Source of the DNA: a virus
Virus record (IMG/VR): IMGVR_UViG_3300000117_000004
Strand: one strand, 5' to 3'
Length of the DNA stretch: 38,360 nt
Shown: positions 1-38,360 of the stretch, piece after piece
Position numbering within the stretch: position 1 is the first letter of the stretch
How the letters are laid out: the number at the start of each line of letters is the position of its first letter
The notes under the pieces: model-generated
What the model saw: only the letters and a program-made list of their open reading frames with translations
The model's database searches: none
What the model was told of the DNA's origin: nothing
Translations under genes and position numbers: made by a program

Positions 1-22
1 AGTACCAGCAGAAGAATTAATC

Positions 23-105
23 TCCATACTGATGATGGCCAGGGTGGTTCCCTGGCCGAAACCAATAGGTCTATGGTAACCAAAAATAAAACAAGGACAG
101 CAATC
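23..105 (+). promoter_or_regulatory. Early-operon intergenic element, copy B (duplicate of 37572-37654), with hairpin 37-57
   Basis: The hairpin is GGCCAGGG-tggtt-CCCTGGCC. It is followed by a conserved leader ending aaggacagcaatcATG. Roughly 85% identical by eye to 37060-37143. Confidence 0.6.
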
Positions 106-699
106 ATGAACATACAAGAAAAAGAAACTTTTAAAAATAGGACTCTAACCCAAATAGCGCTTAACACCGCCATTAGATACTTCATGGATTTTGCATACAA
201 TTCATTACAAGATATGTGGCAGATGAAGAAGGATGGTACTTTCTACAAGCAAACCCAGGATAAGATTGATACATACATCAAGTTAATTCTGGAATGTACC
301 AGTGACCATATGGCTAAAGTTTATGGCGCAGATATTAAGGGTTTGAATGCATATGTAGGTAATGGCTATAAAGGCCCAGGAAACAATCAAAAGTTTAACT
401 TTAGGGTTAGTGCTAGTTATTGTGATACAACTGGTAATGAGCCGCAATGGCTAACCCAGGGCAACTATATGTACGTTGGTAAACAAGCGCCAGAGTGGCT
501 TAATGCAGATGAATTTGAAGAGAACAATAAGAAATATATCCAGGACCAAAAAGATAAATATCCTATCGTATCTGTAAAGGATGCTATGACAGCACAACGA
601 CATTACATGAAGCTTAAAAAAGCTATCGATGATGCAAGACAAGCAAGGCGCGATTTTGCATACAACTTTGGTTCAGAATACTTAACAAACAACATTTAG
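106..699 (+). CDS. Hypothetical early protein, 197 aa (same gene as 37655..38248)
   Basis: ORF 73..699. I prefer the ATG at 106 because it follows the conserved leader aaggacagcaatc, which also precedes the ATGs at 714 and 37144. No recognisable motif. Confidence 0.6.
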   Translation: MNIQEKETFKNRTLTQIALNTAIRYFMDFAYNSLQDMWQMKKDGTFYKQTQDKIDTYIKLILECTSDHMAKVYGADIKGLNAYVGNGYKGPGNNQKFNFRVSASYCDTTGNEPQWLTQGNYMYVGKQAPEWLNADEFEENNKKYIQDQKDKYPIVSVKDAMTAQRHYMKLKKAIDDARQARRDFAYNFGSEYLTNNI

Positions 700-713
700 A
701 AAGGGACAGCGAC

Positions 714-881
714 ATGAACTTAGAACTAGGAATATATTATTACATAGATGATAATGGTAACAAGGTTTATGACCTTGATGTTATAGGCGATGAAATAGCA
801 GATAAGCTAAGGGACATAACAAAAGATGATGTAGAAGTCATTATAACATCCAATGGTAAACAAACATGGGAGAATAGATAG
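714..881 (+). CDS. Small hypothetical protein, 55 aa (MNLELGIYYYIDDNGNKVYDLDV...)
   Basis: Hand-translated ORF below the track's length cutoff. Its ATG is preceded by agggacagcgac, the same leader as the neighbouring genes. It fills the gap between 699 and 884. Confidence 0.45.
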   Translation: MNLELGIYYYIDDNGNKVYDLDVIGDEIADKLRDITKDDVEVIITSNGKQTWENR

Positions 882-883
882 TC

Positions 884-1594
884 ATGAGTAAAATATACAT
901 AAACAGAAACCCAGAGAGTAGCACTGAACAAGGCAGTGTAGATTTGAAAGTACGTCTAGACTTTCCACCAATCCAGCATAGCTTTTTTAATAGATGTTTT
1001 GATGATTTAAAGAAGCGTATCCAGCGTATGACCAATAATCGCAAGTTTGGAATCCATCATGACGTTCAATGGAATCCATTATGGTCCTGGAATTGGGAAT
1101 TAAGATATCTACCACTGACCAGGTTAGAGGCTTGGCGCTATGATGATTATGGTAGTGACCTAATTAAAGGGGATACCAAAGATAGTAAATATGGCTATAA
1201 ACATACGTTAAAAGACCCTAATAGAACTTATAGGGTAGCGATGAACAAACATGATAAAAGATGGCCAGTATTTATGAATTTAGACGCGCATAAATCACCT
1301 TCTCTCATAGTGTCTTTTAGCATATATGACCTGGATTATATCAATGTAGATGGTGAGATATTCATTAGTCAAAAGGAAGTATGGAACCTAGAAAAGGCTT
1401 TGAAAAGGCTCCATAAGAACTGGCTTAAGGCTTGGGAAAGTTGTTTTGCTGAAGCACAAAGCATAGTAGATGAAATTGAAGGCAAGGGCGATTTTAAAGG
1501 GCTTCCAAGATGCTTTGACAAGGATGGCAGTATGTACAAATGGTTCGATAAGTATGAGACTACCAAGTGGGAAAAAAGTAGGGCTTCAGTATGA
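884..1594 (+). CDS. Hypothetical protein, 236 aa, translationally coupled to the integrase
   Basis: Long ORF with an ATG start. Its stop overlaps the integrase ATG (ATGA at 1591-1594). No recognisable motif. Confidence 0.6.
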   Translation: MSKIYINRNPESSTEQGSVDLKVRLDFPPIQHSFFNRCFDDLKKRIQRMTNNRKFGIHHDVQWNPLWSWNWELRYLPLTRLEAWRYDDYGSDLIKGDTKDSKYGYKHTLKDPNRTYRVAMNKHDKRWPVFMNLDAHKSPSLIVSFSIYDLDYINVDGEIFISQKEVWNLEKALKRLHKNWLKAWESCFAEAQSIVDEIEGKGDFKGLPRCFDKDGSMYKWFDKYETTKWEKSRASV

Positions 1595-2697
1595 TTAAGT
1601 TACCAAATCTGTATGCTAAAAAGAGAGGCGGCTATGTTTCTTATTACTATCGCTATAAAAAGCATGGTCGCACTCAGCCTATGATACCCCTGGGTAACTC
1701 TAACAAGGATAGCATCACAATCATCAAAGCCAGGTATGTAGAAGCCCAAACCAAAGTCTGGAATATGTTGCATGGAATCGTTACAGAAACAGCAATTCCG
1801 CAAGTAGAAAAGCAAGTTTTGCTTCGTGAAATATATCCCAGATTTATAGCTGAGGTAGCGCCGCATCATGGTAAGACATTCTTAAGAGATACATACAACA
1901 TGAAAGCCTTTATAGAGTTCTTTGGAGATGTTAATCACTGGACCAGTAACCCCAAGACTGGTGGTAAAGTATCCAGTCAGTGTACCATAGATTTAGCGAA
2001 GATTACTACGTCTGATATAAACAAGTTCTATGCTAGTGACATCAGTGGTCTTTCTACATCAACTAAAAAGTCCAGGAACATATACCTAAAACCATTGTGG
2101 GAATGGCTGGTAGTCAATGAATTAGTAGACAAGGATGTATATGCGCTTAAGCATAAGCTAGGTAAGCAAGGTAAGAAGTCTAAGCCTCACCAAGTTATCA
2201 AGCGTGAAGATATCTTAAAGATTATAGACTTGACTAACTCTCATAAGCATAAGGTATTCTGGACCATTATGGCCTACACTGGGTTGGCACCAGTCGATGC
2301 TGGTAGTCTAACCAAAGATGATATAGTTCTAAATGGTACCTTCGAATGCATTATAAAGTCCAGGAATAAAACTGACATTACAGCACAGATTCCAATTGTA
2401 GGTAAACTCAAAAAGATAAGGAACTTCATTACAAATCTTAACATGTCTAAAGGTGAGCGTGATGCCGCGAATGCTGAGTTTGTAACCTTAGCTAACCAAG
2501 TAGGAATAAAACAGCGTGAAGGGCATATTTTGGCCCAGTATTGCTTACGTCATAGCCTTGCTACATTCTTAAGAACATATCTTACTGACAATGAGATACA
2601 GATGTACATGGGACATACAAACACTAAACAACAACAAACATACATTAGCCTGGAAGCATCAAAGCTTCATGATAAAATGGCTGATGCACTAAAATAG
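1591..2697 (+). CDS. int: Tyrosine recombinase / phage integrase
   Basis: The C-terminal region has YCLRHSLATFL and MGHTNTKQQQTYI. These fit the tyrosine-recombinase box II pattern (LRH ... GH ... Y nucleophile). The N-terminal SAM-like part and the 368-aa size are typical. The box I region reads YTGLAPVDAGSL, and the usual Arg is not obvious there. Confidence 0.8.
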   Translation: MIKLPNLYAKKRGGYVSYYYRYKKHGRTQPMIPLGNSNKDSITIIKARYVEAQTKVWNMLHGIVTETAIPQVEKQVLLREIYPRFIAEVAPHHGKTFLRDTYNMKAFIEFFGDVNHWTSNPKTGGKVSSQCTIDLAKITTSDINKFYASDISGLSTSTKKSRNIYLKPLWEWLVVNELVDKDVYALKHKLGKQGKKSKPHQVIKREDILKIIDLTNSHKHKVFWTIMAYTGLAPVDAGSLTKDDIVLNGTFECIIKSRNKTDITAQIPIVGKLKKIRNFITNLNMSKGERDAANAEFVTLANQVGIKQREGHILAQYCLRHSLATFLRTYLTDNEIQMYMGHTNTKQQQTYISLEASKLHDKMADALK

Positions 2698-2709
2698 GAG
2701 AAGTAAACA

Positions 2710-2940
2710 ATGATACTCGTAAAACTAAAAGATAGTAAGAATGTTAGAATTTATGGTCCATCCATAGATGCTAAATGGAATGCTTTCGTCACTCATGCCA
2801 GGATGCAAAATAAGCAACCAGGACATTTACTTGGCGAAATATTTAATAAATACTTTACTGAGAACTTAGAACAAATAACAGCTGACTGCACAAGGGAATT
2901 AGAAGAAGCAGAAATAGCATATAAAAGAAACGAGGACTAA
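2710..2940 (+). CDS. Small hypothetical protein, 76 aa, possibly ribbon-helix-helix-like
   Basis: ORF with an ATG start directly after int. A beta-strand/helix/turn/helix pattern (VRIYGPSIDAKWNAFVTHARMQNKQPGHLLGEIF) is compatible with an RHH fold. This is inspection only. Confidence 0.4.
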   Translation: MILVKLKDSKNVRIYGPSIDAKWNAFVTHARMQNKQPGHLLGEIFNKYFTENLEQITADCTRELEEAEIAYKRNED

Positions 2941-2941
2941 A

Positions 2942-3187
2942 ATGAAAATAGGAACAGCGAATAAAAAATTACCAGATGTTGTTAAGTGTAACGCTTGTGG
3001 TAGTATGGAAGAAAGGCTACCATTTAACGCGCAGATTCCAACTAACAGAGCGTTTAGAGTAGATTACAAAAAAGATTGTAAGTGGGCTGATATGCCCAGG
3101 GATTACAATGGGCCATACAGACTTGGAATGTGTAAAGCATGTGTCGTTGCCTTTGGTGGTGGTTATGGTTACCTTGACATACAATAG
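2942..3187 (+). CDS. Small Cys-rich (zinc-ribbon-like) protein, 81 aa
   Basis: CNACGS near the N-terminus and CKAC near the C-terminus. The ATG sits 1 nt after the previous stop. Confidence 0.5.
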   Translation: MKIGTANKKLPDVVKCNACGSMEERLPFNAQIPTNRAFRVDYKKDCKWADMPRDYNGPYRLGMCKACVVAFGGGYGYLDIQ

Positions 3188-3223
3188 AGATAGAAATAGC
3201 CCCTAATTCATAAGGGAGAAAAA

Positions 3224-3247
3224 GGCCCCAGCAATGGGGCTTTTTTA
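3224..3247 (+). terminator. Rho-independent terminator ending the plus-strand early operon
   Basis: GCCCCA-gcaa-TGGGGC stem-loop (3225-3240), immediately followed by TTTTTT. Confidence 0.75.
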
Positions 3248-3259
3248 TTATATTAAGAT

Positions 3260-3400
3260 ATGGATTGTAGTATCTGTAAAGAAGAAATACCTGATTACGA
3301 CCACAACGCTCAACCAGTTAATGATGGTAGGTGTTGCACAAAATGCAATGTGGAAGTTGTTATACCAGCCAGGTTAAAACTTTCTTACTCCCAGTCATAA
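3260..3400 (+). CDS. Possible very small zinc-ribbon ORF, 46 aa (MDCSICKEE...CCTKCN...)
   Basis: Hand-translated. It has a CxxC ... CCxxC pattern. It lies after the terminator, has no clear RBS, and overlaps the 3' end of the convergent gene by 16 nt. Confidence 0.25.
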   Translation: MDCSICKEEIPDYDHNAQPVNDGRCCTKCNVEVVIPARLKLSYSQS

Positions 3401-3909
3401 TTAGTCTTGATATCATACATTATTTTATCTGCATAATAATCAAAGATTTGTGAACCAATCATTGCATCATTGTAATAGAACATGTAATTATCATCTGGGT
3501 CCTTAACCATCTGCAACTTAGCTGGATAGTTTTCTAGCTTCCTGGCTTTCTTAAGAATCATATGTGCATAATCTATTTGAGTAGATGTAAGTGGTTTTAG
3601 TGTAGGGAATTCTTTTTCTCCTCTGCTATGTGCTAACCCATCCATCTGCTCAGTAACATGCCTTAATCCTACTTTTTCTAAATGGGAATAGTAATAATCA
3701 GCTAATAAATGTCTTTGCTTCTCCCCTTTAGCAATGGCCCTGATTGTATCATTAAGAATCTGCAACATGATATCTAATTGGTGCCTGGACATCTCTTTGT
3801 ACATATCATTATCTTTTAATAAAAGCGTAGTTCTTTTATTGTCAATATTCCAGCAATTATGTATGACAGATAACTGCCTCATTAAGTGCATTTTATCTTC
3901 AATCTTCAC
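3385..3909 (-). CDS. Hypothetical protein, last gene of the early-left operon
   Basis: 174-aa ORF. The track start at 3909 is GTG, and an ATG alternative lies at 3891. No recognisable motif. Confidence 0.55.
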   Translation of the reverse strand: MKIEDKMHLMRQLSVIHNCWNIDNKRTTLLLKDNDMYKEMSRHQLDIMLQILNDTIRAIAKGEKQRHLLADYYYSHLEKVGLRHVTEQMDGLAHSRGEKEFPTLKPLTSTQIDYAHMILKKARKLENYPAKLQMVKDPDDNYMFYYNDAMIGSQIFDYYADKIMYDIKTNYDWE

Positions 3910-4039
3910 TGGTGTACCTTTTGATTAATTCCTGGCGGCGCTGGATTCTATTATAAAACTTCCTATCTTCATAAGCTGTTGCAACCCAGTATGCAAAACC
4001 CATTCCGCAACAAACTAACATTAACATCGTTCCAATCAT
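3899..4039 (-). CDS. Small predicted membrane protein, 46 aa (MIGTMLMLVCCGMGFAYWVATAY...)
   Basis: Hand-translated. Its ATG overlaps the upstream stop (ATGA). It has one hydrophobic helix followed by a basic tail. Confidence 0.45.
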   Translation of the reverse strand: MIGTMLMLVCCGMGFAYWVATAYEDRKFYNRIQRRQELIKRYTSED

Positions 4040-4443
4040 GATTCTTTCTCCTTAAACGTAAAATGAACCTTTTCATCCATGTCACCATCAAACATACTTA
4101 CTAACTTTTCATCAATGTCTTTATCACTCATACGCTTTTCTTCAATACAAGCATAAGTAAGTTCCAGGTATTGTATCAGGTCCATTATTCTTCCATCTAT
4201 TTTCTCACTGCTGTATGTTCTCCCAGTCTTGATGTAGTTAATAATACTGGACCAATGTTTCTTCATGAATATGCCCAGCACTTGTAATGGGTCTAAGTTA
4301 AGGTCCTTTCCAGTAGCTTTAAAGTTTTCTAAAACATCCTGGTCACCTCTGGATTCAGTATACTCTACCCTCTTCATTTTTGCTTGTGCATCACCTCGGT
4401 CCCTAAACTTAACAATCAACTCTTCATATGTTTTTATATCCAT
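4036..4443 (-). CDS. Hypothetical protein, 135 aa, possibly all-alpha MazG-like/DUF1599-like
   Basis: The pattern ...VLGIFMKKHWSSIINYIK...EKIDGRIMDLIQYLELTY resembles, from memory, the helix pair of all-alpha NTP-pyrophosphohydrolase-like phage proteins. Weak. Confidence 0.5.
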   Translation of the reverse strand: MDIKTYEELIVKFRDRGDAQAKMKRVEYTESRGDQDVLENFKATGKDLNLDPLQVLGIFMKKHWSSIINYIKTGRTYSSEKIDGRIMDLIQYLELTYACIEEKRMSDKDIDEKLVSMFDGDMDEKVHFTFKEKES

Positions 4444-4592
4444 TAGCGGTACCTCATGCGCTTATTTAGTTTGTTCTCTAGTTGTTTGTATCGAGTAAAC
4501 CCAGCACTACCTGGTTCGATTACCCCTTGCTTATGTAGTTTGCGATAGTACTGGACCATCTTCTTTAAACTCATTAGATGTGTTTGTTGCAT
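4443..4592 (-). CDS. Small basic hypothetical protein, 49 aa
   Basis: Hand-translated (MQQTHLMSLKKMVQYYRKLHKQG...). Its stop shares one nucleotide with the next ATG (TAATG). Confidence 0.35.
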   Translation of the reverse strand: MQQTHLMSLKKMVQYYRKLHKQGVIEPGSAGFTRYKQLENKLNKRMRYR

Positions 4593-4604
4593 TCGCTATC
4601 CTTC

Positions 4605-4997
4605 CTAAACGTATTCCATGTATTCATAGAACCATTTTCTTTTTTTGTTTTGACAATTCTTAGCCCTCTTTAAGGCTAATATGATTGAGCCTTCCCCATT
4701 GTATGGGACATAGGCGCAAAGCTTTTCTTCTGTTAAGTAAACAGCCAGGTAATCAATATGGTCAGCATTCTTGATGTGCTTATGCATCTTAACTTCTACA
4801 CTAGATTTAGTTTTAAGCTTGGTAATCGTTTTAATCTGTACGCGTTTAAAGGTCCCATTGTTAAAGCATACTAAATCAGTATTTTCAGTGTCGTTACAAG
4901 TTTGAAAAACTTCCACTCCTTGCAAAAGCAAATCAGAAATGATGGCATACTCACCAGCGGACCCAATAGTGGTAGTATTCATTTGCACTTCGGGCAT
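4605..4997 (-). CDS. PD-(D/E)XK-family endonuclease-like protein (PDDEXK_5-like)
   Basis: GSAGEYAIISDLLLQGVEV ... TDLVCF ... FKRVQIKT fits the G..E / D / (E/Q)xK arrangement of small restriction-endonuclease-fold proteins. Confidence 0.5.
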   Translation of the reverse strand: MPEVQMNTTTIGSAGEYAIISDLLLQGVEVFQTCNDTENTDLVCFNNGTFKRVQIKTITKLKTKSSVEVKMHKHIKNADHIDYLAVYLTEEKLCAYVPYNGEGSIILALKRAKNCQNKKRKWFYEYMEYV

Positions 4998-5173
4998 GTT
5001 TTCTTTTCTAATTTGTATTTAGGAAAGTCCTCATAAGCTTTGATAATACCTTTCCAGTGTTCCCAAACAAGCTTACATGATGTGCAGTTGTATAGTTGTT
5101 TATCATTAACATAATTCTTTTTTGTAATTCTGTATCTATCAGAATAGCTTCTACTCTTCTCTATCTGATTCAT
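4979..5173 (-). CDS. Small zinc-ribbon protein, 64 aa from the ATG at 5173
   Basis: It has CTSCK ... CPKCK. The track start at 5230 is GTG and lies deep inside the upstream gene. ATG alternatives are at 5206 and 5173. Confidence 0.45.
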   Translation of the reverse strand: MNQIEKSRSYSDRYRITKKNYVNDKQLYNCTSCKLVWEHWKGIIKAYEDFPKYKLEKKTCPKCK

Positions 5174-5540
5174 TACCCAGTTTACCCCCCATGATTTCTT
5201 TGACATTGATACCAGCCTCAATCGCTTCACCGATTAGTCTTGTAACTGGTCCAAGTGGTAACGATACAAAAGGCGGCATTCGGTCACCGCGATATATAAC
5301 ACCCACTTCAGTTTTCTCAGGAACCAGCCAACTGGGTATCCGAGAACGTCTTTTACAACCAAGCCACCAGCCATCAACTTCAATATCACCCTTCTCATGA
5401 TTAGCCCCTCCTCGGTCCCGATTGAAACATGGAACTGAATATGTCTTGAAGGCTTTCACCGCCTCCCTCTGAAGTTCTGCCCCTCGTTGTCGATTCCTCC
5501 GACCACGCTTGACGTTCTTCGGGTTCTTTTGTTTTTTCAT
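5151..5540 (-). CDS. Putative Holliday-junction-resolvase-like (Hjc/PD-(D/E)XK-like) protein
   Basis: RGAELQREAVKAFK ... GDIEVDG ... LGCKRR resembles the G-x-x-E / D / x-K layout of Hjc-like resolvases. The gene is markedly G+C-rich compared with its neighbours. Confidence 0.4.
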   Translation of the reverse strand: MKKQKNPKNVKRGRRNRQRGAELQREAVKAFKTYSVPCFNRDRGGANHEKGDIEVDGWWLGCKRRSRIPSWLVPEKTEVGVIYRGDRMPPFVSLPLGPVTRLIGEAIEAGINVKEIMGGKLGNESDREE

Positions 5541-6450
5541 TTGCTACCTCGCTTTTCTTTGGTCTTGTTGCTTTAAAATCATGGCCACATTTGCATCCCT
5601 TCTTTACATCCCATTCATTATTTGCGAATTGTGTATCATTATATGATTGGCATTTAGGATTATGGCAGTATACCAGAATGTCTCCGAATGGACCCTTTTT
5701 GAAATCCGCGGCCTTGCTCACTTTCTTTGGCTGGTCCTTCATCCTACGTTTCCAGTTTGCCGCGGCCATTCTCCAATTCTTTATCTTTGTCTTACCACTG
5801 AACCATCCAGTCATCTCATAATAATTCCAGAATGTTTCAGCTTCTTCTACTGGAATATCTTTTTCAATAAAATATAACTTAACCATCTCCATATCTTTAG
5901 GCTTTGCAGTATACTTCTTTACTCTACTACTAACCCCAGTATTAGAATTTTTTGAAGGTTTTGTATAAATATTAGAATTATTACTTGTATTAGTATTCTT
6001 ATCTATATTATTATTATTTATAATATTATAATTATTACTACTATTACTATCCTTACGCCCCCCAACAAAGGAATTGAATAAATCATTATCATTGATTCGA
6101 CTTTGAGTCAAGTTTGAATCAGCCTTTGGTTCATCTATAACAATAACTAAACTTACGCGAGTCATTCTTGATTCAGTTTTGAGTCGCACTTGATTCAGTT
6201 TTACAAGCTTCTTTAGGAATCTACTGACAGCAGACTGCGGCCAATTTATTGATTCAGCCATCTTGCGCTGTGACATGATAAATTCATTGTCTTTTAAGGT
6301 TACCATGTTGCCATGTATAAACTTGGTATCGCCGCCCATATCAACAGCCCATTTGTAGAATTGTATATATGCCTGGGCTTCACTATATGGTTTATCATTG
6401 TTCCAAATAGGGCCATTAATCAGGTCCATAGGTACCTTTAAATGCTTCAT
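5401..6450 (-). CDS. Replication-initiator / replisome-organiser-like DNA-binding protein
   Basis: Three parts. An N-terminal winged-helix-like region (MSQRKMAESINWPQSAVSRFLKKLVKLNQV). An Asn-rich low-complexity linker. A C-terminal segment FWNYYEMTGWFSGKTKIKNWRMAAANWKRR plus a Cys cluster. The last 140 nt overlap the next gene out of frame. Confidence 0.4.
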   Translation of the reverse strand: MKHLKVPMDLINGPIWNNDKPYSEAQAYIQFYKWAVDMGGDTKFIHGNMVTLKDNEFIMSQRKMAESINWPQSAVSRFLKKLVKLNQVRLKTESRMTRVSLVIVIDEPKADSNLTQSRINDNDLFNSFVGGRKDSNSSNNYNIINNNNIDKNTNTSNNSNIYTKPSKNSNTGVSSRVKKYTAKPKDMEMVKLYFIEKDIPVEEAETFWNYYEMTGWFSGKTKIKNWRMAAANWKRRMKDQPKKVSKAADFKKGPFGDILVYCHNPKCQSYNDTQFANNEWDVKKGCKCGHDFKATRPKKSEVANEKTKEPEERQAWSEESTTRGRTSEGGGESLQDIFSSMFQSGPRRG

Positions 6451-6878
6451 CCAGTAATGACCTCGGTAATAGGAATGATAACTAATTTAGATTTCATCTT
6501 ATCACCGCCCATACATGTTTTACCCTGGAACATATATTTAGTACAGATTTGACGTAGCCGCTCCAGCGTAATGATTAGCAAGAGCGGCTCTTTGTCAGGG
6601 ATACGGATATTGAATAGCCACCAATGGGCTTCACTGGTTTGAATCCCACTGGGCTTTCCATAAGACTCTATCTCAATAGCTAGGTTGCCAGTCTTAAAGG
6701 CTTTAAAATCAGTTTTAACCTCGATTTTCCCAGCTAGTATATCTAATACTTGCGCTTCGCCATTTATGCCCTTTAAAAGGTCAATATCCCAGTTTTCAGC
6801 TGTATACTTACCATATCGTAGCTGTTCTAACAACGAATCAACTTGTTCAGTGTTTAAATTGAATTTGAGTTCTGGCAT
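6447..6878 (-). CDS. Hypothetical protein, possible PD-(D/E)XK-like fold
   Basis: GEAQVLDIL...KIEVKTD...GNLAIEIES suggests an E / ExK-type nuclease core. ATGA overlap with the downstream gene. Confidence 0.5.
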   Translation of the reverse strand: MPELKFNLNTEQVDSLLEQLRYGKYTAENWDIDLLKGINGEAQVLDILAGKIEVKTDFKAFKTGNLAIEIESYGKPSGIQTSEAHWWLFNIRIPDKEPLLLIITLERLRQICTKYMFQGKTCMGGDKMKSKLVIIPITEVITG

Positions 6879-7130
6879 CTATAAACAACATTTTTTATAT
6901 TTTTTACCAGAGTTACAAGGGCATGGCTCATTACGACCAATCTTTTTCGGCGATAGTATAGGATTCTCCTTGAGCCATCTGTAGTAGTTTTTATAACCAC
7001 CCAGGGACCTAATAAATGGTCCAACAGACTCGAATTCTTTTGGGTATCTTCTGCCATTATTATTATTTGTTTTCAACTTCTGGTATGTGGGTAAAAGTGA
7101 AAGGGGCAGATGGATAAACAAGAAGGACAA
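6879..7130 (-). CDS. SEC-C motif-containing small protein
   Basis: The C-terminus [16 protein letters not shown] is the classic SEC-C metal-binding motif (CPCxSGKKYKxCC). The track start is TTG and there is no in-frame ATG, so the start is uncertain. Confidence 0.55.
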
Positions 7131-7140
7131 ACAAACCGAA

Positions 7141-7440
7141 CTACCCCTTTCTGATTACAGAGTCACCATTACTAGTAGATGTGGAAAGGTCAATGGGTGC
7201 CTCTGCATTCCTATTAAGCAAATCTTGAATTACAGCCTGATTATTTATTTGATATGAATCCCATATCCGCATGGACATATCTGAATCATAGCCTTCAACA
7301 TTTTCTAAAAATTTTATTACACAATGTGAATCGACATACCCCTCAACTAGCGAAGTACAATTGTTTTTGATATGTTCGGTGACCTTTGGAAAAACATCAC
7401 CACAAATGTTGTCAAAGAGTATGTCGAATTCGGTTATCAT
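7141..7440 (-). CDS. Hypothetical acidic protein, 99 aa
   Basis: ORF with an ATG start, tightly packed in the operon. No motif recognised. Confidence 0.55.
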
Positions 7441-7452
7441 GACGTTAACAAC

Positions 7453-7749
7453 CTAAAATGGTACCTTGCTGTCATCTTTACCTGGAAAAAGTTCATCAGA
7501 CTTCTGTGCAACTTTAAGATTTAAAGTTACGCTTCCATCCTTCTCCTGGTTTTTCCATAAGCTAACAGATAGCTTTCTATCACTAGGAATACTTGACCAG
7601 TCAATTACTTTTTTGCCATCAGGACCAGTCTTTGATACTCTTGCAATATCCTCAGTAGCAGTTAATTGACCTTTAAAATCAGGTGAACCATTGCCAGTTT
7701 TATCTTCGTTGGCCCATAGTTTACCTTGATATTTATCTGTATATGCCAT
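7453..7749 (-). CDS. SSB-like single-stranded-DNA-binding protein (short)
   Basis: The C-terminal tail ...GKDDSKVPF resembles the acidic D-D-x-x-P-F SSB tip. The N-terminal part looks beta-rich. It lies directly downstream of the exonuclease gene. Confidence 0.45.
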   Translation of the reverse strand: MAYTDKYQGKLWANEDKTGNGSPDFKGQLTATEDIARVSKTGPDGKKVIDWSSIPSDRKLSVSLWKNQEKDGSVTLNLKVAQKSDELFPGKDDSKVPF

Positions 7750-7753
7750 TTGT

Positions 7754-8611
7754 TTATTTTCCTTTATTTATGTTTAATGAAAACTTTTTTGGTAATGCTT
7801 TTTTTCTGGTAGGCTGTGGTGGGTTATTAGCCTCAAATAAATCAACCAGCTTTACTACTTTATTCATAAGCTTGTGTGCATCCTCTGTAAAATCCCCAGC
7901 CTTATTACGAATAATCTTTACCTTCATTTTACCTGGCTTGGCTTCTCCCTTATATCTACCCTGGCAGTATAAGGACCCAACTGCTTGAATCTGTACACCA
8001 TATATTTTTTCCATCAGTATCGCATAGGCCATACATTGTACAAAGTGCTTATCACTTTCATTACCAGTCTTTAAATCTCCTACCATTAAAATATCTTGGT
8101 TCTGCTTCTTGTTATGTATCTTCATAATCATATCAGCAGTACCAGCATATGGCACATCAGGATGCCATAACATTATTTCAGATTTTAAGATGGTGGGTTG
8201 ATGTTCTTCATACCATAGTATGAATTGTACAAGGCATTTTTTAATCTCTTCTAACATCTGCCATTTGCTACCCATCATCTTCCATTTAATATCTTCTTGC
8301 GCTTCTAGGGCTTCTAGGATATCTTTTTCTGTAACTTCTTTACCATTAATCATATCCTCAACTGGATTATGCGCTCCAGTACCTTTAGTCGTAGCCCAGC
8401 TTGTTATAACATCAGACCAGTATCCATGTTGCTGTTTCCAACTAGCTAATCCAGGACTAGCTTCAACACTGGCCAAATTGGTCCAGGAAGGTTTAAGGGG
8501 TCTTTCAAACTGGTGAAAAGTATCCATATCAATTGGTCCATAATAGCGGCCCCCTTGAGTGGCATACCTTCTTATAGGAATTCCTTTATCCCATTGTATT
8601 TCTTGTGACAT
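7754..8611 (-). CDS. RecB/Cas4-like PD-(D/E)XK exonuclease (recombination exonuclease)
   Basis: Motifs GTADMIMK, VGDLKTG (D-x-K) and HFVQCMAYAIL (Q...Y) occur in the order typical of RecB-family nuclease domains. Confidence 0.6.
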   Translation of the reverse strand: MSQEIQWDKGIPIRRYATQGGRYYGPIDMDTFHQFERPLKPSWTNLASVEASPGLASWKQQHGYWSDVITSWATTKGTGAHNPVEDMINGKEVTEKDILEALEAQEDIKWKMMGSKWQMLEEIKKCLVQFILWYEEHQPTILKSEIMLWHPDVPYAGTADMIMKIHNKKQNQDILMVGDLKTGNESDKHFVQCMAYAILMEKIYGVQIQAVGSLYCQGRYKGEAKPGKMKVKIIRNKAGDFTEDAHKLMNKVVKLVDLFEANNPPQPTRKKALPKKFSLNINKGK

Positions 8612-8789
8612 ATGTATCCTTTAGCCATTTTTCAAATTCATCAACTCTCACTCTGATAGTTTTTTTACCAATTTTATAATGTGGTATTTCACCGCTTGTA
8701 ATTCTTTTAGCGATTAATCTATAATCAGTGTTCAGTATTTCGGATATGTCTCTTATAGTATAGAATTGTGCTGTTTGTTTCTGTCGCAT
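8586..8789 (-). CDS. Excisionase-family / MerR-like HTH DNA-binding protein (Xis or Cro-like early regulator)
   Basis: FYTIRDISEILNTDYRLIAKRITSGEIPHYKIGKKTIRVRVDEFEKWL matches the excisionase-type HTH pattern. It is the first gene of the leftward operon and is divergent from the repressor. Confidence 0.6.
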   Translation of the reverse strand: MRQKQTAQFYTIRDISEILNTDYRLIAKRITSGEIPHYKIGKKTIRVRVDEFEKWLKDTYVTRNTMG

Positions 8790-8977
8790 GGTGTATTGGT
8801 ATGTAGTTTATATAATATCATAATGTGGTGGGATAACATAAAAGTATTATTATACTATTGTCAATACATATTATGCGCTTTTATAACATTTTTTAATATT
8901 ATTGTACTATTTGGTAATATTTATGGTATATTTGGGCATAGTACAATGCTAATATATCAATGGAAGGGTCTATTATC
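8790..8977. promoter_or_regulatory. Divergent immunity-region promoters with repeated operator half-sites (TRTACTAT / ATAGTAYA)
   Basis: Half-sites lie at 8851-8858, 8903-8910 and 8938-8945. ATTGTACTAT at 8901-8910 and ATAGTACAAT at 8938-8947 form an inverted pair. On the minus strand there is a perfect -35 TTGACA (8859-8864), with TATGTT 18 nt downstream (8835-8840). Confidence 0.55.
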
Positions 8978-9754
8978 ATGAATTTTGCAGAACAATTAAA
9001 ATATGTGAGATTTAAAAAAAAGCTAACGCAAAAGGATTTAGCTGAAATTTTAGAAATAAGTCCAGGGGCAGTCTATAAGTATGAGAATGAACTTATGAAC
9101 CCTGGTTATAAGATTATACGAAAGTTTGAATCTTATTTAACCGAGAATAGTGCGGAATTATCAATGCCTTTATTGGATGATATTTCTGAGGACAGCGAAC
9201 AAGAGGCGAAAGGCTTCGGAGAGGATGCGAATATGCAAATCAGTGACTTGATAAATAGTCAAAAACGAACAATAGAATTGTTGGAAAGTGAAAACCAGCG
9301 ATTAAAATCAGAAACAAGAGTAGATAGTATGTATAGCGAAGTACATGCAGAGATAGTTTTTTCATTTAATATAAAATTAAAATGGTCAATTACTAGTCCT
9401 GGTATCAAAGTGCAGTATATTGATGATGGTAATTATATACCAGTTATGGCTAAGAAATTAGGATATAGTGTAAATGAAATGGCCGACCTCTTGCAGATTA
9501 ATGAAATGGTCGAGTATAAAAATCATAAAATACATAGCCTTAGAAATAAGGAAGAAAAAGAAGAAATGTTAGGCATTATATATAATTTTATGTCTGCATT
9601 TAAAACTGTAAAAATGAATACTAGTTTACTTATAGCTGAAATACCAGTTAAATACACAGCAAAAAATGGTGAAAAATTCGCATCTAATGTTGAGTATAGA
9701 GTTAATTGGGTTAAAGGAAGTGGGACCGCGCACATACGCTGGTGCAAGGATTGA
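8978..9754 (+). CDS. XRE-family HTH repressor (CI-like) with an unassigned C-terminal domain
   Basis: The N-terminus MNFAEQLKYVRFKKKLTQKDLAEILEISPGAVYKYENE is a canonical XRE/Cro-CI HTH. The ATG at 8978 is preceded by GGAAGGG. The C-terminal ~180 aa show no S24 peptidase motifs that I can see. Confidence 0.75.
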   Translation: MNFAEQLKYVRFKKKLTQKDLAEILEISPGAVYKYENELMNPGYKIIRKFESYLTENSAELSMPLLDDISEDSEQEAKGFGEDANMQISDLINSQKRTIELLESENQRLKSETRVDSMYSEVHAEIVFSFNIKLKWSITSPGIKVQYIDDGNYIPVMAKKLGYSVNEMADLLQINEMVEYKNHKIHSLRNKEEKEEMLGIIYNFMSAFKTVKMNTSLLIAEIPVKYTAKNGEKFASNVEYRVNWVKGSGTAHIRWCKD

Positions 9755-9755
9755 G

Positions 9756-9775
9756 GGTGAGCCAAAAGTGAGCCA
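9756..9775 (+). repeat. Double-octamer motif GGTGAGCCAAAAGTGAGCCA, copy 1 (candidate integrase arm-type site)
   Basis: Identical 20-mer at 9982-10001, and a 19/20 match on the opposite strand at 36181-36200. Confidence 0.6.
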
Positions 9776-9791
9776 ACTCAATTTGAGTAGT

Positions 9792-9825
9792 AAAAAAAGA
9801 GGGGTCAGAAACGACCCCTTTTTTT
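9792..9825. terminator. Bidirectional rho-independent terminator after the repressor gene
   Basis: AGGGGTC-agaaac-GACCCCT stem-loop (9800-9819), with an A-run upstream and a T-run downstream. Confidence 0.7.
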
Positions 9826-9840
9826 GTGTTTTGTCGTCAG

Positions 9841-9895
9841 TGGAGAGAGAGGGATTCGAACCCTCGAAACGCCTAAACGTTTACACGCTTTCCAA
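9841..9895 (-). other. attP core: 3' portion of a tRNA-Ser(GGA)-like sequence (not a complete tRNA)
   Basis: The minus strand reads TTGGAAA (anticodon loop, GGA), GCGTG, a long variable arm (AAACG..CGTTT), a T-arm GAGGG-TTCGAAT-CCCTC, and the acceptor 3' strand TCTCTCC. There is no matching 5' acceptor strand upstream. Confidence 0.7.
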
Positions 9896-9981
9896 ATATG
9901 CATTCTATCCTCGGTAAAACATGTCACCCTCTAATAATCATTACATTTTGATACATTATATAGCATATAAATACCTATTAG

Positions 9982-10001
9982 GGTGAGCCAAAAGTGAGCC
10001 A
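9982..10001 (+). repeat. Double-octamer motif GGTGAGCCAAAAGTGAGCCA, copy 2 (candidate integrase arm-type site)
   Basis: Exact repeat of 9756-9775 on the other side of the tRNA-like core. Confidence 0.6.
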
Positions 10002-10045
10002 AAAAAAGCCCAAGGAGAGGACAGCGAATCACAAACTCCCTGGGC
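10001..10045 (-). terminator. Rho-independent terminator of the late operon
   Basis: Minus strand: GCCCAGGGA, a 20-nt loop, then TCCTTGGGC (one G-U pair), followed by TTTTTTT. It starts at the stop codon of the endolysin-like gene. Confidence 0.6.
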
Positions 10046-10530
10046 TAATTGTCAATATTAGATATCAACGATTTAAATTTAGCGACAGTGCCTTTACCTT
10101 TGCTACTATTATATATTAGCTTCCACATTGAGGCCGCCTCATCTTTATTGATTGGTAGCGGCATAGGTGAGCGCCAATATTTAATTCTAGCCATAATTAT
10201 AGCTACAGCCATATTATGTTCTAAAGCCCATTCCCATAATCTGGGGTCCGTAGACTTCCATAGTCTGGGGTCAGTCATAGAAGCCAAACTGCATTGTTCT
10301 CTAAGTGACTTTCGAAACTTAAAATAATTAGAAACAGCATCAACACATGTCATAGGTTCGACTTGCCAGAAACTTCTAGCTGGGCCATCACCTAATTGAT
10401 ATAAGTATTGATACTTAGATTCAACGTATCCAGTCCAAAATAGTAGGTTTACAGCGTTTTTATGCGCGTACTTATGACCTAACTCTTTTAGAGTAGAATG
10501 TATAAGTTTTCGTATTTGTTTATGATTCAC
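10045..10530 (-). CDS. Putative endolysin (SLT-like lytic transglycosylase pattern)
   Basis: TGYVESKYQ...GPARSFWQVEP resembles the E-S ... G-x-x-Q catalytic region of the SLT domain. It is the last gene of the late operon, next to small membrane proteins. GTG start. Confidence 0.45.
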   Translation of the reverse strand: MNHKQIRKLIHSTLKELGHKYAHKNAVNLLFWTGYVESKYQYLYQLGDGPARSFWQVEPMTCVDAVSNYFKFRKSLREQCSLASMTDPRLWKSTDPRLWEWALEHNMAVAIIMARIKYWRSPMPLPINKDEAASMWKLIYNSSKGKGTVAKFKSLISNIDN

Positions 10531-10736
10531 TATTTTTCAAGTTCTTTACCTTTGGGCTTTGCTTTTGGTGCTGATTTCTTTTTCTTCTCAACAGCTTCCA
10601 TAGCATCTTTGACACGCGCAAACATAGCATCATCTTTTTTAGATGGTGTTACTTTTACTATAGTATCAATTACCCACATGATTACAGCCTTAGCACCATG
10701 TCTTTTGACCTGGTTTCTAATATATCTTTTAATCAT
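10530..10736 (-). CDS. Small protein, 68 aa, with a Lys-rich tail (lysis-cassette member?)
   Basis: ORF with an ATG start and a weakly hydrophobic centre (AKAVIMWVIDTIV). The assignment rests on position only. Confidence 0.45.
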   Translation of the reverse strand: MIKRYIRNQVKRHGAKAVIMWVIDTIVKVTPSKKDDAMFARVKDAMEAVEKKKKSAPKAKPKGKELEK

Positions 10737-10887
10737 CTTTCGTTTCTCCTTTAACCATTCTAGTTAGCCCCTGGACCACAACATCTAATATGATATCATC
10801 TTTATCACTAGGGGACATCTTCACAATCTTTTCAGCCACCATGAATGCTAACAGCATCCACTCCCAATTTTCTGCTAACCATTCCAT
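10729..10887 (-). CDS. Small protein, 52 aa, with a hydrophobic N-terminus (MEWLAENWEWMLLAFMVAEK...)
   Basis: Hand-translated. The ATG immediately follows the upstream TAA, and the stop overlaps the next ATG. Confidence 0.4.
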   Translation of the reverse strand: MEWLAENWEWMLLAFMVAEKIVKMSPSDKDDIILDVVVQGLTRMVKGETKDD

Positions 10888-11109
10888 TTATATCATCCTC
10901 ATAACTATGTTTACTATTATCGGCAAAAGTATTACTCCAACTGTGCCATATGTTTTTATCATTACTAAATCTTTTTCATGTTCATCGAGTCTATAAAAAA
11001 TGCGCTGGATATTTGCATCTACTCTTTTAATTGAATTAAACAGCGTAATCTGCCTTTCATTTAATTTTGTTAAATGCTTTATAATCTCTGTATGCTGTTC
11101 ATGGTTCAT
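10888..11109 (-). CDS. Tail-anchored membrane/coiled-coil protein, 73 aa from the ATG at 11109
   Basis: C-terminal TM segment TYGTVGVILLPIIVNIVMRMI. The ATG at 11109 forms an ATGA overlap with the upstream stop. The track ORF extends to 11154. Confidence 0.5.
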   Translation of the reverse strand: MNHEQHTEIIKHLTKLNERQITLFNSIKRVDANIQRIFYRLDEHEKDLVMIKTYGTVGVILLPIIVNIVMRMI

Positions 11110-11417
11110 TTTCTCATCTTCTTCTTTGATAACGGATTCAAACTTTGGTACCATTTTATTTCCTCTTCCAGCTTCTCTCGTTCTATCTTCTCTTGTTCTA
11201 TATGCTTTTCAACCAGGGACTCAATGTTTTGATTATGTGATTCCACTCTAGACTCAAGTTCCGATAAGCGTTTTTCAAAACGATAGACTGCCATAGAAGC
11301 GATGCCCAAGGCCACCAGGCAATTGAACAAAAAACGAAGGTTGACATTGAGTATGAGATTGTCAGATATCGTTCTTGCTGAGTACGACCTATAAGTTTTT
11401 TCATCAGTGTCTCCCAT
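11106..11417 (-). CDS. Membrane protein with one TM segment plus a coiled coil, 103 aa
   Basis: TM segment LRFLFNCLVALGIASMAVY, followed by heptad-like RLSELESRVESHNQNIESLVEKHIEQEK. Confidence 0.55.
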   Translation of the reverse strand: MGDTDEKTYRSYSARTISDNLILNVNLRFLFNCLVALGIASMAVYRFEKRLSELESRVESHNQNIESLVEKHIEQEKIEREKLEEEIKWYQSLNPLSKKKMRK

Positions 11418-11730
11418 TTATCCTACTCAGGCTTCCCATCACTTCTGATAAATCATTATTTATTGATGATAGTTCTCGGCGCAAATCGTCATGCTTCCTA
11501 TCCAATTTATCATCTGACTTATCTAATCTTGACAATAACTTTAAAATTATCCCTTCGACATTGTTAATAGTCTCCTCTGACTTAGCCTGACTAACAGCTA
11601 ATTTATCTAATGTTTCATTTTGTGCATTTTGACTTCTTATTATATTGGTTATCATAAAACCAAATAAAAGGGCCATTACCCCAGTTACACCTAGAGTACT
11701 CCAGCTTTCAATAAGTGTTGTTGTATCCAT
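11404..11730 (-). CDS. Membrane protein with an N-terminal TM segment plus a coiled coil, 108 aa
   Basis: TM segment LGVTGVMALLFGFMITNII, followed by a coiled-coil-like region. Confidence 0.55.
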   Translation of the reverse strand: MDTTTLIESWSTLGVTGVMALLFGFMITNIIRSQNAQNETLDKLAVSQAKSEETINNVEGIILKLLSRLDKSDDKLDRKHDDLRRELSSINNDLSEVMGSLSRINGRH

Positions 11731-11745
11731 ATCCGCATCCCTTGT

Positions 11746-11949
11746 TTACTTGAGACTATCTACTAACTTGCTATAGAAATGTGTATGACCGCCAACTAAC
11801 TCATCCAATTGAAATCTAGTCTGATGTATTTTATTTTCCAGAGATTCAATATGTTGCATTAGTCTTTTTTGGTCCTCACTCAACTTATCTATAGGATAGC
11901 TTTTCCCATCTATTGTTAGCATGTTATCATCTTTTTTCTTTGGTGCCAT
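11746..11949 (-). CDS. Small coiled-coil protein, 67 aa from the ATG at 11949
   Basis: The track start at 12000 is GTG with no RBS. The ATG at 11949 has AGGAG 10 nt upstream. Confidence 0.5.
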   Translation of the reverse strand: MAPKKKDDNMLTIDGKSYPIDKLSEDQKRLMQHIESLENKIHQTRFQLDELVGGHTHFYSKLVDSLK

Positions 11950-12003
11950 TGATTTGTTACTCCTATACCAATTTGGATTGTATCTTTTACGTTTAGCCAC
12001 TAA

Positions 12004-13485
12004 TTACTGACCGCCTACACTGCGAGTAATTCTGTAAATTTGCATAGAACTATTTTGAGCCGATAAAGGCACAGAACCAGTAGCTTCTCTATCTAAAATC
12101 ATAACCCTAGCTTTTATATAATCATTAGATGCTAATGTGTTTAGAATTATCTGCCCAGCCATAGCACCTGAGTTATAATTAGCACCAGTACTTCTTATAT
12201 ACATACTATCTATTGCATAAGATTGTCTTAAGGTCCCACCACTGCTATAATGATTTAAAAAGCATTGAACTGTAGTTCTATTAGAAGAACCTGATGCTGT
12301 TACAACCATCGAATAGTTTATTCTATATTCACCTTTTACTTTTATGGTGACTTGAGCGGACCCATTATTATGAGTAATGTATGATGTATTTTCGGTTGTA
12401 GGTGTATCTAATGTTACATCGGAAGCAGTACCACTCGTTCCAACATTTACATTGAAGGCAGTAAATGGACAACTAAATATTTGAGAAGCAGAAGTATCTA
12501 CTGAGATTGGGTCATTTAATTGGATGGTGTCATAAAAAGTAGTTTGTCCATTAACAGTTAAATCACCATCAAGGTCTAAATTGTTAAATGTAACAGAATT
12601 ACCAGTTCCTAATCCTAAATTGGTTCTAGCAGAACTAGCACTAGATGCACCAGTACCACCATTAATTACTGCCAGGTCTGTACCCGACCAATTGCCATTA
12701 TTAATACTGGGACTATTTGCTACCCAGGTAATACCTTCAGTTGTTGGTGATGCAGATAAAACATATCCAGTAACTGGAGAATTGGTTGTATTAAAATGCT
12801 GTTCTCGAATACTATTATCAGCATATTTTGCTGTAGTAATAGCATCATCTGCTATCTTAGCAGTAGTAACATTAGCATCTGCTAATTTAGCTGTAGTAAC
12901 TGCATCATGTTGTATATGTCCAGTATCTATAGACCTATCTACATAATGTTCCGAATCAATAGAATCATCAGCTATTTTTGTACCATTAACTGCATCAGTA
13001 GCAATCTTAGCAGTTGTAATTGAACTATCTGCAAGTTTATCTGAATCAACTGCATCATTTGCTAACTTAGCATTGGTCACTGCACTTGTTGCGATTTTTG
13101 CAGTGGTTACTGCACTACTTTGTATCTTACTAGAATTGATTACATTACTAGCTAACATTGCCGCATCATTTATGCATTCTTGTGCAATGTGAGTATTGTC
13201 TATTTCTTGAGGCCCAATCTTAGAACCAGTGACAGCTTCACTAGCTATTTTATCACTGCTTACTGAATTAGTTGCAATTTTACTTCCATTAACTGCATTG
13301 TCTTGAATCATTGGGCGACCAATTGCATTGTCTGCAACCTCAGATGATGTAACTGCATCCTCTGCTATCTTAGCAGTTGTTACTGCATCGGATGCTAATT
13401 TACCAGTAGTGATAGCGTTACTAGCAATATTGCTAGATGATACGCTACCACTGCTATCCAGTATTATTTTATTAAATGTTGGCAT
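12004..13485 (-). CDS. Tail fibre protein with about 20 tandem ~11-aa repeats
   Basis: The N-terminal half is a periodic array (AITTGKLASDAVTTAKIAEDAVTSSEVADNAI...). The C-terminal part is globular. It lies in the fibre region of the late operon. Confidence 0.7.
   Translation of the reverse strand: MPTFNKIILDSSGSVSSSNIASNAITTGKLASDAVTTAKIAEDAVTSSEVADNAIGRPMIQDNAVNGSKIATNSVSSDKIASEAVTGSKIGPQEIDNTHIAQECINDAAMLASNVINSSKIQSSAVTTAKIATSAVTNAKLANDAVDSDKLADSSITTAKIATDAVNGTKIADDSIDSEHYVDRSIDTGHIQHDAVTTAKLADANVTTAKIADDAITTAKYADNSIREQHFNTTNSPVTGYVLSASPTTEGITWVANSPSINNGNWSGTDLAVINGGTGASSASSARTNLGLGTGNSVTFNNLDLDGDLTVNGQTTFYDTIQLNDPISVDTSASQIFSCPFTAFNVNVGTSGTASDVTLDTPTTENTSYITHNNGSAQVTIKVKGEYRINYSMVVTASGSSNRTTVQCFLNHYSSGGTLRQSYAIDSMYIRSTGANYNSGAMAGQIILNTLASNDYIKARVMILDREATGSVPLSAQNSSMQIYRITRSVGGQ
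12795..13440 (-). repeat. Tandem ~33-nt coding repeats inside the fibre gene
   Basis: This region encodes the reiterated x-A-V-T-T-A-K-I-A-x-D units. The units diverge at the DNA level. Confidence 0.6.
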
Positions 13486-13631
13486 GGCTTCACTTCTTTT
13501 CTTTCGTCATTTCCTTCTCAAGCCCATTTGTTAGTCGCTCTAAAAGCTTACCAAAGACTATTGCATCTGACCCTTTTATTTGTGCCATTTGCATTACTGT
13601 TACGATTATATTTAATTGATTAGCATCTAAT

Positions 13632-13829
13632 TCAACTTTCAAGATTACTCCTATGCATGTTTCCCAGTTTTGTTATTACAGCATAGGCTATTTCAATATC
13701 CGTACCTTCGAAAGAACTTCTTTTTATTAATCTTAATAAGAAATCAGTATCCCGAACCCCTAACCTATCATCATGAGAGGGTAAAGGTTCGGGAAGATTT
13801 GGTTTCTTACTACCAAGGATTCTAGACAT
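13632..13829 (-). CDS. Small hypothetical protein between the fibre genes (possible fibre chaperone)
   Basis: 65-aa ORF with an ATG start. The assignment rests on position only. Confidence 0.45.
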   Translation of the reverse strand: MSRILGSKKPNLPEPLPSHDDRLGVRDTDFLLRLIKRSSFEGTDIEIAYAVITKLGNMHRSNLES

Positions 13830-13837
13830 AAACTTAA

Positions 13838-15244
13838 TTATGCAGTCCTGACGTATGCGACACCACCAGCAATTTGCATACCGCCAACTGGTACTGATGT
13901 GTCAGTAGTATCTAATGAACCTTTGACAGACTGCAATGCAATCCTGGTCCCACTAGATGGTAATGCGGCTGAAGAATTTTCCCCAACAACCCAAGCACCT
14001 TCTGATGTATCATACCAAAGACAAGCATTATTTCCTGATGAACCACGCTCAACAACGAATCCAGCATCTACTGCTGTACCAGTTAAATCACTGTTAAGTA
14101 CCATGGTATTATCTGCAATCTCTAATGTTTCAGTAGTAGTAGTAATTGTTTTACCGCTCACTGTTAAATCTCCACTAAGAGTAAGATTTGCAAAAGTTAC
14201 ATCATCGCCAGTTCCAACTGACTGACCAATTGCTATATCATTAGCATTTACTGTTACACCAGTTCCAGCGCCTACATTTACTGTTGCAGAACCGCTTGAT
14301 GCACCACCAGTTAAACCAGAACCAGCAACTACAGCTGTAATATCTCCAACATTAGATGTAAATCCAGCATCGTTGTTAAAGAAAGAGATTGGTATAGTTC
14401 CACTTTCTGCTAACTTATCTGCACCAGCACCATCATCATGAAATGGAATTGCATCTGTACCAGCAGTAAAAGATGTCTCAACTGACAATTCACTTAATGC
14501 CAAAGCCACAGAAACAGACCCACTAGAACCACCACCTGATATACCAGTACCAGCGCTCACAGCTGTAATGTCTCCGACATTTGTTGTGTACCCAGCGCCA
14601 TTAGTTAACTGATTATTATTTGTTGGTATTGTAGTAGAATTAAAAGCATTAGAACCAAATATTTCAGATGATAATTTTCTCTTTTGTGAGCCACCATCTA
14701 AAACTACAAATTCATCTGCTGAATTATCCCAGGTCTGAGTCATGTCTGTTAACTCTGATAAGTCTACAGATACTGATGAACTATTTACATCAATCAATGC
14801 ACCAGCACCAACTGCTAAACTTACACCACCTGAACTTCCACCGCCTGATAATCCATTACCAGCTGTTACACCAGTAATATCTCCAGCTTCTACCCATCTC
14901 ATGTCACCAGCTGTATTATTCCAGGATAGAACATATCCATCTGTACCTGAACCTACATCATTACCAGTTGCTAATTCTGCCGCACCTATTGCATCGTCTG
15001 CAACCTTTGCTTGTGTAACTGCATTTGAAGCCAATGCATCCGCATCAACTGTTCCATTATCTATTGTTGCGGCTAGTTCTACTGCCGAACTTCCATTAAA
15101 ATTAACAGCACTTGCAGTAATGTCTCCACTAATACTAAATGCCCTATTATTTGCTAAAGCGGTGGCTGTTGCTGAATTCCCACTTGTATCCTGAGATATA
15201 GTACCCGATGAGGACTCACTAACCACCTTCTGATATGTTGCCAT
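13838..15244 (-). CDS. Tail fibre / receptor-binding protein with three GDITAVxAGxGLxGGxSSG repeats
   Basis: The repeats fall at aa 121-146, 224-249 and 300-325. The composition is Gly/Ser/Thr-rich. AGGAG-type RBS. Confidence 0.65.
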   Translation of the reverse strand: MATYQKVVSESSSGTISQDTSGNSATATALANNRAFSISGDITASAVNFNGSSAVELAATIDNGTVDADALASNAVTQAKVADDAIGAAELATGNDVGSGTDGYVLSWNNTAGDMRWVEAGDITGVTAGNGLSGGGSSGGVSLAVGAGALIDVNSSSVSVDLSELTDMTQTWDNSADEFVVLDGGSQKRKLSSEIFGSNAFNSTTIPTNNNQLTNGAGYTTNVGDITAVSAGTGISGGGSSGSVSVALALSELSVETSFTAGTDAIPFHDDGAGADKLAESGTIPISFFNNDAGFTSNVGDITAVVAGSGLTGGASSGSATVNVGAGTGVTVNANDIAIGQSVGTGDDVTFANLTLSGDLTVSGKTITTTTETLEIADNTMVLNSDLTGTAVDAGFVVERGSSGNNACLWYDTSEGAWVVGENSSAALPSSGTRIALQSVKGSLDTTDTSVPVGGMQIAGGVAYVRTA

Positions 15245-15282
15245 ATTATTCTCCTATGTTATGTTTATACGAGTCTTTATGC

Positions 15283-16068
15283 TTATACTGCTATAAATAC
15301 ATCGCCATCTTTATTGACTATGTCTCCAGCACTAGGGGAACTTGGCAAAGCTGTTACAGCTTGAAATCTTATAGTTCCATCCTCTTTCGCTTTCAACAAT
15401 TCTTTTGTATCCTTTTTCAAGGTTACCTCGGTAGCACCTAACGCTACCTTACCAGCTGTTCCATCGCCAAATGCAAACTGGTCTGTCGCATCAGGGTCTA
15501 ATACCATCTGATTCTGACCGCTATTTAAAGTTATTGTACCCTTCATAGTAACGTCTGTCATTATATCTAGTTTGTTACCAAAGGTAGCATTATTATCATC
15601 TAACAAACGAAATACTGTGTAATAAGTATTATCTGTTTGATTCCTTAATTGTATTGTATCAAACTTTACATCATCAGCAGTTATTTCATCTGCTGTAATA
15701 TCATCCAGGCTTAAGTCTCCAGTAACTGTTAGATTACCAGCTATAGTAGCATTACCACTTAGACTCAAATCTTCTGCTGTAACATCACCAGTTACAGTCA
15801 AATCATTCCCAATTGTTGTTATGCTTAAGGTCCCAGCAGTTAACGTACCGCTTACTGATAGATTACCAGTTACACTTGTATTACCACTAATAGTAGTAGC
15901 CCCTACAATATCTAAAGTATCTGTACCTAGAAATAGTGGACTTCCTACACCTTCGCCATCAAAAACTCGTTTAGCTGTAGACTCCAGGCCCTGATTAGGT
16001 GTGTCACTGGCTACAGTCAATAAGTCTTTAAAAGTTTCTGCTGGTGTTTTATTTAATAATGATGCCAT
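15283..16068 (-). CDS. Tail fibre/spike-associated protein with short beta-helix-like repeats
   Basis: Contains ISGNTSVTGNLSVSGTLTAGTLS...LTVTGDVTAEDLSLSGNATIAGNLTVTGDLSL. It lies directly after the giant gene. Confidence 0.55.
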   Translation of the reverse strand: MASLLNKTPAETFKDLLTVASDTPNQGLESTAKRVFDGEGVGSPLFLGTDTLDIVGATTISGNTSVTGNLSVSGTLTAGTLSITTIGNDLTVTGDVTAEDLSLSGNATIAGNLTVTGDLSLDDITADEITADDVKFDTIQLRNQTDNTYYTVFRLLDDNNATFGNKLDIMTDVTMKGTITLNSGQNQMVLDPDATDQFAFGDGTAGKVALGATEVTLKKDTKELLKAKEDGTIRFQAVTALPSSPSAGDIVNKDGDVFIAV

Positions 16069-16124
16069 AGTTACTCCGAATTTTTAAAAATATGCAGAAG
16101 CATTAAACATATTTAATGCAGTTA

Positions 16125-19100
16125 TTAGTATAATTCATCTTGGTTTTTATAAAATCTGTTTTCCATATTTATCATCTTATCTACTTCTTCTTCAGTTAGT
16201 TCGGGATTTTTATCTAAATATGATTGTATATATCTTGAAAATTTTGATTGTTCTAATTGTGAATATTTTTTCCTCTTACTATTATTTCTCATTTCAAAAA
16301 TAGTTTGTAGTTCTGAGTTCTTTTTAAATTCACCAAAAAAGTTTCTTATCAGTGGTATCTCGTCAACTTGTAAATTGCCTTTATACAAATCAATCGGTGC
16401 GCTTATAAGTCTGGCTACACTTTTACCTAAACCACCAGATAGATATTCAGTAAAATACTCTAGTGTCTCAGGGCTTATATCACCAAAACCATCTCCAGGA
16501 CCATACTGACCACCAACAATCTCACCATTTTCATCATAAAGAAATCTATTTTGAGTAGCTAAAAACCAGCCCTCTGCGCTCTTTTTATATATCTCTGGTG
16601 TATTATCCCATGCTAATTGATTATCTGCTGGTGCTTCCTGATAGACTTCTGGATATATTGGTCCACCATAAAAATTCTTATTAGCACCTAGTTGTATAAA
16701 TGGCTTTAGAATTGTAGGTGTTATCATCTGTTCTATTGGAGAATCACCTAGAGGATTGTAGGAAGCATTGATAGCTGTCAACAATCTAAATAACTGGTCT
16801 GATTTATCTATAGCTTCACCACTATGTGCGGCCCAGGCTAAATCAGCTGTTATATTACCAACCACCTTAAATACATTAAATCCATAAGGTAGTCTCATTT
16901 TAAAATATTTATCACCTTCACCATATCTGGCTACGAAATAATTATCTTTTATATAGTTACCTAGCTTCTTGTATTCTTCATCATCATCAGACATATGATT
17001 TATCCAGGATTCCATGAAACCCATTGTTGTAAGTGTCGCTACAGCTTGTTGTGCTTTTTTAGATTTACCAACAACAGTCATTATTCTGTAACCACCTTGC
17101 AATCCAGCATTAGCGAATAGATATAAACTATTTAAGACTGGTCCCCACTCACCTTTTCTATTAAAGTTTATAGTTACATTCTTCGCACCAGAAGCCGCTT
17201 TTGAATCACTATATCCAGCATCTATCATTGCTTTAAATAATGTAAGCCTTACAGCAGATTCTGTTGCTTCATTAAGACTTTCAACAAAGCCTAAAATATT
17301 TTTAGCACCTTCCTTAACTGTATTTCTCTTTTGACCTACATTTGCTAAACTTTTTTCTAAGCCTTCCAGCTTTGCTTCAATGCTTTGTATATCAAAGAAT
17401 CCAGTCTTACCACCAGCTAATCTCATTCTATTGTATAGTTCACCCCACTCAGAATCAATCTCATCATTACGAACTATATTATATACAGCTTTCCAGGCTT
17501 GTTTTAGATTAGTAGGTGACATTGCTTGATTTCTTATATCACCACCTTGTTCAGCAGTTATGTTAATACCAGCTGTTTGTATATCTCGAACAAAGTTTGA
17601 GAAAATAAAATCTACGTTATATATAGTGTTAACATATCTAAGATAGGTATTAAAATGATTTAGAACTGGTATCGCTTTTGATACTCCTAACCCTTGTAAG
17701 GCTCTGGCTATTCTCTCTCCTTTTATACCTTTAAAAATAATTCTTTTTGTTTTACCATCTACTTTTACATTTAGGACATTTTTTTGGTCTACCTTATTAC
17801 CTTCACTATCCTTAGCAGACATTGGTGTCATATGTGATATTTCACCATTCTCATTATACACTGGATTATGTGGTATACCTTTTACCTCAAATGCCTCACT
17901 TGGGTAAGCCTCAACCAAAGCTAATACTTTTTTATTTACTTCATTTTTCTCAGCCCTGATAATAGCAGAATGCATTCTTTCAGCCGCGCTTACTATTATA
18001 TTTTTTACTGGTCTTTTACTACCGACTGCCCTAGCATATTCTTTACCACCAAAGATATTAAAACCCTTACCTCTATCCATAAATAGGTAACCACTAGATT
18101 CATATAAGCTATCACTATCATCCATCTCTCTAAATAGTGGTACATAGTTTTTAAATACATTGCCTTTAAGACTGTCAAAATCTTTCTGACTTATTAACCC
18201 AGCATCTAGCCTAACTTGCAGTTCTGCATCAATAAATTTTTCTCTAAATTCTTTAGTGTATTGTCTTAATACCTTTAATCCATATTTCTTATTTAATTCG
18301 GCCTTTATTCTTTTAGCCTCACTATTTGACATACCACTACCACCATCTTTATACTTAGTATTTGGTAAACTGGCTATGTAAGCATTACGCTCTGCGGCAT
18401 GTTCTGCATGTAAATATCTACTAAAATCATCAACAGATATACCTACATTTGTTATTAGTCTATTTACAAAACTGCTTTTATTCTTGCCAGATATTGTCTC
18501 ATTGTTAAAATCAGAGATTCTTTCTGGCATTTTACCCACAGCTAATTCAGCGGCTAATGCAACATCACGCTCTTCAGTAACTTTATTATCTTCTAAAAAT
18601 TGGCTTTCTATATCTTCTTGCCATGAGATAATAGGGGTAAGCGCATCAATTATCTTTCTTCTAACTAAACGAGATACTGACTCTTCTGAAAGGTCTAATG
18701 AATTTGTTTTGGAAGCCGACTTTATTTGTGCGGCTAAATTTGGATTGGGTCCTAGCTGATAGGTTAACTGGTCTTGTTTGGCTTTCTTTTCAAGCGCTTC
18801 TCGAACTTGTTGTTCAACTTGAGGTCCATAATGATTGTCGAGCCTTTTTTGTATATCGGGTCCGAAGCTGTCGGAGAGTTTATTACGATACCGCTGTCCA
18901 GCACTATCTTTTTTCCAGTTGTTGTTTGTTCTTTCATAATTTATCCCTAGTTCATCTAAATTTAACTCCATCCCAACTTCTTTCATAACCCTTTTTATTG
19001 CTGAAGTTAGCTGGGTGCTATAGTTATTTATATCTACGCGATTAACATTTGTAGGTATCATAAGAGCGCCATCATCAAAATATACTGATGGCATAAATTT

Positions 19101-22100
19101 TTTCGGTAACTCATCTTCTAAAATTGCTATAACAGCATCTTTATTAGCTTGTGTATCTAATTTAGGATGGCTTAAGCGTAAACCTAACATAGCACTATTT
19201 GGATTGGTCCTAGAATAGGCTACATTTTCTTTCTGTGTAATAAGCCCAATAGAATGCATTAAGCCTTTTACAGCTTGAGAACTTCCACGAACTTTTATGT
19301 TTCTACCATCTGTTTTAATTACTTTTAAGCCCATTTCTTTAGCTAATTTTTTAATTGGGCCATTTAATATTTTCTTATTTAATATCTCTTTTTGTCTTGG
19401 TCTAAGTCTTTCAAATGCATCACCATACTGCCTATACAAAGGACTATTCTTATCCATATCTAGTTTAAAAGATATTTGCGGCTTTATTAATTCCAATGCA
19501 TCTGGTATTGACTGCCCATCAGATGTTTCTGACATTCTAGCTATAGCTGTCCAACCAATAGCCTGGACCTGATGTGGCTTTAAGTTGCCACCTAAGTATC
19601 CCATTTCATTTAATTTATCAGTCAACTCATTCATGTAACGACTAGCATATTCATACTGAGTTTCTGAAGGACCAGCACCTTCCTGGTCAATAACTAACCC
19701 CTTAACATCATTCTTATTTACAGCTAGTCTTTTTAAAATATTCATTAGCTTTCCGTCTATAAAACCAGCATCTCTGAATGTGTGTCTATCAACAGCAACT
19801 GGCGCTAAACCAAATGGGTCATCCATCATCACAGTTCTTGTAGATTTGCCCAATGCACTATCTAAAAAGTCATATAGTTTTGCCCCAGCACCTTTTACTA
19901 CTCTTTTACCTTTTAAGGCTGATTTTATATTTTTAGCTACAGATTCGGTTCCAGGTGTTTTAAATGATGGTAGCGCGGCTTTTAATTGTTCACCAGCTAA
20001 GAATGTATTAGACAATGCTTGTAATGGACTAGCCTGGACATTACCAAGTAACCATGCAACCATATAATTGACTGCATCTTTTTCTCCAAATTCCTCAACA
20101 AAACTTGGATATGCTTCTTCATACCATACAGCGGCTTTCATTACCTCTTCATCATTCAATGTGCTTTCTACTTGACGTATCCAATCTTCTGGGGTTTTAT
20201 TTCTACCCAGAATCATTACACCACCATTTTTAAGTTTTACCTCTACTCTTTTATTAACTTGTTGACCTACACCCTTGGCTCTTTTCTTAGCCTTAGATAC
20301 TCTATTAGCCTTATCCTCATCGTTAACAACATCAGGATATAAACCAACAGCTTTTTCAACAACAGATGATTCTAACTGAAATGTTATATCATTGTTTCTA
20401 GGGTCAAATGTTCCTCTGTTAAATTGTGATTTTATTTGACCAGGCTCAAAAGCAACTACATGCATTGCTGGACCCATGATAGGGCTAAACATGCCAGTGT
20501 ATCTTTCTTGTGCATTGTTTAATACTATACCATCAAATCCAGCCGCTTCAATAACTCTTCTGATAAACTCATTACCCATTAGCTTACCATCTTCATTTTC
20601 AATATCTTGTACTAAATCAGATTCTTTCATTATCTTCATAAATTCTGACCCAGTCAATGCCATATCTGCCGCTGTTTCAAAAATTAAACCTTGTATTTGG
20701 CGCACAATATCTTCATCATATCTATAATTCAAATCAGCGTAGATGTCTGGTATTGCATCCATCATATCTATTACTGGACCAGATTCATCTATTACCTCGC
20801 CAGTCTCTTCATCTAATTCATATTCATATTCTAAATATGTATCTGGTGTCATATCACCATCTTTAGAACCTAGTACGAATGGATTCTGTACAGATAAATA
20901 TACTGGCATAATGTTGCCTTCATTCTCCATAAATCTATCCATCATAAATTGGTCATATTTTTGGTCTTGCCTGGCTGACCTACCATATTTTTCTCCAAAA
21001 AAGTCTTGTGCAGATTTTTGACTTTTAATTAGTAAATCTGGACTGCCTTCTGTTGCATAACTACGATTGACATCATTTATATTGCTAGAGAAATAAAATC
21101 CACTACCAAAGTCAGATTCGTGCCATGACTCAGCTATATCAAATTGTTGAAAATTTCTTGTTGTACCATGAAACATTCTTAATGGTGCGCCAGTGTCATC
21201 ATCTCTGGTTATCTTAGATTCTTTAAACCAGTTACGAAATTCTGGTGTATCTATATTTGTTTGAGGTTCTTTATTGCGAGTGCTATGCCAATTCTGGTAA
21301 TTGGGGTCATCATCCAACCTATCTAGTAGCTGATAGGATTTTGGGGCTTTGGGATTATTTGTTTTAGGTGGTGGGTTTTGAAATTGTTCCAAATATTCTT
21401 CACCATACAAAAATATATCTTCATCAACAGCTGTAGCAAATTTCTGATTTACTTCAATGCCTTCCGTTGGTCCGCGCATTTTATCAAAAACTAGCGTTCC
21501 ATCGCTCATTTGGCCCATTTTTTCGATAAATTCACTAGAAATATCCTCTGGAATGTAAATTGCATCTTGAAATTCTTTCGATATCGTTTTAAAGCCGCCT
21601 ATGGTGTATAAAATCGCATCTGAAAATAACTCAAGGTTACCATCGCCTTCCTCGGTAAATCGAAGATTTAGGCCCATTTCTGAAGCCTTTTTTCGAACAG
21701 ACCTTGCCCAAATTTCGATTTTGTCTGCTAAGGCTTTTTCTTCGGCATTTTTTGAGTTTCTAAGCTGTTTAAGTCTTCCTTCGACTGCTTCTTCAAGAAG
21801 TGTGCTTCTATCCGCTCTGCTGGTGAGCGATATATTGCCTTGAATATCATTCGCGCCTCTTGCAGTGACTGCGAATTGTCTTTCTCCATCTTTGGATTCG
21901 ACTTCTGAGAATCCATTGCTTTCTGGGTCATAACCTAACTCCCTTATTCTACTTTCTGAAAAAACTCTATCCCCATTGTCATCTGCATCATATTCTATCT
22001 TTAATGGGTTTGCTTCATCATCGTTTATTTCTTTTGCTGTTGTTTCTATTGTAATAGCATCTCTTTGCTGTACTTCAGCATCTACATCATCATCTCCTGG

Positions 22101-23252
22101 ATTCATATCCTCATTTGTAGCCATGATGCCATTGACTACGCTCTGTGCTGTAGCTGGTCCATATTCCGCAGTAACATCTACCGCCATCCTTCCACCTTGT
22201 ATTGGTAGTAAACCAGCGGCTGTTTGCTTTGCAGTTTCCCATGCTTCATCTACCATACTTTGCCAGGTCCTTGTAGGTACACCTTCTAGTACAGCACCTA
22301 CTTCTGTTGTTAGGAATTCTATACCTAACTGCAATTCTTCTTCCGCTATTTGTGTTGCCCAATCTTTTCCATATTGCTGTACCCATTTTCCTATCAAATC
22401 ACTAGTAGATTTTGCTATAACATCATTGGCTTTCTTTTGTATAGACTTGGGTATTGCTTTACCTATTTGCGCTTGTTCTACTAAGCCATAAAATAATCCA
22501 CCAGTATTAGCAAGTAAACTAGCTGTTCTTGGGTCCACATCCCTATCTAACATATTTTTAAGCATATTTCCAGCACCTTGCCTGGAAAAATAATAAGTAC
22601 TACCTACAGCAAATCCAGTAGCGCCAGAAATAGGAACTGTTACAGCCTCTTCTGGTACTAATGCTAATGGTGATAAATTTCCAACTACTGCCGCGCCAGT
22701 CATACCAGCCGCCGCTCCTGGTATACCAGCTTCAAGTCCTTTTGACATAGAACCAGCTAATTGACCAGATGCCCTAGCTACATACTCTAAAAAGTTATCA
22801 GCTTCAATTGGGTCATTTTGTGCTATTGCCTCATACTGACCATATGCTTTCTTTAAATCTTCAAAATCTTGGCTCCCAGGTACATTATGAAATGAGTCAT
22901 AAAAAGCTACATCAAAATCTGCGGCTTTTCTGGACCTCTTAAATGACTTCTTGAATGTACCAATAACACCTAAATCTGGTTTTGTAGATACTGGCTTCTT
23001 CTGTTCTTCTTTTTGCGCTTCCATCGCATCAAAGATTCTTTTGTTGTCGAAACCATCTTTGCGAAGTTTGTTTATCTGATTTAGTTCTTTAGGTGTTTTA
23101 AACTGGTCCTCTGGCTCAACAGCAAAATTAGGGTCATCGCCTAACTGCAAGATTTGATTGACTATAGATTCCTGATTTGCAGTGTCTTGCTTAGATGTGT
23201 CAGGACTAGATTTAAAATACTGACTTCTTAAAAAATCTTCAAACTCTGACAT
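16125..23252 (-). CDS. Giant (2375 aa) virion internal/ejection 'polyvalent'-type protein with an ADP-ribosyltransferase-like domain
   Basis: One uninterrupted ORF that makes up 19% of the genome, in the position of the T7 gp15/gp16 core proteins. Residues ~165-260 are Gly/Ala-rich hydrophobic segments. Residues ~668-958 read TPEFRNWFKESK..LRMFHGT..GSGFYFSS..VYLSVQNPF..GFDGIV..EPGQIKSQFNRGTFDP. That is the pattern I recall for the ART-PolyVal domain. Confidence 0.7.
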   Translation of the reverse strand: MSEFEDFLRSQYFKSSPDTSKQDTANQESIVNQILQLGDDPNFAVEPEDQFKTPKELNQINKLRKDGFDNKRIFDAMEAQKEEQKKPVSTKPDLGVIGTFKKSFKRSRKAADFDVAFYDSFHNVPGSQDFEDLKKAYGQYEAIAQNDPIEADNFLEYVARASGQLAGSMSKGLEAGIPGAAAGMTGAAVVGNLSPLALVPEEAVTVPISGATGFAVGSTYYFSRQGAGNMLKNMLDRDVDPRTASLLANTGGLFYGLVEQAQIGKAIPKSIQKKANDVIAKSTSDLIGKWVQQYGKDWATQIAEEELQLGIEFLTTEVGAVLEGVPTRTWQSMVDEAWETAKQTAAGLLPIQGGRMAVDVTAEYGPATAQSVVNGIMATNEDMNPGDDDVDAEVQQRDAITIETTAKEINDDEANPLKIEYDADDNGDRVFSESRIRELGYDPESNGFSEVESKDGERQFAVTARGANDIQGNISLTSRADRSTLLEEAVEGRLKQLRNSKNAEEKALADKIEIWARSVRKKASEMGLNLRFTEEGDGNLELFSDAILYTIGGFKTISKEFQDAIYIPEDISSEFIEKMGQMSDGTLVFDKMRGPTEGIEVNQKFATAVDEDIFLYGEEYLEQFQNPPPKTNNPKAPKSYQLLDRLDDDPNYQNWHSTRNKEPQTNIDTPEFRNWFKESKITRDDDTGAPLRMFHGTTRNFQQFDIAESWHESDFGSGFYFSSNINDVNRSYATEGSPDLLIKSQKSAQDFFGEKYGRSARQDQKYDQFMMDRFMENEGNIMPVYLSVQNPFVLGSKDGDMTPDTYLEYEYELDEETGEVIDESGPVIDMMDAIPDIYADLNYRYDEDIVRQIQGLIFETAADMALTGSEFMKIMKESDLVQDIENEDGKLMGNEFIRRVIEAAGFDGIVLNNAQERYTGMFSPIMGPAMHVVAFEPGQIKSQFNRGTFDPRNNDITFQLESSVVEKAVGLYPDVVNDEDKANRVSKAKKRAKGVGQQVNKRVEVKLKNGGVMILGRNKTPEDWIRQVESTLNDEEVMKAAVWYEEAYPSFVEEFGEKDAVNYMVAWLLGNVQASPLQALSNTFLAGEQLKAALPSFKTPGTESVAKNIKSALKGKRVVKGAGAKLYDFLDSALGKSTRTVMMDDPFGLAPVAVDRHTFRDAGFIDGKLMNILKRLAVNKNDVKGLVIDQEGAGPSETQYEYASRYMNELTDKLNEMGYLGGNLKPHQVQAIGWTAIARMSETSDGQSIPDALELIKPQISFKLDMDKNSPLYRQYGDAFERLRPRQKEILNKKILNGPIKKLAKEMGLKVIKTDGRNIKVRGSSQAVKGLMHSIGLITQKENVAYSRTNPNSAMLGLRLSHPKLDTQANKDAVIAILEDELPKKFMPSVYFDDGALMIPTNVNRVDINNYSTQLTSAIKRVMKEVGMELNLDELGINYERTNNNWKKDSAGQRYRNKLSDSFGPDIQKRLDNHYGPQVEQQVREALEKKAKQDQLTYQLGPNPNLAAQIKSASKTNSLDLSEESVSRLVRRKIIDALTPIISWQEDIESQFLEDNKVTEERDVALAAELAVGKMPERISDFNNETISGKNKSSFVNRLITNVGISVDDFSRYLHAEHAAERNAYIASLPNTKYKDGGSGMSNSEAKRIKAELNKKYGLKVLRQYTKEFREKFIDAELQVRLDAGLISQKDFDSLKGNVFKNYVPLFREMDDSDSLYESSGYLFMDRGKGFNIFGGKEYARAVGSKRPVKNIIVSAAERMHSAIIRAEKNEVNKKVLALVEAYPSEAFEVKGIPHNPVYNENGEISHMTPMSAKDSEGNKVDQKNVLNVKVDGKTKRIIFKGIKGERIARALQGLGVSKAIPVLNHFNTYLRYVNTIYNVDFIFSNFVRDIQTAGINITAEQGGDIRNQAMSPTNLKQAWKAVYNIVRNDEIDSEWGELYNRMRLAGGKTGFFDIQSIEAKLEGLEKSLANVGQKRNTVKEGAKNILGFVESLNEATESAVRLTLFKAMIDAGYSDSKAASGAKNVTINFNRKGEWGPVLNSLYLFANAGLQGGYRIMTVVGKSKKAQQAVATLTTMGFMESWINHMSDDDEEYKKLGNYIKDNYFVARYGEGDKYFKMRLPYGFNVFKVVGNITADLAWAAHSGEAIDKSDQLFRLLTAINASYNPLGDSPIEQMITPTILKPFIQLGANKNFYGGPIYPEVYQEAPADNQLAWDNTPEIYKKSAEGWFLATQNRFLYDENGEIVGGQYGPGDGFGDISPETLEYFTEYLSGGLGKSVARLISAPIDLYKGNLQVDEIPLIRNFFGEFKKNSELQTIFEMRNNSKRKKYSQLEQSKFSRYIQSYLDKNPELTEEEVDKMINMENRFYKNQDELY

Positions 23253-23253
23253 A

Positions 23254-24036
23254 CTACTTACTATTTTCTGGGTTTAGTGATTGTATATATGCATCATACT
23301 CTGGCTTAAGATTTGCCTTAATAAACTCTTCTTCAACTAAGTTTAGATTTCTATCGTATTTGTCTAAAGCATCTTGAACTAGCCTTTGTATTGCAAATCT
23401 AGATAATGAAACTTTATTTGCTAATTTTCTTTCTAGTTCTACAAGTTCTTCTAATTCTGCTTCTTTCTTTTTATTATCTGAAACAGTTAATTGTTTGGGC
23501 CTATCTTTGTAAACCTTTCTTTTCTTTTTTTCGTATTTTGCTTCTATATCTTTTCTTTTTTGTTCTATGCCTTCTTTTTCCAAACGTAATTCTTCTTTCT
23601 TCTGCTTGTAAGTAATGAAGTCTAGTTTAATCTTGGATTTTCTTTTTGCTTCAGCATCTTCGTCTTTCTTTACCTTATCTTTTATTTTCTGTTCTGCTTT
23701 CTGCGCTTTTTCTACTTCTTTCTTTGCATCCTCTTCAATCTTAAGGTCTAATTTTTGCTTTGCGAGTGTATTTTCTTTATTACGTCTTTGCTGTTCTCCA
23801 TACCCTTCTTCAAACTCTTTCTTTTGTTTTAGCGCTCTTTTATCTGACAAATCAAGAATCTTTGCCCTGGTTGTTGCATCCATTCTTTTCCATTGTTCAA
23901 GGTACATAGCATCTTCCTTGGCGCTATTTTGAGATTGGCCAATGTTAGTTGTTACATTGTCCTGGCTAGGCATTTGTTTTACCTTACCTTTTTGACTTAA
24001 TAAACTTTTAAAGTATGATTCGTTTGGCGCTGTCAT
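23254..24036 (-). CDS. Lys/Glu-rich long-helix protein (internal virion protein candidate)
   Basis: Long E/K-rich stretches (KKEVEKAQKAEQKIKDKVKKDEDAEAKRK...). The ATG at 24036 follows GAGGGA and the upstream stop. The track ORF starts at 24048. Confidence 0.55.
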   Translation of the reverse strand: MTAPNESYFKSLLSQKGKVKQMPSQDNVTTNIGQSQNSAKEDAMYLEQWKRMDATTRAKILDLSDKRALKQKKEFEEGYGEQQRRNKENTLAKQKLDLKIEEDAKKEVEKAQKAEQKIKDKVKKDEDAEAKRKSKIKLDFITYKQKKEELRLEKEGIEQKRKDIEAKYEKKKRKVYKDRPKQLTVSDNKKKEAELEELVELERKLANKVSLSRFAIQRLVQDALDKYDRNLNLVEEEFIKANLKPEYDAYIQSLNPENSK

Positions 24037-24037
24037 T

Positions 24038-24667
24038 TTATCCCTCATCTCCCTCGTTTAACTTATCTCGGTTTTTTGATACCCAATCTAAGAAGGCATC
24101 TCTGCTAGATTCGTTTTTGTTAGTACCAAAAAGGAAATCATCTAATTCATTTTGTCTTTTTTGACTACCATAAGCGCTGACTCCAGTGCTTAGTGCATCT
24201 CCAAAAGAACCAATGATATTATCTCTACGTTGCATTCTGGCTAAAGCATTATTATAATCAATGTCACTTATTCCCTGGCTAATCTCTGCGGCGCTTTTTA
24301 AAGCATTCATTTTAGAATCTTCATTAGCTAATGCTATTTCTTTTGCCATTCTAGCAAGTTCTAAAGTTGTTTTACCACCTTGCTTTAACATCTGTTCTGC
24401 TGGAATACCACTACTTTCCATGCCTTGCTGTATAGCTAAGTTTCTTATGTTTTGATTACTTTCTTTTTGAGACTGCTTTATATCTGTAGCAATGTCATTT
24501 TTTACATTTTCTCCATACAAACCATCTTTAGCAATTTGCCTTTGTTTGTTTAACAATGCTGTAGTATCACTACTAACTTTTCTCTGTGGTGTTTTTGAAA
24601 ATAATGACTGCCCAGCTTTTACAAGACTGGGTGCCGCCATCAATAACGCTCTTGTATATGGGTCCAT
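24038..24667 (-). CDS. Internal virion protein candidate, 209 aa
   Basis: The assignment rests on its position between the tubular-protein-like genes and the giant gene. No motif. Confidence 0.5.
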   Translation of the reverse strand: MDPYTRALLMAAPSLVKAGQSLFSKTPQRKVSSDTTALLNKQRQIAKDGLYGENVKNDIATDIKQSQKESNQNIRNLAIQQGMESSGIPAEQMLKQGGKTTLELARMAKEIALANEDSKMNALKSAAEISQGISDIDYNNALARMQRRDNIIGSFGDALSTGVSAYGSQKRQNELDDFLFGTNKNESSRDAFLDWVSKNRDKLNEGDEG

Positions 24668-24669
24668 AT

Positions 24670-24927
24670 CTAACTCACTTTCGTACCAGTAAACATGAAG
24701 GTATTACCTTCACTATCTTTAAAATAAATTCTTGATTCATCAGCTGTCGGACTATTTGGTCCAATCTGACCTTTTTTAATTGAAGTAAAAACAAACTGAT
24801 TAGTCTTTATATCGCTTGGCTTTACTTCACCAACAGTGACTCTAGTTTTAGTTTCTTTTTTTCTATTCTGAGTAACTTGCTGTATACCCTTATCAGTTTT
24901 TTCATCTGCAAATTTTATTCTAGCCAT
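24670..24927 (-). CDS. Small virion-module protein, 85 aa
   Basis: Tightly packed ORF with an ATG start. Confidence 0.5.
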   Translation of the reverse strand: MARIKFADEKTDKGIQQVTQNRKKETKTRVTVGEVKPSDIKTNQFVFTSIKKGQIGPNSPTADESRIYFKDSEGNTFMFTGTKVS

Positions 24928-25282
24928 CTATCTCTATCTCCAATTTTCTTATAACTACATCATTATTATCAGACTGAGTTGTTAACTCAATTGACAACGC
25001 TTTTGCCCTGGCTCCTACAGATGGCCTTCTACTTACAATTTTACTTCCACTACTATTAGCTGGGAAGTCAATAGAAAACAATGCTGTGCCACTTAATTCT
25101 CCATCTGCATATCCTTTACATGTAACAATGCTACCACTATCATAGTGCAGATTAATTCTTCTTATAATGTTAGATTTGTCATAATCACCACTGATATCAA
25201 TGATTCCAGTTTGATATATGCCTTGAATAGCCTCTGTGCTATTACTTTTATGCAATTCTCTTATTTCTGTTTTAAATGCCAT
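24920..25282 (-). CDS. Small virion-module protein, 120 aa
   Basis: Tightly packed ORF. Its start shares one nucleotide with the upstream stop. Confidence 0.5.
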   Translation of the reverse strand: MAFKTEIRELHKSNSTEAIQGIYQTGIIDISGDYDKSNIIRRINLHYDSGSIVTCKGYADGELSGTALFSIDFPANSSGSKIVSRRPSVGARAKALSIELTTQSDNNDVVIRKLEIEIDG

Positions 25283-27576
25283 TATGGACTCGGATTGGTG
25301 TTATAAACTCTAAAACCATATAGGCCAAGTTCATCGTCAGTAGCAAAAAAATCAGCGGCTTTAAAATTTGTTAAATCTGTAAATACATACTTGGTCCATA
25401 CATTCTGTATTAAATCATATGCATATATGTTAGAAGAGGTGTCTCCAAACTTGCATATAAGCCTATCTCTTTTAATGTCATACACTACTTTGCTACTACT
25501 TTTATTAGTAATACCTTGATAGATATCCTCAATAGGCTTAGTGATTGGAACAAAAGTAAAATCTGGCCTTATCTGAAACATATTATCATTAGCGCAGAAA
25601 AATAGATTATCTTTTGCATTTACAATACTTTCTGGAGCGATACAGCCTACACTTGTATTAACCTCTAACAATGTAAACAATGAAGGGTCACCCGATGATA
25701 CATCTAATCTAAATACACCCCTAGTCATAAAAACCACCAGGTTATTTAATATCCTATCTAAGCCATTTATAAATCCACCTTGCTGGTCCAAGATTCTAAT
25801 AAAATTAGTAGAAGGTATAATATCAGGCTGTCCTGGCTCACTATACATTACAAAATCAGGATGATTCTCAGGATTCCCATTTGGGTCTACTTGCACATTA
25901 CCAACAAAATGTGTATCGCCAATCATTTGACTATATTTATACCTAGTGTCTACAGTTGCATCTGTTCCTAGAAATGGCGCTAAAAAACTATTAGTATACC
26001 CAATGTCATAAAAGTGCAATGTAGAATGAGTGCTATCTCTAGTTAAAACATAATCTTTATATAAATCAACAGAATCACTATCAGAGTATGCATCAATATT
26101 ATCTAACCTTACAGCTTTACCAACTGACTCTAACACAATTCTTTGTCCACCACTAGCATTAACAGCTATGTAACCATTTGCGCCATTTATACCAAATCTA
26201 TCATCACTAGGCATATCATATATCAATGCTTTGTCATGCCACACAACATTAAATAAATCTGTTCTAGCATTACTTGCTGGAACTTCTCCAGTGAATTGTG
26301 GTAGGTTATCTGAACTTCTTTCCCCAAAATAAATTCTATGTATTTTACATTGTCCGTTAAAAACATAATCAGGGTCCGATGAACCAGTTTGTGCTTGTGC
26401 AATACCTTTTTGTAATAATGCTAAAAATGCAGAATCATTTAAAGGACCATCACTCGCATCAAATGTCCAAGTATTTCCACTGGAATTAGTACCATCTATA
26501 GGTGTACTCCCACCATATATAACTGGACTATTTCCTGGGCTTTGGAATGAATCTAAGACTCCATTTTCGTCAGGCATTAATACATACCAAGACACTCTAA
26601 GATTATTATAAGGAATTGTAGTTGTAACATTAGGCATACTTAAAACACCATCACTTGCTGTAAGGCTAGAATAGTTATCTATAAAAGTATTACTAAATAC
26701 ATGCCCATCACCCTCATACACTGTTTTATCTTTAAAAATAATATTATCAGTATCATTAGATGTGTTTATTGGGACCTCGCCAATCTGATAATAATTATCG
26801 TCATTACCAGTCTCCCTATAAATCTTTACACTAGTAATTCTAGGGTTAAAAGGATATGATTTATTTGGCGCTGTTCCACTACCTGATTGATTCGGCAGTC
26901 TAATAGATATTTTATTGCATTTATTAGCATTGCCCATGGTAACAGTTTTAAATGCAGTATCTAATGGCAGTTCTTGCGCCCCATCAAAGATTGGACTAAG
27001 TTTATAATTATATGTATTGTCAGCTAAAGTAAGTCCAGTATTAGCACCTAATGTGACAGCAGTAAGAGATTGAAAATCCATTTCAGCTGTTGTTGGATGT
27101 ACTGGTGTAGCATTTTGAAAAACATATTCATTTATTGTATCACTACCTTCAAAAAATTTTCTGCTTATATGCTGTAAAATCTTTGCTGGGTTACTTAAAT
27201 TATCTGTAGAAATTCTAAAGTCTTGCCCATGGTCATTTAAATCAACTCTAGCACTGGATGTAACTGCACTCCCACAATCTTGTGGAGAACTAAAATTACT
27301 ATTTAATTTTTTTATCTTATTATTAACAGCATCAAAACCAACCCAGATAGCTGGTATCTCAGCATTACTTGTATCTAAGTTAGATGGGGACCAATATTGT
27401 AACTGAGTTAAGCGAACACTAGTAAGTTCTGTTGCGCTACCTCTTCCATCATACTTGGTTAATGTACCTGGTGTATCTAATGAGAAGTTTTGATTTTGTC
27501 TAGAGTATTCCAGACCAATATCAGTAGGGTCTGCTTTCGTTGCAAGTCCTTGGAATTCCTTAACCTCTATTAACAT
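25282..27576 (-). CDS. Tail tubular protein B-like (nozzle) protein
   Basis: The call rests on size (764 aa) and position after the capsid/adaptor genes, in T7-like order. No rigorous homology check was possible. Confidence 0.45.
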   Translation of the reverse strand: MLIEVKEFQGLATKADPTDIGLEYSRQNQNFSLDTPGTLTKYDGRGSATELTSVRLTQLQYWSPSNLDTSNAEIPAIWVGFDAVNNKIKKLNSNFSSPQDCGSAVTSSARVDLNDHGQDFRISTDNLSNPAKILQHISRKFFEGSDTINEYVFQNATPVHPTTAEMDFQSLTAVTLGANTGLTLADNTYNYKLSPIFDGAQELPLDTAFKTVTMGNANKCNKISIRLPNQSGSGTAPNKSYPFNPRITSVKIYRETGNDDNYYQIGEVPINTSNDTDNIIFKDKTVYEGDGHVFSNTFIDNYSSLTASDGVLSMPNVTTTIPYNNLRVSWYVLMPDENGVLDSFQSPGNSPVIYGGSTPIDGTNSSGNTWTFDASDGPLNDSAFLALLQKGIAQAQTGSSDPDYVFNGQCKIHRIYFGERSSDNLPQFTGEVPASNARTDLFNVVWHDKALIYDMPSDDRFGINGANGYIAVNASGGQRIVLESVGKAVRLDNIDAYSDSDSVDLYKDYVLTRDSTHSTLHFYDIGYTNSFLAPFLGTDATVDTRYKYSQMIGDTHFVGNVQVDPNGNPENHPDFVMYSEPGQPDIIPSTNFIRILDQQGGFINGLDRILNNLVVFMTRGVFRLDVSSGDPSLFTLLEVNTSVGCIAPESIVNAKDNLFFCANDNMFQIRPDFTFVPITKPIEDIYQGITNKSSSKVVYDIKRDRLICKFGDTSSNIYAYDLIQNVWTKYVFTDLTNFKAADFFATDDELGLYGFRVYNTNPSP

Positions 27577-28535
27577 TATAAAATTCCAACAGCTAACCTA
27601 TCAGAAACATATCCCATATTGCCAGTATCTTTATTAGCGACAGTACTTCTGGCCTTTTCTCTATTTGCAACATATAAACTATAATGATTTTGATATTGTT
27701 TTATGTCACCTAAATCCTGATGTATCATTGCTTTTGCATAGTCTACTAAATGATAATGATAGACATCAGGAATCTGTGGTTTTGTATCAGTATAATCAAA
27801 TTGTACACCTTTTGTTCTAGCCAACCCACCAATACCTAACACATTCCAACCTTGAACAAACTGACTCCAGTCAGTGCCATAATCATTGGCATACTGGTCT
27901 GCTTCGCCACCACTTGCATAAAAATCTTCATTATTATTAGTAAAGCCATTTGTTATGTTTGATATAACAATATGACCTTCTAATGCATCTAAGTATTCTA
28001 TTCTTTCAACTGTTGCTGTTGTAGTTGTGCTATTACTAGCGCCAATTCTGGATTTTAAAACATCGCCAACTCTAAAGTATTCTGATGCAACAGTATCAAA
28101 TCTGAATCTTTTAAGGCCAGATAAACTTCTAAGACTTTTAGGTACACCAACATATGTTATTGTAAGTACCCCACTCTTTTGTGGTCTAGGTATTAGATAC
28201 ATTCTGTTATCTTCTATAAAATACTCATAGGGTGTACCAATCCTAGCTATGTTAGTATCTAAACTCTTTGTGTAATCAAGACTATTACTACTAGCCTTTT
28301 TTAAACAATGACTTCTAAAGATAGGCTCATCGGCCAATTCTACAAAATCATCTGGTAGCGTTATATGACTTTTCTCTTTGTAATAATAAACATTAATTTT
28401 TTTGACAAAGCATCTTGTAAACAATGCAAAGTCTTCCTGAGCCTCATCTAGATATAATCCAGCACGAGTATCTATTTGACCAATGCGACCCTCAAAAGGT
28501 ACTAAGGTCCTTGCGATTAAGTTATCCCATGTCAT
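27576..28535 (-). CDS. Tail tubular protein A / gatekeeper candidate (positional)
   Basis: 319-aa ORF immediately upstream of the nozzle-like gene. Overlapping start/stop. Confidence 0.35.
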   Translation of the reverse strand: MTWDNLIARTLVPFEGRIGQIDTRAGLYLDEAQEDFALFTRCFVKKINVYYYKEKSHITLPDDFVELADEPIFRSHCLKKASSNSLDYTKSLDTNIARIGTPYEYFIEDNRMYLIPRPQKSGVLTITYVGVPKSLRSLSGLKRFRFDTVASEYFRVGDVLKSRIGASNSTTTTATVERIEYLDALEGHIVISNITNGFTNNNEDFYASGGEADQYANDYGTDWSQFVQGWNVLGIGGLARTKGVQFDYTDTKPQIPDVYHYHLVDYAKAMIHQDLGDIKQYQNHYSLYVANREKARSTVANKDTGNMGYVSDRLAVGIL

Positions 28536-29176
28536 GAACCTACCCCCACTGGTTTTTCAATTGTATATCTTTCATTAAGCATTTTTATCTGTTCCATTGC
28601 GGAAGTCTTAGCTAATTGTGACCTATCTGTCTTATTGTCCATCCTCCACAACTCTGCTTCTGCTAAATCAACCATTATGTCATGTAGTGCAACATTTAAT
28701 ACTGGTTCTTGTGAACCACTTATAGAAGCTGGTGATTTTAGATAATACAAAAATGCATTTGTAAAACCACCTACTTGTGCATTTGGCCTAATGGTTACAT
28801 TATTACCAAATACCCAATACACTGGGTTTCCAGAATCAGCACTTAAATATTTATTCTCTAATTTCTTTACATCTGAAAAAGGTATTCTAATCGCATAAGT
28901 TGTCCCAAGCTGTACTGCACGAATACTATTTCGTATTGGGACCTGACTAGATTTATTAGTTGCATCACTTCCATCTAACGTAATTAAACCACCAGTACCA
29001 CTTATAGAAACAGAATCCTTAAACTCTAATTCTGTTAGATATGCTTCATGTAAAAAATTAGCTAACATTACTTGCGCTGTATTTAATGCGCTATCTTTTG
29101 TGGAAGCTGTAAAATTATTTTCGCCAGTATCTTCTAAACGAAGACCTAGCTTTGAATGCATTTGTGTTCTTGTCAT
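28532..29176 (-). CDS. Head-tail adaptor candidate (positional)
   Basis: 214-aa ORF between the capsid genes and the tail genes. ATGA overlap with the next gene. Confidence 0.35.
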   Translation of the reverse strand: MTRTQMHSKLGLRLEDTGENNFTASTKDSALNTAQVMLANFLHEAYLTELEFKDSVSISGTGGLITLDGSDATNKSSQVPIRNSIRAVQLGTTYAIRIPFSDVKKLENKYLSADSGNPVYWVFGNNVTIRPNAQVGGFTNAFLYYLKSPASISGSQEPVLNVALHDIMVDLAEAELWRMDNKTDRSQLAKTSAMEQIKMLNERYTIEKPVGVGS

Positions 29177-29190
29177 TTTTATTCAAGAGT

Positions 29191-29214
29191 TCCCTGGCCC
29201 ATAAGGACCAGGGA
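29191..29214 (-). promoter_or_regulatory. Hairpin downstream of the capsid/decoration genes (attenuator or mRNA-stabilising element)
   Basis: TCCCTGG-cccataagga-CCAGGGA lies in the 63-nt gap between 29240 and 29176. There is no strong T-run. Confidence 0.4.
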
Positions 29215-29239
29215 TTAACTCTATCTCTTTATTTAACTA

Positions 29240-29494
29240 TTAAGATTCGATAGAACCGATGATGGCCATTACTGTATTAACACCAGCCGCAGAAGTCTTG
29301 ATATAAGGCTTCGCGTTTTCAGCATCAATATAGATTGAACCCTTTGGACTTGCTTTCATGTCAGCAGAAGCTGGTGCGCCATTACCGACACAAAAATCAA
29401 CTCCACCAAATTCTATAACCTCAATGTCTCCACGCTTCTTTTTAACCATGCCCACGCTGACACCAACCTGAGCGCTACTTTGACTTATTGCCAT
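29240..29494 (-). CDS. Small capsid-associated (decoration?) protein, 84 aa
   Basis: It lies immediately downstream of the major capsid gene. The assignment rests on position only. Confidence 0.4.
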   Translation of the reverse strand: MAISQSSAQVGVSVGMVKKKRGDIEVIEFGGVDFCVGNGAPASADMKASPKGSIYIDAENAKPYIKTSAAGVNTVMAIIGSIES

Positions 29495-29506
29495 TATTTA
29501 CTCCTA

Positions 29507-30481
29507 TTAGTATGCAGAAGGAAGGCCATGAACACGACCTAACATTCTTGGGTTACTGCAAGTCAAAGCACCTAGCCAATAGATGTGCGCTACAGCGGCA
29601 TCTTGGTTTACTGGCTTGTTAAAACCTTGAAAAGCAAAGTTACGAGAAGCATGATGTCTAAACTTTAAATACTTAGAGTTTAAGAAGTACATGTTTCCAT
29701 CAGGACAATGGTCATCAACAACTACTGGTGTTCCTCTATAAAGAAGATTAGTAAAACCAGCGTCAGCCAAAGACTGTGAACTAGCACCAAATCTTTTTTG
29801 TGCAGATAAAGATTCTTCATATGCATCAAAAATAACTTGAGTAGTTACAATGATATCTGGCTTGTCGTTGTCAATTGAACATTTACCATACATCTCACGA
29901 ATGATGTCTTGAATTTCACCAGCCGCTAAGAGGTCATATGTCCAAACGCCACTATCATTAGCCTCAGACTGGTCAGAAACTTGACCATCCCACCAGGTGT
30001 AAGTACTACTATCAATACCACCTAAACTTCTGTCAGCTTTAACAATATGTTCTAATCCAAGAAAACCATTCCCACTACCACTTTCGGTACCATATAACTG
30101 AGTACCAAAAAGGTCTTTGAGAGATTTTTCTGCATTTTTAACCTTTGCAGAGATAAGGTCTATTACTCTTTCACTTCCAGAGTTCAATGCTTCTTCCCTA
30201 CCTGAGTAAGTAATAGAAGCATGACACTGAACCCAGTCATAAGCGGCATCAGTGAACACTTCTTGAGGAGAAGTATCTAATACATCATATCCGCTATAAA
30301 AACCATTGGCTGAGGACTTCGCATATTCAATAGGCTGAAGTACTTTGTTACCAGAGGCTATAGGTTCAGACTGTGACAACATTTTAAAAGTCAAAATGTT
30401 TGAATTGAAAATATTGTCAACTAACACTGGAATAAATTTGTCACGAGTAACAGCGGTTAAACTATCATAAGAAAGTGCCAT
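29507..30481 (-). CDS. Major capsid protein
   Basis: 324 aa, directly after an acidic scaffold-like gene and downstream of the portal. It has a strong RBS context. Size and order are typical of HK97-fold capsid genes. Confidence 0.65.
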   Translation of the reverse strand: MALSYDSLTAVTRDKFIPVLVDNIFNSNILTFKMLSQSEPIASGNKVLQPIEYAKSSANGFYSGYDVLDTSPQEVFTDAAYDWVQCHASITYSGREEALNSGSERVIDLISAKVKNAEKSLKDLFGTQLYGTESGSGNGFLGLEHIVKADRSLGGIDSSTYTWWDGQVSDQSEANDSGVWTYDLLAAGEIQDIIREMYGKCSIDNDKPDIIVTTQVIFDAYEESLSAQKRFGASSQSLADAGFTNLLYRGTPVVVDDHCPDGNMYFLNSKYLKFRHHASRNFAFQGFNKPVNQDAAVAHIYWLGALTCSNPRMLGRVHGLPSAY

Positions 30482-30502
30482 TTTATATTCCTATTCTGTT
30501 AA

Positions 30503-31384
30503 TTATTCATAAAACTTATAGTTCTTCAATGCATCGGACCTGGCATCCTTATAACTAGATGGTTTTCGCGTTGGCTCTTCTCGAAGCGCCTTTGCTGGAC
30601 CTTCTGGTTCTGGTATGCTTTTCATGGCCTTTGCATTTCTAGCCCTATTTACTGCGGTCTTAAAAGCACTATCCTCAGCTGATGTATGATAGGTTAAAAC
30701 AAATGCATCCTCTAAACCTTCTTGACCTACAAAGCCTTTTTCAATGGCTGTGGTAATAACCTCATCCATTAAATCTTGGTCCTCTAGTTCGGGATGTGTT
30801 TGCTTGAGATTTGCAAGGTCCTGGAAAACTTGCTGGTCGGCTTCTTTGACTGCTAGTTCTTCTTCTTTCTCTTGCTGTATCTCGTTTAACCTTTCTTCCA
30901 ACTCCTGGACCTTATCTAGGTCCTTCGTGTCCTGGTTCTGTATCTCTTCCGCTACACCTGGATTGAAGATAGGATGGTCATCTGGCAAGACATCTCTAAG
31001 TGCATCTATGGCATTTTCATCGTTCTGTAAATCGCGCCAAATCTGGCTTTCGTCTTGGAAAGCTTTACGTTCAGCGGACAACTGCTGTGCCTTTTCCGTA
31101 TTGGATTTTTGCCAATCAGATTTATTATTAAATGCCTCTAAAGCTTCACTTATTGTGTCGATATCATATTCAACACCATCCAGTTCTAAGCTTTCGACTT
31201 CTACCCCATCATCCAGGTCTGTTGTTGCTACTTCTTCTAACTGCTGTGATTGGTCCACATTGACATCATCAGTTGGGGAAAGTACCTCATCCCCTTGCCC
31301 AATAGGTTCTGTATCAGTTAAACTCGCTATTTCATCTGAAGTTAAAGTAACACCAGAATAGCTTGTTCTTATTTCTTCTGACAT
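30503..31384 (-). CDS. Scaffolding protein
   Basis: 293 aa, very acidic, predicted helical/coiled coil (ELEERLNEIQQEKEEELAVKEADQQ). It lies between the portal and the capsid. Confidence 0.6.
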   Translation of the reverse strand: MSEEIRTSYSGVTLTSDEIASLTDTEPIGQGDEVLSPTDDVNVDQSQQLEEVATTDLDDGVEVESLELDGVEYDIDTISEALEAFNNKSDWQKSNTEKAQQLSAERKAFQDESQIWRDLQNDENAIDALRDVLPDDHPIFNPGVAEEIQNQDTKDLDKVQELEERLNEIQQEKEEELAVKEADQQVFQDLANLKQTHPELEDQDLMDEVITTAIEKGFVGQEGLEDAFVLTYHTSAEDSAFKTAVNRARNAKAMKSIPEPEGPAKALREEPTRKPSSYKDARSDALKNYKFYE

Positions 31385-31440
31385 AGATTCTCCTATTTAT
31401 TGATTAAAATTTTTATTTGGTTTGCAGATGTATCAAAGAA

Positions 31441-31575
31441 TCAATATGAAGATTTAGAAGGTTTTTTATATTTAACCTTAGCTTTCTTCTTATGCTTCTT
31501 GACTTTGACTTTTTTCTTAGATGTCTTTGATGTTTCCATTACACCTACAGCTGTCTTACCTTTTTTATCTTTCAT
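31441..31575 (-). CDS. Lys-rich mini-protein, 44 aa (MKDKKGKTAVGVMETSKTSKKKVKVKKHKKKAKVKYKKPSKSSY)
   Basis: Hand-translated. The ATG lies 2 nt after the upstream stop. Confidence 0.4.
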   Translation of the reverse strand: MKDKKGKTAVGVMETSKTSKKKVKVKKHKKKAKVKYKKPSKSSY

Positions 31576-31577
31576 TA

Positions 31578-31862
31578 TTAGTATCCGCGCTTTTTATTAA
31601 TCTTATCTACTACTTTGTTATACAACTTAGGACCTTGTTTCATAACAGCTTCTGTCAACGCTTGTGCGCCCATCATCTGACCCAAGATTTTTACCTTTTT
31701 CTTCATAGACTTACCTTTTTGAGCGTGTACTTGTGCTACCAATGTAGAAGCTACCTGACCAGCTAATTTTCGAGAAGGATAGTCGGCTATATATTTCATT
31801 TTCTTTAATTTTTTCTTTTTCTTTTTTGCTAAAGAGTTCATGTATTTTTCTTTATCCATCAT
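31578..31862 (-). CDS. Lys-rich basic protein, 94 aa
   Basis: Starts MMDKEKYMNSLAKKKKKKLKKMKY. ATGA overlap with the upstream mini-ORF. Confidence 0.55.
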   Translation of the reverse strand: MMDKEKYMNSLAKKKKKKLKKMKYIADYPSRKLAGQVASTLVAQVHAQKGKSMKKKVKILGQMMGAQALTEAVMKQGPKLYNKVVDKINKKRGY

Positions 31863-32008
31863 TTCCCCACTTGCTTCATTGCAGTTTTATGTGCTTTGTC
31901 AAATGACATACCACGATTAATTAATGCTTTCATCACTTTCATATGCTTAGAAGTATGGTGCTTCCTATGCTTTTTAAGCATCTCCATATATTTCTCTTTG
32001 TTATGCAT
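31859..32008 (-). CDS. Basic mini-protein, 49 aa (MHNKEKYMEMLKKHRKHHTSKHMK...)
   Basis: Hand-translated. It shares the KEKY-x-x-x-L-x-KK motif with its neighbours. Its ATG overlaps the upstream gene's end by 8 nt. Confidence 0.4.
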   Translation of the reverse strand: MHNKEKYMEMLKKHRKHHTSKHMKVMKALINRGMSFDKAHKTAMKQVGK

Positions 32009-32195
32009 AACTTTTCTTTTTCTTCTTCTTTTTCAAAGATGCTAAATACTTTTCTTTTTTACTAGTTTGTGATTCTTTTAAAGCTTTAGCAGTCGGCGCA
32101 CCTTTTTCACCAGGCTTTCTCATTTTCTCGCCACTACCAGCTTTTATTCTTTTTCTTTTGGCATGTATATTTGCCCATAAACCTCTTTTAGCCAC
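32001..32195 (-). CDS. Lys-rich basic protein, 64 aa
   Basis: GLWANIHAKRKRIKAGSGEKMRKPGEKG...KKEKYLASLKKKKKKKSYA. GTG start overlapping the upstream stop. Confidence 0.5.
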   Translation of the reverse strand: MAKRGLWANIHAKRKRIKAGSGEKMRKPGEKGAPTAKALKESQTSKKEKYLASLKKKKKKKSYA

Positions 32196-32457
32196 ACTTA
32201 CATCTCCATTTTCTTAATGCCTTATTTATTCTGCTGTTAGGGTCATTAGCTGTTTTAGCTGATGTCAACCTTTTTTTCATTCCGCACATTCTAGCGCAAA
32301 AACTTTTACGTCTTGATTTAGCTTTACCTTTTGGATTTTTCTTTGTTACTGGTGCTTTTAGGTTACCCCCAGTGGCACGATTATAACTGGCACGACCTTT
32401 AGCATTAAGGCCACCTGATTCAGATTGACCTTCTTTTTTAGTCCATGCCTGGCTCAT
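32188..32457 (-). CDS. Basic protein, 89 aa
   Basis: GGLNAKGRASYNRATGGNLKAPV...RRKSFCARMCGMKKR...ALRKWRCKCG. Its start overlaps the end of the portal gene. Confidence 0.55.
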   Translation of the reverse strand: MSQAWTKKEGQSESGGLNAKGRASYNRATGGNLKAPVTKKNPKGKAKSRRKSFCARMCGMKKRLTSAKTANDPNSRINKALRKWRCKCG

Positions 32458-34222
32458 TGCCTACACCTTTAATGTTTTGTGCTAATTGTGGATTAGATTG
32501 TAGTTGTTGAAATATTTCATCCTCTGACATACCCTCAAACATTGATGGGTCCATTTGCTGACTATTCTGCTTTTCTGTTTGCTTATTAATCAGCCTTTCT
32601 ATTCCAGGTAATTGCATATTCTCTAAAATATATTCTGGGTCTTGTATCAATCCAGCTTGTGCTAAGGATAATATCTTATCTTCTACATAAGCACGATTGT
32701 CAGGTAACATACTACCCACCCTGGCTCTAACCATTGTGTCAATATCATTGAACTCCATACCCATGTAATTAATCTGCGCTTCGTTGCCTTCTGCATCTTT
32801 CGTGGCCAGGGTGTGGATAGAACTACCCATATTCTTAATCATTGCAATCCACATCTGTCCTAATATCTGCATAGCCGCATCTAATTGTCTGGCTTTGAAA
32901 TCTATCTTACTTGTTGCCGCGCTTCTATAAATCTGCGCTTGTACACCACTTGTTACGTTAGGTTCTTGCTTACCCATTGTAGCTTTATTTACACCACTAA
33001 TAGTTTCAAACATATCTACTAGTAGTTGATAAAAGTTAAAAACATAACCAGGAATACTAGCTGGTTGTAACATCTGTACTGCACCAGGCCCACGCTTTCT
33101 TATAACAGCACCTGGCTTATTATTTATCTGGTCTTGCACATCTGCTGTTTCATCTACAACAAACATTGGGTTAGCAATTAGATGTACATTATCCATGACC
33201 TGAGATGCAATTCTGTCTAGTGCAAGATTTATACTCTTTAGTCTTTTCGGTTCGGGTTTACCCCAGAACGAATGTGCGCTACCACCATTCTTCATAACAA
33301 CGTAAGGAAATGGATAAGGACATCTATTCATTTTATCCAGGAACTGATACTTACTAGGCCCATCGTATAGTATGATGTCGTTTGCCATGCAAATTTTTCG
33401 TAGCCCACCTGGATATTTTGGTTTGCCAACCTTCGATTTATCAGAATCTTCATCTGTATACTCGACACTTCCGTCTCTCATATACACTTCAACCAGTAAG
33501 GCCCGTTCTTCCAAATTTTGCATAGCCTCAGTTTCACCTTCAAAGTAATTAGTCTCTGTCCCATGTGAATCAGTTACCTGGATAAGTGCTTTATCACCTT
33601 GTCTTACTTCAGTGATTTTTAAGGCTTCATGTTCCGATAGTTTACCCATCGGCTTTACTAAATGTCCCTTTTCGGGAAATAATTCTTGTATTTCATACAT
33701 TGGCCTTGGGGCCATGTGGATAATCCAGGAAGCGTTTTCTAATTTTGTAGCGCTAGGATTAACATAAAAACTAAATGGGTCCACTATATCGCAATCAGGT
33801 AAATCATCATGCATGTTCCAGTTTAGCTTAACGATACCAGTACCATAGACAAGATAGTCTGTGAGCCATTCTGGAACCAATGTTGCCATATCGCGCATAT
33901 ACCACAAATCATCTATTTGCGCTTGTAAAGTGTTGGCAACGAATTTAGACTCATCTGAAGCACCCACTGGGATAACATCAATCTTCGGAGGCTGAGATGA
34001 CATAATCGGTATCTGGGTATCAATAACATTAGCTATCATGTCTAAGGTTAACTGGTTTTTATATTCTGGCATGGATAAGCCTTCCCAATGTTCACCCATA
34101 TATAACTTTTCTGATTCGCGCCATAACTGACTAGTTTTACGTCTAGCCCTTTTAGCGGAATCCATCATACCATTAACTTTTTTGATTAAATCTCGCTCTT
34201 CTTGACTGGGCTTGTATTCCAT
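32438..34222 (-). CDS. Portal protein
   Basis: 594 aa, downstream of TerL and upstream of the scaffold and capsid genes. Size and position are typical. Confidence 0.65.
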   Translation of the reverse strand: MEYKPSQEERDLIKKVNGMMDSAKRARRKTSQLWRESEKLYMGEHWEGLSMPEYKNQLTLDMIANVIDTQIPIMSSQPPKIDVIPVGASDESKFVANTLQAQIDDLWYMRDMATLVPEWLTDYLVYGTGIVKLNWNMHDDLPDCDIVDPFSFYVNPSATKLENASWIIHMAPRPMYEIQELFPEKGHLVKPMGKLSEHEALKITEVRQGDKALIQVTDSHGTETNYFEGETEAMQNLEERALLVEVYMRDGSVEYTDEDSDKSKVGKPKYPGGLRKICMANDIILYDGPSKYQFLDKMNRCPYPFPYVVMKNGGSAHSFWGKPEPKRLKSINLALDRIASQVMDNVHLIANPMFVVDETADVQDQINNKPGAVIRKRGPGAVQMLQPASIPGYVFNFYQLLVDMFETISGVNKATMGKQEPNVTSGVQAQIYRSAATSKIDFKARQLDAAMQILGQMWIAMIKNMGSSIHTLATKDAEGNEAQINYMGMEFNDIDTMVRARVGSMLPDNRAYVEDKILSLAQAGLIQDPEYILENMQLPGIERLINKQTEKQNSQQMDPSMFEGMSEDEIFQQLQSNPQLAQNIKGVGNEPGMD

Positions 34223-34444
34223 CTAATCTCCTGACTGCTTTAAATCACTTAAGCCACTAGCTGTGGTAATAATATCCATATATGCCTCACGAACATCCGC
34301 ATCCATTTCATTAAGTTCGTCATCTTCTGTAATTTCAACCCTAAACCATTCATTAGTAGCAAAATCATATTTTTCTATTACCCTCGTAACCCTGGCACTT
34401 CTACTTTTTGACTTTCGAACTTTTGCATCAGTTTTTGTATCCAT
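34223..34444 (-). CDS. Small acidic hypothetical protein, 73 aa
   Basis: It lies between TerL and the portal gene, and overlaps the TerL 3' end by 67 nt in another frame. Confidence 0.4.
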   Translation of the reverse strand: MDTKTDAKVRKSKSRSARVTRVIEKYDFATNEWFRVEITEDDELNEMDADVREAYMDIITTASGLSDLKQSGD

Positions 34445-35739
34445 GGTTTGGCTTCTTCTTCCTCTGGTTTACCTATCGCCATCATGGCATATCTGACAGA
34501 ATCCAAAAGATGGTCAGGTCCAGTTGTATCTAAATCTTCTGGCCGCCTAATGTCATGAACAAGCATCGGAATTGTCTCGATGAATTTCCTACAAGTCTTG
34601 AAAACAAAAAACTTAGGTGGCGTTTCTTCATCCCATTTTAGATACTCGCGCAGAAGGTTCCAACCATTCAAGCGGTTATTATTAGCTTTTATTGCATTTA
34701 TCCCACCTTTTCGTAACAAATCTGCTATTGCCATATGGGACCCAGCAACACCATCTGACTTATTCATATTTTGCGGATTACGAATCCACATACTGGGGTC
34801 ACCTAAAGTCATCCTATAGTCATCATCGCCACTAATAGCGTTAATTGCATCTATATGACCAGATAGTTCCATTTCGGCCACATAGTACTCCTTGTATAGA
34901 TAAACATCGCCTTTGGGGCTTACAGCTAACCAACATGTTGCAAATGGTGCTTTATATCCATAGTCTATGCCTCTAAACTTGTACCAGGTACTAGGAATCT
35001 TAAATGGTTCAACAACATGCACATCATATCGCCACTGGCTAAAATATTGTCCATAGTAGACATCCCAATCACCATCTAGCCATGCGCGGCGCAATTCTTC
35101 TGGTAAACCTTTTAACATGTCCATATATCCTGGGTCCTCGCGCATAAGTGTAGGATTATCATGTATCTTACTTGGTATAAATATTCTTGTTCTATTTGTT
35201 ATGGCATCATAGTGAGTTTTTTCTGGTTCATTTGATAAAAATCTAGCTTTGAACCAGTTATGACCTGGACCCCCTGGATTACATGTCAGGAATATTTGTG
35301 GTGACAATCCTATTGTACTACGACAACTAGAAATAAGTTTTAAATAATCTTCTTCATCACCAATCAATGTAGCTTCCTCAATACCCATTTTATGGTATTC
35401 GTGACCCTGATATTTTTGGTACGCTTGTTTATCCATTAAATGCCCAGTTCTGATAATTGCACCAGTGGGGAATCTAAATTCTGCTGGATTACCAACCACA
35501 TCCACATCCAGATGTTTATACATTTGTGTAGCCCTATCTATGTAATCGCGTAAGTCATCGTAGTTTCTACGGATAATAAGGCCCCTATAAAGTGGATTAT
35601 TAAGGTATTCGGGGTCTACCATCCATGCCATTAGGCAACTTGATTTACCACCACCCCTGGCACCACCAAATGCTATTTCAAATTCTTGTCTTGCAAGTGC
35701 AAATTTCTGTCTTGGGTGAGGTTCCCAATGTATTTGCAT
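34378..35739 (-). CDS. terL: Terminase large subunit
   Basis: Walker A-like FGGARGGGKSS near the N-terminus. A later FRGIDYGYKAPFA and a C-terminal D-rich nuclease-like part. 453 aa, in the canonical position. Confidence 0.85.
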   Translation of the reverse strand: MQIHWEPHPRQKFALARQEFEIAFGGARGGGKSSCLMAWMVDPEYLNNPLYRGLIIRRNYDDLRDYIDRATQMYKHLDVDVVGNPAEFRFPTGAIIRTGHLMDKQAYQKYQGHEYHKMGIEEATLIGDEEDYLKLISSCRSTIGLSPQIFLTCNPGGPGHNWFKARFLSNEPEKTHYDAITNRTRIFIPSKIHDNPTLMREDPGYMDMLKGLPEELRRAWLDGDWDVYYGQYFSQWRYDVHVVEPFKIPSTWYKFRGIDYGYKAPFATCWLAVSPKGDVYLYKEYYVAEMELSGHIDAINAISGDDDYRMTLGDPSMWIRNPQNMNKSDGVAGSHMAIADLLRKGGINAIKANNNRLNGWNLLREYLKWDEETPPKFFVFKTCRKFIETIPMLVHDIRRPEDLDTTGPDHLLDSVRYAMMAIGKPEEEEAKPWIQKLMQKFESQKVEVPGLRG

Positions 35740-35957
35740 TACTGCACCCCCCAGTATTCGCTTCTTCTGTACTTGCTTTGTTCGTACTTAGTCATATCCT
35801 TCCAGCATTTAGGTAGGTATTCAGCACGACTATCACAACCACTTGCCAATCCGCAGTAGGTATATGTATCCTTATCAGCTACACCAGTGCGAATGTTGTA
35901 ACTGGATTTGGTAGCAAAAGCGCATTTACGATTTATCTTCGGGCATACATCAAACAT
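35739..35957 (-). CDS. Small Cys-rich hypothetical protein, 72 aa
   Basis: ORF with an ATG start. Its stop shares one nucleotide with the TerL ATG. Confidence 0.45.
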   Translation of the reverse strand: MFDVCPKINRKCAFATKSSYNIRTGVADKDTYTYCGLASGCDSRAEYLPKCWKDMTKYEQSKYRRSEYWGVQ

Positions 35958-36187
35958 ATTCTTCCCTTGGTTTTATTGGTTGTTTTCACCACTATAAAAA
36001 GTTTTTTCATATTCTGTCTGGGACTCCTACATGATATTCGGACCGATGGGACCCGACCAATGGGATGCCCCCCCTCGCAAATAATTTAATCGGTGTCGGT
36101 ACACATTATAAATATTTTCACGAAGCAGACTGACCCAGCCCATTACAATAACATGCAAACCTCCTCGGTACAGCATCATCTGGCTCA
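35958..36187. other. 230-nt non-coding, partly G+C-rich spacer with tandem GACCRATGGGA repeats
   Basis: GACCGATGGGA (36041-36051) and GACCAATGGGA (36055-36065) are followed by a C-run. No credible ORF lies on the late strand. Confidence 0.5.
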
Positions 36188-36200
36188 CTATTGGCTCACC
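36181..36200 (-). repeat. Double-octamer motif, copy 3 (minus strand GGTGAGCCAATAGTGAGCCA)
   Basis: The plus strand reads tggctcactattggctcacc. This is 19/20 identical to the two attP-flanking copies and spans the stop codon of the TerS-like gene. Confidence 0.6.
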
Positions 36201-36553
36201 TCTGGCCCAGGGTCACTAACATCACCAGGGGATTCAGTAGGCAGAAAAGTTTCGCTCACAGCCTGGCCAGTCGTACTGATTTTAGGCGGGTCCAGCGGTG
36301 CTTTCTCTGGCAGAACAATGACCCCAGTTATTCCCTTTTGTTCTACTTCTAATTGCATCGCCTTTAAATCTGGGACCAGCTTTGGCAGTAGGATGCGCCA
36401 CGCTGATACCTGGCGCTTATCATCATCATTCATAGCTACATCAAATAGCTTCTGTATTAATTCGTTCTTCTGTGGGTGGTTACGAACCAGGTCCTTCACT
36501 GAAGTCTTAGGTCTTCCAGTGGGGTTACCTGACTGGCCTTTTGTGAATGGCAT
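36188..36553 (-). CDS. Terminase small-subunit-like protein (N-terminal FTKGQSGNPTGRPK motif)
   Basis: The motif F-x-KGQSGNP-x-GRPK is one I recognise from small phage proteins encoded upstream of terminase large subunits. It is the first gene of the late operon, and it is G+C-rich. Confidence 0.45.
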   Translation of the reverse strand: MPFTKGQSGNPTGRPKTSVKDLVRNHPQKNELIQKLFDVAMNDDDKRQVSAWRILLPKLVPDLKAMQLEVEQKGITGVIVLPEKAPLDPPKISTTGQAVSETFLPTESPGDVSDPGPEVSQ

Positions 36554-36715
36554 TCTATTGTTTTCCTATTGTTAATTAACCTGAGTATATGGTATCCAGG
36601 TGTACGCTTTCAACACATGATTGTACTATTTTTAAATATTACTTGCATAGTATAGTGTTGCAGTGTTACACTCTTGCCATACAAACAACCGAAAAAAAAC
36701 AAACAAGGAGATTAT
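36554..36715. promoter_or_regulatory. Divergent early-right / late promoter region carrying the same operator half-sites as the immunity region
   Basis: ATTGTACTAT at 36621-36630 and ATAGTATA at 36648-36655. Plus-strand candidate promoter: TTGCAT (36644-36649), 17 nt, TACACT (36667-36672). Minus-strand candidate: TTGAAA (36609-36614), then TATACT (36584-36589) with a 19-nt spacer. Confidence 0.5.
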
Positions 36716-37057
36716 ATGTTTTTAGTTACTGATTATAAAGTTAAAACCAACATTACAACTGATTCTTTTAAGAAGTTCATTAAGAAGTGTATCGACTATG
36801 ATATCTTCGCTAACATGGACCAGGGTGTTATCAAGTTTCGTGCTGACTATGTTGTTGACATGCGACCAGCACATAGTGAAGCCAACTACGCTGTCTGGAA
36901 TTGGATGGGTACACTCAGACTAGTCGATTACAGCCAACCAGATGCATACTCAAAGCAGTCAGGTGACTGGCCAATAATTACTGACATCTATTTCAGTAAG
37001 GAACTCAACAATACAATCTGCATCCATACTACTCTCGATAGTTCTGAAGAAGAGTAG
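36716..37057 (+). CDS. First early-right gene, hypothetical, 113 aa
   Basis: The ATG at 36716 is preceded by AAGGAG. The track start at 36674 is TTG. Confidence 0.6.
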   Translation: MFLVTDYKVKTNITTDSFKKFIKKCIDYDIFANMDQGVIKFRADYVVDMRPAHSEANYAVWNWMGTLRLVDYSQPDAYSKQSGDWPIITDIYFSKELNNTICIHTTLDSSEEE

Positions 37058-37059
37058 CA

Positions 37060-37143
37060 TCCATACTGATGATGGCCCAGGTGGTTCCTGGGCCGAAACA
37101 CTAAGTGTCTATGGTAACCAAAAAAAACAAAAGGAACAGCGAT
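37060..37143 (+). promoter_or_regulatory. Early-operon intergenic element, copy A, with hairpin 37074-37094
   Basis: GGCCCAGG-tggtt-CCTGGGCC. The rest aligns with copy B, including the leader aaggaacagcgatATG. Confidence 0.6.
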
Positions 37144-37569
37144 ATGAAATTAGCAAATAGATATTCAAAGGGTGTCACATTACATAGTAAGTCAGAAGGT
37201 GACTTAAGATATTCTCTCAGACGTAAGGTCATTAACTTAATTTATGAAACCAACAGAAGATTACAAGCGCTTGGAATGGCTCGTCTACCTAGAATTGAGG
37301 TCAGGGTTCTTAAGGAAGCAGATTATGCTGGTATGGCTTACAGAGGTACAAACATTATTCATATTACTGAATGTGCTATTAACTATCAAACAGCTAAACA
37401 GCGCCTAGTAATCTGGCATGAGATTGTGCATGGCTTAGGATGGGGTCATGTTGAGGGCTGTAAGCTTATGGATGCTAACCCTTGGCGCTTATGGTCCAAT
37501 GGTGTTGAGGAATCAGAAGTCTGGGAAACATTTCTAAAGTATGTCACCGAGTACCAGCAGAAGAATTAA
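37144..37569 (+). CDS. Small SprT-like / metzincin-motif zinc metallopeptidase, 141 aa
   Basis: HEIVHGLGWGH (nt 37417-37449) matches HExxHxxGxxH. The upstream segment LPRIEVRVLKEADYAGMAYRGTNIIHITE resembles the SprT-like N-terminal pattern. The ATG at 37144 follows the conserved leader. Confidence 0.6.
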   Translation: MKLANRYSKGVTLHSKSEGDLRYSLRRKVINLIYETNRRLQALGMARLPRIEVRVLKEADYAGMAYRGTNIIHITECAINYQTAKQRLVIWHEIVHGLGWGHVEGCKLMDANPWRLWSNGVEESEVWETFLKYVTEYQQKN

Positions 37570-37571
37570 TC

Positions 37572-37654
37572 TCCATACTGATGATGGCCAGGGTGGTTCC
37601 CTGGCCGAAACCAATAGGTCTATGGTAACCAAAAATAAAACAAGGACAGCAATC
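37572..37654 (+). promoter_or_regulatory. Early-operon intergenic element, copy B, with hairpin 37586-37606
   Basis: GGCCAGGG-tggtt-CCCTGGCC. Same locus as 23-105. Confidence 0.6.
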
Positions 37655-38248
37655 ATGAACATACAAGAAAAAGAAACTTTTAAAAATAGGACTCTAACCC
37701 AAATAGCGCTTAACACCGCCATTAGATACTTCATGGATTTTGCATACAATTCATTACAAGATATGTGGCAGATGAAGAAGGATGGTACTTTCTACAAGCA
37801 AACCCAGGATAAGATTGATACATACATCAAGTTAATTCTGGAATGTACCAGTGACCATATGGCTAAAGTTTATGGCGCAGATATTAAGGGTTTGAATGCA
37901 TATGTAGGTAATGGCTATAAAGGCCCAGGAAACAATCAAAAGTTTAACTTTAGGGTTAGTGCTAGTTATTGTGATACAACTGGTAATGAGCCGCAATGGC
38001 TAACCCAGGGCAACTATATGTACGTTGGTAAACAAGCGCCAGAGTGGCTTAATGCAGATGAATTTGAAGAGAACAATAAGAAATATATCCAGGACCAAAA
38101 AGATAAATATCCTATCGTATCTGTAAAGGATGCTATGACAGCACAACGACATTACATGAAGCTTAAAAAAGCTATCGATGATGCAAGACAAGCAAGGCGC
38201 GATTTTGCATACAACTTTGGTTCAGAATACTTAACAAACAACATTTAG
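37655..38248 (+). CDS. Hypothetical early protein, 197 aa (same gene as 106..699)
   Basis: Identical sequence within the terminal redundancy. The longer track ORF from 37541 is read-through from the previous gene's region. Confidence 0.6.
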   Translation: MNIQEKETFKNRTLTQIALNTAIRYFMDFAYNSLQDMWQMKKDGTFYKQTQDKIDTYIKLILECTSDHMAKVYGADIKGLNAYVGNGYKGPGNNQKFNFRVSASYCDTTGNEPQWLTQGNYMYVGKQAPEWLNADEFEENNKKYIQDQKDKYPIVSVKDAMTAQRHYMKLKKAIDDARQARRDFAYNFGSEYLTNNI

Positions 38249-38262
38249 AAAGGGACAGCGAC

Positions 38263-38360
38263 ATGAACTTAGAACTAGGAATATATTATTACATAGATGA
38301 TAATGGTAACAAGGTTTATGACCTTGATGTTATAGGCGATGAAATAGCAGATAAGCTAAG
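38263..38360 (+). CDS. 5' part of the 55-aa ORF (same gene as 714..881), truncated by the window end
   Basis: Identical to 714-811. Confidence 0.4.
   Translation, partial: MNLELGIYYYIDDNGNKVYDLDVIGDEIADKL

Follow-up and report, generated by a model that had tools for sequence, protein, structure and literature searches.

The window, by which we mean the whole 38,360-nt stretch of DNA analysed here, carries identical sequence at positions 1-812 and 37549-38360. Given this 812-nt end repeat, the unique genome comprises 37,548 bp. An integrase gene and a repressor-like gene are present, and the phage is a small temperate marine podovirus of a group known from metagenomes alone; searches of phage records gave no DNA match near identity. 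In late order, the genome encodes a terminase, a portal, small ORFs, a 293-aa ORF, the capsid protein, two adaptor-like genes, a 764-aa gene, further small ORFs, a giant ORF and fibre-like genes. The giant ORF (16125-23252, minus strand) is one uninterrupted frame of 2375 aa with an ATG start and fills 19.0% of the unique genome, which confirms the frame and the share reported in the initial annotation. It sits among late and virion genes, with the adaptor/nozzle genes on one side and the fibre genes on the other, and the same arrangement is found in a relative.

The ORF at 27576-28535 matches SU10_adaptor (PF24175, E 1e-9), a 217-aa homologue in a relative (L001) gives a weak adaptor match, and the portal of the relative matches both P22_portal and SU10_portal. 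The 764-aa gene likely encodes the nozzle; searches of PDB sequences with this gene and the portal yielded nothing useful. The ORF next to the giant gene on its upstream side ends one base short of the giant ORF's ATG. Neither of the two upstream ORFs gave a family match, and by their position they are possible companion internal proteins. Among the 29 further ORFs of the window, scans with Pfam and/or PHROGs found no protease and no RNA polymerase gene. As the phage is temperate and has both an integrase and a repressor-like gene, the missing polymerase gene is unremarkable. Nor did Pfam, PHROGs, NCBIfam, searches of PDB sequences or Foldseek recognise a single-subunit RNA polymerase in the giant protein (aa 1-640 were covered by sequence searches), in line with the initial annotation, which had recognised none. 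The features of the locus are collected in Table 1.

Table 1. Positions of the giant protein's regions and of neighbouring genes in the window
Feature	Residues or size	Nucleotides	Strand	Remark
N-terminal region	aa 1-640	21333..23252	-	conserved within clade only
Gly/Ala-rich stretch	aa ~165-260	22473-22760	-	within N-terminal region
Junction motif 1	Y640-Q641-L642	21327..21335	-	
ART-PolyVal	aa 685-944	20421..21200	-	Pfam PF18760
Junction motif 2	F958-Q959-L960	20373..20381	-	
Middle region	aa 960-1497	18762..20375	-	helical domain aa ~980-1310, then two ferredoxin-like units
Junction motif 3	Y1498-Q1499-L1500	18753..18761	-	
C-terminal carrier module	aa 1498-2375 (~880 aa)	16128..18761	-	mostly alpha-helical
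LPD38	aa 2091-2301	16350..16982	-	Pfam PF18857; within carrier module
Two ORFs immediately upstream of the giant gene	264 and 209 aa	23254..24667	-	0 Cys each
Podovirus tail genes: two adaptor-like genes and the 764-aa gene	214, 319 and 764 aa	25282..29176	-	

Domain architecture of the giant protein

Several unrelated domains are joined in one chain, namely an N-terminal region, an ART domain, a middle domain and a C-terminal module with LPD38, and every peptide quoted in the initial annotation was found at its place in the translation. Metagenome assemblies, including those of TARA Oceans, contain an identical protein (P0001), a relative of 87% identity (P0002) and further relatives of 45-51% identity and 2097-2447 aa. 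The whole protein and a 10-sequence profile gave chance-level matches only against PDB sequences, in NCBIfam neither the giant protein nor the neighbouring ORFs had a match, and Pfam detected no lysozyme, SLT or transglycosylase domain in it. The N-terminal 640 residues have no match in Pfam, PHROG or NCBIfam. Outside the clade, a profile of aa 1-360 matched only two proteins (P0038 and P0043), and when hhalign compared the N-terminal profile with the corresponding ends of distant relatives, the probability was 23%, the likeness being one by eye only. Within this region, the Gly/Ala-rich stretch that had been proposed to insert into membranes is real and conserved, with many glycines invariant in 10 relatives, but it is too weakly hydrophobic for a transmembrane call: its highest Kyte-Doolittle 19-mer mean is 1.43, under the level usual for a transmembrane helix.

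The Pfam scan suggested with the initial annotation placed ART-PolyVal above the curated threshold (E 4.6e-18; 66.8 bits against a cut-off of 31.2) and also matched LPD38. The range originally given for the ART domain, residues ~668-958 (nt 20379-21251), brackets the Pfam match. A weak local match to DUF3990 covers aa 692-727; the Pfam ART clan lists ART-PolyVal, DUF3990 and DarT (PMC7955679). A triad of His in strand 1, Tyr in strand 2 and Asp in strand 5 defines this ART clade, which Iyer et al. place with protein-modifying clades and for which they predict protein targets (PMC5512222). In an alignment with 21 other ART-PolyVal domains the predicted H-Y-D triad is intact, with H695 in HGT, Y720 in GFYFS and D907 in GFDGIV, and the motifs around it (HGT, PVYLS-x-QNP, G-[YF]-DG and QIKS) are kept as well. 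The 260 aa of the domain cover just 134 profile positions because large inserts interrupt it twice, at aa ~725-775 and ~795-900; together these amount to about 150 aa and could disrupt the domain. In two relatives (P0005 and P0007) Ser stands in place of the triad Tyr, so some copies need not be active. An AlphaFold model of aa 641-1500 has pLDDT values below 50 over most of aa 641-995, which makes the ART part unusable, and its low-confidence predicted strands coincide with the HGT, FYF, PVYLS and DGIV motifs. Foldseek with this model, in which the ART part is poor, returned no ART, and a 15-sequence profile of the domain gave chance-level matches in the PDB and no solved ART. Because of the low pLDDT and the profile result, the assignment of an ART fold rests on the triad and on how Pfam classifies the family. 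The sequence here is strongly acidic and bears no sign of DNA binding beside the ART. Three relatives lack the ART (P0006, P0009 and P0010), and in P0008 a GNAT-like domain precedes it, with GNAT matches below the Pfam cut-offs; P0010 also has a GNAT-like cassette. Judged by these otherwise collinear relatives, which do without the ART or have a GNAT-like domain in its place or next to it, the ART is a swappable cassette. A literature search found no biochemically characterised ART-PolyVal or LPD38.

The middle region is modelled with pLDDT values of mostly 70-88, and Foldseek against the PDB returned nothing at E ≤ 0.001, with generic ferredoxin-like matches only (E ≥ 0.015). A phmmer search of 1.84 billion representatives gave 403 matches at E ≤ 0.001, 181 of them at ≤ 1e-30, mostly spanning query residues 20-352. 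The matched domain is found before or after the ART and with or without the C-terminal module, and in one relative it has a single weak match to DUF7178. Invariant polar residues in 10 relatives include D1144, D1145, D1155, R1156, H1157 and D1161. By its distribution in these searches, the domain within this ~540-aa region is widespread and uncharacterised. A likeness by eye to the 'DRW' region of P0016, P0019 and P0044 was considered and received no support from a profile search.

Carrier module, cysteine avoidance and junction motifs

The C-terminal module (aa ~1500-2340) is the sole part common to the whole family. Its LPD38 match is strong (E 2.1e-30; 106.7 bits against a cut-off of 27), and LPD38 has been reported only from phage-type polyvalent proteins (Iyer et al. 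2017). The module matches PHROGs 14770, 616 and 10691 with E-values down to 1e-96, and tblastn locates it at 28-29% identity in 344 phage records, among which are Stx2, Vibrio, Ralstonia and Burkholderia phages. The three C-terminal blocks that had been noted as conserved-looking all lie in this module and do not vary among ten relatives; even in a set of 33 relatives of 21-30% identity, several of their residues vary little or not at all. The invariant residues of the module, most of them polar, include R1622, N1623, N1886, R1889, D1890, E1998, R2002, F2030 and G2034. AlphaFold models aa 1498-2375 with a pLDDT of 75.9 and a pTM of 0.75. Foldseek of this model against the PDB gave a best E of 0.14 and no resemblance to a solved ejection protein; helical membrane transporters at E 0.14 and up were treated as noise. 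Against BFVD there were 80 matches at E ≤ 0.001, with TM scores of 0.6-0.86 to C-terminal pieces of phage polyvalent proteins, including that of PTXU04 (TM 0.64). Distant relatives keep the module together with Zeta toxin, RadC, ParB-like, RelA/SpoT, methylase or lysozyme domains. Most of these cargo enzymes require cytoplasmic substrates, as the ART requires NAD+.

Some of the homologues have been studied in virions. The Stx phage protein phi24B gp47, with LPD5, LPD1, LPD38 and MuF-C domains, is plentiful in virion proteomics and unseen in the cryo-EM map, and was proposed to be an encapsidated ejection protein. From CsCl-purified virions of the Burkholderia phage JC1, 51 unique peptides were obtained for gp69, whose LPD38 lies at aa 4195-4401. 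For PTXU04, infection requires the gene of the polyvalent protein, as found by CRISPRi-ART. The giant protein had been annotated as probably ejected. Its packaging in the virion is well supported by the homology of the C-terminal module to phi24B gp47 and JC1 gp69, so that the protein is probably part of the particle; its injection into the cytoplasm is what we infer.

The giant protein contains no cysteine in 2375 residues, compared with 0.72% in the other ORFs of the window, and the probability of such an absence by chance is ~4e-8. The same holds for 38 of 45 relatives and for 125 of the 148 representatives with the middle domain; all 148 together have 53 Cys in 243,416 residues. The Stx-phage homologue has two, both within its first 13 residues.

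A second regularity concerns the domain boundaries. The pattern [YFHR]-Q-L occurs three times in the giant protein, each time at such a boundary. Q959 and L960 are at least 90% conserved across relatives, position 958 is Y, F or H except in P0006, and at the third junction Q1499, L1500 and P1502 do not vary among 10 relatives. In the ART-less P0009, the N-terminal region runs straight into the middle domain via 'SFQLEP'. In distant relatives the tripeptide FSR is 2.5-fold above expectation, and YSR, YQL and FSL are not enriched; with only FSR enriched, a junction motif across the whole family is at most suggestive. A zincin-like MPTase for processing is frequent and not obligatory in polyvalent proteins (Iyer et al. 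2017), and the distant relatives inspected by eye each contain HExxH. This motif is absent from the window protein and from P0002-P0010, and Pfam gave no peptidase family match. With neither a protease gene nor HExxH found in the genome or the clade, cleavage at the junctions would have to proceed without an identified enzyme.

Proposed function and relation to known systems

In 2017, Iyer, Burroughs, Anand, de Souza and Aravind predicted that polyvalent proteins are multi-enzyme packages, injected along with the DNA of a phage or plasmid. Our interpretation repeats this published hypothesis (Iyer et al. 2017), and the protein is an expected member of the class they described. On balance, we think it rather probable that the gene product is a phage-type polyvalent protein, in which a conserved delivery module is fused to exchangeable enzyme cargo. 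It would be synthesized late, alongside the structural proteins of this temperate marine podovirus, and packed inside the capsid, most likely via the ~880-aa helical C-terminal module with LPD38. At infection it would leave by the portal and the tail channel, before or with the DNA and in an extended unfolded state, and the absence of cysteine fits the unfolded passage that this requires. After entry into the cytoplasm, the ART-PolyVal domain (H695, Y720, D907) would ADP-ribosylate one or more host targets using NAD+, and the incoming genome may be favoured as a result, through host takeover or a blunted defence. The middle domain could serve as a second cargo or as an accessory domain, and the aromatic-Gln-Leu junctions are perhaps cut sites that split the polyprotein into units.

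This picture has to be weighed against a mainly structural role, in which the protein is an ejection device that lengthens the short tail to span the periplasm, or that makes a channel, and the ART is a non-catalytic remnant or a binding module. The phi24B authors suggest a transperiplasmic conduit for gp47, and the C-terminal module is large, helical and much more conserved than any cargo. The ART-less P0006, P0009 and P0010 seem to be complete proteins, so the ART is apparently dispensable for the core function, and the domain itself has about 150 aa of inserts and a poor model. However, the triad and its flanking motifs are all kept, which argues for selection on catalysis, and Foldseek with the C-terminal model turned up no fold likeness to known conduit proteins. 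Conduit and effector roles are also compatible and may coexist. We regard a mainly structural role as unlikely.

It is also conceivable that the ART acts on nucleic acid or phage components, either by DarT-like ADP-ribosylation of DNA or by DarB-like protection of the genome in cis. Homologues are annotated as DarB-like antirestriction proteins with methylase and helicase cargo, the cargo of relatives is often DNA-directed (ParB-like, RadC, methylase), and DarT belongs to the Pfam ART clan. We judge this quite unlikely, given the protein targets predicted for this ART by Iyer et al. (PMC5512222) and an acidic region whose ART-flanking sequence bears no sign of DNA binding. Very unlikely, in our view, is a protein that is not injected at all and acts late in the producing cell or stays in the capsid as a DNA organiser or assembly scaffold. 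The phi24B and JC1 data concern virion presence only, and injection of LPD38 proteins is a hypothesis throughout. Yet cargo that depends on NAD+, ATP or DNA would be useless within a capsid, the family-wide avoidance of cysteine is hard to explain without unfolding or the crossing of an oxidising compartment, and phi24B gp47 gives no ordered density.

Read as a polyvalent protein, the giant chain is closest in build to the known LPD38 systems (phi24B gp47, Bcep22 gp75/JC1 gp69, PTXU04 gp25), which are likewise giant single chains from a podovirus late module, with a C-terminal module of ~800-880 aa and variable enzyme cargo upstream, here an ART-PolyVal with the H-Y-D triad. In contrast to these, it has no zincin (MPTase/MuF-C), no HExxH and no lysozyme or transglycosylase, its 640-aa N-terminus is clade-specific, and the phage is temperate, marine and known from metagenomes only. 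The genome is 37.5 kb compared with 57-65 kb in the known systems, hence the 19% share of the gene. The T7-like arrangement proposed in the initial annotation stands for gene order. The giant gene has a position like that of T7 gp14/gp15/gp16, after adaptor/nozzle and small ORFs and before the fibres, and passage through the tail channel is expected in both cases. The likeness stops there: no sequence match, and for aa 641-2375 no fold match, to gp15/gp16 or to any other PDB chain was found. T7 gp16 has an N-terminal lytic transglycosylase that the window protein lacks, and one protein stands in place of T7's three. The comparison with T4 Alt likewise survives in part. The proposed logic is the same, a virion-borne ART that enters together with the genome and modifies proteins of the host early, but Alt, which is packaged in the T4 head and injected with the DNA, is a small separate protein of the R-S-E clade (Alt/VIP2), whereas the domain described here is of the H-Y-D type and part of a giant carrier chain. 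The window ART would thus act like Alt, and by its active site it is not a member of the Alt family. P1 DarB and the GNAT+ART polyvalent proteins, known from gammaproteobacterial prophages and from an uncultured Mediterranean phage (BAR32501.1), are packaged multi-enzyme anti-host proteins too, and the order GNAT then ART in P0008 is the arrangement in Iyer et al. (PMC5512222). Unlike in these proteins, neither a methylase nor a helicase nor a GNAT is present in the window protein.

A broader reading would make the LPD38 giants a general cysteine-free injection chassis, in which the carrier threads unfolded cargo through the tail and the junction motifs are sites of cutting or recombination. 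We consider this possible, although doubtful. The motifs would be Y/F-Q-L-E-P in the window clade and F/Y-S-R-like in the others. If true, separate effectors such as the ART would be released or exchanged in a clade without a recognisable protease, and the middle domain or the C-terminal module, each of which contains invariant polar residues, might turn out to be a processing enzyme of a novel type. The present protein is a compact case, with just four modules in a 37.5-kb genome. Two features, the lack of cysteine across the family and the repeated motif at the junctions, give sequence rules that are easy to test and that concern the exit of a 265-kDa protein from a capsid; such rules could help to design phage-delivered protein cargo. 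Relatives with the ART, without it or with a GNAT-like domain form a natural comparison set for the role of the cargo.

Genome context of the giant gene

The locus encodes a new, compact, marine LPD38 polyvalent protein with an apparently intact ART-PolyVal (ADP-ribosyltransferase) cargo. The initial annotation had described a giant ART-bearing polyvalent protein; this observation was correct, and the interpretation agrees with the published model for the class. The first 812 bp of the window are an exact direct repeat of positions 37549-38360, hence the window is a complete, circularly assembled genome with a unique length of 37,548 bp. The repeat stems from overlap in the assembly of a genome that is circular or circularly permuted, and ORFs 73-699 and 37541-38248 span one and the same gene region. 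A single uninterrupted frame of 2375 codons forms the giant ORF and, as claimed, occupies 19.0% of the genome.

The genome belongs to a temperate podovirus. Genes were identified for a large terminase, portal, major capsid protein, SU10-type adaptor and fibre-like protein, as well as for an integrase, repressor-like regulator, exonuclease and DnaD-like replication protein; no tail tube, sheath or tape-measure genes were seen. The portal on a relative's contig matches the P22 and SU10 portal families. Ahead of the giant ORF come the adaptor genes, then a 764-aa gene with small ORFs, and behind it the fibre-like genes; the proposed T7-like late order holds as a layout. Library and fold searches (aa 1-640 by sequence only) gave no match resembling an RNA polymerase, in line with the initial annotation and as expected of temperate phages that have a repressor.

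Features of the window genome and of the giant protein
Feature	Position	Strand	Remark
Giant ORF	16125-23252	-	2375 aa
PD-(D/E)XK endonuclease gene	4605-4997	-	PF11645 family match, small gene
161-aa ORF	10045-10530	-	phrog_3108 match
103- and 108-aa ORFs	11106-11730	-	one strongly hydrophobic segment each
261-aa ORF	15283-16068	-	directly downstream of giant gene
171-aa ORF	21976-22491	+	TTG start; antisense within giant gene, across Gly/Ala-rich region
DUF6321 gene	32188-32457	-	family match; just downstream of portal gene
DUF5681 gene	36188-36553	-	family match; upstream of large terminase gene; may be small terminase subunit
End repeat	1-812 and 37549-38360		812 bp
N region	aa 1-640		clade-specific
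Variable cassette	aa ~660-958
ART-PolyVal	aa 685-944		Pfam match
Middle region	aa 960-1497
C-terminal module	aa 1498-2375
LPD38	aa 2091-2301		Pfam match

Several smaller ORFs were also noted. The hydrophobic segments of the 103- and 108-aa ORFs have Kyte-Doolittle values of 1.83 and 2.02, the 161-aa ORF lies 576 bases downstream, and the region is probably a lysis cassette with holin-like genes. For the 261-aa ORF, a weak bactofilin-like match (E 1e-5, below cut-off) points to a component of a tail needle or fibre with a beta-helical structure. The antisense ORF is most likely a by-product of biased coding-strand composition.

Relatives, domains and predicted packaging

Metagenome assemblies contain an identical protein, a relative at 87% identity and eight others that are 45-51% identical (2097-2447 aa, contigs up to ~39 kb). 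Gene order is the same on the contigs examined for the 87% relative, among them a TARA Oceans scaffold. An alignment of the ten close relatives and local profile searches divide the protein into four parts. Two Pfam families match above their curated thresholds, ART-PolyVal (E 4.6e-18, 66.8 bits against a cut-off of 31.2) and LPD38 (E 2e-30).

The ART of polyvalent proteins is defined by a His in strand 1, a Tyr in strand 2 and an Asp in strand 5, and has been assigned to the Tox-ART-HYD2 clade, whereas T4 Alt falls in a separate clade, R-S-E (Iyer et al., PMC5512222). Alignment with 21 other ART-PolyVal domains places H695 (HGT), Y720 (GFYFS) and D907 (GFDGIV) at the triad positions, an H-Y-D set that differs from that of Alt, and the family motifs PVYLS-x-QNP and QIKS are retained. 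Profile score and triad bear out the domain assignment made earlier by eye. The domain covers 260 residues against 134 profile positions because it holds two inserts (aa ~725-775 and ~795-900); comparable inserts occur in P0003, a close relative, and in the distant P0011. DUF3990 is a weak secondary match, and both families belong to the Pfam ART clan (PMC7955679). The predicted structure of aa 641-1500 has pLDDT <50 over most of the ART; Foldseek did not retrieve an ART fold with it, and a 15-sequence ART profile had no match among solved structures. Hence, the ART fold is unconfirmed but not contradicted, and family membership rests on profile score and triad.

In the model, the middle region consists of a helical domain and, after it, two ferredoxin-like units; a fold search found no PDB analogue of the region. 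Its first ~330 residues are a widespread domain (matched at E<=0.001 by 403 of 1.84 billion representatives, the proteins being 316-3861 aa long), placed before or after the ART and with or without the C module, and unrecognised by Pfam except for one weak DUF7178 match in one relative. D1144, D1145, D1155, R1156, H1157 and D1161 are invariant in the ten close relatives, which suggests an enzyme. In the N region, the Gly/Ala-rich stretch that had been proposed to insert into membranes is indeed conserved, with many glycines invariant in these ten proteins. Its hydropathy peak of 1.43 lies under usual transmembrane values, and membrane insertion is a guess. The N-termini of distant relatives are Gly/Ala-rich as well, but profile comparison could not link them to this stretch.

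It is through the C module that the window protein is related to homologues with experimental data. PHROGs matches are confined to aa ~1515-2337 (three families of giant proteins), and tblastn against 50,697 phage records gave 344 matching records, all via aa ~1491-2336 at 28-29% identity, chiefly Stx-converting, Vibrio, Ralstonia and Burkholderia phages. phi24B is itself among these; its gp47 (2811 aa; LPD5, LPD1, LPD38, MuF-C) is plentiful in virion proteomics, missing from the cryo-EM map and, as its authors propose, carried inside the capsid as an ejection protein (bioRxiv 10.64898/2026.04.10.717836). The related VT2phi_272 has a 2806-aa ORF that is matched in its C-terminal part. JC1 gp69 (4515 aa, LPD38 at 4195-4401) yielded 51 unique peptides from CsCl-purified virions (PMC9144972), and CRISPRi-ART showed that PTXU04 needs its polyvalent protein, which is essential (PMC11879866). 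Homology makes packaging of the window protein a well supported prediction.

Aa 1498-2375 gave a largely helical model of reasonable confidence (pLDDT 75.9, pTM 0.75). It has 80 BFVD matches at E<=0.001, mostly last pieces of split phage giant proteins, and reaches TM 0.64 with the C-terminal piece of the PTXU04 protein. A PDB search gave no match (best E 0.14). Neither a conduit function nor a relation to T7 gp15/gp16 is supported. R1622, N1623, N1886, R1889, D1890, E1998, R2002, F2030, G2034, N2048 and Q2052 are fully or almost fully conserved among relatives that share only 21-30% identity; the polar residues resemble a catalytic or ligand-binding site more than they do a passive conduit.

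Cysteine avoidance, junction motifs and cassette variation

The window protein has no Cys in 2375 residues. Other window ORFs average 0.72% Cys, a background at which the chance of this is ~4e-8. Cys is likewise absent from 38 of 45 relatives of 1441-4108 aa and from 125 of 148 representatives found via the middle domain (53 Cys in 243,416 residues). We infer selection against disulfides, in a protein that must stay unfoldable under oxidising conditions and pass a narrow channel; colicins and secreted toxins provide an analogy. The Stx-phage homologue has two Cys, both among residues 1-13, and the four ORFs upstream of it have none. Beside the giant gene, window ORFs 23254-24048, 24038-24667, 15283-16068, 28532-29176 and 30503-31384 are Cys-free. 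Iyer et al. do not mention cysteine.

The window protein has exactly three copies of the motif [YFHR]-Q-L (Y640-Q641-L642, F958-Q959-L960, Y1498-Q1499-L1500), each at a domain boundary, and nearly all relatives have it at equivalent junctions. In P0008 it also separates a GNAT-like domain from the ART, and in P0009, without cassette, SFQLEP joins N region and middle region. In distant relatives, comparable aromatic-polar motifs (RYSRG, IRYSL, MFSRA, KFSRR) follow domains by eye; FSR is 2.5-fold enriched there and related tripeptides are not. Cleavage or recombination could take place at these motifs. HExxH was seen by eye in each distant relative examined and is absent from the window protein's clade, and family searches of the window ORFs found no protease gene, thus cleavage at the junctions is speculative.

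Among the collinear close relatives compared (P0002-P0010 and the window protein), the window protein, P0002-P0005 and P0007 carry the ART, and P0006 and P0009 lack it. In its place, P0010 has a domain whose motif RRRGIGSSLL is GNAT-like; in P0008 the same domain (aa 673-766; three GNAT family matches, E 6e-4 to 8e-3, below Pfam cut-offs) occupies the cassette position before the ART. GNAT beside ART is the order reported for prophages of gammaproteobacteria and for one uncultured phage from the Mediterranean (Iyer et al., PMC5512222). Distant relatives keep the C module alone and carry Zeta-toxin, RadC, ParB-like, RelA/SpoT, methylase or lysozyme domains as cargo.

The category of the locus is unchanged by these additions. 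The most useful of them are the lack of a recognisable processing peptidase, the junction motif, the family-wide lack of Cys and the variation of the cassette among close relatives.

Follow-up and report, generated by a model that had tools for sequence, protein, structure and literature searches.

The window analysed here, a 38,360-nt stretch of viral DNA, contains a complete phage genome that forms a circle of 37,549 bp, positions 1-811 recurring at 37550-38360 (an 811-bp wrap-around). Two transcription units leave a divergent control region at 36554-36673. The first leftward gene (36188-36553, minus strand) encodes a DUF5681 protein (Pfam PF18932) and holds at its 3' end the third copy of a repeat that also occurs twice in an attP-like module. 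It is followed by a 230-bp spacer, a 72-aa ORF, TerL and the portal gene. In the rightward direction, an early operon starts in the same divergent region, and its seventh gene, int (1591-2697, plus strand), encodes a heterobivalent tyrosine integrase (Int; PHROG_1, Pfam Phage_integrase). Codons 1-62 of int (1591-1776, plus strand) were assigned to the arm-binding N-domain by domain-swap comparison. The gene lies 7 kb from the attP-like module, where a CI-like HTH_3 gene ends just before the first copy of the repeat and an HTH_17 gene, matching the excisionase family TIGR01764, stands divergent from HTH_3 in the cro position.

A candidate promoter of the DUF5681 gene, TTGAAA-18-TATACT (36584-36613, minus strand), was found by consensus scan; like this one, all promoter and terminator calls in this work are consensus matches only. 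The divergent control region and the cI/cro intergenic region have the box ATTGTACTATTT in common, and because of this common box the DUF5681 gene looks like an immunity-controlled early leftward gene, not the first late gene. An earlier sequence-only reading of the window had described it as the first late gene, which is doubtful in view of the operator-like box common to the divergent control region and the cI/cro region and, in most lineages, of a hairpin with T-run and a separate promoter-like site ahead of the late genes.

The pattern GGTGAGCCAA[A/T]AGTGAGCCA occurs exactly three times in the 37,549-bp circular genome. The 20-mer GGTGAGCCAATAGTGAGCCA matches the minus strand at 36181-36200 with no mismatch and the plus strand at 9756-9775 and 9982-10001 with one mismatch each, the spacer base there being A instead of T. 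The third site (36181-36200, minus strand) thus comprises two tandem 11-bp arm-type units, GTGAGCCAATA GTGAGCCAG. It is oriented opposite to the attP arms, and 10.8 kb and 26.2 kb separate it from attP. The TAG stop codon of the DUF5681 gene (36188-36190) is located in the spacer between its two octamers, so that a copy on the opposite strand over the stop codon of the TerS-like gene, as read from the sequence alone, is indeed present. The same reading held that a threefold recurrence of the 20-mer is not due to chance, which agrees with the absence of any match in 100 dinucleotide-preserving shuffles of the genome and with the conservation of the site across lineages described below.

The exact genome-wide count proposed along with that reading gave three double sites only. 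The octamer GTGAGCCA has 9 occurrences where 0.82 would be expected, six of them inside the three double sites; the lone octamers (3 vs 0.8 expected) are at chance level. One lone copy, TGGCTCACTAT, had been noticed before and suspected to be fortuitous; the suspicion stands, and the copy maps to 25834-25844, 10 bp from the position first given (25844-25854). Another lone octamer, at 33861, is not kept and reads GTAAGCCA in the same-motif relatives L058 and L069. Being at chance level and not conserved, the lone octamers were rejected as additional sites. A genome-wide search for GTGAGCCAA with at most one mismatch returned 14 matches (7.25 expected) and no additional double site.

The other two copies form the arms of an attP-like module. 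The P arm (9754-9776, plus strand) consists of two tandem arm-type units, AGGGTGAGCCAAAAGTGAGCCAA, directly after the stop codon of the CI-like HTH_3 gene, and the P' arm (9980-10002, plus strand) is an identical 23-bp copy, beside which a degenerate third unit is found at 9991-10013. Between the two direct copies, which the sequence-only reading had correctly taken to flank attP, ARAGORN identified a tRNA-Ser(GGA)-like segment (9842-9929, minus strand) that is presumed to be the attP core. This segment is canonical only in its 3' half, from the anticodon arm to the acceptor 3' strand and including the T arm, and the Rfam tRNA model was not among the matches listed at the gathering score, nor at E<=10 in a 401-bp search. 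Such an appearance is expected of a phage attP with the 3' portion of a tRNA gene, and equivalent tRNA-Ser(GGA/GCT)-like segments were found in relatives. The direct tandem 11-bp repeats lie on both sides of the tRNA-like core at a distance of about 70-120 bp. Copies 1 and 2 are thus within the ~150 bp of the crossover core that is expected of arm sites, and the third copy is not.

The attP assignment is one of anatomy, because the searches uncovered neither an integrated prophage nor a host. The window Int is found on contigs of at most 50 kb, and a metagenome scan for an integrated form or a host returned only short contigs. Exact-protein look-ups with Int, P0001, P0003, P0008, P0009 and P0058 gave no integrated form among the matches listed; P0058 is present on two contigs of 50-200 kb, the longest of 89.6 kb. 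The exact matches of P0080 are 54-kb contigs of a different phage type.

The phage belongs to an uncultured marine family. Megablast gave no match for positions 30000-38360, tblastn with Int or DUF5681 against 50,697 phage records returned nothing, and TerL is at most 36% identical to any phage record. Many syntenic relatives were found on IMG/VR, ENA, JGI and Tara contigs, and the family is common in Tara and JGI marine metagenomes. All close relatives with 80-99% nucleotide identity (L006, L008/L058, L011, L013, L069 and L089) have the third copy, and L008/L058 retains all three. More diverged lineages, with Int proteins 36-49% identical, keep the three-site layout with a motif of their own. 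Altogether, 14 motif lineages were distinguished, and two tandem 11-bp units were found at the third-site position, lineage D having one ~21-bp motif instead. The motifs include TAGCCTCGAAT in lineage B (L051), CTGGGACA(A/G)AA in lineage C (L056), the single ~21-bp motif TTTTGCCACTGGTAAATATT in lineage D (L053), GTGGACAAA in lineage F (L060), TGGTTCAAT in lineage G (L066) and TGGCTCAAT in lineage H (L067). Motifs E, I, J and K to N were read at the third site only, from contigs without attP.

In all seven lineages with attP on the contig, the third-site motif is the same as the attP arm motif, so that where the motif differs between lineages, P arm, P' arm and third site differ alike. Moreover, the orientation is constant, the attP arms being direct and the third site inverted to the arms in every lineage. 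No family member without a repeat at the third-site position was found across the 14 lineages. Relatives with the attP copies but without the site, which the sequence-only reading had named as evidence that would speak against it, were therefore not seen: the site is present in every lineage and co-varies with the arm motif.

The position of the motif relative to the DUF5681 reading frame differs by lineage. The DUF5681 ORF stays open across the motif and for 15-30 more codons in lineages B, C, E, F, I and J, and in lineages D, G and H the stop codon comes just before the motif. In the window lineage, motif A puts a TAG and, one codon later, a TGA in the DUF5681 frame, and the protein is shortened because of these stops, to 121 aa compared with 136-168 aa in most other lineages (~28 aa shorter). 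The sequence GATGATGCTGTACCGAGGAG after the motif is a decayed remnant of the DUF5681 tail, and the C-terminal tail of DUF5681 is predicted to be disordered. With the motif inside, at or just after the end of the ORF depending on the lineage, the comparison of these sequences strongly suggests that a requirement at the DNA level overrides coding. An apparent flipped box beside the third site (TACCGAGGAG vs CTCCTCGGTA) was set aside, as it is part of the sequence that encodes the C-terminal tail of DUF5681 in the different lineages.

Int was split at residue 62, and the identities of the N-domain and of the rest of the protein were compared between lineages. L060 and L062, which have the same motif (F), are 98% identical in the N-domain and 72% identical in the rest, and L063 and L060, which have different motifs (E vs F), are 47% identical in the N-domain and 93% identical in the rest. 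In L066 and L067, with 69% identical N-domains and 96% identity in the rest, one base is changed in every unit of all three sites; L059 and L060 (68% and 67%) also have one base changed. Around the third sites of L066 and L067, 8.9 kb of DNA are 97.9% identical, but the T-to-C change of the attP arms is found in both units.

Additionally, the Int of L091 is 49% identical to the window Int overall and 39% identical in the N-domain, yet its arm motif is the same, GTGAGCCAAAA. The two proteins have the strand YYRYK..G(K/R) in common, and nearer N-domains with YYLYR go with the motif GTGGACA. Single-base changes of the motif (TGGTTCA vs TGGCTCA) and changes of a few residues (YYRYK vs YYLYR) are among the switches. 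In the AF2 model of Int, the N-terminal part (residues 7-60; pLDDT ~80) contains strands 7-12, 15-20 and 32-36 and a helix at 42-60. The best PDB matches of this model in Foldseek are full-length lambda Int structures (1z1g, 1z1b and 5j0n; ~370-380 columns), and Pfam Arm-DNA-bind_1 gave a weak hit below the cut-off (E=0.0055). The integrase, which had been named as a candidate reader from the sequence alone, is therefore favoured by the co-variation of the motif with its N-terminal domain, and we consider binding of Int to the third site quite likely.

Next to the third site, the spacer (35958-36187) has 43% G+C compared with 36.7% for the genome, and the stretch 36040-36200 reaches 49%, in line with the unusually G+C-rich spacer described earlier. 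It contains a bipartite GC-rich element, GGGGCATCC-N6-TCGGGTCCCAT (36045-36078, minus strand), with alignment columns that are invariant family-wide. The element is located ~108 bp downstream of the third site, and the spacing is 97-112 bp in 12 of 14 lineages. Ahead of it, between the DUF5681 gene and the late genes, most lineages have a hairpin followed by a T-run. A sigma-70-like promoter candidate, CAGACA-18-TATAGT (35991-36020, minus strand; consensus scan), precedes the 72-aa ORF and the TerL late operon, and the block GA(C/G)TCC(T/C)AGACAGAATATGAAAAAACTTTTTATAG around it is conserved across lineages. The third site is thus ~160-190 bp upstream of the promoter-like site of the late genes (TerL, portal and capsid). 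A structured RNA was also considered for the GC-rich spacer and rejected, since an Rfam search gave no credible match.

This arrangement gives some room to a role in packaging. The third site might be an accessory element of a pac recognition region, in which DUF5681, if it is TerS, would bind the GC element and Int, ~108 bp away, would block terminase assembly until the lysis decision or provide lineage-specific self-recognition in packaging. In P22, SPP1 and P1, pac is found within terS or beside it, and lambda uses IHF at both attP and cosB, a precedent for an architectural protein common to recombination and packaging. The third site overlaps or borders the 3' end of a gene that is followed by a small ORF and TerL. 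Conservation is unusually high in both the DUF5681 protein and the GC element, and the distance between site and element is nearly constant, although this constancy could reflect shared ancestry rather than constraint. However, DUF5681 gave no PHROG or NCBIfam function and no PDB sequence match that would identify it as TerS, and its structure model (pLDDT 57) is too poor for a fold search. Given its place immediately ahead of a promoter-like site, the GC element could just as well belong to transcription. If the units themselves were pac recognition repeats of a small terminase, their specificity should follow the DNA-binding domain of TerS, and it does not follow DUF5681. Overall, we regard a packaging element as unlikely, though it is the alternative that fares best.

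A different protein, with sites both at att and in a regulatory region, might also read the motif, namely DUF5681, the CI-like HTH_3 protein, HTH_17 or the product of the post-int ORF in the role of a Cox/Apl-type RDF. RDFs typically recognise direct repeats in tandem, spaced by one helical turn, as Apl does (PMC7498355). Within the phage, HTH_17 matches the excisionase family TIGR01764, copy 1 abuts the HTH_3 gene, and this gene, which physically adjoins the P arm, diverges in its C-terminal half between L066 and L067 (65.6% identity overall). The candidates nevertheless do not follow the motif. In L066 and L067 (G vs H), whose motifs differ, HTH_17 and residues 1-99 of HTH_3 are 100% identical, and the post-int ORF and DUF5681 are both 93% identical. 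The repressor HTH, which the sites should follow if they were CI/Cro operators, is therefore the same where the motifs are not, and the box common to the two control regions, ATTGTACTATTT, is a different sequence. The DNA of L060 and L063 aligns from about Int codon 41 through the post-int ORF (89.6%), and the post-int ORF is not the reader, because it is conserved between these two lineages with differing motifs; this E/F comparison covers the genes carried on the contigs. In L060 and L062, which have a common motif, the stretch from the DUF5681 gene to int contains no early ORF that is present in both.

Between lineages, DUF5681 is conserved at 72-98% identity, and approximately residues 1-85 are nearly invariant in at least 10 lineages with unrelated motifs. 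Because it is nearly invariant, it cannot explain 14 unrelated motifs, which contradicts the earlier proposal that TerS or a late regulator reads the repeat. The proposal of an RDF fares no better, since the motif does not co-vary with either excisionase-like small protein (HTH_17 or the post-int ORF). In addition, the RDFs of lambda, L5 and P2 have their sites on one arm, and the presence of identical sites on both attP arms is more in keeping with arm sites of Int. We therefore consider another reader improbable. Judged by these sequence comparisons, there is a strong indication that the motif tracks residues 1-62 of Int and nothing else that could be tested. The third copy is very probably a real Int binding site with a role outside integration, and its best explanation, to which we give a reasonable though not a high probability, is a selected arm-type site of the phage's own lambda-type Int outside attP.

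Even less probable is that the third copy serves as a secondary recombination target (a pseudo-att site used by Int for inversion or deletion) or is a functionless relic. Its inverted orientation relative to the attP arms in every lineage would suit such a target, and in the window the flank of the site matches the 5' half of the tRNA-like segment at 13 of 15 bases (ATGyTkTACCGAGGA; p=0.03, uncorrected). However, local alignment against the attP interior, with shuffles, revealed no significant core-like similarity in six other lineages, and the coding sequence for the C-terminal tail of DUF5681 accounts for the common CCGAGG box. No rearranged genome forms were seen among the contigs fetched. 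A relic, moreover, would not match the arm motif again in at least seven lineages, nor would it change in concert with the arms within 97.9% identical DNA. Finally, a chance or low-complexity recurrence of the 19-mer has a negligible probability, for although the exact 19-mer is present in unrelated genomes at near chance level, none of the 100 shuffled genomes contained a match and co-variation across lineages cannot arise by chance.

Elsewhere, the exact 19-mer is found on viral contigs that are not related to the phage and in 25 stretches from a range of bacterial genomes. One group consists of prophage integrases of 369-380 aa, two of them in a Corynebacterium genome (L026 and L038), whose 3' ends encode GEPKVSQK through the motif, with the motif repeated at both prophage ends. 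These integrases are unrelated to the window Int. About 9 hits of a 19-mer are expected in 596 Gb when both strands are counted at uniform base frequencies. The independent matches are about as many as the database size predicts, and a cross-phylum meaning of the 19-mer was dropped.

For the favoured reading, a selected arm-type site bound by Int, the following course of events may be proposed. Int would be made from the rightward early operon, which starts beside the DUF5681 gene, and would occupy the third site, ~370 bp into the leftward transcription unit, as a pair bound in tandem by the N-domains. When Int is abundant, during the establishment of lysogeny, it would hold down leftward read-through, the use of the late promoter or the use of a pac site. 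The bound pair might act alone as a roadblock, or it might bridge to attP or to a factor at the GC element, and the decision to integrate would thereby be tied to the shut-off of the packaging and structural genes. Direct promoter occlusion is unlikely, because the nearest promoter-like site is ~160-190 bp away, and a pair of N-domains may be a weak roadblock. An Int-dependent damping of leftward late transcription or packaging is accordingly put forward as a tentative downstream effect.

Somewhat more speculative still is the possibility that Int acts as a lineage-specific regulator or specificity subunit, its rapidly diversifying arm-binding domain reading a dedicated operator beside the late/packaging control region and gating late transcription or the initiation of packaging, with N-domain and motif forming an immunity-like specificity system. 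If true, this system would have at least 14 types, some of them between phages that are 98% identical elsewhere. In either case, the tyrosine integrase would do a second job in the lysis-lysogeny programme. Independently of the mechanism, at least 14 natural pairs of motif and N-domain make the recognition code of arm binding directly testable and could be useful for the engineering of orthogonal integrases.

Arm-type sites are standard components of attP. The sites in the window resemble the arm sites of lambda Int (P1, P2 and P'1-P'3), HK022, L5, P2, Tn916 and IntDOT in that they are short, differ from the core and are arranged in tandem with ~11-bp phasing on both sides of it, and the predicted reader, a separate N-terminal domain of three strands and a helix, is that of lambda-type integrases. 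Unlike in those systems, the third pair is placed outside attP, about 11 kb and 26 kb from the core, is kept family-wide and co-evolves with the N-domain. Further differences are that int is 7 kb from attP instead of adjacent to it and that, in the window Int, Arg I is missing and Tyr stands in place of His II. By comparison with IntDOT, the missing Arg I is a lead, and no more than that, towards a host among the Bacteroidota. To our knowledge, arm-type sites outside att are known only where an att arm overlaps the int promoter, and a combination of att and regulatory sites has been described for RDFs such as Apl but not for Int. In this family, a dedicated, universally kept and co-evolving arm-type site would instead lie far from attP, beside the late/packaging control region. 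IHF at attP and cosB of lambda is comparable as a DNA-binding component of recombination with a site beside the packaging region; unlike this host protein with its generic consensus, the site described here is lineage-specific and follows a domain of a phage protein.

Regulation of transcription by an integrase that occupies arm-type sites has been described for KplE1 IntS at PintS (PMC2951348), and the Int of satellite P4 is likewise a regulator at Pint, according to Piazzolla 2006 as cited in PMC2951348. For KplE1/HK620 IntS and P4 Int, regulation works through the attL/attP arm sites, which overlap the int promoter, unlike the additional site of the window, which is far from att and int, at the 3' end of another gene and upstream of the late/packaging operon. 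Apl of phage 186 is a recombination protein with sites at att and in the lysis-lysogeny control region, its direct repeats being one helical turn apart (PMC7498355). The inferred arrangement in the window resembles that of 186 Apl and P2 Cox in that one recombination protein would have sites at both att and a control region. In contrast to Apl and Cox, the protein that the motif tracks here is Int, and the RDF-like HTH_17 and post-int ORF do not co-vary with it.

A minor observation concerns the motif itself. The plus strand of the third copy reads GGCTCACTAT and has TCACTAT in common with the arm consensus of lambda Int, C/AAGTCACTAT, which is possibly a coincidence.

A bipartite GC-rich element, GGGGCATCC-N6-TCGGGTCCCAT, showed no variation among all aligned lineages and lies at 36045-36078 on the minus strand of the window. 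Beyond it comes a conserved block containing a sigma-70-like site, CAGACA-18-TATAGT (35991-36020, minus strand). The DUF5681 protein, which is as conserved as the element itself, is a candidate for the reader of the GC-rich element, which would then be either a pac site or an upstream element of the late promoter.

An operator-like box, ATTGTACTATTT, was common to the cI/cro intergenic region (8898-8930) and the divergent region between DUF5681 and the early genes (36617-36649), suggesting that both are controlled by one repressor. The cI/cro region additionally holds an inverted copy of the box, CATAGTACAATG. The cro position is occupied by a 67-aa HTH_17 protein (8586-8789, minus strand) matching the excisionase-family domain TIGR01764 with 34.5 bits (cut-off 28.8); this protein may be a Cox/Apl-like dual Cro and recombination directionality factor (RDF). 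No co-variation was found between HTH_17 and the 11-bp motif, the tandem arm-type repeat of attP.

The catalytic center of the phage's lambda-type tyrosine integrase (Int; 1591-2697, plus strand) was read from residues 227-237, 258-260 and 316-321. Throughout the Int family, the position expected for the catalytic Arg I is Ala or Ser (TGL[A/S]P.DA) and that expected for His II is Tyr, and R258-x-K260, R320 and Y351 are invariant. In this, Int resembles IntDOT of Bacteroides, which has Ser259, with Arg285 as the substitute. This likeness would hint at a Bacteroidota host.

The exact 19-mer of the arm-type site, GTGAGCCAAAAGTGAGCCA, also occurs in a family of prophage integrase genes, at whose 3' ends the identical sequence encodes GEPKVSQK (contigs L003, 13962-13980; L004, 242-260; and L001, L007, L010, L026 and L038). 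These integrases share 42-62% mutual identity, and two of them belong to one Corynebacterium genome; the Int of the window is unrelated to them. In one prophage contig, the 19-mer was found near both ends, adjoining tRNA-Leu, so that it looks like part of the att site of those integrases.

The 37.5-kb genome is podovirus-like, and its relatives carry SU10-type portal, MCP and adaptor families. A single 2375-aa ORF (16125-23252, minus strand) lies inside the structural gene block. A 30-nt periodic repeat array (12808-13421, minus strand; 9 copies at 60-70% identity) falls within a 493-aa ORF (12004-13485), which probably encodes a repetitive tail-fibre-like protein. Two early genes are preceded by repeated leaders of ~75 nt (23-97 and 37060-37135, plus strand) carrying the hairpin GGCCAGGG-TGGTT-CCCTGGCC. 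In the relatives, hairpins with AAGGACAGCGAA in the loop occur in 3-5 copies between early genes and beside the P' arm of attP (10003-10044 in the window), for example at 8448, 9316, 9939, 11107 and 17630 in the lineage G contig L066. These may serve as sites of termination, processing or antitermination.

Follow-up and report, generated by a model that had tools for sequence, protein, structure and literature searches.

Each of the two copies of a repeated intergenic element in this phage genome is very probably a type I hammerhead self-cleaving ribozyme lying within an operon transcript, with cleavage predicted from its sequence, and together the pair most likely would cut a multi-gene phage transcript into single-gene messages. 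Fold, catalytic core, covariation, tertiary contact and placement are established directly, and from them we infer cleavage and its consequences.

The window analysed here (IMG/VR virus record IMGVR_UViG_3300000117_000004, a stretch of 38,360 nt) is a circularly permuted assembly, in which positions 1-811 are identical to 37550-38360, and the unique genome comprises 37,549 bp with a G+C content of 36.7%. The identity of the two ends bears out the claim of the initial annotation that the repeat has two unique copies, at 37060-37143 (copy A) and 37572-37654 (copy B), the latter being the same as 23-105. Identity between the copies, put at ∼85% by eye, was measured as 83.7% (72/86 aligned columns), and the adjoining 84 nt on each side are 51-53% identical. 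The 8-bp stem with loop UGGUU that had been described for both copies is present as GGCCCAGG/CCUGGGCC in A and GGCCAGGG/CCCUGGCC in B, and the two stems do differ at two adjacent pairs with both differences compensated. This hairpin folds with -18.2 kcal/mol in each copy, with z values against shuffled sequences of -3.9 (A) and -3.6 (B). Selection on RNA structure, which had been deduced from the compensated pairs, was the right conclusion, and the evidence from covariation in relatives is far stronger than that of two pairs. What had been missed is that the hairpin is merely helix II of a three-helix junction, and that the conserved, seemingly unpaired flanks form the catalytic core of a hammerhead.

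Copy A reads 5'-CCAUA, CUGAUGA, U, GGCCCAGG-UGGUU-CCUGGGCC, GAA, ACAC-UAA-GUGU, C, UAUGG-3', and copy B has the same layout, with ACC-AAUA-GGU as stem III. Three helices emanate from one junction, each with covariation, and the core nucleotides C3 U4 G5 A6 N7 G8 A9, G12 A13 A14, the A15.1-U16.1 pair and H17 (not G) are all found in both copies, as is the cleavage triplet GUC. Fast natural hammerheads require a contact that keeps stems I and II next to each other. In our elements the tertiary contact aligning these stems is a covarying pseudoknot of 3-5 bp between loop II and the 3' tail. Stem II has 8 bp; the shortness of the other two helices, just 5 bp in stem I and just 3-4 bp in stem III, counts against the hammerhead reading. 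Coordinates of all features are collected in the table.

Table. Positions of the two putative ribozymes, their parts and the surrounding genes in the window.
Feature	Coordinates	Strand	Basis or remark
Ribozyme A, type I, from stem I 5' strand to stem I 3' strand	37061-37114	+	Sequence; descriptor; model R1 (85.3 bits, E 3.6e-20); weak in-register RAGATH-1-hammerhead alignment
A, stem I 5' strand CCAUA	37061-37065	+	Pairs with UAUGG at 37110-37114; covariation; RNAalifold
A, core C3-A9, CUGAUGA	37066-37072	+	Invariant in close copies and nearly so in the 96-sequence alignment (partly motif-selected)
A, extra U between A9 and G10.1	37073	+	Sequence; departs from the consensus core
A, stem II hairpin GGCCCAGG-UGGUU-CCUGGGCC	37074-37094	+	Loop 37082-37086; hairpin of the initial annotation
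A, core G12 A13 A14	37095-37097	+	Sequence; invariant
A, stem III ACAC-UAA-GUGU with closing pair A15.1-U16.1	37098-37108	+	Sequence
A, predicted cut GUC/U, between C17 (37109) and U1.1 (37110)	37109-37110	+	Predicted from hammerhead architecture
A, pseudoknot partner AACCA	37116-37120	+	Pairs with loop II UGGUU (37082-37086); loop/tail covariation
A, A-rich leader; SD AAGGA 37131-37135, ATG 37144	37121-37143	+	Sequence; predicted processed leader 34 nt (37110-37143)
Ribozyme B	37573-37625	+	Sequence; descriptor; model R1 (93.9 bits)
B, stem I; core; extra U	37573-37577/37621-37625; 37578-37584; 37585	+
B, stem II (loop 37594-37598); GAA; stem III	37586-37606; 37607-37609; 37610-37619	+
B, C17; predicted cut	37620; 37620/37621	+	Predicted from architecture
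B, pseudoknot partner AACCA	37627-37631	+	As for copy A
B, A-rich leader; SD AAGGA 37642-37646, ATG 37655	37632-37654	+	Sequence; predicted processed leader 34 nt
Gene 1, 113 aa, ORFan	36716-37057	+	Stop TAG 37055-37057, 3 nt before stem I of A
Gene 2, 141 aa, ORFan, HExxHxxGxxH motif	37144-37569	+	Putative ribozyme on each side; stop TAA 37567-37569, 3 nt before stem I of B
Gene 3, 197 aa, ORFan	37655-38248 (= 106-699)	+	Starts the distal ribozyme-free operon part up to the integrase
Tyrosine integrase	1591-2697	+
Assembly duplicate of ribozyme B and pseudoknot tail	24-82	+	1-811 = 37550-38360; not a third copy
Leader-only similarity	690-713	+	GGACAGCGACATG at 704-716, before ATG at 714; ribozyme absent

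A descriptor that set minimum lengths of 4 bp for stem I and 3 bp each for stems II and III, with stem III beginning A...U, and that demanded CUGANGA with 0-1 nt after it, GAA and H17 matched just the two unique sites on either strand, and dinucleotide-shuffled genomes gave 0.03 matches per genome. The covariance model R1 scored 85.3 bits for copy A and 93.9 bits for copy B, the next best score in the window being 12.8 bits with filters off, and under these settings no third, degenerate copy was found in the window. None of the Rfam hammerhead families RF00163, RF00008, RF02275-RF02277 and RF03152 matched the window at gathering threshold. The best match, and the sole Rfam family that aligns, was RF03152 (RAGATH-1) with 19.0 and 17.9 bits (E 2.2 and 3.9) against a gathering score of 56.3. 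Its alignment is in register in both copies, through stem I, CUGAUGA, GAAAC, GUC and the returning strand of stem I, and our elements share with this family the 5-bp stem I and these core motifs; unlike in RF03152, the model positions of the 5' accessory hairpin fall on residues that do not pair, stem II is much longer and stem III much shorter. At 12 related loci, no Rfam hammerhead model gave a match at gathering threshold, and three of these loci gave none even at E ≤ 1. A permissive Rfam scan of the whole window reported no ribozyme, its sole signal being tRNA-like at 9838-9893 (a tRNA-Ser fragment lies at 9842-9929), and the same kind of scan restricted to 36900-37800 returned the two weak RAGATH-1-hammerhead matches together with the archaeal C/D-box RNA sR55 (15.6 bits, E 0.75), the latter because UGAUGA resembles box C. 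A kink-turn or C/D-box fold was tried by hand and failed, with no GA/GA geometry or D box in register, CUGAUGA being the hammerhead core. Mimicry of a CRISPR repeat (a hairpin followed by GAAAC) was considered by reading and judged unnecessary, since GAAAC comprises G12-A14 and the start of stem III.

The initial annotation proposed a covariance model and a search of relatives as a check of the hairpin, and in viral-metagenome relatives both the helices and the pseudoknot were found to covary. A search with the hairpin pattern reached six IMG/VR contigs, and in copies adjoining these matches stem II takes yet another compensated form, GGCCUGGG/CCCAGGCC, and further loop sequences appear. With a looser pattern the element was found in at least 120 viral contigs, with 133 distinct hammerhead-like sequences among the matches listed. 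In 14 close copies, 95.9% of cells were paired, compared with 30-50% when the partner columns were slid by 1-3 positions, and changes on both sides were seen at three stem I pairs, five stem II pairs and three pseudoknot pairs; stem II in this set has 100% of cells paired, with both-side changes at five of its eight pairs. In an alignment of 96 distinct sequences, for which the nested-helix counts come from an alignment fitted to the model, 93.6% of cells were paired and both-side changes occurred at 17 of 21 pairs, including all six pairs of stem I. The covariation score observed for these 96 sequences was reached by none of 500 shuffles. RNAalifold recovers stems I and II unguided, and stem III in relatives has 3-12 bp of unrelated sequences. 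The core is invariant in the 14 close copies and nearly invariant in the 96 sequences, the latter partly by construction, because the wide set was gathered by a pattern that included core motifs. The statistics of the close set and of the pseudoknot are free of the biases of pattern selection and model fitting.

The pseudoknot is 88% paired in the 96 sequences, though it is not encoded in model R1, and the loop and the tail change together as UGGUU/AACCA, UGAUU/AAUCA, UAGUU/AACUA and UUGCU/AGCAA. Among the 113 matches of R1 in the first 100 of 126 sources, at least four contiguous Watson-Crick pairs between the loop and its own tail were possible in 73, compared with a mean of 21.6 and a maximum of 32 with shuffled tails (1000 trials). 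The structure is strand-specific, with 33 G-U pairs, which points to the sense-strand RNA as the presumptive functional form. In more distant relatives the flanking genes are unalignable and the element is 78-95% identical, so that the ribozyme sequences are the sole DNA-level similarity in the block.

The one departure from the consensus core, in which A9 is directly followed by the 10.1-11.1 pair, is an extra U at 37073 and 37585. Strict hammerhead descriptors reject this insertion, which is probably one reason why the Rfam models fail. Together with the subthreshold Rfam scores, the change of U4 to C in two divergent copies in L004, and the slow or inactive core variants found in phages (Perreault et al., PMC3088659), the insertion is what would speak for a hammerhead fold that is dead or very slow owing to the extra U and the short stems, and that serves only as a structured spacer, either stabilising in the manner of a 3' end or being cut by a host RNase. 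We regard this as distinctly unlikely. At least 11 unpaired core nucleotides, the A15.1-U16.1 pair, GUC and the pseudoknot all stay constant while the helix sequences change. Moreover, the insertion is frequent: in 32 co-located copies that were not selected by the search pattern, the insertion site holds U in 17, nothing in 13 and G in two. The chrysanthemum viroid CChMVd gives an active precedent. Its (+) hammerhead has one extra nucleotide at the same A9/G10.1 place, A10, and is active (PMC3705267, PMC1636495); replacing this A by U made cleavage 3-4 fold faster, U being the fastest variant tested at that position (PMC3705267, citing De la Pena & Flores 2001). The two systems differ in that the viroid hammerhead belongs to a circular plant RNA, has a natural A and uses a loop 1/loop 2 contact, whereas ours lie in the mRNA of a DNA phage and use a pseudoknot. 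Due to its frequency in the phage group and the active precedent in CChMVd, the insertion is no argument against activity.

The two putative ribozymes occupy the first two junctions, and only these, of a block with the plus-strand order gene 1, ribozyme A, gene 2, ribozyme B, gene 3, two ORFs, the integrase and two small ORFs. It diverges from the packaging and structural genes, among them those for the large terminase, a portal of P22/SU10 type, the major head protein and a protein with DUF5681. The block had been called an early operon, which is not established: it consists of ORFans and an integrase, divergent from the packaging genes. Gene 2 has no match in Pfam, PHROG or PDB, and some gene callers continue an ORF through ribozyme B. 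A consensus scan of the divergent stretch ahead of gene 1 (36554-36715) gave no plus-strand sigma-70 site; a weak TTGCAT-18-TACACT is seen by eye only at 36643-36672. The leader of gene 1 (36680-36715) resembles, again by eye only, the predicted processed leaders of the other two genes, which fits the idea of the same type of 5' end for every cistron. Searches of GenBank phages at the DNA level gave no match for the 1.8-kb region and chance-level matches only for the 74-nt element, and a scan of a genome collection gave one match, an unrelated one, in Martelella mangrovi. The capsid protein is ∼30% identical to that of the nearest cultured phages, e.g. Myxococcus Mx8/Mx9, Stenotrophomonas BUCT555 and Brucella phages.

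The spacing is tight. In the window a stop codon is followed after 3 nt by the element, and the predicted cut lies 34 nt before the next ATG. Among the matches listed, stem I starts at a median of 2 nt after the upstream stop codon (interquartile range 0-8; n=116), and the predicted cut precedes the next start codon by 36 nt in the median (interquartile range 30-45; n=133). Downstream ORFs of the family are small (median 98 aa); most of them belong to no Pfam family, and a few are accessory genes of ArdC, DUF932 or SAM-lyase type.

The other readings of the repeat start from the hairpin or from the repetition itself. No U-run had been seen 3' of the hairpin; that is correct, GAAAC following it directly, so that the G+C-rich hairpin plus U-run of an intrinsic terminator is not present, and a terminator scan of 35900-38360 returned no site. 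A hairpin that lies in the spacers ahead of consecutive genes, lacks a U-run and has the same loop in both window copies could be a protein-binding RNA site, either a nut/boxB-type signal or a translational-repressor operator for the downstream ORFans, and both had been listed in the initial annotation. We consider such a site highly improbable, since relatives differ freely in the sequences of stem and loop, and changes in the loop are matched in the downstream tail, unlike in a sequence-specific site. The stem of boxB has 5 bp with a GNRA-like pentaloop, whereas the stem here has 8 bp and a loop that pairs with the tail, and nothing resembling boxA could be read in 37040-37143 or 37550-37654. 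As to a translational regulator, relatives keep the hammerhead core alone and not the sequences of the helices, and the SD lies at least 35 nt from the hairpin and is not occluded. Nor would a protein site account for stem I, stem III or the conserved core. Among the roles that had been listed, an RNA-processing site is the best supported, except that the processor would be the RNA itself, as a hammerhead. The conserved leader noted at the end of the repeat, GGA(A)CAGCRAY(C)ATG, occurs as stated at 37133, 37644 (= 95) and 704 (= 38253), and nowhere else on either strand; it is the SD region plus spacer 3' of the predicted cleavage site, and at 704-716 it occurs ribozyme-free.

A role mainly at the DNA level, with the repeat as a recombination boundary of accessory-gene cassettes (attC-like or by simple homologous exchange), is also very hard to credit. 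It draws on the close relative L003 (88-93% identical), which is without exactly gene 2 and one ribozyme, with the junction within the repeat, and on the fact that the genes between the repeats vary among relatives while the repeats persist. However, homologous recombination between any 85-nt repeats would yield the same deletion as a by-product, and such recombination between the repeats evidently happens, as in L003. The G-U pairs, the single orientation relative to the genes and the conserved single-stranded core argue that it is the sense RNA that is selected, and no recombinase is specifically linked to the repeats, the integrase being 2 kb off and of ordinary tyrosine type.

In phage T7, RNase III cuts between the early genes and releases single-gene mRNAs with a protective 3' hairpin; the enzyme is a host protein and its sites are duplexes of ∼20 bp. 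These sites are a functional analogue of what we propose, but an RNase III site of the T7 early type was rejected here, the longest helix being 8 bp, the minimum-free-energy folds of the two 87-nt elements not being significantly stable (z -1.9 and -1.5) and the RNA having its own catalytic core.

For the self-cleaving hammerhead, we propose the following course. Stems I, II and III meet at the core, and the pseudoknot of loop II with AACCA keeps stems I and II side by side. Once transcribed, the RNA would cut itself after GUC, between 37109 and 37110 and between 37620 and 37621, releasing three RNAs, namely the gene 1 mRNA, a 511-nt gene 2 mRNA and a distal mRNA reaching from gene 3 to the integrase. 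The upstream product of each cut would retain its stop codon, and its 3' end would consist of the hairpins of stems II and III and, one nucleotide past stem III, a 2',3'-cyclic phosphate; such an end should resist 3' exonucleases. The downstream product would start with a 5'-OH and an unstructured, A-rich leader of 34 nt with an SD; folding of the first 51 nt after the predicted cut is weak, with -0.8 kcal/mol for A and -0.4 kcal/mol for B. After the cut, only the 5-bp A/U-rich stem I and the short pseudoknot would join the two products, thus they should separate. The net result would be three independent mRNAs from one promoter, and the likely benefit would be that neighbouring accessory genes become independent of each other in mRNA stability and in translation, with transcription not terminated.

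That the ribozymes may do more than cut would fit their placement, and we consider this distinctly unlikely. One such role would be a circular, translatable gene 2 mRNA, in which the ends of the 511-nt RNA (5'-OH and cyclic phosphate) are sealed either by reversal of the cleavage or by a ligase of RtcB type; because the stem I and pseudoknot sequences are identical in A and B, the ends of the gene 2 RNA can rebuild a complete hammerhead. In relatives with differing copies, loop II fits its own tail better than that of the upstream copy in 12 of 22 cases and worse in three of 22. Circular products were looked for in the earlier phage study, and none were found (Perreault et al., PMC3088659). 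Another role would be ribosome-gated folding, whereby a ribosome terminating 3 nt upstream gates the fold and couples cleavage to translation of the upstream gene.

Hammerheads between phage genes are already known, and the pair in the window adds to that kind. In prophages, multiple hammerheads flank single genes for a purpose that is unknown (Perreault et al. 2011, PMC3088659), and a 2019 review still lists the function of such arrangements as open (PMC6765202). Pseudoknots occur in all three hammerhead types, and their disruption abolishes fast cleavage (PMC3088659). Our elements resemble the prophage and phage clusters of that 2011 study in having one orientation, in flanking single genes or short blocks of variable identity, in having a pseudoknot as the tertiary contact of stems I and II, and in the proposed role of turning long phage transcripts into gene-length mRNAs. 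In both cases the downstream genes include accessory or anti-restriction ones, ardA in that study and ArdC, DUF932 and SAM lyase in the relatives here. Our elements are unlike these clusters in the extra U after A9, the strict filter of that study having taken the consensus core only, and in that no Rfam hammerhead model reaches threshold on the window copies or on the scanned relatives. The CUGAUGAU sequences were not found in the available part of the supplementary files of that study (PMC3088659).

What is added is modest: a large subclass of pseudoknotted type I phage hammerheads with an extra U, present in more than 120 viral contigs and with no scanned member at Rfam threshold, together with very tight spacing to stop and start codons and the deletion of a cassette between ribozymes. 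An unexplained conserved hairpin is thereby reclassified as a putative catalytic RNA with cut sites predicted to the single nucleotide. The finding also points to a gap in standard annotation, as extra-U phage hammerheads went unreported by the Rfam models in 12 loci at gathering threshold and in three at E ≤ 1. Finally, the two elements offer a small test system for why phages put self-cleaving ribozymes between accessory genes, with a natural relative that is without one cassette.

At the viral metagenome loci with related hammerhead sequences (L001-L125), the ribozymes almost exactly fill the intergenic spacers, with a median of 2 nt from the stop codon of the upstream ORF to stem I and a median of 36 nt from the predicted cut to the next start codon, measured over all hammerhead loci. 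If translation terminated upstream, the ribosome would sit over the 5' strand of stem I and some of the core. In some metagenome gene calls, gene 3, which follows ribozyme B, was lengthened to a 235-aa ORF (window 37541-38248) that starts within gene 2 and then reads across this ribozyme. The Shine–Dalgarno sequence and ATG at 37655 favour the 197-aa form instead, and so does the RNA covariation.

The leader of gene 1, the ORF upstream of ribozyme A, (window 36680-36715, AACCGAAAAAAAACAAACAAGGAG...ATG), is like the leaders that genes 2 and 3 are predicted to have after cleavage, and no ribozyme precedes it. A weak TTGCAT-18-TACACT at window 36643-36672 would set the transcription start ∼36 nt upstream of the gene 1 ATG.

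Divergent hammerhead copies with core changes were found in two related loci (see table). The core in L004 is CCGAUGA, i.e. U4 is replaced by C, and that in L096 reads GUGACCA, in which the C3-G8 pair may have been exchanged for G3-C8. A candidate twister-P1-like ribozyme, scoring below the gathering threshold, shares its gene array with five or six hammerheads in L040, an unrelated viral contig of high G+C.

The window termini, 1-811 and 37550-38360, are identical in sequence; the assembly is therefore circularly permuted or terminally redundant, and the phage genome measures 37,549 bp. Since an integrase is encoded, the phage is probably temperate. A tRNA-Ser(GGA) call, whose Rfam score was only sub-threshold, has a clear T-arm and acceptor in its 3' half (GGTTCGAATCC...CCA); the region 9754-10002 could combine the attP core and part of a tRNA, or else hold a phage tRNA. 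Elsewhere, the 30-nt periodic repeat sits within a tail-fibre-like gene (12004-13485, 493 aa), and the C-terminal 800 aa of the 2375-aa ORF match PHROG families from giant virion proteins, function unknown.

Features of the phage window and of related viral loci
Feature	Location	Strand	Remarks
tRNA-Ser(GGA)	window 9842-9929	-	ARAGORN call
Perfect 23-bp direct repeats, AGGGTGAGCCAAAAGTGAGCCAA	window 9754-9776 and 9980-10002		flank the tRNA call
Hairpin and T-run	window ~9797-9826		adjoins the tRNA call
30-nt periodic repeat	window 12808-13421	-	9 copies, 60-70% identical
Single 2375-aa ORF	window 16125-23252	-	19% of genome
Divergent hammerhead copies	L004 1000-1082 and 1740-1819; L096 10589-10680	-	core changes
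Twister-P1-like ribozyme (candidate)	L040 3805-3890	-	45.1 bits, E 3.8e-7; gathering score 67.2

The product of gene 2 (window 37144-37569), which lies between both ribozymes, contains HEIVHGLGWGH, a sequence match to the metzincin-type zinc-binding motif HExxHxxGxxH, and Pfam, PHROG and PDB sequence searches with this protein returned no match. In L003, a relative with 88-93% identity, a single ribozyme (1992-2084) stands at the place taken up in the window by both ribozymes with gene 2 between them (37056-37654). An entire gene cassette was thus gained or lost via recombination inside the ribozyme repeat.
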